DNA of 63,526 nt, the filler included, from Craspedostauros australis (lineage: Eukaryota): the NCBI GenBank assembly GCA_030167865.1. It is 13 parts of 13 records of this genome, joined end to end, with 100 filler letters (N's around TTAATTAATTAA, not from the genome) between each part and the next. Parts side by side here need not be neighbours in the genome. Positions count along the whole stretch, not along the records: positions 18,667 to 36,079 come from JALAGF010004005.1; 12 more parts are not named here. One strand, written 5' to 3'. The notes under the pieces are model-generated. The model was given only the letters and a program-made list of their open reading frames with translations. It was not told the origin of the DNA and searched no databases. The translations under genes and the position numbers were made by a program. Of this stretch, positions 1-63,526 are shown piece after piece (within the stretch, counting starts at the first letter, position 1; every line of letters starts with the position of its first letter).

Positions 1-85
1 CACGCTTGTGTCCCAAAGCTGGGGATGCTGACAATGCGGCAGTCGCCACGAAGACGGTGAAGAAGGTTTTGGAAAGACGGAACAT
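1..85 (-). CDS. 5' end of a secreted protein (signal peptide); gene runs off the window start
   Basis: Not in the ORF track. ATG at 85 on the minus strand reads MFRLSKTFFTVFVATAALSASPALGHKR: basic n-region, hydrophobic core, A-L-G cleavage-like site. A CA-rich leader precedes it. Confidence 0.6.
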   Translation of the reverse strand, partial: MFRLSKTFFTVFVATAALSASPALGHKR

Positions 86-2960
86 TGCTCGTGATGAATG
101 AGAGATGGGTGGGATAGGTTGTTTGTTGTGTGTGTTGTTTGTGAAGTCGGTTTGTTTGTGTGTTTGTGTTGATGAGATGCTATTGCTTTGGATGCTTTTC
201 GTTTTTATGAGAGGATGAGGATTGTCTTCGAAGTTGATCAGCCACTGCCATTGATTGCCTTGCTGCTTGCACCATACCTTCTTGAAATCAATATGACAGA
301 TGCTTGAGTGGCTGCATCATGCATCGTGAGCCAACATCGCGGGCCAACATCGCGCGAGATCGATTGATCGATCGATAGGTATCCAACCACACCATTTGAT
401 CGTGCATCTGATCTTGGTCGGGATAGTACGAGTGCGTGATACCACAGTGCTCGAGAGGATTTGACTCGGAGGTACTCTCGGTGATGTTGAATCCACACTG
501 GTGATGGAGGCAAGGCATCTGAGGAATCCGAGATGCTCTGCATTCCCAAGGCATTCTCGGGTATTTCTCCTTTCCCTTTCCCAAGACCAATGTTGTTGTT
601 GTTGCTGCAACGCTCGATGAGGCAAAGTTGGCACAACCCACTCTTTCTTACTCCTCCTGTACCTGCACCATGCTATACTCGGTCGTATCATCTGCGATCG
701 TTGCGTGTTGTTGATCGCAAGTGGCCGGATCGCAATCTCACGGACACGGCAACTTCCGTGTGGACTTGCTGAGTGGATCGTGTTTGGATCTTCGTTCATC
801 CGAATCGAGTCTGTGTTGGTCTTTTCGGTCTCATGAGAGTTCCGTTTGTTTTGTCGGAGTGGACATTCTGTGACGCAATACACGAAGCACACTTAACAAT
901 ATGAGAACCGGTCGGTATTCATTCCAGAAAAGCCAAAGCGGCAACACGCCGTTCTGTTCGTCCTCTCACATTTTCGAAACACGAAACAATCACAAACAGC
1001 ACGTGCATCACCGCAACAACACAAACCTCGCCGAAGAGATTGGCGCACATGGGGCGATCGTGCCAAAGCAGTTATGGCGCGACCATGGTGCTCTGTGAGA
1101 AGTTGTGAAGATCGATCGTTGTGAGCCATTCTGTCGGTGCCGACTCGTTCGGAAGGAACAGACGTTACGCGGGGTGATGTTTGCGAGTGTTCCACATTGG
1201 TCGTTGTGTCCACCTCCACGGGGCATTCGGATGACTATCAGGATTCGATCTTTGCCGTCTCGAGTGGAAGACGGCGGTTCCGTTGCGTTCCATCCGGAAT
1301 GTTACGAATCGGGAGAGCTTTCGTAGTAGTATGGTGGAGTCTTCGTCTGAGCAGGACTTGAATCTCTCCCTCTCCCTCTCCAAATCGATACTTATACCAG
1401 CGGGAAATAGCGCGAAGCGAGCTCAGGTAGTGCACGTACAAGTACGTATGGCATTGGCACGTGCGCAAGAAGTTCGCTGTGTTGATCCTGTGCTCTGTTC
1501 ACGTCTTCGCCCCACCAACAGCAGCGGCAGCAGCAGTAGCGATGCCAACCATGACGGCATTCCATTCCGCAACTCCTTCTCGCCACCGCCGCCAAGCCAA
1601 TTCGAACCTGCGAGAATGATACAACGCGACGCCATGATGCGGAATGCTCGTCGCGGGGAAAAGGAAAAGGACGCCCGTCGATGCTTCCTGGGAATCATGT
1701 TGGACGCGTTCAGGCGATGACATCCTGTCTCGTGGCGATCACCCTCGAGGTTTGCCATACACACGACTACTCGCAACAGAATACCTTGTTGACAAAAGAG
1801 GAAAAACCTGGGATGAATGTGGGGTCCAAGCAGAACGAAACGCACAGTAGTGTGTGTATCGAGGATGAAAGCACTCTTGCAACATATCACATGGATACAA
1901 GACAAAGCCCCAGGCTGTTCGCCGAAGGCAGCTCGCCAAGAGGGAAAGATTCGGAGATCGAGGGTGGAGCGATTGGTTGGATCCATGGTTGCGGCTCCTC
2001 GCCGATACGACAATCGCCTGAGCTGAGGACACAAGGAATCACAACATGCCTATTCGTACATACGGCGCTGGTTGCTTTCCCTTCCTCATTGCCACGTGTA
2101 TACCCATCATCGGCACCGCCCTTCCAACCGCAGCCAAGAGTCATCATTGCCTCCGCCACATGATACAACAACACCAGCATGACTCCGCAAGAAGAGGAAC
2201 ACGCTTTCCATCTCACGTAACTTGACATCACCTGACCTCTCGCATGGCTTCGTGCCGGACTCGATGTCAGAGATGCCTTGGACGTGTCCTTCCCGCGGTT
2301 GCACGGATCACAAACACCGAACTCCTCCACGTTCCTGTCCGGCTTCGCCCTGCCCTTCTACACCACGAGCTACACTGCTCTCCGATTCCCCTCCAATGCC
2401 GCTCATCAATTCCACAAGATCTCCGCGCCACGACCAACATTCACAAATCATGCACAGGCGAAGTTGGCGGGCACACGCGAGAGCAAACAAAAATTGGTCT
2501 TGTCCGATACCGCGCCTGATTCGTGGGCGACTGAGGTAGTCGATCGAGTCAAACATTCCACTCAATGACTAATTCGCGGTCTGAGTGGAGCCTCCGATCT
2601 TGCTCAAGCTTGTGTTGCTGCAATCTGATTCGAGGTGTGTATGGAATAATAGATATGTACGCGTAGATACTCGTACATGCTTCTCAGATACCAGACCAGT
2701 GTTTACTTGCGCTGCTCTGCGTTCAAATTGCACACTCTGGCATGGTCGCACGGGAGGGCCTCAGTTCATAGTACCCACTTGAGTTAGAGTATTTCATTTA
2801 CCATCTCCAATTCATGGTCTTTCCTATAATACAATTTAAATCCGAAGTGCTGTTGGCGTATCCTCAATGTTGCCAATTGCTCTGTTTGGGAATTCCGGCT
2901 TTGTTCGGACGCAAACATCAAAGGCCCCAGCATGTAGACTTCCACTGTCAATATGGATGC

Positions 2961-4427
2961 TCAAACCTTCACCCTCTTCACACGAAGCTTGGCATTGGCG
3001 TATTTCAATGTCATGAAGTAATCCAACTTGCCTTCCGCCACCAATTCGAACTCGTACTTCGACAAGACGCTGGGCAAGACCGAGTCGAGTTCAGCAATCG
3101 CCAACGATTGGCCAGGGCACTTGCGATTGCCCACAGCGAATGGAATAACACTCTGCACCATTTCCTTTGTCGGATTCTCCCATCGACCAGGTTTGAATTG
3201 AGTAGCATCTTCGAACACCATCTCGTCTCTGTGGGCCGTGATCTGTGGAAGGAAGACGGTGGCACCTTTCGGGATCTTGACCTTGCGGTTGGCAGGCTCA
3301 TCAACCAAGATGAAGTCGCGGTTGGCGAGACGAGCGGAGGTCAATGCAGCAACAGGGAGCACTCGCTGGGATTCGGTGATCACGCGCTTGAGATGATCCT
3401 TGGATTGTGCCGGATCATCCTGCAACAACGATTGTTGCAGTTCTCTCATCTCCTTGGGATGTTTGGCCAGCAACACGAGGGTGTTGGCAAGAGAGTATCC
3501 TGTCGTATCAAAACCGGCAATGAGCAAGAGAAGCAGCTCCGCAGCCTTCTCTTTCTCGGACATACTATACGGGTTTGATTCAACCACCTTGATCAACGTG
3601 TTCTGCTCCGATTTGTTGGGATTCTCGCGATATGCCATCAAGACCTTCTTCACAAAGTCCTGCATAGCAGAGCAGGATTTGCGCGCCACCCAGACCTCTG
3701 GGATCATGAAACCGAATACTTTCCGCAAAGGATTGACAGCTTGACCGATGGCGAACTCACGTGCAGTCACCTCGAAATTGGATGTGAACAGATCGAAGTC
3801 TTCGGGAGTCGATTCGTATTCGAAGGCTGCCTCCATGATGGATTTGAATGCGACCTTCAGCAATTCGACGGAAGGATTGAATGTCATGTCGATGTCTGCC
3901 AGCTTCTCGAGGAAATCAGTTTCCCATTGCTTGGTGTACTTTGTGCAAATGGAATTCATCCGACTGACTTCGCGAGAGGAAAACGAATGCGCAACTGCCT
4001 TCTTCATTTTCTTGAAACGCAGGTCGAGTGTTGGACGTGTCCCCATTTGTTTCTGTCCAACCATACCATTGAAGCCTGCGTATATGGTCATCGGCTTGTC
4101 GGTCGTCTTGTCGAGCAGAATCTCGTGTTGATCCTTCGCAGAGCAGAGGACATACATGCCACCAGGGAGGGGGATGTTGTGCTGGAAGATGGACGATCCC
4201 AAGGAATCTCGAAGCTGGAGATGCCAACATGGTGCTTCGGATGAAGTTAGCATCTTGATAGATTCCATGATCCCAACAGGACTCTTCACGGGAGCATCCT
4301 TGGCGGGTGGTTTGTTGAAGGCGACAACCAACCATCCGATGGCAAGCGCGAGTGGGAGAAGGAGCACCGATGCGATGTTGTCTCGCAATGCCGTCGCAAT
4401 GTCGAAGTCCATCGTGGTCGTAGTCAT
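2961..4427 (-). CDS. Cytochrome P450, single exon, 488 aa
   Basis: N-terminal TM anchor, I-helix AGFDTT, K-helix ESQR (ExxR), FKPGRW (PERF-like) and heme signature PFAVGNRKCPG. The start is uncertain because the frame stays open upstream as poly-Thr. Confidence 0.95.
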   Translation of the reverse strand: MTTTTMDFDIATALRDNIASVLLLPLALAIGWLVVAFNKPPAKDAPVKSPVGIMESIKMLTSSEAPCWHLQLRDSLGSSIFQHNIPLPGGMYVLCSAKDQHEILLDKTTDKPMTIYAGFNGMVGQKQMGTRPTLDLRFKKMKKAVAHSFSSREVSRMNSICTKYTKQWETDFLEKLADIDMTFNPSVELLKVAFKSIMEAAFEYESTPEDFDLFTSNFEVTAREFAIGQAVNPLRKVFGFMIPEVWVARKSCSAMQDFVKKVLMAYRENPNKSEQNTLIKVVESNPYSMSEKEKAAELLLLLIAGFDTTGYSLANTLVLLAKHPKEMRELQQSLLQDDPAQSKDHLKRVITESQRVLPVAALTSARLANRDFILVDEPANRKVKIPKGATVFLPQITAHRDEMVFEDATQFKPGRWENPTKEMVQSVIPFAVGNRKCPGQSLAIAELDSVLPSVLSKYEFELVAEGKLDYFMTLKYANAKLRVKRVKV

Positions 4428-4467
4428 TGTTATAGTGGTTGTTATTATCGTGGTAGTAGTCGTAGTC

Positions 4468-4468
4468 G

Positions 4469-4548
<80 letters not shown>
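4468..4548. repeat. (GTT)27 microsatellite, cut by the contig end
   Basis: Perfect GTT run just upstream of the P450 start, preceded by degenerate GTN triplets. Confidence 0.97.
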
Positions 4549-4648
4549 NNNNNNNNNNNNNNNNNNNNNNNNNNNNNNNNNNNNNNNNNNNNTTAATTAA
4601 TTAANNNNNNNNNNNNNNNNNNNNNNNNNNNNNNNNNNNNNNNNNNNN
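4549..4648. other. Artificial contig spacer N44-TTAATTAATTAA-N44; also at 6508-6607, 12608-12707, 16824-16923, 18567-18666, 36080-36179, 37925-38024, 46143-46242, 49753-49852, 53361-53460, 57212-57311 and 62316-62415
   Basis: The same 100-nt construct occurs 12 times. The 12-mer places stop codons in all six frames. Confidence 0.99.
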
Positions 4649-5150
4649 CGGTCTTGTCTGTGGCGTCAATATCATGCGTTGGCTCGTCGCCATTGGCAGT
4701 ATTATGGCCATCGCCATATCCGTCGATGGCAATGGTCTTGAGCTTGAGCTGCTGAGCGAAGCTGGCAAAGGGCTCCGTGCCCATCCGGATGATGCAGATG
4801 GATCCGGCGGTGCGATCGACGATGAGGACGTTTTCATCCATGCCTGGTTGGCTGAGAGAGGAGACGAAGATCTTCTGGCTGTCGTCACTTGCGACTTGCG
4901 GATCCAGCGAGAATCCACATACCTGGCAGCTGGCGTACTTCCGGTTCTGCCGCTCCTGGTCTGACACCTGCTGCAGTCGTTCGTGCAGAACCGTCGAGAA
5001 GGAGTGAGAGAAGCACGACTAGTCCACCACAGGGAACATCTGGCTGTCGTCTTGGTCCATGCCTCCAGCATTGGGACTGGTGCTACTGCTGCTGCTGCTG
5101 GTACTGCTACTGCTATCATGTTCGTCGTCCTTGTTCGTGTGGTCGTCGAA
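4649..5150 (-). pseudogene. Unidentified coding-like frame with one internal TAG, truncated by the spacer
   Basis: One frame reads DDHTNKDDEHDSSSST...QMFPVVD*SCFSHSFSTVLHERLQQVSDQERQNRKY...DATDKT. No family recognised. Confidence 0.35.
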
Positions 5151-5719
5151 AAGACGGGAGGCCGAAGATCGAGAGAGAGCGTGGAAAAGCAGTGGTTTGG
5201 AGAGGTCGTGTTCTGTTCCAATGATACTCTGTATCGTTCATGTCTCGTTGTGTTGTTGAGTGATTCATTCCGTTGCTCTCCGCAAGGGTGAATCACATCT
5301 TGGCCGATGAAGCCGAGTTCGATAAATCTGAAGGTTCGCCATGTCAGAACGTGAGTTTGATGCGCTTGTTGTGTCTTGCAGTTCCAAAAAGTCAGTCCCG
5401 GGAGAACTCTCCAACAGAACGATGATGCTTTCTTGGTGTCAAACGTTCTCGCAAGTGCCTCCGAAGTGCCACTGTTCTTTTGTTCAATCCAACACATCAA
5501 CTGTTCCGACGAACGTGTCTGTGCCACACCACAGAAAAAGTGATTTCTTTGGCGATTGATTCGTTCGAGGGCGAGGCCCGCCAAATTCAGTGGTTTGTTC
5601 TGGTTGTGGATCTTGTTGAGCTGGCAACTTGGTTGGAATTTGGCGGATGCCGACCAACAACCACAAATTACCACGAGTGAGGAAACCATTTCCTCGCACA
5701 ACCAGCACAACCAACGTGC

Positions 5720-6340
5720 GAGTAGCATCGTGAACATCGATGCACCCGATGATGAGGCCATGGTCGATCTCCGTGGAGGCACCTTCTCCATCAAACACTT
5801 CGTCTCGCGCCCATTGCACTATGCTCACACCGTCATGGCCCATCCAACCAACGAGGGCGACGACACCTCCAAGACGATCAGCAGCAGCAGCACCAGCAGC
5901 CATCATGGATCGCCACACATGACACCTGACGTCCACTCTGGGAAAGGCATCACCTGCGGACTCCGCCGACGGTTTCGATGGAGGATGCAGGCTCGTTGGC
6001 AACACCTCCTGCTGCCAACCACGCAAGCCTTCACACCAGCGGCTACGACAAGAACAACCGCAGGAGTCATCAACCTCCGCCACGACCATCAACTTCCAAC
6101 TACACAGGAACCACTCATCGATCGTGAGGATTAGGAGTAGATCCCGTCGAAATTACCGACGCATACCCTCCCCCACATGCCCACCTCCGCTTTTCAGAAG
6201 CCAAACCGTCGGCTTCGCAGCACAAGCGATGATGATGCTGGTGATGATCGTGACGAGGAGGATGAAGAGGAGGAGGATCCAACCCATGCGACAACTGCTG
6301 CTGCTTCGATCATTGAGCATGATGCAAATCATGCTCAATG
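5720..6340 (+). pseudogene. Possible decayed coding frame of unknown family
   Basis: The frame of ORF 5556-6134 continues past two TAG stops (RED*E*IPSK) into an acidic tract, DDDAGDDRDEEDEEEED. Confidence 0.25.
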
Positions 6341-6607
6341 ATCTTGCCCAGCGCAACTTTATCCAGCAAGTGCAATTGATGGTGAGTGCGATGGCAAATA
6401 TTGTACAGGATGACCATGACGATAAGGACACACAATCTGATGAGCATTGGCTCACGTGAATGATGTTGTCCGAATCGGATGATGAAAGTCAGCTTGTTCC
6501 AAAGTCCNNNNNNNNNNNNNNNNNNNNNNNNNNNNNNNNNNNNNNNNNNNNTTAATTAATTAANNNNNNNNNNNNNNNNNNNNNNNNNNNNNNNNNNNNN
6601 NNNNNNN

Positions 6608-7284
6608 TGGGTCGTGAAGTCTTGGAGGGCTTGGACGATGGCCGAGAACGGGTCACTCTGACCCGTGTACTCGTCATACTTTCCACGAAGAACGTAGCAG
6701 CAGGAGCAAGATGGTGCTGCATCGCCTGCATCCGCTTGTTCGGTCTTCGTTTGCTTCTGGTCGACGCCAGTGTTGCAGATACAGCACGTGTCGAGGAAGT
6801 GATCGACGAGAGCAGACTTTCCTGTACCGCTGACACCCCAGACCAGAACGGCTGGATGCACATCGAGTCTCTTGCTTGGCTTTGGTTTGGGTGCTGGCGT
6901 TGTTGCCTTGGTCTTGTCCTTGGTCTTGTCCTTGGTCTTGTCCTTGGTCTTGTCCTTGTCCTCATCAGCAGATGATTCCGGTGCAGGGGGAGTGGCATTG
7001 CTCTGGTGCTCCCCGATGATCTTGTCCTTCAGAGCTTTGAGCTGTTCGAGCTCTGCCTCTCTACCGAGGAATTGCGATGTGTCCTTCCATGGAGCGACGC
7101 CGCTTGAGGGGCCAGCGGCATCAGGTGCGTTGGAGGTTCCGATAGCATTAGGAGTGGTTTCGGTACCGGGGTTGGTTTTGGTATTGGAGTGATGTTCTTC
7201 CTCGAAGGGAGAATACTCATCTTCTTGAAAATCTCCAACAATNNNNNCCTTGCTCGCGCGGAGATGGTACTGTTCGACTTGCAT
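6608..7284 (-). CDS. 5' part of a COG3899/HstK-like STAND (AAA_16-type) ATPase; same gene as 12708-16823
   Basis: 6608-7242 is the reverse complement of 12708-13342 and 16924-17558. It contains FLGREAELEQL and Walker A GVSGTGKS. A candidate ATG lies at 7284, across a 5-N gap. Confidence 0.75.
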
Positions 7285-8326
7285 GGCGCGGTGTGGATGG
7301 GATTAGAGCAACTTGTGCGCGCAAAGAGATGCAGAGCTGATCGACTTCTGCAGCATGTCAATTTTATGATGACCTTGTGGTTGACAGCTTTTTGAGATGC
7401 TGAGACAGTCTACACGCGCGCGCAGGAGGGGGTCGTCTTCCTCGTTTTCTGTTGCGGGATCCCAACGAGTGATTCTGACACAAACACAAGGGAAAGCGTG
7501 ATCCGTGGTGTTGTTGTTGATCTTGTGTTGACTCTCTCGCACATGCCAGCAACAACTTCGCGAAGAAAACTGTTGTGGTGTTGTGTGTTCACAGCGGCGG
7601 GCACTGGTCGCGTTGTTGATGCCTCCACCCAAAAAATGTGCGGAGTTTCATCGCAAAGAGGCAATGATCGTGCCAGAAGGCCCAAGGCGCATCGTCGGCG
7701 AAGATGTGACGAGCTACTTCCTTCTTTGTCACGTGCTTTCGTGAACGCGAATGAAACCGCAGGCGAGCGACAACAGTATCAAGACCAGACGAGCGACAAA
7801 TTTGTGTCTTCAGGCGAAACTTGATGTATTGATTGTGCGACCGTTTCCTACTTGAATCTCTTGCGACTGAATGGCCCCCTCGTGATGGGCCAGATTGACC
7901 CTGGCGGCGACGGAAAGATGACCAAATGACGCGAGCTTTCTTGCAGCGCGAATAACTGAGACTGAATTGGATGTGCTAGAGAAACAAGCGTTCGTTTCTG
8001 TTGGCGCGAGAACCAGTCCCATTTGTGGATGCCACGTACAATTGAACCCTCTTGGGCTGACAAGTCGATGACCGGATATGACTAAAATTATATCATTCGT
8101 GGCTGAGGGAACGATCAAAGATAATTGTGCTTCTCCAATCCTGGTTCGTAAGGAGCTCCGGTGAATTTTGTGATTACGATCAATACAGCATTTCACTGGT
8201 AGTTACGGTATTATACACATTTAGTTTATTTACTCAAACACAATCATTCGACTTGAACGATCTAAGTGAATCGGAACAGACCTCGATCAGCGAGTCAACC
8301 AACCGTTTGAAATGGATATCCGCAAG

Positions 8327-9202
8327 TGTTGGAAATCCGGAGTTCTAGTATGAACTAATCTGTTTTTAGATCGTACCATTTTAGAACTGTGAGAACAAAC
8401 AACTTGACTCTCTTCAATTCCAATTCCACAGTAAGCATGATTGGTAACAATTCACCATTGTAGTTGAAGTTCATCTAAAGAACGGACTACTTTTTCACTC
8501 AGTGTGTTCCTTGTCGCACCATGAAATTATTTTGGCGCGAAATTTTGGCGCGAAACCTCCCACCAACAAATACGGAACAATCACTATTTTCCCTCCTTCT
8601 CCCACTTTCACTCATGAATCACCACTGACTCGAATACTATTCGAGTCAATGGATCAAGACACCTTGGGAACTATGTGCTCTCCTGAGCTATTGCAATGCT
8701 GCCAACCTGAATTCCATTGTCAGCTATGCAACCTGATAGCCCCGCATGACAATAGCCAAAGAGATCTTCCCAGCTTCAACACATGCAGGGAATCCTACAT
8801 CAATTCCCTTGCCCTGACAACCTGTGTTCTCGATCTCAACCTCAATCAAGGTGTCAAGGCTTTGTACTCGAACGTAGAACAACTACGATGAGATACTGGA
8901 GAAAGAGAGAAAGAGAGGACCCATCCGCCTTCAGCACTGAACCTCCAAAGGTCAGTGCAGAGCCGCACTACTCAACTAACAATTGTTTCTTCATCCTACG
9001 TCTCAAACTGATCAACTCACAATGCAGACTATTCAAATAACAAATAGCACAACTCAAGATCAGCACAACAACACTAATCTACTTCATTGTCACACACACA
9101 CACACTACTAATCTCCAGACGGTCGCCCCACGTTGACTTCACCATCAGATTCCTAGAATCTGGCAGTCAACTAGGCCATCCCTTCCGGATCGTGTCACAA
9201 CA
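8327..9202. mobile_element. LTR-like segment (TGTTG...CAACA), probably a solo or remnant LTR
   Basis: Begins TGTTGGAAATCCGG, shared with 37742, with a second conserved block at the same 46-nt offset. CAACA at 9198-9202 is a candidate other end. Non-coding; no TSD found, so the right boundary is tentative. Confidence 0.45.
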
Positions 9203-10238
9203 GTACACAAAAATCCAACTATTGTCATATACATGTTCATGGTTGCTTTCCTCTGCTTGATCATCTTGCTCTCATGCTCTCTCCTGCAGATTCATCGTGC
9301 ATATCCATAGTGTCATGCCTCTTCTACATTCGAGCACTATTTCTCGTAGCCACACAGGTACCTCAGCATGGGTCTCACACTGATCGATCCCACTTCATCT
9401 TTGATTCCTCAGTATTCTTCCTATGCCATCATGACTTGCTCAGTGGTCATGTTTGATTGATGTTGTGTCGTCATTTGTGCTCTTGGGTGAATAAGGGATC
9501 ACCTCCGTTTCTCCTTCTCACCATTTCTCCCATTGGGGTGACTCCTTGTCTGTCGATGCGTGTCAACATGCTTGGGACTTATTGACAGTATCACACATAG
9601 GCTTGGCTCATGTGCGAATACATCGCTAGTGGTTGAATCATAGGTTTGCCCTCATTTCAGCGATGGTGCATGGATAGACTCTATGGCAGGACATGACTGT
9701 GTTTGATGTCAGTCACTGATGGAGGAGTGAGGAGGGACAAGCTACAAGGTGGTCCGAGTGTGATCAAAAAAGTTGATTCCATCGAGTCGTGACACTATAA
9801 TTGGAAGGTGAGGCAATCATGGATACCTTGGTAAAAGCGTACCCTCAATTCCTAATACACCTGACTCGTTCCATTTGATCAGATCATGGTCTCCATGTTT
9901 CACAAGAACAGCTTGGATGTTTCCTCCTCTGACTTCTCATTCTGGGACAATCTCCGATCCTTCTCCGATCATTCACCGGATTGTCATCAGGGACTCTTTC
10001 ACGAGCCATCTCACACTTCGCGACGCCGGCCTGTCTTGTATACTCTATTCTTGTTCGTTGCGGCACAGGGGCTGTAGTTGAGTGTATTGTGATGCTGGTC
10101 ACAATCCAACATCGTTGCCCCCTGTGACATACAGGTGTGACTTCCATTCCTGCATTGAGGTCACGAACGTCACAGCCCGGTTCGCATTCGGCACGTGGCG
10201 TTCTCCACCGCAAAAACACGTGCAGCTCACAATTTTGG

Positions 10239-10817
10239 TGTGACAAAGATCCAAAGCGGGAGGTGTGATAATATATCTTTTCCTGACGCTCGACTCCACA
10301 CTCTTGGGGGGTGCAGCAATTCGGTGTTTAAGAACACCCGATTCCGGACACAGCAGTCAAAATCCTTGTGAATGCGAAACACGAACCAAGCACACAACAC
10401 AGAATACTGGACGTGGTTGTGTGACTCATATTTTCATAATATCGGCTTCTAAGCCAATCAGATCACTCCATTATGAACACAAGATACCTTCCGAACAGGG
10501 GGTGACCAGGACCGAAACGAGCATATAACGTCAATCGGAAAAATTATGAAATCCTGGAGTTGAGTTATGAACGCCCCAACAAGAGCGTTCATAACTCAAC
10601 TCTCACTTTTCGTCCGGGTCTCGTCTTGTGTCTTCATCTCGAATCGCTCCTCCAACGGCAATTTGGGAGTTTTTGTGGTTTCTGTCGAGATGTACATGTG
10701 AGTATATGTCGAGATGTACGTGTATATGTGCATCGTTCACCCGTTATTCTCTCATACGCACTTGTACGGTATAACTACATTCGTGTCAATAGTATGCTGT
10801 GATTCATCAGAATTACA
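10239..10817 (+). mobile_element. Possible second LTR remnant
   Basis: TGTGACA...TTACA followed by gTGG (PBS-like position), within a non-coding TE-rich tract. No partner LTR is visible. Confidence 0.25.
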
Positions 10818-11439
10818 GTGGAAATGGAACACACGAAAATGAGCAGAATTTCTGGAGGAAATTTGCAAACAACGATTTCTGAGAGAATTGGAAANNTCGT
10901 CCGTCCATCCATCAATGGTACCAAGAGAATCTCGAGGTACTTCCCAACTAAACCTCAGATGACGATATCATCTGACAGACTACTGCATCACCAATGGAAC
11001 GTGACATCTGGAGATCAGAAGGATGCCTACTGACATTGACAGGATGTCATCGTGTCACCACGTCGACATCTGTCTCCAGGTCAGAGCAGGAGGCGAAGAT
11101 CCGATGACCAAAGGGCATCAAGATCATGGATATGAGAGGTGAAGTTCAAATGGTAAGTATTCATGGAGTAGGAACCAGTAGTGAACGAACAGAGTATCGG
11201 ATGCAGAGTATGCATCGAATGCGAAGTATCGTGTAGCAGGAGCATACGATATTGAGAGAGAGAGAGAATACGAAGAGTAGCGAGAGAGGATCTCGCATAC
11301 CGACTCATAGTCGGAGACTGAATCTACGAAACAGACAAATGCGCCAAGAGCATCGGGCAAGAGAACGAACGGACACCGAGAGTATCGGAGTGCCAACGTA
11401 ATGAAATAGCAAACAAACGACTATCAACCAACACCATCT

Positions 11440-11820
11440 TCCACGATCGTAGACTTCCAATCATGGAACTTGCCAACACCTGTGTCAGTTGACGGACCTG
11501 TCTGCACAAGTCCTGCACTATGGGATGCCCTTCCTCATCATGAACTTTGGCATTCCTGGCCAGCCACACCTCCCAGGGTATTTCCAGATCCAACGCACTA
11601 TCTCCCTAGCCCAAGCACCTGTGTCAGGGCATCGACACTCGTGCGTCACCATCCACTGAGCTTGCTGGTGGATCCAATCCTCAGGAATAAATCCCAACAG
11701 GAGAGGGTACCACCCGATGGCACTTTGCGAGTTGTTGGAGCGCACATTCCTCCTCCAACTCACCAATCCAACTCTCATGCCCTGCACCAGCCGTGGGGAG
11801 GCTCCAATCTGATCAATCAT
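11440..11820 (-). mobile_element. Diverged, frameshifted 3' fragment of the non-LTR retrotransposon family at 39864-46142
   Basis: IGASPRLVQGMRVGLVSWRRN...IGWYPLLLGFIPEDW...WAREIVRWIWK / IPWEVWLARNAKVHDEEGHPIVQDL aligns to the C-terminus of ORF 39971-45436 (IGTAPRLVQRMRVGLVKWRRN...WAREVVRWIWKIPWEIWLARNAKVHDEEQHPTVQDL). Confidence 0.9.
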
Positions 11821-12707
11821 GGGATAGTCAATGACTTATTCAGAGAGAAACTTTATACATGAGCTTCAGGAGGACAGGGGATGAGCATAAGATACTTGGT
11901 TGGACCAACGCTGGCCAGTATGCACACCAACATGAGGGACAAAACTGGTGCAGCAGGAAGGTAACTCAACAAGTTAATACATTTGGTAACAAATGGACCG
12001 ATAAACATGAAAGAAAGAGTAATCCAATTTAGAATCTGAATAGAAGGTCAATACGAGCTGGAGTCTGTTTGTAGAGTGTGCTAATTAGTTGTTGAAATTG
12101 GAGACTTTTAGATGTAATATTACACATAAAGGTGTTGATGGCTTTGTTTTGAAGTTCTGGGTGTTGGCAGGCCTCAGAATGCAGTGGACGCGCTCAAGAA
12201 GCAAGATTAACTCACGGCACCAGCATCGGGTGCTGATGGACATCTGGTTTGTGCTGGAGGTTTGGAGGAATTTGTTGGAATTCTGTTGTAATCCCCCATA
12301 CCCCAGCAGCAACAAAAGACCGTCACCAAGAAACCCCCACAACAACACGACAATGGGGAAACAAAACAAGACTCAGCAAGGACCCTCAAATGCCATGAAC
12401 GGCATCGCAACAACCATCAGCCCAATTCCAAATCCAAGCACATCGACGGAACCGCATTGGAAATCTTGGTGGATGGGCTACGAGGGCGCTGTCAGAGTGG
12501 TCCAATTGAGGGAGCGATAGCGGAAAGAGCGAAAGGCGCAAAAAGGTGGCAAATTTGCACGTTGGGTACAGGTTGCGCGTGGACGATGCAAGCCATTCCG
12601 ACAACCANNNNNNNNNNNNNNNNNNNNNNNNNNNNNNNNNNNNNNNNNNNNTTAATTAATTAANNNNNNNNNNNNNNNNNNNNNNNNNNNNNNNNNNNNN
12701 NNNNNNN

Positions 12708-15700
12708 ATTGTTGGAGATTTTCAAGAAGATGAGTATTCTCCCTTCGAGGAAGAACATCACTCCAATACCAAAACCAACCCCGGTACCGAAACCACTCCT
12801 AATGCTATCGGAACCTCCAACGCACCTGATGCCGCTGGCCCCTCAAGCGGCGTCGCTCCATGGAAGGACACATCGCAATTCCTCGGTAGAGAGGCAGAGC
12901 TCGAACAGCTCAAAGCTCTGAAGGACAAGATCATCGGGGAGCACCAGAGCAATGCCACTCCCCCTGCACCGGAATCATCTGCTGATGAGGACAAGGACAA
13001 GACCAAGGACAAGACCAAGGACAAGACCAAGGACAAGACCAAGGCAACAACGCCAGCACCCAAACCAAAGCCAAGCAAGAGACTCGATGTGCATCCAGCC
13101 GTTCTGGTCTGGGGTGTCAGCGGTACAGGAAAGTCTGCTCTCGTCGATCACTTCCTCGACACGTGCTGTATCTGCAACACTGGCGTCGACCAGAAGCAAA
13201 CGAAGACCGAACAAGCGGATGCAGGCGATGCAGCACCATCTTGCTCCTGCTGCTACGTTCTTCGTGGAAAGTATGACGAGTACACGGGTCAGAGTGACCC
13301 GTTCTCGGCCATCGTCCAAGCCCTCCAAGACTTCACGACCCAGCTCAAGAACGGACCCAAGGAAGAACTCGATCGCATGCGTGAATGCGTGCGGAAGGCC
13401 TTCCCCACTGGTGGACTTCGTCCAATGGTGAAAGTGGTACCGTCTCTCTCCATCCTGACGCCCAAGTCAGCCCGAGGCAATGCCTCCGTCATGAGCCAGT
13501 CCGTCAGCCGCCGCGATGACTACAGCATGAGCATGCACGGCAGCCAGATGAACGGCGACGCACCATCATCAGGGTCGGGTGGAGCCATCACCGAAAAGGC
13601 ATGGGGCCAGCTCAAGTACATCTTCGTACAGTTCATCAAGGCAATTTCGACGAAGGAACGACCCATCTACATGTTCCTCGACGATCTGCAGTGGTCCGCT
13701 AACATCGGACTGGACCTGATCGCGCACATGGTGGGCGATCCAACGATCAGGCATTTCATGTTACTGGGAGCCATCCGCCAGGACACCAACCCACACACCG
13801 ACGAACCACTGGATCTCACTCCCGACCATCCTCTGGCACGGCGCCTCGTCGCGCCGCTGTCGCCAGATGCTGCCATCGATAGCGACCCAAATGCAGCTGC
13901 TGGGCCTGACGATGCATCAGTCATGACTGCATCTACGGTAATGTCCCAAGTGGGCAAGCGTCGTTATCCAAGAAGTCTGCGCCAGATCACGATCACCAAC
14001 CTCACGCTAGACGACATGACCGCATGGCTCTCGAGCATGCTGGACTGCAACGACATCGAAGATCTGTCCGAGAAGCTCTACGCCAAGACAGAGGGTAACG
14101 TCTACTTCACCTTGCAGGCTCTCGAAGAGCTCGAAAGGAAGGATATCCTCGCCTTCAACCTCCTTTCTCAACGATGGGAATGGAGCCTTTCCAACCCAGA
14201 GGACGACGACGATAGCAACGCCGGCAGCGCCCAGCTGCCCATCAGCGACAACATCCTCGGTATCATCGGGTCCAAGCTGCGAGACCTTCCCATGCAGCTG
14301 CAACAGATCTTGTCAGTTGCTGCCTACATCCGATCGACGTTCGAGATCTCTGTGCTGCTCAGGGTGCTCCAGAACGAGTGCAAGCATGTGGATGGTGAGA
14401 TCGACTCCATGGANCGCATATCGACCGCCCAAGACCTCTCCGACATGCTGGAGACTGCAGTTCTGGAGCGTCTGATCTCCAACCCCATCGGTGGTACCAA
14501 GTATCACTTCGCACATGATCGCATCCAGCAGGCGGCACAGGGCATGATCCCAGCCGGCGAAGCTCGCGACAAGCTGCGTGTGCGCATCGGGCACTGCTTG
14601 CTGAAGATGCATCGACGCATGCAGGTTCGCCGTCAGCATGAGCAAGAGGAGGAGTTTGAAGAGACTCTGGAGGTCAACCATGGACACAAGAAGGCAAGCG
14701 GGATGGAAGCTCAAGACAAGTTCAACATGTCTTCTCAATCTACGCATTCGACAACATCGGCCGAAACGTTCACTTCGACCTTGACCACTTCAGAAGTCGA
14801 CGACGGTCTCCTGTTCGTGGCCGCGGACCACTTGAACAGCGTNNNNNNNNNNNNNNNNNNNNNNNNNNNNNNNNNNNNNNNNNNNNNNNNNNNNNNNNNN
14901 NNNNNNNNNNNNNNNNNNNNNNNNNNNNNNNNNNNNNNNNNNNNNNNNNNNNNNNNNNNNNNNNNNNNNNNNNNNNNNNNNNNNNNNNNNNCCTCCAGCA
15001 AGACCAAGGGATCTGCCAAAACCCAAGCCGCTCCCAGCCCATCCATCTGGGACAGCGATGAGCACTACGATCTCTGCCTGCACATATACTGCGCGCGTGC
15101 TGACGTTGAGCTGTCGCTGGGTAACTTTGAAGTCGGCTACAAGCTGTGCGACGAAGTGCTGGAGAGAGCCCGCTCGTTGGAGGACAAGATGGCGACTTAC
15201 CTCTCCATGGGAAGAGCCTTGGCCAGACAGGACCGCCATGCGGAAACCATGGCTGTGGAGCTGCGCTTGCTCCGGTCATTGAAGAGCTTCCCCAAGCGAT
15301 GGTACACGTTCCACACCAAGAGATGCATGAGGAAGATCAAGTCTTTCCTGAAGAAGAACACTAACGAGGAGATCCTCTCAAGACCACTCATGACGAACCC
15401 AAAGAAGCTCTTCGCCATGAAGGTTGGCGCCGACTTCGCCATTTGCACAAAGTCGACCGGCAACATGCATCTGGTGACCCTCAACCTCGGCAAGATGTTG
15501 TCCACCACCATCAAGTACGGCATCTGCAAGGAATCGGCCGCCGCCTTCGTCACCTACGGCCTCGTCATTTGCAACATGGGAGACCAAGCTACAGCAGAAC
15601 GCTGCACAGAGATCTCGCATGCAATCCTCGATTTGTTTGACGGGAAATCGATCCAAGGCAACGTCCGATTTTTGACATCCTGGTACATCATCCCCTTCAA

Positions 15701-16823
15701 GTGTTCTTTCCCAGACTCCCTGCGGCAGTTCAGGAGAGGCTATCTGGATTCTCTGGAGGTCGGGGAGTTCGACATCGGCGTCATGTGTTATCAAGGCGCC
15801 ATCTGCATGGGACTGTACTACGGAATGGAGCTGGGATCGCTGCTCAAGGCGGCTGATGCAGCCCTTGACCAATTTGCAGCATACAACATCACTGCCTTCA
15901 TCGGCCTCTCCGTGAACCTTCGGGTCATATTCGCAAACTTCATGGAAGAAGAGCCGATCAACTGGCCTGAGCTGGAAGAATTATCCAAGCGCGATGTCCT
16001 GACGGAGACTCAGGATCAATCTGACCTCATCTTCGATTCGATGCTCTTCTACACGCGAGCCTTCCTGACCTTGTTTCATCGGCAGTACGAAATGGCGGAA
16101 CGCCTGATCCGCAACTTCGTCCTCCTCAATCTTGGCGAGATGTCATGTATGGTCATCATCGCCGAGTGCTACGTAGCAGGACTGGCTGCCGCTGCGAGGT
16201 TCCGAGTGACAGGAAAACACAGCTATCTCACGGCCCTGCGCAAGCTGACCAAGAAGCTGAGAGACACCGCCAAGGTCAGAGGCAAATACTGGGTGCACCA
16301 AGTGCTCCTGCTCGAAGCAGAAGAGCTCGCGATCACCCTCAAGAACAAGCAGAGCCCCAGGATCCAGCATGCCTACAACCTTGCGATCATCGCAGCAACG
16401 AAGGCTGGTTGCATTCACGACGTTGCCCTCGCCAACGAGCTGGCTGGAGAACACTTCGTCGAGCACGGCTCCAAGGAGATGGTTGGTGACTACTTCGTTC
16501 ACGCCGTGGACTACTACAAGGCGTGGGGCGGCAAGAGCAAGGTCAACGACATCAAGAAGCGGCGCAAGCAGTACTTGAAGACCCTCAACGATCCCGATCG
16601 CCAGCGTCCGGAGGGCCTCACTGACGACGGCAACGGCAACTTCCTCTTCGGAATCACCCGGGATTCTTTCACTGGGGCGATCACTTCAAGATGCGCAGAG
16701 CTTGACGCATTCGCCGACCGTGGCAAGGGCGGTGATGGCCCTGGCAGTGCACTCGTGTTCGGGTCGGAGCTCGGAGATGGTATGGATGGTTCCGTGGGCC
16801 TCGATGAGGATGATCTGTCTGTG
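12708..16823 (+). CDS. COG3899/HstK-like STAND ATPase with a helical TPR-like C-terminal region; both ends truncated, internal gap 14843-14991
   Basis: FLGREAELEQL, Walker A GVSGTGKS, GKYDE..SDPFSAI, Walker B MFLDDLQW, KTEGNVYF (GxP position), FAHDRIQQAA, ALANELAG and YKAWGG. The frame is open from the contig start. Confidence 0.85.
12996..13043 (+). repeat. Coding minisatellite (GACAAGACCAAG)x4 encoding (DKTK)4
   Basis: 12-nt unit between the first ATPase helix and Walker A; present in all three versions of the gene. Confidence 0.9.
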
Positions 16824-16923
16824 NNNNNNNNNNNNNNNNNNNNNNNNNNNNNNNNNNNNNNNNNNNNTTAATTAATTAANNNNNNNNNNNNNNNNNNNNN
16901 NNNNNNNNNNNNNNNNNNNNNNN

Positions 16924-18566
16924 ATTGTTGGAGATTTTCAAGAAGATGAGTATTCTCCCTTCGAGGAAGAACATCACTCCAATACCAAAACCAACCCCGG
17001 TACCGAAACCACTCCTAATGCTATCGGAACCTCCAACGCACCTGATGCCGCTGGCCCCTCAAGCGGCGTCGCTCCATGGAAGGACACATCGCAATTCCTC
17101 GGTAGAGAGGCAGAGCTCGAACAGCTCAAAGCTCTGAAGGACAAGATCATCGGGGAGCACCAGAGCAATGCCACTCCCCCTGCACCGGAATCATCTGCTG
17201 ATGAGGACAAGGACAAGACCAAGGACAAGACCAAGGACAAGACCAAGGACAAGACCAAGGCAACAACGCCAGCACCCAAACCAAAGCCAAGCAAGAGACT
17301 CGATGTGCATCCAGCCGTTCTGGTCTGGGGTGTCAGCGGTACAGGAAAGTCTGCTCTCGTCGATCACTTCCTCGACACGTGCTGTATCTGCAACACTGGC
17401 GTCGACCAGAAGCAAACGAAGACCGAACAAGCGGATGCAGGCGATGCAGCACCATCTTGCTCCTGCTGCTACGTTCTTCGTGGAAAGTATGACGAGTACA
17501 CGGGTCAGAGTGACCCGTTCTCGGCCATCGTCCAAGCCCTCCAAGACTTCACGACCCAACTCAAGAACGGACCCAAGGAAGAACTCGATCGCATGCGTGA
17601 ATGCGTGCGGAAGGCCTTCCCCACTGGCGGACTTCGTCCAATGGTGAAAGTGGTGCCATCTCTCTCCATCCTGACGCCCAAGTCCACACGAGGCGACGCC
17701 TCCGTCATGAGCCAGTCCGTCAGCCGCCGCGATGACTACAGCCTGAGCATGCACGGCAGCCAGATGAACGGCGACGCACCGTCATCAGGGTCGGGTGGAG
17801 CAATCACCGAAAAGGCATGGAACCAGCTCAAGTACATCTTCGTACAGTTCATCAAGGCAATCTCGACGAAGGAACGACCCATCTACATGTTCCTCGACGA
17901 TCTGCAGTGGTCCGCTAACATCGGACTGGATCTGATCGCGCATATGGTGGGCGATCCAGCGATCAGACATTTCATGTTACTGGGCGCCATCCGCCAGGAC
18001 ACCAACCCACACACCGACGAACCACTGGATCTCACTCCCGACCATCCTCTGGCACGATGCCTCGTCGCGCCGCTGTCGCCAGATGCTGCCATCGATAGCG
18101 ACCCAAATGCAGCTGCTGGGCCTGACGATGCATCAGTCATGACCGCAACCACGGCAATGTCCCAAGTGGGCAAGCGTCGTTATCCAAGAAGTCTGCGCCA
18201 GATCACGATCACCAACCTCACGCTGGACGACATGACCGCATGGCTCTCGAGCATGCTGGACTGCAACGACATCGAAGATCTGTCCGAGAAGCTCTACGCC
18301 AAGACAGAGGGTAACGTCTACTTCACCTTGCAGGCTCTCGAAGAGCTCGAAAGGAAGGATATCCTCGCCTTCAACCTCCTTTCNCANCNATGGGAATGGA
18401 GCCTTTCCAACCCAGAGGATGACGATGATAGCAACGCCGGCAGCGCCCAGCTGCCCATCAGCGACAACATCCTCGGTATCATCGAGTCCAAGCTGCGAGA
18501 CCTTCCCATGCAGCTGCAACAGATCCTGTCAGTTGCTGCCTACATCCGATCGACGTTCGAGATCTC
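16924..18566 (+). CDS. Second haplotype or close paralog of the STAND ATPase (partial)
   Basis: Starts at the same base as 12708 and appears identical for about 630 nt. Scattered substitutions follow (SARGNA/STRGDA, AWGQ/AWNQ, ARRL/ARCL, IIGS/IIES). Confidence 0.85.
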
Positions 18567-18666
18567 NNNNNNNNNNNNNNNNNNNNNNNNNNNNNNNNNN
18601 NNNNNNNNNNTTAATTAATTAANNNNNNNNNNNNNNNNNNNNNNNNNNNNNNNNNNNNNNNNNNNN

Positions 18667-20685
18667 GCCTCGAGCGATGCATCGTGTTGGTTGTTGCTGT
18701 TGTCGAGCAGCATGTACTCCGATAGAATGCCGCGGACTTGGGTCTGCATGTTGCGGCGGGTTCGCTGGTGGTAGACGACTCCAGCTGCACCCAGTGTGCC
18801 AATCAGAGCAATCACGGAGACGAAGAAAGTGGTGTGGGAGATCGGCTTTTGCGATGCGGGGATGGGGTCAACGATCAGCACTCCGTCATCGTCGGCGTAG
18901 CCATACGCGTCTCCTCCCTTCGGGTTTCCTCCACCGTCTCCATCTACTTCATTGATGCATTGCTCTACATTCGTGCGGTAACGACAATAAATGCAAACAC
19001 GAGGGAGTGATTCGGCGGTGAATCGTGAGCAGATGTCCCCGAGGATCTCCTCCGCGATGAATCTTCCTTGGAACATCCTCTTGTTGACATACAACGATGG
19101 TATGGCAACGAGGCTCTTCCTTTCGGCAAGCTCCATCTCGGCTTGGAGAATTGTATTTTCGATGTTTGCATCAAGTCCACCAGAATGGGACATGCATTCG
19201 TCGATGGCTCTCCCGTCAACACCAGCGATTTCCATAGCGCCGGTGATGCAGTCATCATCCTTGAAGGATTCCCCGGTGCACGTTGTGGTGAATTCATTGA
19301 CATACTTCCACCATCGGAAGCCATTGTCAACGCTTCCATAGTTCCTCCAGATACAAAGCCGACGGAGAGTCTCAGCCATAATGCTGGCGCCCTGAATGAC
19401 CCCATTCTCATAGTAGTAGTATGCCTCCAGGGAGCAGTATCGACCATGGTTTGTGCACATGGTACTGCATTCGGGATCGCTGTCGGAGGCGCGGTCGCAT
19501 AAGAACTTGGTCCCACTAGTCACCGACATGTGCGGGGTAAAGGTTGCGGACTCACCCAACGCATTGACAAGGCTGCCGAGTAAAGGTTCGGGAGGCACAT
19601 TGCCCATGCCGCCAAGGGTTGGAATTGTCCAGAACTCAACGTCCACATGGTCATGAACGTCCGGTGCGGACCACGACATCTTGGCTCGGACGGGGAAATC
19701 CTCAGTGAGAAGGCGCTTCCACTGATCGGCGTCTTCCTTCAGCATCATGAAAGACGGGATCCCAACGTCCCCACCGGAACCATCATCCCCCATGTCTGGC
19801 TCGTGTGCTTCGCACCCGACATCATCTGAGAAGCAGCTGCTTCCTGAGGAGCACTGGCAGATGTTGTCGGCGATCAGCACGGCACTGGCACCTGAATACT
19901 GGGCATTCCGCACCTTCCTCACGAAGGAACAGCCACCCCGGTCAACCATGAGGATGAAAGAGGTTCTGGTAGGAAGTGATCCATGTCCATCATCGTCTGG
20001 GCTTGGCCAAATACGTGCGTCACGATTGATGCTGCGATCGCACATGGGATCATCAGTGTAGTACACGGGCTGCTCCATGGATCCGATGGTTGGGGTCCAG
20101 CCGAATTGGGCATCCGTGTGGTTGTATCCACCTGACATCCTCAAGTTTTCGGGATACTATGCAACGATTGGCGTGTCGACATGCATGTTGAAAATAGTAA
20201 TAAGACGAAGAGGATGAGGATGATATGGCGTTGTTGCATGATATAGTACGATGTGCTCATATGGATTAGGGTCGCACTGAGGATACGTACGCACAAGTAC
20301 TCCAGGTAGAGCCAGATGATGCCGCCCCTGCCCTGCTCTGGCGTAACCGCACATGGCATACGAGCTGCATAGTCGTACGGGTAGGGCAATAGGCACCCTA
20401 CCCATGGAGTGCAGAGCTGCGCATTCATCCATGCGGTGACATATGCAGACACGAGCTCCAGACACTGGAGATGCTATCAAGATGCGCGGCAAGGCATCGT
20501 CCCAGTACAAGTACAAGCACATCACATCCGTGCACTCTTCGAGAGTAGAGCACGATGTTCGATGGTGCACTCACCGTGGCTTGCAACCGGCTTTCTGCAT
20601 TCACGTTGAGGTTGACGTTGGTCGCGCAGTGCAGCGTGCTGACCGCAAGGCCGAACGCGAGCTTTCCAAATCCATTGAAGCGCAT
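18667..20685 (-). CDS. Vacuolar sorting receptor (VSR/BP-80-like, PA domain); exon 1 20685-20575, exon 2 20156-<18667
   Basis: Signal peptide MRFNGFGKLAFGLAVSTL. A phase-0 GTGAGT...ATAG intron (20574-20157) joins SRLQAT|YPENLR. PA motif VDRGGCSFVRKVRNAQ...VLIADN, then CTNHGRYCS, ETLRRLCIW, a TM helix and cytosolic VRGILSEYMLLD (YMPL-type sorting motif). Confidence 0.88.
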
Positions 20686-22575
20686 GTTGGTACTGCCTGC
20701 TTTGCTCTGCTCTGCTCTACTTTGCTCGAATCGGATCGACTCGGATCGAAGATGTGTGTCCTGTTGCTTGGGGGGTTGTGATCCTTCTCCTGCTCGTGGT
20801 GGATGTGTTGATGATGATGATGATGATGATGATGGAACTGATTGCGAATCTGTTCTTGGTTGTGGGTGTGGATGGAGGTTGCTGGCGACGCCGGACGGCA
20901 GCGCAATTGTTCTTTCGTGCTGTTTGTGTCGCCTGGTGTGCAGAACGACGAACGATGTCGTGGATGCGCCGGTTGCAAAGTTTTGTGCGTGATGAGTCGT
21001 GTTAAAATAGACTAATCTAGAGCACATCACAGAAACGTATCCAAAACACATCGCAGAAACGGAGCACAGCACAACAACAAGGTGGAATAGCCATAATCTT
21101 CGCTTAATCCAATCAACACATCAAGTTACGTACCACTCTGATCATACCCACGCTTCAATAATCCTGCTGGAGATGCGAGCGATCTCTTGGCATTGATTTC
21201 GACGAGCCATTCCGCGCATCTTCCATGCGATGATGCCTTTGATCAAGTCGTCGAGCCGGAGCACTGCTCAAGACACGCACACTGCGGTGAATTGGTTCTG
21301 AGGCGTGGAGCCCAACCACTTGATTGGATCAAATCAAGCCTTGTGCATGCCAATGGCAACGAGCGAAAGAAACTGCTTTATCAAACATGCACAGCATCAG
21401 TAGGAGCGAAGATGGTGGAGGAAAGATACCAAGTAAGCATTGCTTCGTTGTTGGCGCCTGCATGATCGCTGCATGGACATGCAGTATATGATATGTGCTT
21501 CATGAAATCCCCTCGCTCGCCCACTCGCTTGCTGGCCCTCTCTCTCTCTTCTTCTCACTCGGGTCGGTCACAAAAGCACAACAAGCCTGGATCCCGAGCC
21601 AATCGAATTCTCTGGTCCGGATGTTATTGTTGGACTTACCGTCGTGGGTGTCCGCCTCGTCGCAGTCGCTGTGGGAGTTGGCATCTGCAACAAGCGAGCG
21701 CACGATATTCCATCCGTGCTCCGATGGGCACTCCCATCCGAAGTGTCATGTGATGGATACGCTACCGTGACATTAGACGGGCCATCAGATCTGCCACCCG
21801 AAGTGCTGCTCAATTCCGAAGTGCAAAGCCTACATATGACACAACCATCAACAAGATAACCTTGTGGATCTCATGCTTGGACGCAGCAATGATAGCGCAA
21901 GTGGTGCAACTGCTCTGGGTGTCGCGTACATACGCTTCGGTCGAATCAAGCCTGATCAAAGCGCAATTGATGCCCCATCATCGGTGCTCTCTTGCAAGTA
22001 GCGGCGATGTCTTGATGGGAATTCGAGACGAAGCGCACAACTCTCGCTTCGTTCGTTGCCTCATCTGCGGCCCAATGGATGCATTGAAGATTGGGCAAAC
22101 GTCCGCTTGTCGCAAGATGCCTCTGCATGGTGAAATGGCGACGAAGGTACACATGGTGAATCCATTGAAGGCTCGATGGCGCTCACATTCCATGCTGTTC
22201 GCCCACTGGCATTCACGGCCATTCTCCAGTCAATCTCATCTCCCCATCGCAACCAACACCACACAACCGAACCTAATGATGAAATAGTGATTGTGTGACG
22301 CAATACGAATGCACCAACTGCGACACTGCACACGCAAATCAACCTTCGTGTTTCCGCTGAATTCAGGCGGAAGCGTCGAACTGAAGAATAACTCAGCATG
22401 TGGGGGCGTAGCATTTTATTGATTACCAGCCATCTCTTCCTGCCATGACGCCTGCTCTGACTCTTGTTTTAATGACGAATCGATCGCTTGTCTTGCGGCT
22501 TCTTTGATTCCGAAGCTAATTCATCTGCTTCATTCCATGATATGATTGCTTCTCAAGGGTTGCAGCGGTGGCACT

Positions 22576-24399
22576 TCATTCCTCTTTCTCTGTCGCGCCA
22601 TTGGTCTCGGTCGCAGAGGATGATTTGATGGAACGGACGAAATCCAACAGCGTGCCTCGGTCCATGTACGAATCCACCTGCGGACTACCCTCGTCTTCAT
22701 CCACAACCTTGTACAACTCCATCATGGACATGCCACTGTAATGGTCATCAATCCCATCGTTCTTCGTCCGCCCACTGCAGCGGGCCTGGACCTCCCGCAG
22801 CAGTAGAGGCTGTTGGAATAGCGTGGTGAAATCTGGATGAATGAATACTGTTTGTATGTTTTGAGCTGCCATTCTCATTGCAGCATCCTTCAACACCACA
22901 CAATTGTGTTCATCGGCGAATAGCAACGCATCTATTATGGTGTCCGCTGTGAGATGCTTACGGGCCAACTCTGCTTCAAGAACAAGCTTGAGCCGCCAGA
23001 AGCCAAACTCGTTGGACACGAGGATCAGCTGTTGCAGATCATCTTGTCCAGTGAGGGTGTGAGTTGGCTGGTCCGTGCCACTGTCATGAACGCTGTCGTC
23101 GAAAGATATCTCACCTGCGTAGATGCATTCGAGGACATGTTGCACATGTTTGGATTGAAGGTTGGGAAGCGGGATGAGTGTATGGGTGGGAGCAGCGACA
23201 GCATCAGCGCAGTCATCAGCGCGCTGATGTTGGATTCCGGAGTCGATCAATGACTGAATGGAAGGAACGGTGATCATGAGGACTGTGCTGTTTGCCTTGA
23301 TTGGTTGTTGGGCATCGCCTTGCCCACACAGGAAGGTGACATCCGCCAGGGCCTCGGTGCGAACAGCGTCGCGACGATCTTGGTCAATGCTGATAGTGGG
23401 CGTTGTGCGGACTGGAGGGTTGCCGTGCTTGGATGGTGCTGCGATGGTCCTCGTGGCGATATGCTTGTGAAACTGCAGTTGCGAGCGTAGGTGACTGAGA
23501 CGGCTGATGGTTGACTTTATCATGTTGACCTGATCTTGGACATTGATCATCTGGAAGGGTGTATTGCTGTTCTTGTTCTTGCGGTTGGCATCAGCCTTGG
23601 CTGAGATGAGGTGCTCCACGCATTCAGAATGGCCGAAATCGCATGCCACATGAAGGGGAGTGTTATCCTCGTTGTCCCTGCAGTTGACATCAGCCTTGGC
23701 TGATTCGATAAGGTATTTCACGCATTCAGAACGGCCGAAACGGCATGCCACATGAAGGGGAGTGTTATCCTTGTTGTCCCTGCAGTGGACATCAGCCTTG
23801 GCTGATTCGATGAGGTATTCCACACATTCAGAATGGCCGTTGCAACATGCCCAATGAAGGGGAGTCCAACCATTGTTGGTCTTGCAGTTGACATCAGCCT
23901 TGGCTGATTCGATGAGGTATTCCACACATTCAGAATGGCCGTTGCAACATGCCCAATGAAGGGGAGTCCAACCATTGTTGGTCTTGCAGTTGACATCAGC
24001 CTTGGCTGATTCGATGAGGTATTCCACACATTCAGAATGGCCGAATCGGCATGCCTCATGAAGGGGAGTCCGACCATTGTTGGTCTTGCAGTTGACATCA
24101 GCCTTGGCTGATTCGATGAGGTATTCTACACATTCAGAATGGCCGTTGCGGCATGCCCAATAAAGGGGAGTGTGACCATAGCCGTCCCTGCAGTGGACAT
24201 CAGCCTTGGCTGATTCGATGAGGTACTCCACGCATTCAGAATTGCCGTTGAAGCATGCCCAATGAAGGGGAGTCCAACCATCACGGGTTTTGACCTTGTT
24301 GATATCAACCCCATCATTCTGCTTCTTCCATTCTTTCAACACTGACACATCACCTGCCTTGGCAGCATCAAGGAGCTGTTCATTCGAAACACCCGACAT
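22576..24399 (-). CDS. Ankyrin-repeat (7 x 34 aa) + BTB/POZ protein, 607 aa, intronless
   Basis: Repeats of TPLHxACxxGHSECVEYLIESAKADV. BTB region ADVTFLCG...IKANSTVL...HVLECIYAG...LILVSNEFGFWRLKLVLE, followed by BACK-like DALLFADEHNCVVLKDAA. Confidence 0.92.
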   Translation of the reverse strand: MSGVSNEQLLDAAKAGDVSVLKEWKKQNDGVDINKVKTRDGWTPLHWACFNGNSECVEYLIESAKADVHCRDGYGHTPLYWACRNGHSECVEYLIESAKADVNCKTNNGRTPLHEACRFGHSECVEYLIESAKADVNCKTNNGWTPLHWACCNGHSECVEYLIESAKADVNCKTNNGWTPLHWACCNGHSECVEYLIESAKADVHCRDNKDNTPLHVACRFGRSECVKYLIESAKADVNCRDNEDNTPLHVACDFGHSECVEHLISAKADANRKNKNSNTPFQMINVQDQVNMIKSTISRLSHLRSQLQFHKHIATRTIAAPSKHGNPPVRTTPTISIDQDRRDAVRTEALADVTFLCGQGDAQQPIKANSTVLMITVPSIQSLIDSGIQHQRADDCADAVAAPTHTLIPLPNLQSKHVQHVLECIYAGEISFDDSVHDSGTDQPTHTLTGQDDLQQLILVSNEFGFWRLKLVLEAELARKHLTADTIIDALLFADEHNCVVLKDAAMRMAAQNIQTVFIHPDFTTLFQQPLLLREVQARCSGRTKNDGIDDHYSGMSMMELYKVVDEDEGSPQVDSYMDRGTLLDFVRSIKSSSATETNGATEKEE

Positions 24400-25289
24400 G
24401 TTGATACGAGTGCGATGGCCGATGGTTGGATGGGTGATTAGTTGTCGAGACTGGTTTTTATGGTGTGGTGTCTGTCGGTATGAGATGGCATGGCAAAGGC
24501 ATCGATGCTGTGTCCCAATTTCACCAGTACAGTGCGAGTATGTGCTGTGTGATGCACAGCAAGCTCATGTCTCTTGTTGATGGGTCCGAGCGTGGACTTC
24601 CATACTCGCAGTACGTACGACTACTATACGCAGTACTGCTGTCTCGTTTCCATGGTGGTCTCTTGCTTTCTCTCGTTGCCTCGGGCTTGCGTTGTCTTTC
24701 GCTCTCCTTTGCTGCTTTCTTTGTTGGTCTCCACCCCTTCATCTCCATCCCACGATCGTGTTCTCAGGTTTCGTTGTCCATGGCATGTTCACAGCGGAGG
24801 ACCACCAGCATGGAGTGCAGATCCTCGTCGCGTTCTCAGGTTTTGTTGTGCCAAGCACATCACCACGAGACAGAACAAGGCGAAGCGAGAAGTCTCCGCA
24901 AGATCACTTTGTGGATGGCGAGAACACTCCGAGGACGCAACCAGAACACAGGAGGAAAACAGGATCTTCGACTAGCCGGACTAATCCAAAGCTTGAGTTC
25001 CTCCTCCAACCTTTTTGTGCGGAACAGCCGCAATCTAAATGGACGAAACCAGAGATAGAGAGGAAGGGAGAGCACACCATCGCGTCTCATCGTAATTTGG
25101 TCGGCGACACATGAACATCAACGAGCCAAGCAAGATTAAGAGCGTATGAACGGGTCGGTGAGACTGCCAGAGCACTCTCGAGCTAAGTGGTCCACTCCAG
25201 AGTTTGTCCAACAAAACGTTGTTGCTACGAGCGTATTGCAACGAGTGCATGCGTACAACTAGAGCAGTGTGCATGTATTGCTTATCTCT

Positions 25290-25704
25290 TTACACAGTCA
25301 AAACATCCATAGCGGCAACGACATCCGCAACGGCCTGGCCCATCTCCTTGCATCCGATGAGCTTGCATCCATCATCTTCCTGCTTGATGTCCGGTGTTCT
25401 CAATCCTTGATCCAAGACCTGCTCCACCGCATCCTCTAGCATCTGCGCTTCGGCAGGTCGGTCCAGATCGTACTTGAGCATCATGGCGGCCGACAGGATC
25501 ATGGCCAGCGGGTTGGCCTTATCCTCGCCTGCGATATCTGGCGCCGATCCGTGACACGGCTCAAAGACGCCGGGCCCCGACTCGCCGATGGAGGCCGACG
25601 GCAGCATGCCGAGCGATCCCACGAGCATGCTGGCCTCGTCGCTGAGGATGTCGCCGAAAATGTTGCCGCACACGATGGTGTCGAACTGCTTGGGCCAGCG
25701 GATG

Positions 25705-25736
<32 letters not shown>

Positions 25737-26800
25737 ACTCAGCTCGACGTCGGTGAACTCGTCCGTGATGACCTTCGTGACGACCTCGCGCCACAGCTGG
25801 CTGACGTCGAGGACGTTGGCCTTGTCGACGCTGCAGAGCTTGCCCGTGCGCTTGCTGGCGACGTCACCGGCGACGCGGGCGATGCGGTCGATCTCGTTTT
25901 CGGCGTAGATCATGTTGTTGTAACCGACGCGTTGGCCTGGAATATGTCGAAGCGATGTTTGCCGTGGCGGTTGCATTTGCATTGAAGCCAACAAATGTAG
26001 AGTAGAGCAAGGTAATCACATGCAGCAATGAGTGTTAGTCTTGATGCGCTGGAGTGTGACGGGTCCCTTCCACAATCATCCTCGTGATCACAATCATTCA
26101 CACCACTATGATCACTGCTGTCATCACTGAACAATACTGTACCAGCACATCACAACAAAACAAGAGAAATCCATTCTCCAGAATCCATCCTCAGCGAATC
26201 CTCGTGTGCAACTTGTCACTCACCATCCACAACATCGATACCCTTGGGCGTGCCGAAGTAAACATCGCCCGTCAATTCACGCACGACCATAACATCGACA
26301 CCCTCCACGACCTCGCGCTTCAAGGTCGAAGCATCGAGCAGCTGCGGCAAGACCTTGGCGGGACGCAGATTGGCGAAGAGCCCCATCTCCTTGCGCATCT
26401 TGAGCAGTCCCGACTCGGGACGCAATTCGCGCGGGTTGTTGTCCCACTTGTATCCTCCGATGCAGGCCAGCAGGACGGAATCCGAGGCCAGGCACTGCTC
26501 CAGCGATTCCTGTGGGAAGGGGTCGTTGGCGGCGTCGATGGCGCAGCCGCCGATGAGGGCCTCCTTGAGTTCGATCTCGAAGCCGCATTTGGTGCAGAGG
26601 GCCTCGAGCGTGTGCTTCGTGGCCTCGGTGATCTCGGGGCCGATGCCGTCGCCAGGCAGGAGGGTCACGGAGTAGGTGTCCTTCTTGGCGACCGCGTGCA
26701 GGGCGGAAGGGGCGTGGGCATTGTGCGTCACGACGAAGGCCTGGCTGCTGGCGATGGCCGATGCGAGGAGGAACGTGATGGCGGAACCGAATCGGGGCAT
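25290..26800 (-). CDS. leuB: 3-isopropylmalate dehydrogenase, plastid-targeted; exon 1 26800-26224, exon 2 25936-25290
   Basis: [63 protein letters not shown] and [12 protein letters not shown]. The GTGAGT...CCAG intron (26223-25937) restores the frame (VDG|QRVG). Signal peptide ends SQA-F. Confidence 0.97.
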
Positions 26801-27245
26801 TGTACTACGAGTTTGTATGTTATAATAGTAGAGTACGTGTATAGCAGGTGCAGATCGTAGATAGTATGTGCTGTGGATTGACTTTGTGATGCAGGGATCG
26901 CAGCAGACGGTTTCCATCTCCGGCCACCGTCCTTCGCGTCAACGGAACAAGATCATGGTCGGCACGCGATTGCGATTGCGATGTGATTTGATGTGAGGCG
27001 CCGCGAAAAACGCACTTGTTGTGTGGATTGGTTTTGTACTGTCTGTCAGGCGTCGGTTCCACGCGTATCTTTTGACACCTGTTGGCATTTGTTTCCGCTT
27101 TCCTTTTGTTCTGTTTGTTTGTGACGTTTTCTTCTGTTGCTTTCCTTCCATTTTCATGAGCTCACAACTGCCGCAACCATCGCAACTCCCAAAGTATCCA
27201 TAGTAGCTGCTTCATCTGCATCCATCTCCGATCAACTGCAGCACC
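26801..27245. promoter_or_regulatory. Probable bidirectional promoter region between leuB and ctpA
   Basis: 445 nt separate the two divergent ATGs. Inferred from gene geometry only. Confidence 0.55.
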
Positions 27246-28898
27246 ATGACCTTCAGAATACCCAAGTTGGGCTTTGTGGGAGCCGTTGTTCTCCTCGCAT
27301 CTCATTGCCGATATTCACACGGGGTTGCTGCATTCCAACCGAGCCTGCTTCCGACGCACGTCGTCCGACGATTGGCATCACCAGTAAACGATGACGCTTC
27401 TTCTTCTTCCACTTTGCCATCATTGCGGATGCGATCTGCCTCGCAGGATGACAACGGCACTGCAGATGATGGGAGATCAAAGCATCCATCAGCATCGGAA
27501 TGGATGGACAAGGCCCGCGAAGGCACCAACTCCGTCGCAAAGACGATCGCGCAGTACTCGATAATGTGCCTCATCGCAGGCAGCCTCATCTTTGCACCGC
27601 TTCCTCACATTGGCGCAGACAGTGCCGACCAATTCATTGCAAACGCAGCCACCACGACGGAGGTTGCGAATCAGCAGCAGCCAGCGACTCCGTTGGAACA
27701 GACGTGGGGCCTCGTCGACAAGTACTACATCGACAAATCTTTCAACGGTCAGGACTGGGATAAGGTGCTCGCCAGATACCAGAAGCGTCTTTCTTCGTCC
27801 ACCGACGACAGCACCATGATGAAGTACACGACGGAGATGGTCCAATCGCTGGGCGACCGCTACACGCGCGTCCTGACCACGGAACAATACACCAGCATCC
27901 AAAAGTACGATCTCATCGGCGTTGGCGTCACGTTGATGCCCAACGCGCAGAAGCAGATCATCGTCGGCGCGCCACCCATCGGCGGTTCCGCCTCGGCCAA
28001 GGCCAACCTGCAGGTCGGCGATCGCATCCTCGCCGTCAACGGCTTGCAGACCGAAGGACGCACGGCCTTCGACATCATCGATCAAATCTCGGAACAGCCC
28101 AACGCGCGCACCATCACCTTCACGGTCCAAAAGGTGGACGACGATGTCGCCGCGGATCTCACCCTCGAACGTGCCAATTTCGCCGAAATCAAGAATCCCG
28201 TCCAATTCAAGATGGCGGAGCGCCGCGCCGACGGCACCAACGTGGGATACATCCGCATGACGGAATTCAATTCCCAGATCAAGGCCAAGCTCGAGGATGC
28301 CCTGCGCGATTTGCAACGCGACGGCGCCAACGCCATCGTGCTGGATCTGCGCGGCAACACGGGCGGCGCCTTCCAATCGGCTGTCGAGATTTCCAACTTC
28401 TTTTTGCCGTCCAACACAATCGCGACGTACGTCGTCGATGGCAACAACGTCGAACTGCCGTTCCGCACGACTACGAGCGGCGATCTGCACGTATCGGACG
28501 ACGTGCCCATCGTGATTTGGCTCGACGGTATGTCGGCCTCCGCGTCGGAAGTCTTCGCCGGATCGATGCACGACAATTGCCGCGCCGTCACGATGGGCAG
28601 CAAGTCGTTTGGGAAAGGCTTGATCCAGGCCGTCTACGGATTGCGCAACGGCGCGGGGTTGGTGCTCACGGTGGCCAAGTACATCACGCCGAACGGCACG
28701 GAGATTCAGGGCATCGGCCTCACGCCCGATATCGCAGTGGGGCTCGTGCCGTCCGTCATTCCGGGGTTGGGCTCCGATACGAGCAAGGTCAATTTCGGTG
28801 ATATCTCCAAGCGCACCGGGATATGCAGTTTGCCGCAGGAACGTGTCAAAGTCGGCAGTGTCGAGAGCACGTTGATGACGTCGGAATCGGAGTCGTGA
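27246..28898 (+). CDS. ctpA: C-terminal processing peptidase (S41A, PDZ domain), plastid/thylakoid-lumen targeted, 550 aa
   Basis: SLGDRYTR, IGVGV (PDZ), GYIRMTEFN, LDLRGNTGG, catalytic SASASE and SFGKGLIQ. Signal peptide ends VAA-F; a later hydrophobic stretch ends A-N-A. Confidence 0.93.
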   Translation: MTFRIPKLGFVGAVVLLASHCRYSHGVAAFQPSLLPTHVVRRLASPVNDDASSSSTLPSLRMRSASQDDNGTADDGRSKHPSASEWMDKAREGTNSVAKTIAQYSIMCLIAGSLIFAPLPHIGADSADQFIANAATTTEVANQQQPATPLEQTWGLVDKYYIDKSFNGQDWDKVLARYQKRLSSSTDDSTMMKYTTEMVQSLGDRYTRVLTTEQYTSIQKYDLIGVGVTLMPNAQKQIIVGAPPIGGSASAKANLQVGDRILAVNGLQTEGRTAFDIIDQISEQPNARTITFTVQKVDDDVAADLTLERANFAEIKNPVQFKMAERRADGTNVGYIRMTEFNSQIKAKLEDALRDLQRDGANAIVLDLRGNTGGAFQSAVEISNFFLPSNTIATYVVDGNNVELPFRTTTSGDLHVSDDVPIVIWLDGMSASASEVFAGSMHDNCRAVTMGSKSFGKGLIQAVYGLRNGAGLVLTVAKYITPNGTEIQGIGLTPDIAVGLVPSVIPGLGSDTSKVNFGDISKRTGICSLPQERVKVGSVESTLMTSESES

Positions 28899-29837
28899 GA
28901 TTATCGGAAAGTTGGCCTATTCTCTCTCTCTGTCTCCAGAGGTTATCTGAAGTTGGTGACTGTTCAAACGATAGTAGAGTACTCCATGCTCCAGGGTTTG
29001 TGCTACACCGGTATCAATGCAAAATGCTTCTAATGAACAACAAAGTAGCTTTGTCTCAACATGGCATTATCACAGAAGGGTGGTTGAAGTGCGGCAAAAA
29101 ACCATGCTCGTACTCTACTCTATCCCTCTGAATTCGGTGACGCGAATAATAGTAAAGGTGCTGGTTTTGCGATTGTTGCTGAAAATGAATTCACTCCACA
29201 AGTATCAATAAGTACGAGCTGCCTCCAATGTACGCATGTATACTACGTTTGCAAGCTGACCGTATTGCTTAGACGATTGATGGAAGCGAACGATGGGACA
29301 GCATGCAAAGCATGGCAGTCACAGGGTACTTGCTGGTGTTTGCCAGCTCTGTCCTTGAATGGAGGTCTTGCAACAGCTGCTGCATCACACATCAAGCATG
29401 GCATCATTTTGTCATGCCATCAACTACGCCCAAGCTCCTTTGGTGCCTGAATTGAGTCTAACTATCGCGATTGGCCGCTTGGGCAGCAGTTTTCTCGATG
29501 TTGAAACAGGTCTCTCCACACAGTTTGCTACCAACCCAGTAGTCTCTGGTTACATTGATTCATGTGTTGTTGTTGTTGTACTAGTAGTTGTTACCTGCAC
29601 TGTTTGCTTGTGTCATTGTCTGGGGATCATGAGTTCATTTTCATGCCATCCGCCATCTGGACTTCAGTGTGCAATTTATCATCACCTTCACTATGCTTCA
29701 TCATGTCATTCTGGCAGTTGTTTTGCCAGAATCAAACCACTTCATTTCACAATTTATACTGCAGTTCACCGTGTTGTGGCCTCCTTCATGCATTTTGCAT
29801 GACTGATTGTCATGCCTCTTGGCGATCTGCTCCTTTC

Positions 29838-29960
29838 TCTCACATGGTTGCTTGTTTCTCATACATGGCTGATAGGTCCCATCACATGGTCGTTGGATCA
29901 CATCACATGGTCTTTGGATCTCATCACATGGTCTTTGGTCAATACTTACCCATGGTTGGG
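29838..29960. repeat. 21-nt minisatellite (CATCACATGGTCkTTGGATCw): 3 good copies at 29880-29940 plus degenerate flanking copies
   Basis: The CATGG core recurs with roughly 21-nt periodicity. Confidence 0.8.
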
Positions 29961-30129
29961 TCAATCGTATATTGGTCCCATATCTCAATTTCCATGTTCT
30001 CCAAGTCATCCATTATTTCTACATAGAGTCAGGATCAATCTCACTTTTGCCAAAGACGGATCCAAGCTTCTCATTTTGGCTGACCAAACCTGGTCTCACG
30101 TTTTCCAAAATATTTTGTCTGTCTTGACA

Positions 30130-30169
30130 TCCTTCATGGTGCTCCCAACTTCATTGATGAGATGGATGT
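30130..30169. repeat. Dispersed repeat matching 36040-36079
   Basis: TCCTTCaTGGTGCTCCCAACTTCATTgaTGAGaTGGATGT versus TCCTTCgTGGTGCTCCCAACTTCATTtgTGAGgTGGATGT. The second copy is cut by a spacer. Confidence 0.75.
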
Positions 30170-31338
30170 TCTTGTCAATCGCCTTGGTTGAGCATCGATT
30201 CTCTGCAAGTCACAAGCCAAGATGGTGGCCCTCATGTCTCTGGATAGAACGCACATGGTATTGTGTCTTGGTGGTCCATGCAGCAGGAACAGCAGAGGCG
30301 ACACGGTATCACTCTGCCTGTTGATTGCTGAACAAGTCAACTCATCCCGATGCACGATGTGGTGTTGGTTTGATGTTGGGGACTCTTGTTGCCTGTTCAG
30401 ATGGTGATGCTTGCAATGCGGTGGGATGGCAACCAGCCAAGTCCAAATGAAACGGGTCGCAACCAACAGAGGCAACGAACAAAGGCAACCAACGAAGGTA
30501 GCACATCGGTGGCTTCATCTTTGTTCGAGGCATTGGTTCACACCTCAAGTTGGTGCTTGCGATGGCAGGCGGACGAGGGGCAGCAGTCTTGCAGATGTCA
30601 TGATGACGCAAGCAAGCGTGGCCCATGGTGTACATGGTGGTGGTGATGACAGCTCCCTCTGTCTCTGTATCCCTGCCTCCGAAGACTTCCGCGTTGTTTG
30701 CTTCGAATTGATGTGGTGTTGATTGTGGCTGGAGTCAAGGTGTTGGAGACAGGCTCGAGTCGCAAGACTGTTCAGGGCGACGGAAACACCATCAACGATC
30801 TCTCGCATTCGTTGTGCTTCGACAGATGTCCACACAGTCATTGGTCTTCTTCGGTGATCTGACTCATAGTCGTATCAGTCGAAGAATCTCGTTTTCGACA
30901 ATGCCACACAACAGAACCCTGTTGTTGTCAGAACCCTCTGTTGTCTTCCTTCTTGTTGTTGTTCACGTAGTCGTAGTAGTACATACTCGTGATGGATGGG
31001 AACAGGAGGATCCAAGGCCGCACGAACCAGAGAGGGGTGCGATCAAGAGAAGGAGGCAAACACGACGATGCTTGTGCCCAACGAGAGAAAGAGAGGACAC
31101 GTGCGAACAAGACAACAACACACACCACTCAACCCCATACTCGAGCACATCAACAACAGACATCGCATTGCCACTCATATTCATCACACAGTGTGGTATT
31201 CAGACCAATACATGCCATTGAACACACACAATCGATATCTCTGCCATAGATAGTTCAGACTACACACTTCCTTGACAGCCAATTCGACGTCGATCATCCA
31301 ACGTCAATCGTCCAGCAACCATTGACCATCCTCTCAAA

Positions 31339-32520
31339 ATGCCGAATGTTACGAACGAACAACTCCTTGAGGCTGCCGAGGAAGGTGACTTGTTGGTGTT
31401 GAAGGAATGGAAGAAGCAGAGCACGATGCAGAATGAAGGAGTTGATGTCAACAAGGTTACAGACAGGAGTGGTCAGACTCCCCTTCATTATGCATGCATG
31501 TATGACCACCTGGAGTGTGTGAAGTACCTCATCGAATCATGTGGGGCGAACATCAACTGCAAAGACGACGATGGTGACACTCCCCTTCATGTGGCATGCT
31601 TGTGTGGCTACCTGGGGTGTGTGAAGTACCTCATCGAATCAGGTGGGGCGGACATCAGCTGCAAAGACAATGATGGTGACACTCCCCTCCATAAGGCATG
31701 CATCAACGGCCACCTGGAGTGTATGGAGTCCCTCCTCGAATCATGTGAGGCGGACATCAACTGCAAAGCCAACGATGGTGCCACTCCCCTTCACTACGCA
31801 TGCCACAACGGCCGCCTGGAGTGTGTGAAGTACCTCATCGAATCATGTGGGGCGAACATCAACTGCGAAGACGACGATGGTGACACTCCCCTTCATGTGG
31901 CATGCTTGTGTGGCTACCTGGGGTGTGTGAAGTACCTCATCGAATCATGCGGGGCAAACATCAACTGCCAAAACAACCACGGTTCCACACCCCTTCATTG
32001 GGCATGCGACAACGGCCACCTGGAGTGTATGGAGTCCCTCATTAGAGGACTTTCGCCTTCAGCTCACCCACAACTGCAACAACTGCAGCAGCACTTACAA
32101 CAAAACGAACAAGCAAATGAACAACCACAAGCACAGTTGAGACAGCAGTTGAAGCGAAAGAGCCAAGAGAATGAACACAAACACAGCAGCCACAAGAGGA
32201 CCAACGTCAGCATTGGAGAAGACCGACTCAAATCCTTCTAAACTGGGAACAGGACAGACACCATCTTCTTGTGTGGACAGGGCAACTAACAGCAACCAAT
32301 CAAGGCAAACGCCGAAGTTCTCATGATCACCGTCCCATCCATTGAGACACTGATCGACAAAGGAATCCAACATCACCACGCGAATGATGGCACCGAAGAC
32401 TACGTGGCCCCATCCAAACAACCATCGCTCTTCCAAACCTTCAACCAAACCATGTCCGATACATCCTCCAATGAATCTACACAGGCAAGATATCCTTCAA
32501 CAACAACACTCATGACGACA
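31339..32520 (+). pseudogene. Paralog of the ankyrin-BTB gene: 6 intact ANK repeats, BTB disrupted
   Basis: The N-terminus NEQLLEAAEEGDLLVLKEWKKQ matches that of 22576-24399. After TAA at 32239 the frame continues TDTIFLCGQGN*QQPIKANAEVLMITVPSIETLIDKGIQH, then frameshifts into LPNLQPNHVRYILQ*IYTGKISF. Confidence 0.88.
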
Positions 32521-32676
32521 CCGATGATGATGACGCAAACCAGCGTCTCTTCATGCAACGCAACTCTGTTCGATGATGGCGATGGCGATGGCGATGACGA
32601 CCCCTCCAACGGCACCACATCCCTTCATTGGTACCACCGACGCAAACGCAAACGCAAACACAAACAATCAGACAAG

Positions 32677-35015
32677 ATGACAAAGCATCGACATCCAAGA
32701 GGAACTGTGGGAAGCCTCGCCAGTTGCTCTGCACCTTGACCTACCCGTTGTACAACTATGAGTATGGAACCTTCCATGAGCACGATCTACTCTGGGAGTT
32801 GCCACAGCCAAGTGTCCAGCCTGATACTCTGTTCGAACCTTCGTCCAGCCCGTGCGGTCATGACGATTGAAGTTGCTGGAAGAGGACGGTGTCAGACTGA
32901 TAGCAGAGAAGCAAACGGAGACCAAGCAACCGCAACAGACTGACACGAAATCGAAGGCGAGCAAGCCCACCAGCGTCGCCAAAGAGGCCAAAGCAGCTGC
33001 AACATCAGGTGGTTGTGCGAGTGTCAGCACAGATACACCAAGCAGCGCCAATAGAAGTACAGCGAAAGATGCGAAAGCTTCGGCTGTGAAACCATCACGT
33101 GCGAAGAGTCTGGACATGCTCGACTTGCAAGCTCACGACTTGCAAGCTCACGAGATGTCATTCAGCTCCCTTGATCCCAACAAGTTCATCAACAACGAAC
33201 CGATGCCTGTGCCAAACACCCCAGGTGGACTCAGCTTCGCCACAGCCCCGGCACTCGGCGCAACCTGCGAACGGAGCAGCCAAGACAAGACGAAGCTTGC
33301 CCAGAGTCGGAGACGCAGGCCAAGGACACAAACGAATTCCAACGGAACGACCAGCAGCGCCAAATCGAGGAACAAGAGTTTGGAATTCTCGAAGGACGGA
33401 CGCAACATGCCAGTCACACCAGACACATCAGACATACCAGGCGCGATGAGCGCAGCCAGCATCCCAGCTCTACCTCGAGTTGCGACAACGGAGAAGTCAC
33501 GCAGCAAGAGCTTGGAGTCACTGTCGAATCTGCCAAGTCTCTACGACGACGACGATGGCAGCGTCGACGTTGCGACAAGTGCTGCTGCAACGAACGGTGG
33601 GAGAAGCTTGGCGGCCCCTGTCACGCCCGGAGGTCGGAGCTCAGCATCTACACCATCCCCCTTCAGCCGCACACATGAAAAGAGACAGCCGTTTTCGTCA
33701 TTGAACAAGCGCAGGTCGACGTTGGACAGCATCCTCAAGGCCAAACGATCATCATTACGTGAAGTGCCGTTGACCAATCCTGCCAAATCGAAGCAACAAC
33801 CATCTCTGGAATCCCGACCATCGCAATTGGCCGATCTTGCCTTGACTGAAGTATCCGCAAAGGCGCCATCATCGCCATCATCATCGCCGTCGCCACTGTC
33901 ATCATCATCACAGTCCAAATCCAAACTCAATCTTCAACAGTTCGAACGCAACCACGGAGGTGTCTCGGCCACAACCCCAAGCCCCATCCAGTCCTGGAGC
34001 CTTGAGTTTGGGAATCGAATTGCAATCGAGCAAGAAGGAACAGGTGACTCCTTCTCACAACAGATCTGCATGCAGTTCGTTGTGCCCAAGTGAAGACTCA
34101 AAGCAACAACGTTCATGTGGACGAAGCACGGGTGCTCTGTGCGAGGCGATCAAGGAAACGTTCTCCAAGGTGCTTGGCAATGGGCCCCGACGTCACCACT
34201 CCAGCAAAACATGAGGTGTGCCATCACCATTGATATCACCATCGATATCACCGTCGCCACGGCATCGGCGGAGGAGCGCACAGCACACCAGTGACAAGCC
34301 GCACTCGACATCGTCAAGATCAATGAGTGCGGAGTGTTCGCCATCAATGCGTCATCGTCGCGACGGAGCAATTCACACATCCTCCTCTGGAAGAAGCTGC
34401 CGCTCGCCATCGGTGCGGATTCGTCGAAGAACTGCGCAAGTATCGATGGACTCATCGCCATCATCACGGCGACAAGGAACATCTGGCAGTTCGGATGGTA
34501 TACACGCAGCCTCGCGTTCACGCGAAGCCAACTCAAATGCGCACTCCGCTGGTACTGGTTTGCAACGGCGCAAGTGCTCACCTTCCCGAACGCATGCCCG
34601 AGGAAGTTCGCGAAGACCAAATCAACGTTATCGTAGCCAATCGACACCATGTGGCGAAGATCAGCGAAGGAAGTCCTCTGATGAACGATCACCATCGGCG
34701 CGACAACGAAACAGATCAAGAGGATATCGAAATTATAGCGTTGAACGGTACAACAATGAGCGAGATGAAGATGGACGACATGGCAAGGGACGACATGGCA
34801 AACAACAGCATGACAACAGACGTTCGTCATCACGCAGGACCCTTCAATCAAATCGTCATGGACGAAGCAGATCATCGACTCGCGATGCTGTCTACCATGA
34901 GAAGCTCTCTGGCACAAAGTCACTGCAACTCACACCAAAGAAAGCGGTCAAGAGCAAGAGCGCGTCTAAGTACCGCGATCGCTTGATGAATGGTACCAAA
35001 ACTCCCACCCCGTGA
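32677..35015 (+). pseudogene. Long Ser/Thr/Arg-rich low-complexity coding region broken by stops and frameshifts
   Basis: ORFs 32867-34093, 33960-34214 and 34218-35015. The last two share a frame separated by a single TGA (34212-34214). No domain recognised. Confidence 0.45.
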
Positions 35016-36179
35016 TGCATCATGACACGATGGGAGTAAATGAGATGTGGGGGCCGCTCCGTATTTGTATCATACTCATAGAGGTGTGGTAGACTCACGT
35101 CCCTGTATGTAATACACCTACGAATAGACTGTAATGCTCTATAATCTGTATGGTTGGAACAGTACCGCATGTACTATATCTGCTTGTGCAATAGAACACT
35201 GTGATGAAGTCACCAGATGTGTCAAGAGATTGAAGGGCTGGATACTGCTCCCGTGCTGCCTCTGCCTTGTCTACGACTACTCGTGTGCGCCCTCTACGAT
35301 ACATACCCACACAAGGATGTTGCCGATGTCATTCACCAGCAGATTGGACGTCCGTGGTTCCGCCCACACTCCGCCATGAGCATCATTGTTGGTTCATTGC
35401 ACAGACAAAGAACGCAAGGCAGCAGCATGTTCACAAGCTGTGCGGTCGTCGCAGTGCGGTCGTCACCGTGCCGCCGGATTCGCACACAGAGCACTCTCCA
35501 CTCCAAGTCACACACTGCCAAGCAGATTGAAAGCTACAGTGCCAATGCCAGCCAATCCAAGTTTCTGGAAGAGACGATCTACGAAGAGCACGTGGCGAAC
35601 AAAGCAGAGGGAAATGACGAGAAGCCGCAAGGAGCATGGTTGCTACGCGATTCCATCGACCGTCCCGTATCGCGCTATTGTCCTCATCTCCAGGAGTTGC
35701 GCTCCCGCCATTGTGCCAAAACTGCAGTCGAGACCCTCACCAAGTCCCAGAAGGAGCGATCACTCGCCGTTGGAGCAACAAATGCCAGGGTCACCATCCA
35801 TTCCAATCTTCGAAGCGACCAGTGCCAGCGTGGCGGAAAGACAAGAACCGACGAGGTAGTGGAGTCCAAGCATCCAGAGAGCTTGACGAGCAACAGAAGC
35901 AACCAACGAACCAATGAGCAACCCCATGCAGAGTGCGAGTTCCGTATTGCGGATCATGGTTGACACAGAGTTTCCATATGGCAGATGAAGCACATGGTCA
36001 GCGATCCATGGCCCATGGATACCGTACACCCACATGTCCTCCTTCGTGGTGCTCCCAACTTCATTTGTGAGGTGGATGTNNNNNNNNNNNNNNNNNNNNN
36101 NNNNNNNNNNNNNNNNNNNNNNNTTAATTAATTAANNNNNNNNNNNNNNNNNNNNNNNNNNNNNNNNNNNNNNNNNNNN

Positions 36180-37346
36180 CTTGACCTTGCGACTGGAAGG
36201 TTCATCCACAAAGATGAAGTCTCGACTGGCGACGCGAACGGAACTCAATGCACCAACAGGGATCAAGCGTTTGGATTCGGTGATCACACGCTTGAGATGA
36301 CCGTTGGATTGTTCCGGATCGCCCTGCAACAACGATTGCTGCAGCTCCTTCATCTCCTTGGGGTGCTTTGCGAGTAACGTGAGAGTGTTGGCAAGTGTGT
36401 ATCCCGTTGTATCAAAACCGCCGATAGCCAAGGAAAGGAGCTCCGCAATCTTCTCCTTCTCGGACATACTGTACGGATTGGACTCGACCATCTTAATCAG
36501 CGTGTTGTGTTCCGATTTGTTGGGATTCTCGCGATAGGCTTTCAAAATCTTCTTCACAAAGTCCTGTAAAGCGGAACAGGATTTGCGCGCCACCCAGACT
36601 TCTGGGATCATGAAGCTGAGTGCTTTCCGCAAAGGATTGATGGCTTGGCGAAGGATGAATTCACGTGCAGCCACTTCGAAGTTGGACGCGAAGAAGTGGA
36701 AGTCTTCGGGAGTCGATTCGTATTCGAAGGCTGCTTCCATGATGGATTTGAATACGACCTTTGGCAATTCGATGGATGGGTCGAACGTGGCGTCGGTGTC
36801 TGCCAGCTTCTCGAGGAACTCTGTTTCCCACTGCTTGGAGTACTTCGTGCAGATGGAATTCATCCGGTTGACTTCCGAAGAAGAAAGCGAGTGCAAGATA
36901 GCTTTCCTCATTTGCTTCGTATGTGGGTCAAGTGTTGAGCGCGTGGGCAGCTGCCTGTGTCCCATCAAGGTGTCGGCACCTGTGAGCAGTTGCAACGGCT
37001 TGTCAGTCGTCTTGTCAAGCAGAATCTCACGTTGATGCTTCGCGGAGCAGAGAACATACATACCACTGGGGATGGGGATGTTGTGCTGGAAGATGGACGA
37101 TCCCAAAGATTCTCGAAGTTGGAGATGCCACCATGGCGATTCGGATGACACAAACATCTTGATAGACTCCATAATCCCAACAGTAGTCTTGACCGGAGCA
37201 TCCTTGGCGGGTGGTCTACTCAAGACGACGACAACCCATCCCACGGCAAGTGCCAATGAGATGACAATTGCACCTGCGATGTTGTCTCGCAATGCCATTG
37301 CCAAGTCAAAGTCCATCAACATGACTGTCGTTGTTGTCGTGTTCAT
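36180..37346 (-). CDS. Cytochrome P450 paralog of 2961-4427, 3' truncated before the heme motif
   Basis: Colinear with the first P450 (ALRDNIA, PPAKDAPVK, LGSSIFQHNIP, SIMEAAFEYESTPEDF). I-helix GGFDTT and ESKR are present. Confidence 0.92.
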
Positions 37347-37741
37347 CGTTGCAATTCAGATCGTGTGATATTGGTGTTCCTTTGTTCGAATTGTGAGATT
37401 GTGTGAGGAATGCGTGGGGTCGATGCGTGATCTGATCATGCTCGTGGGGGTTCTGTGGCCTGGGGTGAACGAAGAAGGCAACCTTCGTTGGTGGCGGATG
37501 TGTCACGAAAGTCCGATTGATGGCCAATCGATGGATGGTTGCTTCCGCGCATGATCGACCATTATTCCGTTCTGTCGCTTCCACCAACGGCAGTGATCCG
37601 GACCGCCAAAACTGCAATGAATCTCCTGCGCCCATCATTGGTTTTCTACGGGCTATTCTATTCGTACTCTGCAAGTACTGCTTCCAGCGCGGGAGACAAC
37701 AGCGGACGGCTGTCGAGAGAACGGAAATGAACAATGACACC

Positions 37742-37813
37742 TGTTGGAAATCCGGGGTTATAGATATAGTCTAATGCTTATTAAACTGTACCGTTTTAGA
37801 ACTGTGAGAACAA
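37742..37813. mobile_element. LTR-like terminus related to 8327-8398
   Basis: TGTTGGAAATCCGG and GTACCrTTTTAGAACTGTGAGAACAA occur at identical spacing in both copies; similarity starts abruptly at the TG. Confidence 0.6.
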
Positions 37814-38024
37814 CATACTCCTTTCTCAAATCGTCAACTTGTTTGCCCATGATGATGCTGATGGCCTCCTGTAGTTGCCCCTCATGATCATCATTGCAGT
37901 CTCTCTCTGTCATGTCCATTTCATNNNNNNNNNNNNNNNNNNNNNNNNNNNNNNNNNNNNNNNNNNNNTTAATTAATTAANNNNNNNNNNNNNNNNNNNN
38001 NNNNNNNNNNNNNNNNNNNNNNNN

Positions 38025-39865
38025 TCTTGCATGATGTTGATGTCGTTGTCTCCGAACTTCTCGAAGTTGATTCCATAGTCGAGTGCCATCGCGTGTTTCC
38101 TTGCTAGGTCGATGTCCAAGGGCACTTTGAATGTTGTTTGATACAGAAGAATGGCAAGCGTCCGTGCCACTGCCAGAGCTCGTTTGCTGCCAAGTTCGTC
38201 AAAATTGCTTGGTTCCCACAGTTCTGACATGCCATTGCTTCTCGCGAATTTATCAAACACCAAAGACACCAACTCCATCTCATCATTCGGCTTGCCGAAC
38301 TTCAACACCGACTCTGCCAGCTGGTTGACCAAGATCGAGGCCATCCTTGCATTGTGTGATACAATGACGCTCAGGAATGGCGTCTCCATTATCTCCTTGT
38401 AGGAGGGGAGCTTGTGCCTTTTCCAGGTTCCTTTGTGGTATTCCTTGCGGAGGGCTTCGTACACTTCCTTGGGATCCTTTTGGGCGCTGGGGATAAGACA
38501 GACGAAATTGTTGCTTTGAGAACCGACAGTCCCACCGTACATCCCAGTACCTGCAATAGAGAAGACCACCTCGATGGCTGACAGGGTGTCGAATACTGGG
38601 AGCTCGCCATCACCCGGGCTGGCTTCTGCCTCCTTGCTTCCAATGGCCTTGTTCATGATGTAGTGACCGAGGTCTCTTCCAAGGTGTTTATAGTTTCTGA
38701 TGATCTCTTTCGCGAAATTGGGACACTTCCGTGCTTCATCGATGGCAAGCACTATCCGAATCATGTTGTCCTTCACCTTCGGGTGTGCATCGTCTCCAGT
38801 CGAGTCGCTCATGCGTTCCTTCTTCTTCTTCTTCTTCTTGAGTGTATCCAACCGCTGCCGCACCGTGTTTACGATCGTTGATAGCACCACACCGTCAAGT
38901 GTGAAGAAAGTATTCACCCATTCCTTCAAGTAAGCTCGGCACTGCTCCGTTCGAGCATCGTTTGGATCCGTCGCCGCTATGTCGCCGTCTGCTTCATGCA
39001 TCAGAGTGATGACAGCATGTCTTGACTCTGAGCTTGTTGCCAGCTCGACTGTCTTTCCTGTACCGCTGCCGGAGAAGAAGACACGGACTACGCTGGTGTG
39101 TGCAGCTTTGTCATTTTGGGTGACATGAACTCTTGGGGGGATTCTAGATTCGCTGCCCATGTGTCGAAACTTGCAATCGCCGATGTAATATACTCTTCTC
39201 CTCCCACCACACTGTATGCTCCGAAGAGAATGCTTTGTGTGTTCGGTTCGAGCGTCGAAGAGCTTCTCCAGGCTGCTCTGTACCGATTGGCGGAGATCCA
39301 CGTTTGGGTCATCGAGTCCACCGAGACCCTTGATCAAGTTCCATGCGTATGTTGCGTTGCCCTGATTGCCACCGTTGTAGAGCCATTGGGCCAGGAGGTG
39401 ATCTCCTTCACGGCCCACGCCCATTCCTTGTATTCCCTGCTCCAACCAGCCCCTGTTTTCCACCAGATTGATGACATGCTTTCGGAAGGTCATCGTTCTG
39501 TTGAGCCAATCAACCTCCCATGCGCTTCTCTTCTCGTCTGTTAGTTCCGCGTGTTGAATCATTCCCATCGTCTCCATGATGACGCTTTCGTCGGGCTTCG
39601 GCAACGTCTTCAGCATCTTCATGATGCGTTCCTCGTCATCCTTGAGGGTCCAGAAGAGGTAGTTCTTGAAGACAGAATCGCAGATCGTCTCAACGAGCGG
39701 CGCGTTACCACCAGTATCATCGGCATCACTGGCGAGTATAGCCATATCAAAGCGAGTGTTGGTACAGCTGGCACGAAAGTGCCGACAGATGGCGCGGAAC
39801 CTCAGAAAGCCAATGACGTCAGTCGTAGGTGCAACACAACGGCTGGCAGCCACCACCAGCACCAA
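38025..39865 (-). CDS. P-loop NTPase protein, Crinkler/RHS (CR-effector)-like; 3' truncated, 5' end abuts the LINE tail
   Basis: Walker A FFSGSGTGKT, Walker B IVLAIDEA, downstream strand VVFSIAGTG, poly-K tract and an F-box-like remnant FLRFRAICRHFR. First ATG is at 39745. The family call is inference. Confidence 0.6.
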
Positions 39866-39912
39866 ATAAATAACTCAATGATTACATTAGAAATGTGCCA
39901 TAAGGCTTTACC

Positions 39913-39952
39913 CTCGCCGCCGCAGGCCCCGTAGGACCGTGCTTTGAGCGAG
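39913..39952 (-). other. Predicted 3' UTR stem-loop of the LINE with a cUACGg tetraloop
   Basis: RNA 5'-CUCGCU CAAA GCA C GGUCC UACG GGGCC UGC GGC GGCGAG-3' forms nested stems by inspection. Confidence 0.6.
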
Positions 39953-39970
39953 CTGTCGTGTGTTGTTCGA

Positions 39971-42900
39971 CTATGACAGACCCAACCAAGCCGCCAACGC
40001 CCGCCTCTCGGCGTGCATTGACCGCGATCGACGCCGCGCTCTCACCGCTGCGTGAACGGCTATCATAGCGTTCACCCACTGCTGCATTTGAACCTCGGTG
40101 CCATGTTCGACATGGCGTCCTTCCCGGAACAGCCGCATCTCCGCTTCGTTCATGTCCTGGCTTGCACTCTGCATCATTCGGCGAACCTTGCGCCGCAAGT
40201 CCTGTACCGTAGGATGCTGTTCTTCGTCGTGCACTTTTGCATTCCGTGCCAACCATATTTCCCAGGGGATTTTCCAGATCCATCGTACCACTTCTCGGGC
40301 CCAAGCGTTGGCATCGGGGTACAGGCACTCATGCGTCGTCATCCAGCGGGCCTGGTGAAGAGCCCAGTCCTCGTGGATGAACCCTAAAATGAGAGGGTAC
40401 CACCCAATGCCGCTTTGCGCATCGGTGGACCAAGTGTTCCTTCTCCACTTCACGAGGCCAACCCGCATGCGTTGGACCAGCCGTGGGGCTGTTCCAATTG
40501 TCACCATGCGGTCAATGAGGCCAGAAGTAGCCTCGGTCCATGCTTCGTGATGCTCTGGGCACCGCAGAACATGTTGAGTGGTCTCGTCGCTGTTGCAGAA
40601 CTTGCACTTCGGCGTCTGTAGTTGGCCGGTCTGATGAAGTTTGTGGTTGACCCCCACAAAGCCGGAAGCCCATTTGGAGATGAAACGCACCGTCCCACGG
40701 TTCAGCTTGGACTTCCGTGCCGTCTTGTAAACGCGCCAATCGATCTGGCGAACCTGGTTCTGATTCCACTGGAATTTTGTAGACCAATATTGCATCGCTG
40801 ATGTCGTTTGAAGGAGTTCGTTCATGGCCTCGGGATCCACGTGAGAATGGTCGGCGTCTCGTAAACGGAGCCTCCATCGACCTGTGGCAGTCACCCAAGT
40901 TTTCACGTGTGGTCGGGAGCCCGTGTCGGACCAGAACTGTTTTGCTTTCGCGTCCATCTCCACGTTGAGCCGTTCCAATAGCGTTAGTTTCCTGCCTGTG
41001 TCATCTTGATGGCCTTTCACCCACTCCCATTTCAGGGTGGCTTTGATGCCACGTCGGAGCTGTCGGATCTCTGTGAGGATGTCCCAGTGCCGTTGGTGTG
41101 GTCGCAGGTAGTCCTCTTGAGCTTGCAGGAGCGCCTGCTTACCGTCAAGAGCTATGGTGATGGTACAGTCGTCCTGTAGTCCGGGGAGCTCTGCCACCAT
41201 TGCAAGGGACGCCCAGATTCCGGCGAGCTCGCTTCTGTAGGCGCTCTGGACCTCTGGCGGCCCTGGGACGAACGTCTGGCAGTAGACATACTCCTTGGAC
41301 TGGACATCATATGCGATCGATGCCGACGTGCCCCGCTGATCCTTGAACGAACCGTCGCTCACAAGCACCAAATCGCCTCTGTTCGCGGCCAGTGCCACGT
41401 CCTGTAAGGAAACGGTCCCTCGCATGTTTTCGATTGGCTCGTATGCAGGAGCGGGCTCCTCGAGAGGGCATGCCAGTCCGATGTGACCGTCCCATTCGAT
41501 GCCCTGTTCGGTGTAAACGACAGAGACTCGTTTGAGGCCGGCTGGGACCTCCGTAGCGGGCGTGGCCAGAGAGTACTGCTGGCGGCGAGTACGTCGTCGT
41601 GGGGTAGGTCGGTAGCGAAGGACTGGATCAGAGTCCAGGTCGTAGATATCGTCCTGGTACGGTGCCTTCCACCAACGCCATGTCCCGTCCTCTCTCTGCC
41701 ATCTGCCGAGGGGCTTGTCCAGAAGCAGGCCTCGAAAGCACATCGACTTGCACCATCGCTGCCATTCCTTCCACCAGCCACTGGGGAGCCGTTCGGGTTG
41801 TCGTGCCCATCGCTGCGGCATTCCGGACGTCAGAGTGCCATCGTGCGCTTCAGGCAGTATTCTGGTGCCATCTGCTGACACAATGTCCGACATGCGCATC
41901 ACCCCCATCTTGTGGCGAACCATGTTCAAGTGGTAGAGCTGTGCGCCTTTCACGTGTTGCTGAGTCCATAGATCCATGAGGAAGGCATCTCCTTTCCGTT
42001 GGAGCTTCCAAGATGACGAGAACTCACACACCTCAATACCCGTTCCCTGAAGCTGTTGCCATAGGCCGGATACCCAGCATCTGGTTGCACAGTGCCCCAT
42101 GCTGGAGAACGAGCGTTGAAATAGAGATCCTCCCACCCCCAGCTCTTCTTTGAGTGCTTGTATAGAGCAGATGATCATCTTGCCCGTCTGAGTCCCTCGG
42201 TGTACCTCGTCGAAAGCCAGCTGGATTTGCGCCATCAGCTGGGAGTTCACGGGGTGTACTATGCCCAAACCGCCGAGCGATTTCGTGCCGTACACTAAGT
42301 CCCGGGGCAGAGTCCGCGAGCATCCCATTTTTGGCAGGGCTGCCAGCAAGGCTGGGGCCATGATGTATCGCCACTGAAGTGGAGTGAGCTGGACAACTGG
42401 CATGACGTACTCTATGGATTTCATGAACCGCAGGGTGAGAGCCGACCGTGCGTCGTCCGTGGAGATCTGCGCCATACGCATCCTTCCGCCGAAGTCTTCT
42501 GCTTTCTTCCGCAAGATCTGGATTTGCTCCTCGTTGTTCCCATCGAACGAGATAAACACCCCCAGTGTGAACACTGGTTGTGACATCGTCCTGCTCGGGA
42601 TCACGGCGCTTCCTCCTCGGCCATCGTCAATGCTGATGGTTACCGAAGTCTCGCTGTCGCTCCAAACCCATTTGTCCTTGACAAACGCTGGCTGCGTGGC
42701 CCACCAGGCTGATTTCTCCGGCACCAGAGCTCCTCCTGTGACCTGAAGAAGGCGGCTCCAGTCTTGAACCGTCCTTCGAAAGCTGGAGACATCCGCGTCG
42801 TTTCGTTGCGGTAGCTCGATTCTGATCAGGTCCGTGTCGTCAACAAAGGCCGACCCCAGTATGGGTATATATTCTCCTGACGGGGTAATCAGAGACGACG

Positions 42901-45436
42901 TGTGTCCCAGCCGGGTCATGGCTTTGAACATCACTGAGCTGATGACAGCCCAGATCGCTGGGCCTGCGCCGTTACCCTGGCCGATTCCATGCATATCGCA
43001 TTCCGCGTCTTTCTCGTAGTATCGACTGGAGACTCCGTAGGCTGTGCTGATGAAGTGCCGTGCATCTCGAAGTGTCTTGAACATGCACCGTGTGGCAGAA
43101 GCATTGGCCCCTGCCGCCATCATCGCTGCCGCGGCGAAGTTTGGAACGATTCTATCGTAACACGATTTCGCATCGTTGGAACAAAAGGACAGTGCGACTT
43201 TCCGCTGATATCCCAGATCGATGGTGAGTCGCTTGTTCAGCGCTGCACTCATCGCCGACCTGCGCTTCCTGCTTCCAAACTGGAATCCTGACAACCAACC
43301 TGCCTCTTCCGCCGTTTGCATCATTTGTCTGCCGAGTCGCTTGTTATTCAAATTGAATTGCGCATCCATCAGTTGAATCGTGCGCATCTTTTCAATATTG
43401 AACACTTGCGCTTTCTTGAGTATCTCAACGTCGGTGATACATTGCCACGGCTTCGGAGAATGGCCAGTTTGATACGGGATCTCTCGTAGAATGGTATCCA
43501 CTCGGGCAAGTGCGGGATTCTGTGCGGCCGCCTTGTAATGCCCGAAGTGCGGGCAACTCGGTTCGGAGTTCGTGAGTTCTGTCTGCTTGCGCCAGGCCTT
43601 CGCGTGATCTTTCACCTCTAGCTGGGTATCGTCTGGGACGACAGGCTCGAGGCACTCCAGAAGAGTACGGACCATCGGATCGACCGAAGACGGCCACGGT
43701 CCTTCTGCTGCGATCAACTGTTTCGCTAGTTCCGGGACCCAGACGCGGTCCATGAGGGTTTTGCCTGGCCCGACCATGCATTGGGTGCGGTTGGCCTGTG
43801 AGAACCGCTTCTTGTTCTCTCGGATGCAGGCGGAGACGATCTCGTGTTGTTCGTCGCACTCATGTACCTGTCCGACGTCGTCGGTGAACAGCACTTTCGT
43901 GGTCATGGACTTGCCGCGTCCAAACGCCGCTCGTAGACGGCCCGTTTGTTCGCGCTGTCGTTCCCTATTCATCATCGTCTTTAGGGCAGCCTCATACTCC
44001 TGCTCGTTCGCGTCATGGCGCTGCCGTGCCATTTGCACCAGGTGGTCCTGCCGTGCTTTTTGGTGATCCTTTTTCTGGGCATAGTAGGTTTTGTAGGCTT
44101 CAGTGCGCATTTGCTGTGCGTGTTGCAGGGACTCGCCTTCGACCAGGCCGACTAGCTTCTTGGTACGTTGTCGCAGAGAAGAACTGACTTTCATTCCAGA
44201 GAGGTGCTTCACCTCCAGAGACCAGTGCTTGATCACGTTACGAGAATGCTGCATTTCCGGGGACCATGCGACTCCGCCCATTTTGAGCTTTCTGCATCCC
44301 TTCTCTGCGAACCTTCGTATCTGATTGACCTGCTCCAGGAGCTTGTCGAACTGTGACCGTTGTTCACGCGTGAGCGTCCATCCTTGGGCTTTCGCAGTCT
44401 TCAGCATCATCTCCACTCGCCGCTGTATGTTGTGTTTCCCGTACTCCTCGAGGAGGGCATCGTTGTAGCGTTGCACCGCCCTCGGATCACTTAGCACGAG
44501 CCGTCTTGGAGAGCCGGATTTCACCGGCTTGATGCCTGGTCCCAAGACCTGGGAAAAGCTGATGTCCAGCCAGACTGCGCGATGGTCCGATGGGATGGCA
44601 GACCCGAACGCCAGATATCCGGCTTTTGCCACTTGTACTCCTTCCAAGACATAGATGGCGTCAATTGGCACTTCCCCTTGGTTCCGTTGTTGGGTAGCCC
44701 TGCGTGCTGCTGGCCCAATACGGTCCTCGACTGCGTGTTTCAGACCGACTGCGGTGAGCTGTCTGGATATTACGCTATCCAGGGAGTCGTCGTTCAGGTC
44801 CACTCCCAGGGCAATGGCCTCTCCTTCTGCCTTCCATCGTCGTAGTTCGTTCTGCAAGTCCTTGGCCCAAGCTTCGTGGGGATCTTCGTCTCGACCATCC
44901 GCGGCCAGCGCCCTCACTTGTTGTGCCCATACTGTATTGTCTCCATCGGTGGATCGACACGGCCTGTAGGCTGCGATGATTCTGAGGGACTTGCCTCCTT
45001 TGCCTTCCGACAATGTCCAGCACCATCGGCCCATGCCGCTCTCATCAACCCCGTGTTGAAAGGTGCGAGCTGCCAGTTGGGCAGTCGTCACTACTCCTGC
45101 TCCACCGTAGATTCTGGGATCTCGTTTTGTTTCGTGGGTGTTGTATGAGAATACGTGCTTTGACCTGGGTATTATCCGTCGCCCTCGTTCGGCCCACTGG
45201 TCGGCCGGCTGAACGTAGTCCCATCTCACGTTGGTCTCTGTCATGCATAGCACGTCCAGATTGCTCGTCTTGATGAAGTCAAAGATCTCCTCATTCTTCT
45301 GTTGGTATGAATGGATGGGGATCTGAGATGCGTTCTGAAATACGATTCGTATCGTATCTCCTGACTTAGTAGTCATCGCATCCCCGCAAGCATCGTTTAG
45401 CCTACTCGCTTCTGTGTCGACAGTGTCGTCTGTCAT
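39971..45436 (-). CDS. LINE ORF2 polyprotein, 1821 aa
   Basis: APE: IRIVFQNA, LCMTETN, IIAAYRP, GVDLN, PIDAIY, PSDHRAVW. RT: NDAKSCYDRI, GIGQGNGAGP, AFVDDTDL. RNase H: VSDGSFK, AYRSELAG, IALDGKQAL, WVKGHQD, LNVEMDAKAK. Zinc finger CKFC-X7-H-X3-C. Confidence 0.95.
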   Translation of the reverse strand: MTDDTVDTEASRLNDACGDAMTTKSGDTIRIVFQNASQIPIHSYQQKNEEIFDFIKTSNLDVLCMTETNVRWDYVQPADQWAERGRRIIPRSKHVFSYNTHETKRDPRIYGGAGVVTTAQLAARTFQHGVDESGMGRWCWTLSEGKGGKSLRIIAAYRPCRSTDGDNTVWAQQVRALAADGRDEDPHEAWAKDLQNELRRWKAEGEAIALGVDLNDDSLDSVISRQLTAVGLKHAVEDRIGPAARRATQQRNQGEVPIDAIYVLEGVQVAKAGYLAFGSAIPSDHRAVWLDISFSQVLGPGIKPVKSGSPRRLVLSDPRAVQRYNDALLEEYGKHNIQRRVEMMLKTAKAQGWTLTREQRSQFDKLLEQVNQIRRFAEKGCRKLKMGGVAWSPEMQHSRNVIKHWSLEVKHLSGMKVSSSLRQRTKKLVGLVEGESLQHAQQMRTEAYKTYYAQKKDHQKARQDHLVQMARQRHDANEQEYEAALKTMMNRERQREQTGRLRAAFGRGKSMTTKVLFTDDVGQVHECDEQHEIVSACIRENKKRFSQANRTQCMVGPGKTLMDRVWVPELAKQLIAAEGPWPSSVDPMVRTLLECLEPVVPDDTQLEVKDHAKAWRKQTELTNSEPSCPHFGHYKAAAQNPALARVDTILREIPYQTGHSPKPWQCITDVEILKKAQVFNIEKMRTIQLMDAQFNLNNKRLGRQMMQTAEEAGWLSGFQFGSRKRRSAMSAALNKRLTIDLGYQRKVALSFCSNDAKSCYDRIVPNFAAAAMMAAGANASATRCMFKTLRDARHFISTAYGVSSRYYEKDAECDMHGIGQGNGAGPAIWAVISSVMFKAMTRLGHTSSLITPSGEYIPILGSAFVDDTDLIRIELPQRNDADVSSFRRTVQDWSRLLQVTGGALVPEKSAWWATQPAFVKDKWVWSDSETSVTISIDDGRGGSAVIPSRTMSQPVFTLGVFISFDGNNEEQIQILRKKAEDFGGRMRMAQISTDDARSALTLRFMKSIEYVMPVVQLTPLQWRYIMAPALLAALPKMGCSRTLPRDLVYGTKSLGGLGIVHPVNSQLMAQIQLAFDEVHRGTQTGKMIICSIQALKEELGVGGSLFQRSFSSMGHCATRCWVSGLWQQLQGTGIEVCEFSSSWKLQRKGDAFLMDLWTQQHVKGAQLYHLNMVRHKMGVMRMSDIVSADGTRILPEAHDGTLTSGMPQRWARQPERLPSGWWKEWQRWCKSMCFRGLLLDKPLGRWQREDGTWRWWKAPYQDDIYDLDSDPVLRYRPTPRRRTRRQQYSLATPATEVPAGLKRVSVVYTEQGIEWDGHIGLACPLEEPAPAYEPIENMRGTVSLQDVALAANRGDLVLVSDGSFKDQRGTSASIAYDVQSKEYVYCQTFVPGPPEVQSAYRSELAGIWASLAMVAELPGLQDDCTITIALDGKQALLQAQEDYLRPHQRHWDILTEIRQLRRGIKATLKWEWVKGHQDDTGRKLTLLERLNVEMDAKAKQFWSDTGSRPHVKTWVTATGRWRLRLRDADHSHVDPEAMNELLQTTSAMQYWSTKFQWNQNQVRQIDWRVYKTARKSKLNRGTVRFISKWASGFVGVNHKLHQTGQLQTPKCKFCNSDETTQHVLRCPEHHEAWTEATSGLIDRMVTIGTAPRLVQRMRVGLVKWRRNTWSTDAQSGIGWYPLILGFIHEDWALHQARWMTTHECLYPDANAWAREVVRWIWKIPWEIWLARNAKVHDEEQHPTVQDLRRKVRRMMQSASQDMNEAEMRLFREGRHVEHGTEVQMQQWVNAMIAVHAAVRARRRSRSMHAERRALAAWLGLS

Positions 45437-45554
45437 CTTGCCGTTCTAGTACACTGTGGTATATCGGCGGTTCTGGTCCGTGCCAGAATTCGTGGTTGTT
45501 GTTGGTCCACTATTTTAGTGGTGTTGTCCTCTGATTCGTTCGTCTGTTCGTCGC

Positions 45555-46142
45555 TTATAGTGAGGATGTGTATGCAGCTTGTCTGTTCGCCCCTATTGGG
45601 TTCGTGATTGTGCGCTGATGCTTTTCGTGTTTGTTGCTGTTCTGTGTTGTGGTTGTTGTTTCGCGTTGTCGCCTCTGTCTCCTCCGGTCTCTTCTGTGTA
45701 TAGATATATGCTTTTTTTTACTCCTGGTTGTTGGCTCCTTGGCCCATGGTTGCAATTGGATCGGTGTCCATTGGGTCCGCCATTGCGGCGTCTCCCGAGC
45801 TGTCCTCCTTGCTCTCGTCCCGACGGTGTCGCTGGAACTGTTTCCCTCTTCTTCTCCTTCACCCGATCGTTGACCCTTCATTTGGTCGCTCTCGTCGGAT
45901 TCTTGTTCGTCCTCTTCGGGGATGCTGGTGCCAGGGTCGTCGGGATCGAAGTCGGTCTTGGCGGTTGGGTCCGTTGCGAACTGTTGTGGTCTCGCCGATT
46001 TGTGCTTTGCCGTGTTACCAATAGCAGCGCTGATGTGGGCGGCTTGCTGTGCTACCGTGGCTGTGGCGAACGTCGCGACTGTTCCGTTGTCGCCGTTCTG
46101 GGTGCTGGGATTGGCCGTCATTTCTACTTCGAACTTCAGAAG
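45555..46142 (-). CDS. Probable C-terminal part of LINE ORF1 (low complexity, acidic then basic)
   Basis: The frame is open from the contig edge (LLKFEVEMTANP...) and ends 118 nt before the ORF2 ATG on the same strand. Confidence 0.55.
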   Translation of the reverse strand, partial: LLKFEVEMTANPSTQNGDNGTVATFATATVAQQAAHISAAIGNTAKHKSARPQQFATDPTAKTDFDPDDPGTSIPEEDEQESDESDQMKGQRSGEGEEEGNSSSDTVGTRARRTARETPQWRTQWTPIQLQPWAKEPTTRSKKKHISIHRRDRRRQRRQRETTTTTQNSNKHEKHQRTITNPIGANRQAAYTSSL

Positions 46143-46250
46143 NNNNNNNNNNNNNNNNNNNNNNNNNNNNNNNNNNNNNNNNNNNNTTAATTAATTAANN
46201 NNNNNNNNNNNNNNNNNNNNNNNNNNNNNNNNNNNNNNNNNNCACTACAG

Positions 46251-47363
46251 GGACAACCATCGTGGTTGATTTCCACCGTCGCGGATCTCAACATGACACT
46301 CTTGCTCAAGCCATTTCCGATTCTGCCCGATGAAATCAAGAACGGCACGTTCCTGCAAAGGGACATTGACAAGGACGGCTGCTGCGGCCACAAGGAGCTG
46401 ATGAAGCTGTACGCTTACACAATGACCAACTACACGCTGGCCATCCATCTCGATATGGATACGCTGGTGACATCGCCTTTGGACGAACTGTTTGATGCCA
46501 TTCACTTCCCGCACACTCACCCAGTCGGACAGGCCGCGCGTCAACGGTTGGAAGACGAGAAGCTGATTGCTCCGACGCACAAAGGCCGGCGTCCATTGGC
46601 GGACGTCCCAGACATTGCGGCGTTCTACACACGTGATTACAATATGCTGCAGCCCGGTTTTGCCAAGAGAGTTGGAATGCAAGGTGGATTCTTGCTTGTG
46701 CGACCCAATCAAACAACCTACGACGAGCTACTGGACATTGTGCGCTCTGGAGACTACAGGCGGGGCTATGGAATGAAAAATGGTTGGCGAGGCAGCGGAT
46801 TTGGGGGTCACATTTGGGGCAGCCTCACGATCCAAGGATTGCTGGGCTACTTCTTCTGGACTCCCGAAAGGAACACGCAGAATATCGAGTTGCATCGATG
46901 CAAGTTCAACCAGATTTCGGACAATCCACGGCGTTCTACTTTCCACAGGAAGGTCCCGCGCGGCACTCCCTATCCCGAGGCCAACATGACGTTCCGCGAT
47001 GCCGACTGTCGGGATGGCCGCGACAATTGCGACGATGTCCAATGCCAGACCTGGCCGATCGAGGACACGCGGCTGGTGCATTACACTGCCTGCAAGAAGC
47101 CTTGGACCTGCCCAGGTGTGCAGTACAATGCCACGTGGAATATGGTTGGCTGTCGTGCCATGCACAGGGCTTGGTTCTTGGTGCGTCAATCACTCCAGAA
47201 GGAGATGCTGTCGCGATACCGAGAGGCCATCGGTCATACTGACTCCAATGATCGTGATGGTGTCGAAATCATCGTTCGCAACAATTCGGGCACGCACAAC
47301 CCAGAGCTTCAGTTTGGATACTGCAATGAAAAAGGACCCAAGGGGTACATTACGATGTTTTGA
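46251..47363 (+). CDS. Glycosyltransferase family 8-like protein (last exon; 5' part missing)
   Basis: GCCGHKELMKLYAY, HLDMDTLV (DxD), MQGGFLLVRP, TIQGLL and LVHYTACKKPW. A TACAG acceptor at 46246-46250 is in frame. Confidence 0.8.
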   Translation, partial: GQPSWLISTVADLNMTLLLKPFPILPDEIKNGTFLQRDIDKDGCCGHKELMKLYAYTMTNYTLAIHLDMDTLVTSPLDELFDAIHFPHTHPVGQAARQRLEDEKLIAPTHKGRRPLADVPDIAAFYTRDYNMLQPGFAKRVGMQGGFLLVRPNQTTYDELLDIVRSGDYRRGYGMKNGWRGSGFGGHIWGSLTIQGLLGYFFWTPERNTQNIELHRCKFNQISDNPRRSTFHRKVPRGTPYPEANMTFRDADCRDGRDNCDDVQCQTWPIEDTRLVHYTACKKPWTCPGVQYNATWNMVGCRAMHRAWFLVRQSLQKEMLSRYREAIGHTDSNDRDGVEIIVRNNSGTHNPELQFGYCNEKGPKGYITMF

Positions 47364-47973
47364 CCATCAGTTGGACTTGTCGGTGGGATTCTCTATCCAT
47401 GCAGGAATGGGGAAAAAGAGCTCGCGCAATGTAAGCAGCAGCCTGGAGAAATAGAACGGGATGAGTCAAACCTACTCTATCTCAATCTACTCTGCTCTCA
47501 GCAATTGACCTCGTTCGATACTTCCATAAAGTAAATCTATCTTCGGGCTCTCTGGTGAGACATAGCCATGAACCCACCCGAATCCGCTGTTGGCTGAATC
47601 CCGCTGTGGCATGTGCTCGTGTCCCGTTTTGTTTCTGGATTGGCGCCAAAAAATACAAACGCCGCTTCCGAAACCGACACAGAAATCCAAGATCCCCTTG
47701 CCCACACTCCGCACAACATTTGGCGCAACGTTTGGCACAACACCCCTTGTGTTTTCCACGGCGCCGGCGGACGGATCGTGTGTGAGAGCTACCTGTCGAT
47801 GGACGCATTGCGCTGCTGATGGATGCAAGCGGAATACTTGTACGACAACAGTGATGGCACGCCATAGATCGGGCAAGGCACGCCGTTCCAACACATCAAA
47901 GATGCAGGAACAGGAGCCGATGATCCAGGATGACATCAATGCACCCTGTCCAAGACAGAAACAACAACAAGCG

Positions 47974-49752
47974 ATGCAACGGAGGACCTTTCGCATCGCC
48001 ATGGTGTGTGACTTCTTCTACCCGTGACTTGGAGGTGTGGAGATGCACATCTGGTCGCTGTCGCAGCATCTGCTGTGTTTGGGACACAAGGTCGTCGTCG
48101 TCACGCACGCATACGCCGATCGCAAGGGGGTCAGATACATGGCAGGTGGATTGAAGGTGTACTATTGTGTACGTGACTACATCCATTTGTTACATTAGCA
48201 ATGCGCCATTGCGGCAAAGTATTTGTTGGGTTGTCCCATATCACTCCATGGCGATATCCACAACTTCCTCGTCCTCTCACACTGCCTTGCCTCTATTTCA
48301 TCACACGAATACGAACGCATCCCACAACCACCAAATGGTGAACAAAAGCCAATACTCCCAATGACAGACCAGGACGCGTTGCCAACGTTTCTGACAACGT
48401 ACCCCTTGGTCCGTCACATCTTCATCCGTGAACAAATCGATATCGTGCATGCACACCAGGCAACCAGCACCATGGCCAACGAATCAGTCGTTTACGCATC
48501 GCTTCTCGGGCTTCCCAGCGTCTATACGGACCATTCTCTCTTTGCTTTGCATGATCTGGCCGGCGTTATATTAAATCGGGTGAGTGGGGTTGTTCTGCAT
48601 TCTCTCGAGGAGCATGATGTAACAATCAGGCAAATTGATTCATTGATGTGCATCTGTTGCTGTCCAAGCGGGATCTGTCTCTGTCTCTCTCTCTCTCGGT
48701 GAACGCAAAAAACGCAAACTGGGCATCATCAACCGTTAAATCCATTCTCACCATTGCTTTCTTCACGGTCAGCACGTTCGTCTCCTGCTGCGATCCTGAT
48801 CCACGTGATTTGGTTACAACGCGTACTGAAGGTGCTAGAAACTACGCTTTCCACAGCCGACGCCACCATTGCCGTATCACACATCTGCCGTACCAATTTG
48901 ATCCTACGGGCCAACCTCGATCCGCAACGTGTCCATGTGGTGCCCAATGCAATCGACCCATCCAAGTTCACGCCAGATCCATCCAAACGGCCGAAGGAAA
49001 GGTAGGTCAAGAGAAAAGAGACGGCGCGCTTTTCTTGCGGAGCGTGTGTATCAGAGCGATGTCGATGCGTTGTAGCTACTAGCATCGCGCCGCGTATGTA
49101 AGCTGTCTCGAACTGCTCGTATCTTGTTCACGCCGTGCCAATCTGAATCAAATCAAATTAAAGGAAACTAACGCCGTGTCCAATCGGTCTCCTCCTCTTT
49201 GGATTCCATATTGGCACAACCAAATTCCAGAATACGCATCGTCGTGGTGTCTCGCCTGGTGTATCGCAAAGGCGTGGACCTGCTGGTTGGTATCATCCCC
49301 AAGGTCTGCCAGGCATTACCACAGATCGATTTCCTCGTGGGTGGAGACGGGAACAAGTTCCTCAATCTGCAGGAAATGGTCGAGCAGGAACAGCTGGAAG
49401 ATCGCGTGCAGTTCCTGGGCAGCGTCCCGCACGAGCAAGTCCGTGACGTGCTTTGCCAGGGTCACATCTTCCTCAACTGTTCTCTGACGGAGTCATTCTG
49501 TATTGCAATCTTGGAAGCTGCATGCTGCGGGTTGCTCATCGTGTCGACAGATGTCGGTGGCATTCCGGAGGTGCTGGAGGATGATATGATTCTGATGGCG
49601 AAACCCAACGTGGATGCGTTGGTGCAGCAAATCATGGAGGCAGCCTCGAGGCAGTCATCAGATGCAACCAAGGTGGATCCCTTCGAAACACACGAACGCA
49701 TCAAGTCCATGTACTCATGGGAGCAAGTCGCAGCCGATACATTGCGAGTCTA
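47974..49752 (+). pseudogene. PIGA: PIG-A/GPI3 version with a premature stop (CGA>TGA at 48025-48027)
   Basis: Reads CDFFYP*LGGVEMH versus [14 protein letters not shown] in the other version. The intron-1 acceptor is also AAG instead of CAG. Confidence 0.8.
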
Positions 49753-49860
49753 NNNNNNNNNNNNNNNNNNNNNNNNNNNNNNNNNNNNNNNNNNNNTTAA
49801 TTAATTAANNNNNNNNNNNNNNNNNNNNNNNNNNNNNNNNNNNNNNNNNNNNCACTACAG

Positions 49861-50973
49861 GGACAACCATCGTGGTTGATTTCCACCGTCGCGGATCTCA
49901 ACATGACACTCTTGCTCAAGCCATTTCCGATTCTGCCCGATGAAATCAAGAACGGCACGTTCCTGCAAAGGGACATTGACAAGGACGGCTGCTGCGGCCA
50001 CAAGGAGCTGATGAAGCTGTACGCTTACACAATGACCAACTACACGCTGGCCATCCATCTCGATATGGATACGCTGGTGACATCGCCTTTGGACGAACTG
50101 TTTGATGCCATTCACTTCCCGCACACTCACCCAGTCGGACAGGCCGCGCGTCAACGGTTGGAAGACGAGAAGCTGATTGCTCCGACGCACAAAGGCCGGC
50201 GTCCATTGGCGGACGTCCCAGACATTGCGGCGTTCTACACACGTGATTACAATATGCTGCAGCCCGGTTTTGCCAAGAGAGTTGGAATGCAAGGTGGATT
50301 CTTGCTTGTGCGACCCAATCAAACAACCTACGACGAGCTACTGGACATTGTGCGCTCTGGAGACTACAGGCGGGGCTATGGAATGAAAAATGGTTGGCGA
50401 GGCAGCGGATTTGGGGGTCACATTTGGGGCAGCCTCACGATCCAAGGATTGCTGGGCTACTTCTTCTGGACTCCCGAAAGGAACACGCAGAATATCGAGT
50501 TGCATCGATGCAAGTTCAACCAGATTTCGGACAATCCACGGCGTTCTACTTTCCACAGGAAGGTCCCGCGCGGCACTCCCTATCCCGAGGCCAACATGAC
50601 GTTCCGCGATGCCGACTGTCGGGATGGCCGCGACAATTGCGACGATGTCCAATGCCAGACCTGGCCGATCGAGGACACGCGGCTGGTGCATTACACTGCC
50701 TGCAAGAAGCCTTGGACCTGCCCAGGTGTGCAGTACAATGCCACGTGGAATATGGTTGGCTGTCGTGCCATGCACAGGGCTTGGTTCTTGGTGCGTCAAT
50801 CACTCCAGAAGGAGATGCTGTCGCGATACCGAGAGGCCATCGGTCATACTGACTCCAATGATCGTGATGGTGTCGAAATCATCGTTCGCAACAATTCGGG
50901 CACGCACAACCCAGAGCTTCAGTTTGGATACTGCAATGAAAAAGGACCCAAGGGGTACATTACGATGTTTTGA
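49861..50973 (+). CDS. Redundant copy of the GT8-like exon
   Basis: Translation is identical to 46251-47363, and the contig starts at the same base. Confidence 0.8.
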   Translation, partial: GQPSWLISTVADLNMTLLLKPFPILPDEIKNGTFLQRDIDKDGCCGHKELMKLYAYTMTNYTLAIHLDMDTLVTSPLDELFDAIHFPHTHPVGQAARQRLEDEKLIAPTHKGRRPLADVPDIAAFYTRDYNMLQPGFAKRVGMQGGFLLVRPNQTTYDELLDIVRSGDYRRGYGMKNGWRGSGFGGHIWGSLTIQGLLGYFFWTPERNTQNIELHRCKFNQISDNPRRSTFHRKVPRGTPYPEANMTFRDADCRDGRDNCDDVQCQTWPIEDTRLVHYTACKKPWTCPGVQYNATWNMVGCRAMHRAWFLVRQSLQKEMLSRYREAIGHTDSNDRDGVEIIVRNNSGTHNPELQFGYCNEKGPKGYITMF

Positions 50974-51583
50974 CCATCAGTTGGACTTGTCGGTGGGATT
51001 CTCTATCCATGCAGGAATGGGGAAAAAGAGCTCGCGCAATGTAAGCAGCAGCCTGGAGAAATAGAACGGGATGAGTCAAACCTACTCTATCTCAATCTAC
51101 TCTGCTCTCAGCAATTGACCTCGTTCGATACTTCCATAAAGTAAATCTATCTTCGGGCTCTCTGGTGAGACATAGCCATGAACCCACCCGAATCCGCTGT
51201 TGGCTGAATCCCGCTGTGGCATGTGCTCGTGTCCCGTTTTGTTTCTGGATTGGCGCCAAAAAATACAAACGCCGCTTCCGAAACCGACACAGAAATCCAA
51301 GATCCCCTTGCCCACACTCCGCACAACATTTGGCGCAACGTTTGGCACAACACCCCTTGTGTTTTCCACGGCGCCGGCGGACGGATCGTGTGTGAGAGCT
51401 ACCTGTCGATGGACGCATTGCGCTGCTGATGGATGCAAGCGGAATACTTGTACGACAACAGTGATGGCACGCCATAGATCGGGCAAGGCACGCCGTTCCA
51501 ACACATCAAAGATACAGGAACAGGAGCTGATGATCCAGGATGACATCAATGCACCCCGTCCAAGACAGAAACAACAACAATCG

Positions 51584-53360
51584 ATGCAACGGAGGACCTT
51601 TCGCATCGCCATGGTGTGCGACTTCTTCTACCCGCGACTTGGAGGTGTGGAGATGCACATCTGGTCGCTGTCGCAGCATCTGCTGTGTTTGGGACACAAG
51701 GTCGTGGTCGTCACGCACGCATACGCCGATCGCAAGGGGGTCAGATACATGGCAGGCGGATTGAAGGTGTACTATTGCGTACGTGACTACATCCATTTGT
51801 TACATTAGCAATGCGCCATTGCAGCACAGTATTTGTTGGGTTGTTCCATATCACTCCATGGCGATATTCGCAACTTCCTCGTCCTCTCACACTGCCTTGC
51901 CTCTATTTCATCACACGAGTACGAACGCATCCCACAACCACCAAATGGTGAACAACAGCCAATACTCCCAATGACAGACCAGGACGCGTTGCCAACGTTT
52001 CTGACAACGTACCCCTTGATCCGTCACATCTTCATCCGCGAACAAATCGATATCGTGCATGCACACCAGGCAACCAGCACCATGGCCAACGAATCAATCG
52101 TCTACGCATCGCTTCTCGGGCTTCCCAGCGTCTACACGGACCATTCTCTCTTTGCTTTGCATGATTTGGCCGGCGTCATATTAAATCGGGTGAGTGGGGT
52201 TGTTCTGCATTCTCTCGAGGAGCATGATGCAACAATCAGGCAAATGGATTCATTGATGTGCATCTGTTGTTGTCCAAGCGGGATCTGTCTCTCTCTCTCT
52301 CTCTCGGTGAACGCAACAACCGCAAACTGGGCATCGTCAACCGTTAAATCCATTCTCACCATTGCTTTCTTCACGGTCAGCACGTTCGTCTCCTGCTGCG
52401 ATCCTGATCCACGCGATTTGGTTACAACCCGTACTGAAGGTGCTAGAAACTACGCTTTCCACAGCCGACGCCGCCATTGCCGTATCACACATCTGCCGCA
52501 CCAATTTGATCCTACGGGCCAACCTCGATCCGCAACGTGTCCATGTGGTGCCCAATGCAATCGACCCATCCAAGTTCACGCCAGATCCATCCAAACGGCC
52601 GAAGGAAAGGTAGGTCAAGAGAAAAGAGACGGCGCGCTTTTCTTGCGGAGCGTGTGTATCAGAGCGATGTCGATGCGTTGTAGCTACTAGCATCGCGCCG
52701 CGTATGTAAGCTGTCTCGAACTGCTCGTATCTTGTTCACGCCGTGCCAATCTGAATCAAATCAAATTAAAGGAAACTAACGCCGTGTCCAATCGGTCTCC
52801 TCCTCTTTGGATTCCATATTGGCACAACCAAATTCCAGAATACGCATCGTCGTGGTGTCTCGCCTGGTGTATCGCAAAGGCGTGGACCTGCTGGTTGGTA
52901 TCATCCCCAAGGTCTGCCAGGCATTACCACAGATCGATTTCCTCGTGGGTGGAGACGGGAACAAGTTCCTCAATCTGCAGGAAATGGTCGAGCAGGAACA
53001 GCTGGAAGATCGCGTGCAGTTCCTGGGCAGCGTCCCGCACGAGCAAGTCCGTGACGTGCTTTGCCAGGGTCACATCTTCCTCAACTGTTCTCTGACGGAG
53101 TCATTCTGTATTGCAATCTTGGAAGCTGCATGCTGCGGGTTGCTCATCGTGTCGACAGATGTCGGTGGCATTCCGGAGGTGCTGGAGGATGATATGATTC
53201 TGATGGCGAAACCCAACGTGGATGCGTTGGTGCAGCAAATCATGGAGGCAGCCTCGAGGCAGTCATCAGATGCAACCAAGGTGGATCCCTTCGAAACACA
53301 CGAACGCATCAAGTCCATGTACTCATGGGAGCAAGTCGCAGCCGATACATTGCGAGTCTA
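51584..53360 (+). CDS. PIGA: Phosphatidylinositol N-acetylglucosaminyltransferase subunit A (GT4); exons 51584-51778, 51959-52189, 52440-52609, 52839->53360
   Basis: [73 protein letters not shown] and VGGIPEVL. Three GT-AG introns join in frame (YYC|PILP, NR|VLET, KER|IRI). The start could be an upstream ATG; 3' end truncated. Confidence 0.93.
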
Positions 53361-53460
53361 NNNNNNNNNNNNNNNNNNNNNNNNNNNNNNNNNNNNNNNN
53401 NNNNTTAATTAATTAANNNNNNNNNNNNNNNNNNNNNNNNNNNNNNNNNNNNNNNNNNNN

Positions 53461-56106
53461 GGTGCTACTCATGGACAAACGAGCTCTGCGCGGTTCGAAC
53501 CGCAGAGAAGAACATCGTCGCTCACTGCGGGACAGATCTTGGCCTTGGTGGGTGATGAGGATCTAGCTGCACTCGTGAGCGATGATGATGATGGTGACGA
53601 TGATGCGGAGGAAGCTGGTGGCGCAATTCCCTCTCCGCAAGAACACCTACAAGTCCATGTCAATAGGCAGGATGCCAGTGTTGATGACGGCGAGGCTGGC
53701 AGCGGCGGAGACCCCTGTGATGAAGAAAGCACCGACCATGGCAGCCAAACACGAGTGAACAAGAAGGAGAAGGAGCCTGAAGACATCGATGCGGACATGT
53801 CCATCAAAGACCACACACTTGCAGATGAGAATGAGGACAGTCGTACTCATCCACACATTCAAAAGATGCAACCATCCAAAAAGCATCCCACGGATCCCAG
53901 GAAGATGATTCTGGATGATCCAAAACCAATCAAAGCGACCGATGAACCCAAAAAGGTCGCCTTCCTCGGAGCTGGCGACAACAAGAGCAAGACGCAAGAT
54001 CCGCAGGATGGGCCAGAAATCGATGACTTCCTGCATCATTCCATCCTTCGAGACCCGAACACGACCGATCTGCCCAGTGCCACCTTGGGCGATTCTGTCA
54101 TGTCACCGAGTGTCGTCTCGGCACTCTCCAGTCATGCTGAAGCCATCCACCACGATAGTCAAACCTCGCAGGATGCAGGCAGCGAGACTGGCACTCAAGA
54201 CGAAACCAGCGTTCCCCAAACAGCAAGCGTCGGTGCATTCCGCGTTTCTTCGTCATTCCAACCACCTGAGAATGACGACGTGGAGACTCTGTCCACACAG
54301 TCAGCTCGACTGCAGCAAGCTAACGATCCTGCTGTTGTCGCCGAGCTGGCGCCTACGAGAGACGAGATGAGGGATGAGTTCCGGGAAGAGTTGGAACGCG
54401 AAATGGAAGACCGGCTTGATCGTGAAATTCAGGAGCGCATGACGACGAACATCGTGCTCGCAGAATCCGTTCGTCCCGTTGAACCAAATCATCACGAGGA
54501 CGGTGATGGTGATGGCGATGGTGATGATGACCCAGATGGTGATGGGGAGATGAGAGTCAGGAAGACCGACGACGATAGTGGCAAGTGGAAAACACTGGGG
54601 CAGAAGGGACGGTGGATGGCTTTTGGTGTGGTACTGATCTGTTTGATCATTGTCGCGGTTGTCATCGGCGTCATCGTGGGTGGCAGCGACGGTGGCAACG
54701 ACGGTGGCAGTGACGGTGGCAGTGACTCTGGCGCTTCAACCTCTGCCAGTGATGGCCCATCGACAGCATCTCCAACAGCGCAGGTCGGCACATCCTTCCC
54801 AACCCTCACGCCGTCCAGCTTTCCCACCACTCCATTCCCGTCCGCCATACCCACGCCAATGCCAACACAGACCGATGACTTCTTCATGATGCGTGACAGG
54901 CTCCATCCCTTGCTCGAAGACCCTCCCGCCTCACTCAATCTGTCCGTCTTTGATGACCCAGATTCCATCCCGTATCGAGTGCTCGATTGGATGGCAAATG
55001 ATGATCCTGAGAGCAAGGCAATCATGGCGAATGAAGCTGATATGGATATGGATGTGGATGTGGATATGAATATGGATGTGAATGCGAATGAGTATCTGCT
55101 GGACAGATACATAATGGCGAGCATGTATTATTCGTGGGATGGTCCGAATTGGCCAGATCAGATGGGATTTCTGTCCAACACGACCATTTGCAGTTGGAAG
55201 GGCCCTGAAAATCGAGGAGTCACCTGCAACGATGATGGATTTGTGGATAGGATCTATTTCGAGAAAAGTGGGCTGAGCGGTCCTTTCCCAAATGAGTTCT
55301 TCCAGATCAGGCGCTGGACGTACATCATTCTCCGCAATGATGCCATCACAGGCACGATCCCCAGCTCCATATCTCCAAGCCTCGTTCAACTTGATCTGGC
55401 TCTGCAACAGCTCACTGGGAGCATTCCAACTGAAGTGGGGTTGCTCACGTATATGCAGCACTTCTCAGTCCTCGAAAATTCTCTGAATGGTACCATCCCC
55501 ACGGAGTTTGGGAATTGCACGAGCCTTATTCTGTTGCAGATGTTTCGCAACTACTTGAGCGGACAGATCCCATCCGAACTGGGATCATTACCCGCCATCG
55601 ACACTCTGCAGGTCTACAACAATACGCTGACTGGCACCGTACCAACAGAACTTGGACAATTGAGCACGTTGCGGATCTTTGAATTTCCAGAGAACTACAT
55701 CATCGGAGACATCGATCCGATCTTTTGCTCAGCTTCCAGCAACTTCCCTCGACTGAGGTCTTTGGTGGCAGACTGTCTGGGGTCGAAGCGAGATGGAAGT
55801 CAACTATCCCGCGTTGTATGTTCCTGTTGCCCCACCTGCTGCGATCCGGTCGCGTTCACGTGCATGCAATCGCCAAACCTACAAGTCCCTGGATGCGGTT
55901 TGGGCGAGTGTGTCAATTGCGAATTGGGTGCTGTTGCGCGAAGCTGCGACAAGTGTCCATTTCAGACAGAAGACGGTGGGTTCATCGATTTCGATGATCT
56001 CATTGGTGTCACTCACAACCTCACACAGTCGTGCAATTTCAAGTGCATGTACAACACGACAACCGATACCTGCGAGCAACGGACCCTGTTTGGATTGGAT
56101 GTGTAG
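53461..56106 (+). CDS. Membrane-anchored leucine-rich-repeat protein (diatom-type), 5' truncated
   Basis: Acidic N-terminal region with VGAFRV, TM helix MAFGVVLICLIIVAVVIGVIV, PT-rich stalk, LRR N-cap (ICSWKG...GVTC), plant-type LRRs (LTGSIPTEVGLL, LSGQIPSELGSL) and a Cys-rich tail. The frame is open from 53461. Confidence 0.9.
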   Translation, partial: GATHGQTSSARFEPQRRTSSLTAGQILALVGDEDLAALVSDDDDGDDDAEEAGGAIPSPQEHLQVHVNRQDASVDDGEAGSGGDPCDEESTDHGSQTRVNKKEKEPEDIDADMSIKDHTLADENEDSRTHPHIQKMQPSKKHPTDPRKMILDDPKPIKATDEPKKVAFLGAGDNKSKTQDPQDGPEIDDFLHHSILRDPNTTDLPSATLGDSVMSPSVVSALSSHAEAIHHDSQTSQDAGSETGTQDETSVPQTASVGAFRVSSSFQPPENDDVETLSTQSARLQQANDPAVVAELAPTRDEMRDEFREELEREMEDRLDREIQERMTTNIVLAESVRPVEPNHHEDGDGDGDGDDDPDGDGEMRVRKTDDDSGKWKTLGQKGRWMAFGVVLICLIIVAVVIGVIVGGSDGGNDGGSDGGSDSGASTSASDGPSTASPTAQVGTSFPTLTPSSFPTTPFPSAIPTPMPTQTDDFFMMRDRLHPLLEDPPASLNLSVFDDPDSIPYRVLDWMANDDPESKAIMANEADMDMDVDVDMNMDVNANEYLLDRYIMASMYYSWDGPNWPDQMGFLSNTTICSWKGPENRGVTCNDDGFVDRIYFEKSGLSGPFPNEFFQIRRWTYIILRNDAITGTIPSSISPSLVQLDLALQQLTGSIPTEVGLLTYMQHFSVLENSLNGTIPTEFGNCTSLILLQMFRNYLSGQIPSELGSLPAIDTLQVYNNTLTGTVPTELGQLSTLRIFEFPENYIIGDIDPIFCSASSNFPRLRSLVADCLGSKRDGSQLSRVVCSCCPTCCDPVAFTCMQSPNLQVPGCGLGECVNCELGAVARSCDKCPFQTEDGGFIDFDDLIGVTHNLTQSCNFKCMYNTTTDTCEQRTLFGLDV

Positions 56107-56800
56107 CTGGGTTAGAGACGAGCTGATCATTCGTTAGGTGTGTAGCAGCTCTATTTGAGGAAGAGGCTTCGTGGATAATCGCAGATCCAGCAACACCATG
56201 AAGAATACACCTCACTGGAAACAAATGTGGTGCCGCCATACATGTTGTACGTCACGGGACCTGTATTTTGTTCAATAATCGCAAGGGTTAAATGGAGCAG
56301 AGTCTGGTCTTACTCCCGTACTCTTCATAAGATTCAAGTACCTTGGTGTGCGCATGATTTCTCTGTATCTCTCTCTCTCTCTCTCCCTCTTGAGAGTACG
56401 ATCTACTATGCTCCAGGATGCACATTCCAGCCAACTCAATTTTCTTGTGTGCTCATTGGATTGCTAACTACCTTGAATAGATTTCGTGACTAGCTTGCAA
56501 GGTGACGTCACGGCTTGGTTGGGTTCAGTCGTGCGAAACTGCGTCGTCAGCAACAGGTGGATTCCAAACATGATTTGTTCGCGTTTGTCATGCGTTCGCC
56601 CCAACTTCAACCCAGACATCGCGACTGGCACTTAAACCATTTCAGTAACGGGACTGGTGCTTGTTGTGTGTTCGCATCGTACCTGTGTGTGTCCTCATGA
56701 GTCTCACTCGACACTTTTTGTCACGAATCTACTCGGAAGAGAGAAAAACCACGACGCTGGTCGACAACAGAGAAGGGGCAGAACAACAGAAGGGTAGTGA

Positions 56801-56982
56801 TATTGAAACGGAGACGGTGGTAGGTATAAAGTCGTATCTTAGTGTGTTGATTTGCGGATTGTGTCCGGTTTGTTTCTTTTTCCTTTTCTTTGCGTTGCAC
56901 CTTCTGTGCCTTTTCTGTGGCTGTTGTCGTTTGCTGCTGCTCGTGACTCAGCCGAGTCCTCGTGACTGGTTTCGCTCCAATA
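56801..56982 (-). repeat. Putative 182-bp LTR with TATTG...CAATA inverted termini
   Basis: Starts immediately after the PPT; the 5-bp terminal inverted repeat is perfect. Confidence 0.6.
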
Positions 56983-57211
56983 CGCCCCTTTTGGACGTGT
57001 CAGGGATGAAGACCTGCGAGGTCCTAACCACCTTCACGAGTGTCTTGGTCTGCTTGCGGTTGCCATGTCCAGCCTGATCTGGTTTCGTCGTGTCGCGCTT
57101 TGCTTTGGAAAGTGGCTTTGGTAGACGGAATAGTGACATGCGGATGAGGCGGTAGAACGTGTGCTTTGCCACGGGTTTCGTCAGCAAGTCGGCTTCGTTG
57201 TCCTCTGACGC
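56801..57211 (-). mobile_element. 3' end of a Ty1/copia (CoDi-like) LTR retrotransposon: RNase H tail, PPT and 3' LTR
   Basis: ASEDNEADLLTKPVAKHTFYRL matches the copia RNase H C-terminal motif. The purine tract AAAAGGGGCG (56992-56983) directly precedes TATTGG. Confidence 0.8.
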
Positions 57212-57311
57212 NNNNNNNNNNNNNNNNNNNNNNNNNNNNNNNNNNNNNNNNNNNNTTAATTAATTAANNNNNNNNNNNNNNNNNNNNNNNNNNNNNNNNN
57301 NNNNNNNNNNN

Positions 57312-60300
57312 CCTTCAGCACTTCCACCTTCTTCAAGGCCCCCCACTCCCTGTACAACCTCGATGACTCTCCGTACCGATACTTTGCGTCATCGCAACGA
57401 CCGTAATCCATCAAACAATCTGCAAGTCTCTCATTCGCCAGTGCCTGATCATGAACATACCCACGCTGCGATGTGCTTTGGATGGCCTGCGTATAAGCTG
57501 TGACGGCTTTGCTGTGCTTTCCGCGCAGGAATTGTTCTTCGGCATCTAGAATTGTGAGGTAGTGGGGGCAGTTGGGATGGCCCTGCTTGTTCCACACCTT
57601 CAGCTGCTTTGTGCATTGCTGGGCCGTCCTGAGGTATTTCCGCCTCGATTTGGCGCCTTGTTGTGATGCAGCCAGACAATTCAGCGCTGTGCGAAAAAAG
57701 TTTGGGGCCGGGGCGAACGTGCCCATTGTCGCCTTGGCGAAGGCGAAAACGGATGGGGCTGCGAGATTGGCGCCCATCTCGTATTCGCCGAAGTGGGAGC
57801 ATAGCTCTGCTTTGCTCATGGCGAGTGCGTGCTTCTGAGTGTTGGCCATCAAGCCAACCGTATCGTCGGTGCCCTTGCGTTCGTCGAAGGCGTCCCCGAT
57901 GAGGAGGACGGTATGCTTGGATGTGCCGCGGAGGTTCATAACCCTCTGCCACGCCATCGACAGGAAGTGATGCTGCTGGGTCTGCTTGAAATCCAGCATC
58001 ACTTTGGCGTACATGGCGCAATCGGCATCGACTTGGGAAAGCCGAGTTCCGTCAAAAAAGGAGAACGCGATGTAATTGGAGATGCTCCACGACGCAGTTT
58101 CCAAATCGCCACATGCCGTGGCCGTGCGATACGCCTCCATGAACGGCTCTTTGATCTCTTCCAATGGCTGGTTCCAGTGCTGTATCAACGAGTAGAAATT
58201 GAAGATAATTGCAGGTTGGGTGGCGGGGTGATCTAGCTTTCTCAGAATATCAAGTGAAGCTCGTCCCAGATTCTCACGTGCCTTGACATCGCCCATGGCT
58301 GATCCCGTTATGAGGCCCAGGAAGATGAAGGCGATCGGGGAATGCTCGGACATGCCGTACTTGAACGTTCGTTGAAAAGTCTTGAGGGCGATGATGGGTA
58401 TGAGCTCTGGGTCGGCGAGGTAGCAAAGCGTGACAAGCTTACCCAACGTGCTCATCACTGCTTCCTCCTTCTCATTTTCATTCAGCGGGAGCTTTGCAAT
58501 GGATTCCGATGTCAACGAACGAGCGGCACGCTTCACCTTGAGGAGTCCAGAGATGATCGCAAATGTTCGTTTCATCCCGGGCTTTGGTATGTTGCATCCC
58601 AACATTGCTAGGACGCTCAAGCAAAGCTGTACTGCAGCGGATTCCTTGTCATCTCTCTTGTGCTCTGCTGCAGCGATGTCTGCCAGTGTGTGGTAGGCAT
58701 CGATCTTCTCCAAGATATCGCACTTGGATTCGACGATGATGTTGCAGTATCTGTGGGACCTACCGAGATCGCTTGTGACGAATGCGCACTCTGCCGCAGA
58801 GGAGTACACGTGCAACGTCTCTTCCTGCATCACGTCCCAATGATTGGGTGGGAGAAGGTTGATAGCACAACGGAAGTATCCGAGGGCCAACCGAAATGCG
58901 GAACAACCAACAGCCTTGGTGCCGGCGTCGAAGTTGAGCATCATCACTCGCTTGCGGCGGTCGCTCTTGTTAGAGTCCGGGATCAGGTCTGGTCTTGTGT
59001 TGACAAGGTTCGTGACCATGAAGATACGTTCATCAAGCTCATCTTGGGATAGACCGAAGAGGAGGATCTCTCCCACGCGATACTTGAGCTCTGAGAGCTG
59101 CTCCTGCTCCACCATGTCCAGCGCTGCCTCCTGGACCTTGTCGTGGCTGAAGTTGAAGATGGTGAATTGTCTCGTTCTTGCTTTCCGCTTTGTGTTGGTG
59201 CTGGATTGCGTCTTGCTCGATGCGTTGGTTGTATCGATGTCTATCGCGTAGTTGTCGGCGACCTTGACACTGGCAGATCGTTCCAGCAAGCCTTCACGTT
59301 CGCAGGTGCGGAGCATCTTGCGGATCCCGCTGTTGGAGACGAAGCGGCTGATACCGAACAGCTTGCGGACGAAAGCCGAATGGGCTGAGTGGATGGAGAG
59401 GCCGCGCATCACCACACAGATGGTTGANTAGGAGAAGGATGCACCCAGACATGCCGCGATGGGCAAGATCTGTCTGGCATCCTGCACCTGATGCAGTTTG
59501 TTCTTCATGAGCTCGATGACGTTGCTAGTGAGTGGTGACTTGGCCTCCATCTCATCATCATTCCAGACCCATTCCCATGTGAGTGTTGATACTGTCGATG
59601 GTGTCGATGTTGTTGATGCTGTGGTTGTTGGCGCTGGTGACGGTGGCGGCGTCGACCCTGTCGTTGTGGCCAGCTCGGGCAGAAGCATCGATGGATTGTA
59701 CTGGAGCAGCCGGTCGTCGACCAATGAATGGAGGAACCGTTGCACGAAGAAGGGATTCCCGCCCGTCTTGTTGTACACGATGTCTGCAAAACGTGCCACG
59801 GTCTCATAGCGTTCATCGTTCGTTCCATCATCTCGGTTGCTGTGATCAGCGGTGTTGCTGTATGGGATGTCATCCTGGGGTTTGAGGAGACAGCACAGCA
59901 GCTCCTTGACGTGATCCAGCTCGAGGTCCTGGATGGGAAGCTTGATGATGCGGAGCGATCGCTCGCGTTTGGATTCATCTAGCGCCAACAACGTGGTCTT
60001 GAGGATGCGATTCTCTTCCAGTAGATTGGATCGGTAACATCCGATGACCATCAGNNNNNNNNNNNNNNNNNNNNNNNNNNNNNNNNNNAGGATGTCCAGC
60101 GATGCCTTGTCGGCCCATTGGATGTCATCGATGACGAAGATGAGGGGACAGAAGTTGCAGATGATCTGGATCAACCTCCGCAGAGCGAACTTGAGCCGAT
60201 CACCGTGGGCACGGTACCCGATTTGATCATTCCACGGTCTCGCTAGACTGTGTCTGCCAGATGTACATGTCGATAGACTGGCAACAGAAGCATCGTCCCT

Positions 60301-61344
60301 TGTGGCTGTGCCGAGAACGAGTGCATGCTGAATGCCATAGACGACCTGAGGGAGGTCCGGGATGACAGCGGACAGCACCCTGATCTCTCCCTTGGTGAGG
60401 CCCTTGGTCAAGAGCTTCCGAAGGGCGGAAAGCCGTCGAGGATCGTCGAGAGCGGATGATGTGTGTTGGTCAGCTGCTGGGGAGTGTGTTGAAGAAGTGC
60501 CGGGATGGCTGGGCGAAGAAAGGTTGCTGCGAGCCCGCTCGCTTTCCAATGATGTGGAAAGGGTCTTGTCACCCATGTTGAGGGATGACATGATGACTTT
60601 GGCGTGGATGTCTTCTTCGTCGCGAGGCAAGCATAGGATCTGGTTGCATAGATCCATCAATGCAGACTTGATCCCAGCGTACGGTTGCTCCGCATTCATC
60701 TTGGAGATCTCGCACTTGCCAGACACGAAGAAGCCGTGGAAGGGGCGGTGCACGTTGCTGCTGCTGTTGGTGGCAGTGTTGGCAACGGTGGCGTTGTGCG
60801 TTGCCGCAAATTTCTTGACTTGCATGGCAAGTGCAGTCTTTCCACTTCCCGAATGTCCCGAGATGAGAACGAGCGTTCTCTTGGATGATCGTACCGTTTG
60901 CAACATCATCTCATCGTCGATGTTGGATGATGACTCTGTTGACGAGTCTGTTGTCGCATTCGCTGGCTCCTCCGAGATACTGTGACAATGAGCTGTGCTG
61001 TTGGCTTTGTCCACGTGGACAAAGGATTGCTTCTCGCGTCGCAGGCAGGTGATGTTGAATACGTGTCGCAGCATGCGGATCTCCTTGCTCCTGCCAATGA
61101 GACCGACTGCCTCGAAGGGTAATTCCTGGTCATTCCGCTGAAGCGGGTTCTGTGAGTCAAATGGAGTGATGGCAGACGAAGCATCGTCGATCACGCTGCC
61201 ATCTTCCTGCGTAGACTGCCGCTTCAGCTGTGGCTTTGATGTGATAGCATCGACATCATCGACGGCATCATTGGTCACATCATGTTGGATGGAGATACCG
61301 GCGTTGTTGGCATCGGTGCGGCGTGAGATGGCTCCGGGCGTCAT
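57312..61344 (-). CDS. Second, distant COG3899/HstK-like STAND ATPase; extreme 3' end truncated
   Basis: LIGRSKEIRML, Walker A GHSGSGKT, GKCE..EQPYAGI, Walker B FVIDDIQW, KTGGNPFF, FSHDKVQEAA, ALANERLA and YREWGA. ATG at 61344 is preferred over 61428. Confidence 0.87.
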
Positions 61345-62415
61345 TGTCGGATTGCACAATAGCGTGATGTGCAAGTCTGTGATACTCGATGCAATATGTG
61401 ATGCGCAGTGTGATCGTACGTATGGCACGAGGGCATGAATTGAGCCGGGATGTGCGCGGAACGCGAGAGAATGAGATTATGTGCTTGCTTGCGTCTGTGA
61501 TGGCGTCTGGTCATTCCATCACGCTCCTTGCTGTGTGATTTGATGCTTCGTGTGGACAGTTTGTTCCCTCGACGTTCTCCCGCATGTTGTCACATGTCCA
61601 CGAAAACGAAACATGGACTCTTGAGCAGGGCCGCCGCAGACGATGAACAGCTGTGACTGTGACTCCATCTGTCCATCCAACCAGCGAAAACTTCTTGGTG
61701 CCATGGTTGTGCCAGCCGACGGTCCGCCCATGTTTGGCACCGGCGATGTTGTGACTCCTCATGTGGTCAACCAATCGCACAAAGTAGAGAACGTTGGAGT
61801 GATACTCTCTTGTGCAAGCTCGTTGACGCAGAAGGCATGAACCTCGACAAGAAAGTGAGAGGCATGATTCTCCCTCAGGAGGATACGGAAAAGCACAGAC
61901 CAGCGCGTCAAGTCTTGGAGCGTGTCTAAATTGTTAATTCTGACTTTCCAAAAAGGTCTGAAAATAGGGTTATTTTTTGAGAGGAATACGCGAATTGTAT
62001 TTTCCCAAAGGTGCACTTGTCTGCGTGTCATCAGTGCTGTACGCGTCACTCTGTGTGGTTTGTCTGTTGTGACAACAACTGTGTGTTCGTTGACACAGAT
62101 TGGCGTGTGTGGTTCTTTTGATGACTTCAGCTGTTGTGGTGCTTGATCCACACAAGGTGCCTCTGTTCTGGTACACAGCCGGCAAGTGTCATTGCACAAG
62201 GAGCGTTGGTAAATTGTTTGTTGGGTCGAAGTTGTTGGTGTACGGTCGCATGACAGACGGTGCAGCAGCAAATCCCATGTTCACAGCCTCTGCACAGTCG
62301 GAAATAATCATAATCNNNNNNNNNNNNNNNNNNNNNNNNNNNNNNNNNNNNNNNNNNNNTTAATTAATTAANNNNNNNNNNNNNNNNNNNNNNNNNNNNN
62401 NNNNNNNNNNNNNNN

Positions 62416-62601
62416 GTTGGCATCCTTCCTCTTGTCGTTGGCTGTCAACTCCAGGAGCTTCGCCTTGGCGGCGTTGGCATTGGCGTCGATTTTGTCATCT
62501 GCGACTGCCTTCTTGTTGGTGTTCAGCACCGCGTCGACGCCGTTGGAGACGAGGCTCTGAGCCACGACGAGAGCGAGGATGTCTTTCTTGATGATCGGCA
62601 T
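62416..62601 (-). CDS. 5' end of a probable secreted protein, truncated by the spacer
   Basis: MPIIKKDILALVVAQSLVSNGVDA is signal-peptide-like with a V-D-A site; a CA-rich leader precedes it. Confidence 0.55.
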
Positions 62602-63075
62602 GGTTGTTGGTGCGTGTTGGTGCGAATTGGTGCGAATGCGTGTCTGTGTCTGTGTCTGTGTTGCTTTGTTGTGCCGAATTATGAGAACAGCAGCATTCAG
62701 GGGATGCAGGGTGCAAGGAAGAGATGGATCCAGTTGTTGCTATCCGTGTGTATCAAAGCTCGTGCATACGACAACTCTGCTCCACAGTGGCTGGCTTGTG
62801 TGTTTGTTGCCTTGTGTGTTTGTTGCCTTGTTTGCCTGTGTATCGGTGTGCAGAGGCATCGCCAAACTTCTCTGTCTGCTTCTTGTTTCTGGACAAAAGA
62901 GAAACGAGCGATGGCAAGCAGTTGCCTCTGACACAAGCGAGTGCCTCTTCGACGAAATCACCAACTTCGTCACCTCCAATTGCGGCCAGCAGGCGCCGAA
63001 CAGCCAGGATTGAGCGGCCAACGGAGAGGTTGGTGGGACTTCATTGCCTCAACAGGAACTGAAAGTTTCGCGTGA

Positions 63076-63157
63076 AGATCTCCACGTGAACTGTCTGTGC
63101 AGATCTCCAAGTGAACCCTCTGAGCAGATCTCCAAGTGAACCCTCTGAGCAGATCTC
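63076..63157. repeat. 25-nt tandem repeat x3.3 (AGATCTCCAmGTGAACysTCTGwGC)
   Basis: AGATCT occurs at 63076, 63101, 63126 and 63151; units 2 and 3 are identical. Confidence 0.9.
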
Positions 63158-63526
63158 ACAGACATGTTCACCTCACATTTTCCGCGGTGTTCGCTGGCCG
63201 ACACATCTTCCGCTTTGGAGAATTGTCACTGGGCCACTACTTCTGGACATTTATGACCCGTGGCAGCGAACGATTCTGCATTCTCGCCTTGTCGTGACTC
63301 AGATTGTCAAAAACATGTATACTGATATTCTATACAAAAACATAATCGATACCACCGTACGATCTTGTACATATAACAATGGTCTTCATCCGACCTTTGC
63401 TTCAAAAGTTATAGATCTTTATCTGTCACGCACAACGCCGTCTTACCTTCCACCTCACTCACTCGGCAAAGCGATAGCACTAGTTGTAGAGTTTTTTGCC
63501 CTCCAACGTGGGATTAGTCGTGTTGC

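Follow-up and report, generated by a model that had tools for sequence, protein, structure and literature searches.

A capped ankyrin array joined to a SPOP-type BTB-BACK module in the diatom Craspedostauros australis, with unit differences concentrated on the binding face

The DNA analysed here (the window, 63,526 nucleotides from Craspedostauros australis) is a chain of contigs, one of which carries two related ankyrin genes. Gene 1 is a single-exon reading frame on the minus strand. Its first in-frame Met is at 24399, a start site shared by the homologs, and its product P0001 is colinear end to end with the 607-aa homolog P0003 at 45% identity. Gene 2 is a decayed paralog located 7 kb from gene 1. 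The features are listed below.

18567..18666, no strand: contig-joining linker (44 N + TTAATTAATTAA + 44 N), left end of the contig with both genes
22576..24399, minus strand: gene 1 (P0001), single-exon coding sequence from translation, 607 aa plus stop
24304..24399, minus strand: N-terminal capping helix pair, aa 1-32 (model helices 6-15 and 18-27, pLDDT 86-96)
23593..24303, minus strand: seven ankyrin units, aa 33-269 (Tandem Repeats Finder, unit table, seven Pfam Ank matches, model)
24303-24202, 24201-24100, 24099-23998 and 23997-23896, minus strand: units 1-4
23895-23794, 23793-23692 and 23691-23593, minus strand: units 5-7, unit 7 one codon short
23788..24043, minus strand: stretch of perfect 102-nt periodicity holding units 4 and 5 (exact 154-nt run at offset 102, from 23788)
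23500..23592, minus strand: C-terminal capping pseudo-unit, aa 270-300, running into a long helix (helix 287-317 in the model)
23395..23499, minus strand: linker, aa 301-335, mostly disordered (pLDDT <50 at aa 310-341)
22966..23394, minus strand: BTB with SPOP-type N-terminal helix, aa 336-478 (Pfam BTB, Foldseek)
22765..22965, minus strand: 3-box/BACK helices, aa 479-545 (Pfam BACK, alignment to SPOP BACK)
22621..22731, minus strand: SAP-like helix-loop-helix tail, aa 557-593 (alignment to the SAP of relatives; helices 559-568 and 581-603)
31339..32241, plus strand: gene 2, paralogous ankyrin reading frame, still open, 300 aa, six 34-aa units (Tandem Repeats Finder, reading frame, six Pfam Ank matches)
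32242..32498, plus strand: decayed remnant of the BTB N-half of gene 2 (tblastn alignment to P0002, three-frame translation)
36080..36179, no strand: contig-joining linker, right end of the contig with both genes

Gene 1 encodes a capped ankyrin array followed by a linker, a BTB domain, 3-box/BACK helices and a SAP-like tail. Pfam finds Ank, BTB and BACK within the one 607-aa frame, which bears out the fusion of an ankyrin array to BTB-BACK stated in the original prediction. The full-length AlphaFold model has a mean pLDDT of 81.1 and shows seven helix pairs in the ankyrin blocks (92-98). The C-terminal part modelled with AlphaFold reaches a mean pLDDT of 85.6 and a pTM of 0.79.

Tandem Repeats Finder reports the array at 23573-24281 with a period of 102, 7.0 copies, 88% matches and a score of 935, and the repeat search also lists a family with 102-nt spacing. 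Six units are 34 aa (102 nt) long and the last one 33 aa. Pfam gives Ank 270.5 bits in seven stretches and Ank_2 429.8 bits. The seven 102-bp repeats had been described as sharing a near-invariant framework, and SECVEYLIESAKADV is indeed exact in five of the seven units; the exceptions are an E to K change in unit 6 and a Y to H change plus the missing codon in unit 7. Units 4 and 5 are the same at all 102 nt, in line with the claim of two units identical in DNA (23811-24014), a range covered by the periodicity at 23788-24043. The variable hairpins agree with the claim, as do the residue following TPLH (W, W, E, W, W, V and V in units 1-7) and the pair following AC (FN, RN, RF, CN, CN, RF and DF). 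The array is also DARPin-like and consensus-like, as had been proposed, the best PDB sequence match being the designed DARPin construct 6mol_A (E 7.8e-143). The N-cap sequence resembles the designed N-cap printed in PMC4308713. The C-cap has just 14-24% identity to the internal units and aligns with the last unit of P0003.

The 34-aa period is common to the ANK-BTB family; the additional residue is located between helix 2 and the hairpin. The number of units within the family ranges from 1 to 8, and P0003 has the same length as P0001 with the same eight unit positions. A search with the ankyrin part (aa 1-290) over 8000 scored candidates gave 2157 matches at E ≤ 1e-20. The best 120 of these are generic ankyrin proteins with at most 46% identity, and none of these 120 shares the unit framework.

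The C-terminal module was evaluated by sequence and by predicted structure. In full P0001, BTB reaches 23.6 bits in Pfam against a cut-off of 20.5, and BACK, at 20.8 bits, lies just below its cut-off of 20.9; with the C-terminal part alone both are barely over the same cut-offs (25.1 and 22.2 bits), and BACK_BPM_SPOP is under its own (17.2 bits, cut-off 27.4). Foldseek with the predicted C-terminal fold returns human SPOP at all of ranks 1-11 (target TM 0.82-0.83; best match 4j8z_B, E 8.6e-9, target TM 0.82, rmsd 3.2 A over 202 columns), followed by KEAP1, KBTBD2/4, KLHL3 and KLHL11, all of them Cullin-3 adaptors. Human SPOP is also the best match of a PDB profile search (E 3.4e-34, alignment through residue 356) whose query alignment already included MATH-BTB relatives, and single-sequence phmmer of the C-terminal part against the PDB gives 0 matches at E ≤ 1.

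Using aa 290-607, phmmer finds 162 representatives at E ≤ 1e-3 and 10 at E ≤ 1e-30. Among 38 of the 162 inspected with Pfam, 6 have ANK plus BTB, 21 a MATH match and 10 a SAP match. Moreover, hhalign joins the non-ANK members (alignment A2) to the MATH-BTB-SAP relatives (A3) with a probability of 100% (E 4.7e-45, 290 columns including the tail). In a tree of BTB, BACK and tail, 9 of 9 ANK-bearing rows fall into one group of 11 rows (support 100/99), which adjoins rows without a named N-domain and one MATH row. In the alignment of ANK and MATH relatives (A1), the columns without any variation (L, K, E, C and L) lie in or beside the 3-box/BACK, where the model places helices (488-541) directly after the BTB. 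The tail can be matched in every column to the Pfam-SAP segments of MATH-BTB relatives, and the model gives it a helix-loop-helix form whose loop is longer; for the last 74 aa of P0001, Pfam gives no family at E ≤ 10, SAP (PF02037) included.

Taken together, sequence relatives, PDB profile, hhalign and Foldseek establish the predicted SPOP-type fold and the kinship of this module, and the anticipated BTB-BACK of Cullin-3-adaptor type can be narrowed to the SPOP class. Pfam finds no MATH in P0001, the N-terminal 300 aa being ankyrin, and hence P0001 is a relative of the MATH-BTB class and not a MATH-BTB protein. Since the C-terminal module is SPOP-class with MATH-BTB-BACK(-SAP) relatives, the ankyrin array occupies the place of MATH in SPOP.

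Identity to P0003 differs between the parts, with 81/137 in the BTB, 20/33 in the SAP-like tail, 100/235 in the ankyrin units and 11/35 in the linker; the 3-box/BACK (29/67, 43%) is no higher than the ankyrin units (43%). The closest database proteins share 58-65% identity over the C-terminal part, and the named relatives come from Craspedostauros australis and one MMETSP diatom ('Staur...'). In the protein atlas the top match, which serves only as a lead, is a diatom cluster of the type BTB/SAP/BACK_BPM_SPOP (0.90). Two scans of metagenome contigs, with the C-terminal part and with P0005 as queries, yielded no related locus.

In SPOP, Met233-Glu234-Glu235 is described as a Cullin-3 contact (PMC3597819). 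P0001 has Ile-Gln-His at the aligned positions, so that a hydrophobic residue is retained but Glu is not conserved, in an alignment that is unsure there because the loop between alpha3 and beta4 of the gene 1 BTB holds a long insert with pLDDT <50 (aa 393-403). The hydrophobic contact residue, read from the alignment blocks, is Ile or Met in most family members. For a pair of C-terminal parts (their aa 40-265), complex prediction has a score of 0.00, gives no verdict and weighs neither way.

Gene 2 on the same contig allows a comparison within the locus. Tandem Repeats Finder reports it at 31470-32042 with a period of 102 and 5.6 copies. Its BTB remnant contains 3 in-frame stops and a frameshift, and the BTB C-half, BACK and tail are absent. 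The framework dS is 0.16 among gene 1 units and 0.085 among gene 2 units versus 0.68 between the genes. Gene 1 units are 62-100% identical to each other versus 31-55% to P0003 units, and positional orthology between units of gene 1 and P0003 was looked for and found for the C-cap only. Judged by these distances, the units were amplified or homogenised within each gene after the two paralogs had split. An origin by giant virus or transfer was considered and dropped, since the neighbours are ordinary host genes and the GC content (0.51-0.52) is similar to the rest of the contig, if somewhat lower than the 0.54-0.59 of the genes between the two paralogs.

The distribution of changes between units was analysed at binding-face codons picked beforehand, namely six DARPin positions, six ANK-N5C positions and their union of 7 of the 34 codons. 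Changes were counted as the minimum per codon column in units 2-7 of gene 1, a count that is robust to recombination because it needs no tree. The 7 union codons hold 17.5 of the 25.5 non-synonymous changes, which random 7-column sets reach in 1 of 100000 cases; the DARPin positions hold 14.5/25.5 (random sets 17/100000) and the ANK-N5C positions 15.5/25.5 (3/100000). The amino-acid differences concentrate where the binding face of an ankyrin array is made, in the hairpin and the inner helix, and the expected variation at positions randomised in designed ankyrin libraries is confirmed with these pre-chosen sets. For the outer helix (positions 22-30, limits from the model) 2 non-synonymous and 4 synonymous changes are counted. 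Many variable codons differ at two or three bases, e.g. AAC/TTC, ACC/GAC and TGG/AAC.

Per site, the non-synonymous rate in units 2-7 is 0.95-1.02 at binding-face codons versus 0.13-0.17 elsewhere, and synonymous changes run at 0.35 over the whole unit and at 0.27 when the binding-face set is left out. The binding-face non-synonymous rate is thereby ~2.8 to 3.6 times the unit synonymous rate (Poisson P 0.0014 to 1.6e-5). Within the binding-face codons alone there are 2.5 synonymous changes over 2.7 sites, which is as high as the non-synonymous rate, and pairwise pN/pS is 0.9 to 1.4. The excess of non-synonymous change at the surface that had been expected consequently holds against the unit-wide synonymous rate but is not demonstrated when these few codons are compared with their own synonymous changes. 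The data therefore suggest diversifying selection on the binding face and fall short of proof. The ankyrin units 1-5 of gene 2 show 20 of 38 changes in the 7 binding-face codons (random sets 1/100000); in units 2-5 alone the enrichment is weaker (random sets 307 to 4799 of 100000).

Ankyrin arrays are known from cullin receptors such as ASB (ANK-SOCS box, Cul5), FEM1 (Cul2) and poxvirus ANK-PRANC (Cul1), and BTB is combined with ankyrin in NPR1, ABTB1/2 and BTBD11, NPR1 having the order BTB then ANK. These proteins resemble gene 1 in using an ankyrin array as the recognition part of a cullin-RING ligase or in joining ankyrin and BTB in one chain. However, they differ in the cullin box (SOCS, F-box-like), the domain order or the BTB class, and in sequence none is related to the C-terminal module. 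FEM1C and NPR1 are among the structure and sequence matches, with NPR1 only 43rd by fold in Foldseek. SPOP and the plant BPM MATH-BTB proteins are closer. They share a BTB with N-terminal helix followed by 3-box/BACK and a substrate binder N-terminal of the BTB. Fold and profile searches give their best matches in this class, and the closest sequence relatives that lack ANK are MATH-BTB-BACK proteins. In contrast, gene 1 has a capped seven-unit ankyrin array for MATH, a SAP-like tail after BACK, a long alpha3-beta4 loop insert and no conserved contact Glu, and its binding to Cullin-3 is only putative.

Natural and designed arrays offer further comparisons. Like DARPins and ANK-N5C, gene 1 has an N-cap, near-identical internal units and a C-cap, and it varies at positions 2, 3, 5, 10, 13, 14 and 33 of the designed module (in part after PMC4308713). 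It differs in being natural, in its units of 34 instead of 33 residues and in Cys for Ala at several framework positions. Fungal NLRs (HET-E/NWD) carry internally highly conserved ankyrin, TPR and WD repeats, and for the ankyrin repeats selected sites on the concave face are reported (Dyrka et al. 2014, PMC4986451). The within-gene similarity of the gene 1 repeats, by unit identities and framework dS, recalls them as suggested originally: the units are far more alike than those of homologs, and the variable sites are the hairpin and the concave inner helix. Nevertheless, by the measure of high internal conservation used there (at least 85% unit identity over at least 100 aa, PMC4986451) only units 3-5 (102 aa) reach 85%, with 86-100% identity over the first 29 positions, compared to 62-100% for units 2-7 overall. 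Pfam finds neither NACHT nor NB-ARC in P0001, hence the product is not an NLR.

Adaptors of ubiquitin ligases in which the substrate-binding domain is under positive selection and the cullin-binding domain is conserved have been reported (PMC4334554, PMC3030570), among them fast-evolving MATH-BTB and F-box families of nematodes and grasses (Thomas 2006 as cited in PMC4334554 and PMC3030570). Gene 1 shares with these, as far as they are described in the cited sources, a conserved cullin-side module together with a substrate-binding domain showing excess amino-acid change, and the decayed paralog nearby is as expected under birth-and-death evolution. Unlike them, its variable part is a tandem array that changes by intragenic unit amplification or homogenisation, and the ANK-BTB family seen so far is small with its 10 representatives at E ≤ 1e-30.

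Based on this analysis we lean, with somewhat better than even confidence, towards gene 1 as a substrate adaptor of the SPOP/BPM class in which an ankyrin array stands for MATH and selection reshapes the groove, permitting a quick change of targets. The BTB would dimerise and, with the 3-box, dock on Cullin-3, and the ankyrin groove would grip the protein destined for ubiquitination. Selection may reshape the groove unit by unit such that the family could switch targets fast, in agreement with the varying number of units among its members and with the decay of gene 2. Pathogen, mating-related and ordinary cellular proteins are all candidate targets. The repeat shuffling and the link to immunity or pathogen-derived targets put forward in the original prediction are likewise putative.

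Alternatively, with the same architecture, ankyrin units may simply have been duplicated in tandem in recent times while constraint was relaxed, with one fixed cellular partner and neither diversifying selection nor target turnover. Relaxed constraint does explain part of the pattern, because the binding-face positions are the most variable ones across all natural ankyrin repeats, positions 2, 3, 5, 10 and 13 having the highest entropy generally (PMC4308713). The equal synonymous and non-synonymous rates at binding-face codons and their pairwise pN/pS agree with it, and the length and eight unit positions shared with P0003 suggest a conserved array size. Yet the unit number across the family ranges from 1 to 8, the pre-chosen codons exceed the unit synonymous rate by the factor given above, many codons differ at two or three bases and gene 2 independently repeats the pattern. 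We therefore consider this explanation unlikely, albeit a serious one.

It appears less probable still that the protein is an oligomeric BTB scaffold or a chromatin-associated regulator acting without Cullin-3, whose array and SAP-like tail tether partners to DNA or chromatin, a mode known from BTB proteins that function independently of a ligase. Such a role would be consistent with the non-conserved Glu of the contact triplet, the alignment of the tail with SAP domains of relatives and the BACK_BPM_SPOP score under cut-off. It is opposed by the Foldseek ranking, which lists SPOP and then further Cullin-3 adaptors, by the Ile or Met kept at the hydrophobic contact in most members and by the post-BTB helices, which hold invariant columns across ANK and MATH relatives. 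A different objection concerns the data themselves. The window contains 12 linkers of the above composition, some neighbouring contigs are duplicated, and a perfect periodicity of 256 nt is beyond counting by reads shorter than this stretch. The identical units and the count of seven might thus be an artefact or undercount of a short-read draft, the true copies differing in number or sequence, and how many copies of the identical unit exist is uncertain because the assembly is a draft of linked contigs. However, the reading frame stays open, the length (607 aa) and unit positions of P0001 are exactly those of P0003 and the five non-identical units carry the entire statistical signal, which leaves an artefact with a low probability.

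To our knowledge, no innate-immune receptors of the NLR kind have been described in diatoms, and we know of little on target choice by diatom ubiquitin ligases. Gene 1 represents a SPOP-type adaptor with MATH swapped for an ankyrin array that evolves in the concerted, surface-variable way seen in fungal non-self receptors. If the inferred function is true, the family would make rapidly evolving protein recognition accessible to study in diatoms, be it of pathogen or of mating targets, and would be a natural example of the DARPin design principle. If false, it is one more lineage-specific BTB adaptor. A much bolder version, which we regard as very unlikely, would have raphid diatoms possess a small, fast-turning family of Cullin-3 receptors in which amplification of units within the gene, gene conversion and diversifying selection rebuild the ankyrin groove, seizing changing foreign (virus, oomycete or bacterial) or mating-type proteins for the proteasome. 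In a photosynthetic protist, such a family would parallel the fungal NLR repeats while being coupled to a ligase. Among the titles and abstract openings of the literature on diatoms, ankyrin and BTB no such family is described, and the word 'ankyrin' does not occur in the main text of the genome paper on Seminavis robusta. That paper reports BTB/POZ families as reproduction-biased and among the genes with high piN/piS. Four observations go beyond the first description of this DNA, namely the kinship with SPOP and MATH-BTB proteins, the SAP-like tail, the family's 34-aa period and the decayed paralog at 31339-32498.

The gene at 24399..22576 (-), gene 1, consists of a single unbroken ORF of 607 aa (P0001). 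Position 24399 is its first in-frame Met and coincides with the homolog starts. Tandem Repeats Finder reports a 102-nt unit at 23573-24281 (7.0 copies, 88% matches, score 935) and Pfam recognises seven Ank units. They correspond to aa 33-269, whereby six units comprise 34 residues and unit 7, in which one codon is absent, 33. Units 4 and 5 are identical in 102/102 bases. Perfect 102-nt periodicity spans 23788-24043, a stretch of 256 nt over which the copy number is not trustworthy in a draft assembly. All variable residue patterns listed in the original prediction are found in the units. Taken together, the seven-unit, near-identical ankyrin array joined to a BTB domain is confirmed, including the pair of units identical in DNA.

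The full-length structure of P0001 was predicted using AlphaFold (mean pLDDT 81.1). The array consists of an N-terminal capping helix pair followed by seven helix pairs (pLDDT 92-98). A capping pseudo-unit after the array continues into a long helix (287-317), and the linker (aa 310-341) is disordered with pLDDT <50. The C-terminal part comprises a BTB sheet with helices, post-BTB helices and a terminal helix-loop-helix. Both caps are similar to the designed ankyrin caps printed in PMC4308713, and among PDB sequences aa 1-300 match the designed DARPin construct 6mol_A best (E 7.8e-143). Hence DARPin-like is a fair label, except that the unit has 34 residues instead of 33 in the designed unit. 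The 34-residue period is common to the homologs, whose units begin at the same 34-residue steps.

Only two family loci are found within the window, both on the contig 18667-36079. The second, gene 2, is a decayed paralog:

31339-32241 (+), array ORF with six units
32242-32498 (+), BTB remnant disrupted by a frameshift and three in-frame stops

The C-half of its BTB, the BACK and the tail are all gone.

The original prediction placed the variation among units at the positions randomised in designed ankyrin proteins, with a non-synonymous excess at surface sites. The binding-face positions were set before counting. The DARPin-randomised positions, which we take to be 2, 3, 5, 13, 14 and 33, correspond to 5, 7, 8, 10, 18 and 19 in the register of the gene-1 units (D1 V2 N3 C4 ...). 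According to the available text of PMC4308713, whose printed caps also fixed the register, the ANK-N5C positions 2, 3, 5, 10, 13 and 33 (here 5, 7, 8, 10, 15 and 18) are those of highest entropy in natural repeats plus the neighbouring 33. Minimum changes per codon column were determined using a spanning tree that connects the distinct codons, an approach that needs no phylogeny and is thus unaffected by recombination among units. The main count omits the more diverged unit 1, the C-cap and the codon absent from unit 7. The selection test is based on six distinct units in each gene.

Non-synonymous changes at binding-face codons of gene 1, units 2-7, and random column sets with a count as high
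6 DARPin codons: 14.5/25.5 changes; 17/100000 sets
6 ANK-N5C codons: 15.5/25.5 changes; 3/100000 sets
Union of 7 codons: 17.5/25.5 changes; 1/100000 sets

The predicted concentration is borne out, and adding unit 1 leaves the clustering unchanged (2 to 19 of 100000 random sets). In gene 2, 20/38 changes of units 1-5 fall within the 7 codons (1/100000 random sets; the last unit, whose tail continues into the linker, is omitted), while units 2-5 taken alone show weaker clustering (307 to 4799 of 100000). The variable codons map to the hairpin (5-10), the inner helix (15, 18) and just past it (19), whereas the outer helix (22-30) carries 2 non-synonymous versus 4 synonymous changes. The variable positions represent the ankyrin concave face, described as the ligand-binding side in the available part of PMC4986451.

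Non-synonymous rates in units 2-7 reach 0.95-1.02 per site inside the sets versus 0.13-0.17 elsewhere, with a synonymous rate of 0.35 over the whole unit and 0.27 outside the sets. The resulting 2.8- to 3.6-fold excess over the synonymous rate of the unit (Poisson P 0.0014 to 1.6e-5), combined with many two- and three-base codon differences, suggests positive selection at the binding-face codons. Relaxed constraint would be the alternative, as no position of an ankyrin repeat is under less constraint than these. It agrees with the binding-face codons themselves, where 2.5 changes on just 2.7 synonymous sites give a local ratio of ~1, and with a pairwise Nei-Gojobori pN/pS of 0.9 (all units) or 1.4 (units 2-7); the excess over the synonymous rate of the unit as a whole speaks against it. 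The claimed surplus at surface sites therefore holds against the synonymous rate of the unit and is not seen against local synonymous changes.

Framework synonymous divergence amounts to 0.16 among gene-1 units and 0.085 among gene-2 units versus 0.68 between the genes (N-cap pS 0.31). Gene-1 units share 62-100% identity with one another, 45-69% with those of gene 2 and 31-55% with those of P0003, a colinear 607-aa homolog. Total length and eight unit positions of P0003 equal those of P0001; a unit-by-unit correspondence between gene 1 and P0003 was not found, the C-cap excepted. The lower divergence within genes and this missing correspondence indicate that each gene amplified or homogenised its own units once gene 1 and gene 2 had split, whereby fresh duplication and gene conversion both fit the one array sequence. 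Mean unit identity within homologs is well below gene 1 (0.17-0.52, for units caught by the anchor pattern), and the unit number across the family ranges from 1 to 8. The single unit belongs to the transcript-derived relative P0002, compared to six in the related gene 2, and could reflect either a true difference in repeat number or a transcript assembly in which the array collapsed.

The predicted BTB and BACK domains are weakly supported by Pfam. BTB scores 23.6 bits on the whole protein and 25.1 on the C-terminal part (cut-off 20.5), BACK 20.8 and 22.2 (cut-off 20.9), and BACK_BPM_SPOP stays under its cut-off (17.2 versus 27.4 bits). Of 4565 candidates in a word-indexed search with aa 290-607, only 3 proteins were retrieved, two of them from Craspedostauros australis; exhaustive phmmer gave 162 representatives at E<=1e-3, of which 20 also passed E<=1e-10 and 10 passed E<=1e-30. 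Among the 38/162 scanned with Pfam, ANK and BTB co-occur in 6, MATH is matched in 21 (E<=1e-3, some under the curated cut-off), BACK_BPM_SPOP in many and a C-terminal SAP domain in 10. The protein atlas lists a diatom BTB/SAP cluster as first match, which serves as a lead.

Members without ankyrin match (A2, 9 rows) were aligned as a profile to MATH-BTB-BACK-SAP relatives (A3, 10 rows) with probability 100% and E 4.7e-45 over 290 columns, tail included. As a single sequence, the C-terminal part matched nothing in the PDB at E<=1; the profile of A1 (25 rows, MATH-BTB relatives among them) found human SPOP as best match (E 3.4e-34, profile 34-320 to SPOP 76-356). The AlphaFold model of aa 290-607 (mean pLDDT 85.6, pTM 0.79) retrieved SPOP at Foldseek ranks 1-11, led by 4j8z_B (E 8.6e-9, target TM 0.82, rmsd 3.2 A, 202 columns, 14% identity), followed by KEAP1, KBTBD2/4, KLHL3 and KLHL11, with NPR1 at rank 43.

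A maximum-likelihood tree of 25 rows was built from the BTB-BACK-tail region and midpoint-rooted merely for display. The 9/9 ANK-bearing rows fall within one 11-row group (support 100/99), together with a fragment and one row without ANK match. This group adjoins two rows without named N-domain and one MATH row. Within the tree gene 1 clusters with P0002 and another relative, P0005 (100/99); the BTB remnant of gene 2 is 75-83% identical to P0002 from Craspedostauros australis. Profile alignments, fold matches and tree place the C-terminal module in the SPOP/BPM class, with the ankyrin array at the position of the MATH substrate-binding domain. P0001 as a whole is related to SPOP/BPM adaptors but no member, since MATH is absent. 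MATH-BTB being more widely spread, we infer a swap from MATH to ANK, a direction read from distribution and not from a rooted tree. The closest relatives lacking ANK (P0014-P0064) make up a family characterised by MATH, BTB, BACK_BPM_SPOP and a SAP domain at the C-terminus.

The tail of P0001 (aa 557-593) aligns column for column with Pfam-SAP segments of relatives, and the model shows it as a helix-loop-helix whose loop is longer. Pfam SAP gives no match in it even at E<=10; we thus call it SAP-like. To our knowledge a SAP tail has not been described on SPOP-type adaptors.

SPOP and BTB-Kelch adaptors form BTB dimers, bind Cullin-3 via the alpha3-beta4 loop and 3-box and carry an N-terminal substrate domain (PMC3597819, available text). 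By analogy, P0001 would act as a Cullin-3 adaptor: its BTB would dimerise, alpha3-beta4 loop and 3-box would dock on Cullin-3 and the N-terminal array would present the substrate. In the A1-SPOP alignment, where the loop insert is long and of low confidence, SPOP Met233-Glu234-Glu235 aligns with Ile-Gln-His. Alignment blocks show a hydrophobic residue (Ile or Met) at the Met233 column in most members; the Glu of the contact triplet is absent from P0001.

Identity of P0001 and P0003 by region
BTB: 81/137
SAP-like tail: 20/33
Ankyrin units: 100/235
3-box/BACK: 29/67
Linker: 11/35

Judged by these regional identities, BTB and tail are better conserved than the recognition array, 3-box/BACK is not.

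Other ankyrin-array cullin receptors, which count among the closest known kinds, are ASB, FEM1 and poxvirus ANK-PRANC. No publication on an ANK-BTB family in diatoms emerged from the literature searches. Further close kinds are designed ankyrin binders and the families of MATH-BTB and F-box adaptors that evolve fast; the available parts of PMC4334554 and PMC3030570 propose an immune role for these adaptors. The parallel drawn to fungal NLRs points to their ankyrin repeats with high internal conservation (PMC4986451, in the part available) as another close kind; gene 1 is no NLR, as the NOD domain is absent. In the Seminavis robusta genome paper, supplements aside, BTB/POZ families are described as reproduction-biased and as belonging to the genes with high piN/piS, so that a role in mating is as plausible as one in immunity.

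The window contains 12 identical joints, each 44 N + TTAATTAATTAA + 44 N:

Joints 1-6: 4549-4648, 6508-6607, 12608-12707, 16824-16923, 18567-18666, 36080-36179
Joints 7-12: 37925-38024, 46143-46242, 49753-49852, 53361-53460, 57212-57311, 62316-62415

It represents concatenated draft contigs, hence gene order across a joint carries no meaning. Adjacent contigs have stretches of 97-100% identity in common directly past joints (12608-12907 and 16824-17123; 46143-46442 and 49753-50052; 48680-48979 and 52288-52587; inverted, 6608-7247 versus 12703-13342 and 16919-17558). A repeated element, haplotigs or contig redundancy is the probable cause. At 4468-4548, a perfect (GTT)27 microsatellite abuts a joint and probably caused the contig break. 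Three further ORFs on the gene-1 contig have no evident connection to the ankyrin-BTB gene:

18669-20156 (-), vacuolar-sorting-receptor-like ORF (PA + VSR_TRX), truncated by contig end
27243-28895 (+), S41 peptidase with PDZ domain
32864-34090 (+), 409-aa Ser-rich ORF, no Pfam family

An isopropylmalate/isocitrate dehydrogenase is encoded in two ORFs at 25293-26015 and 26219-26938 (-), covering profile positions 2-145 and 148-348, and looks like a gene with one short intron.
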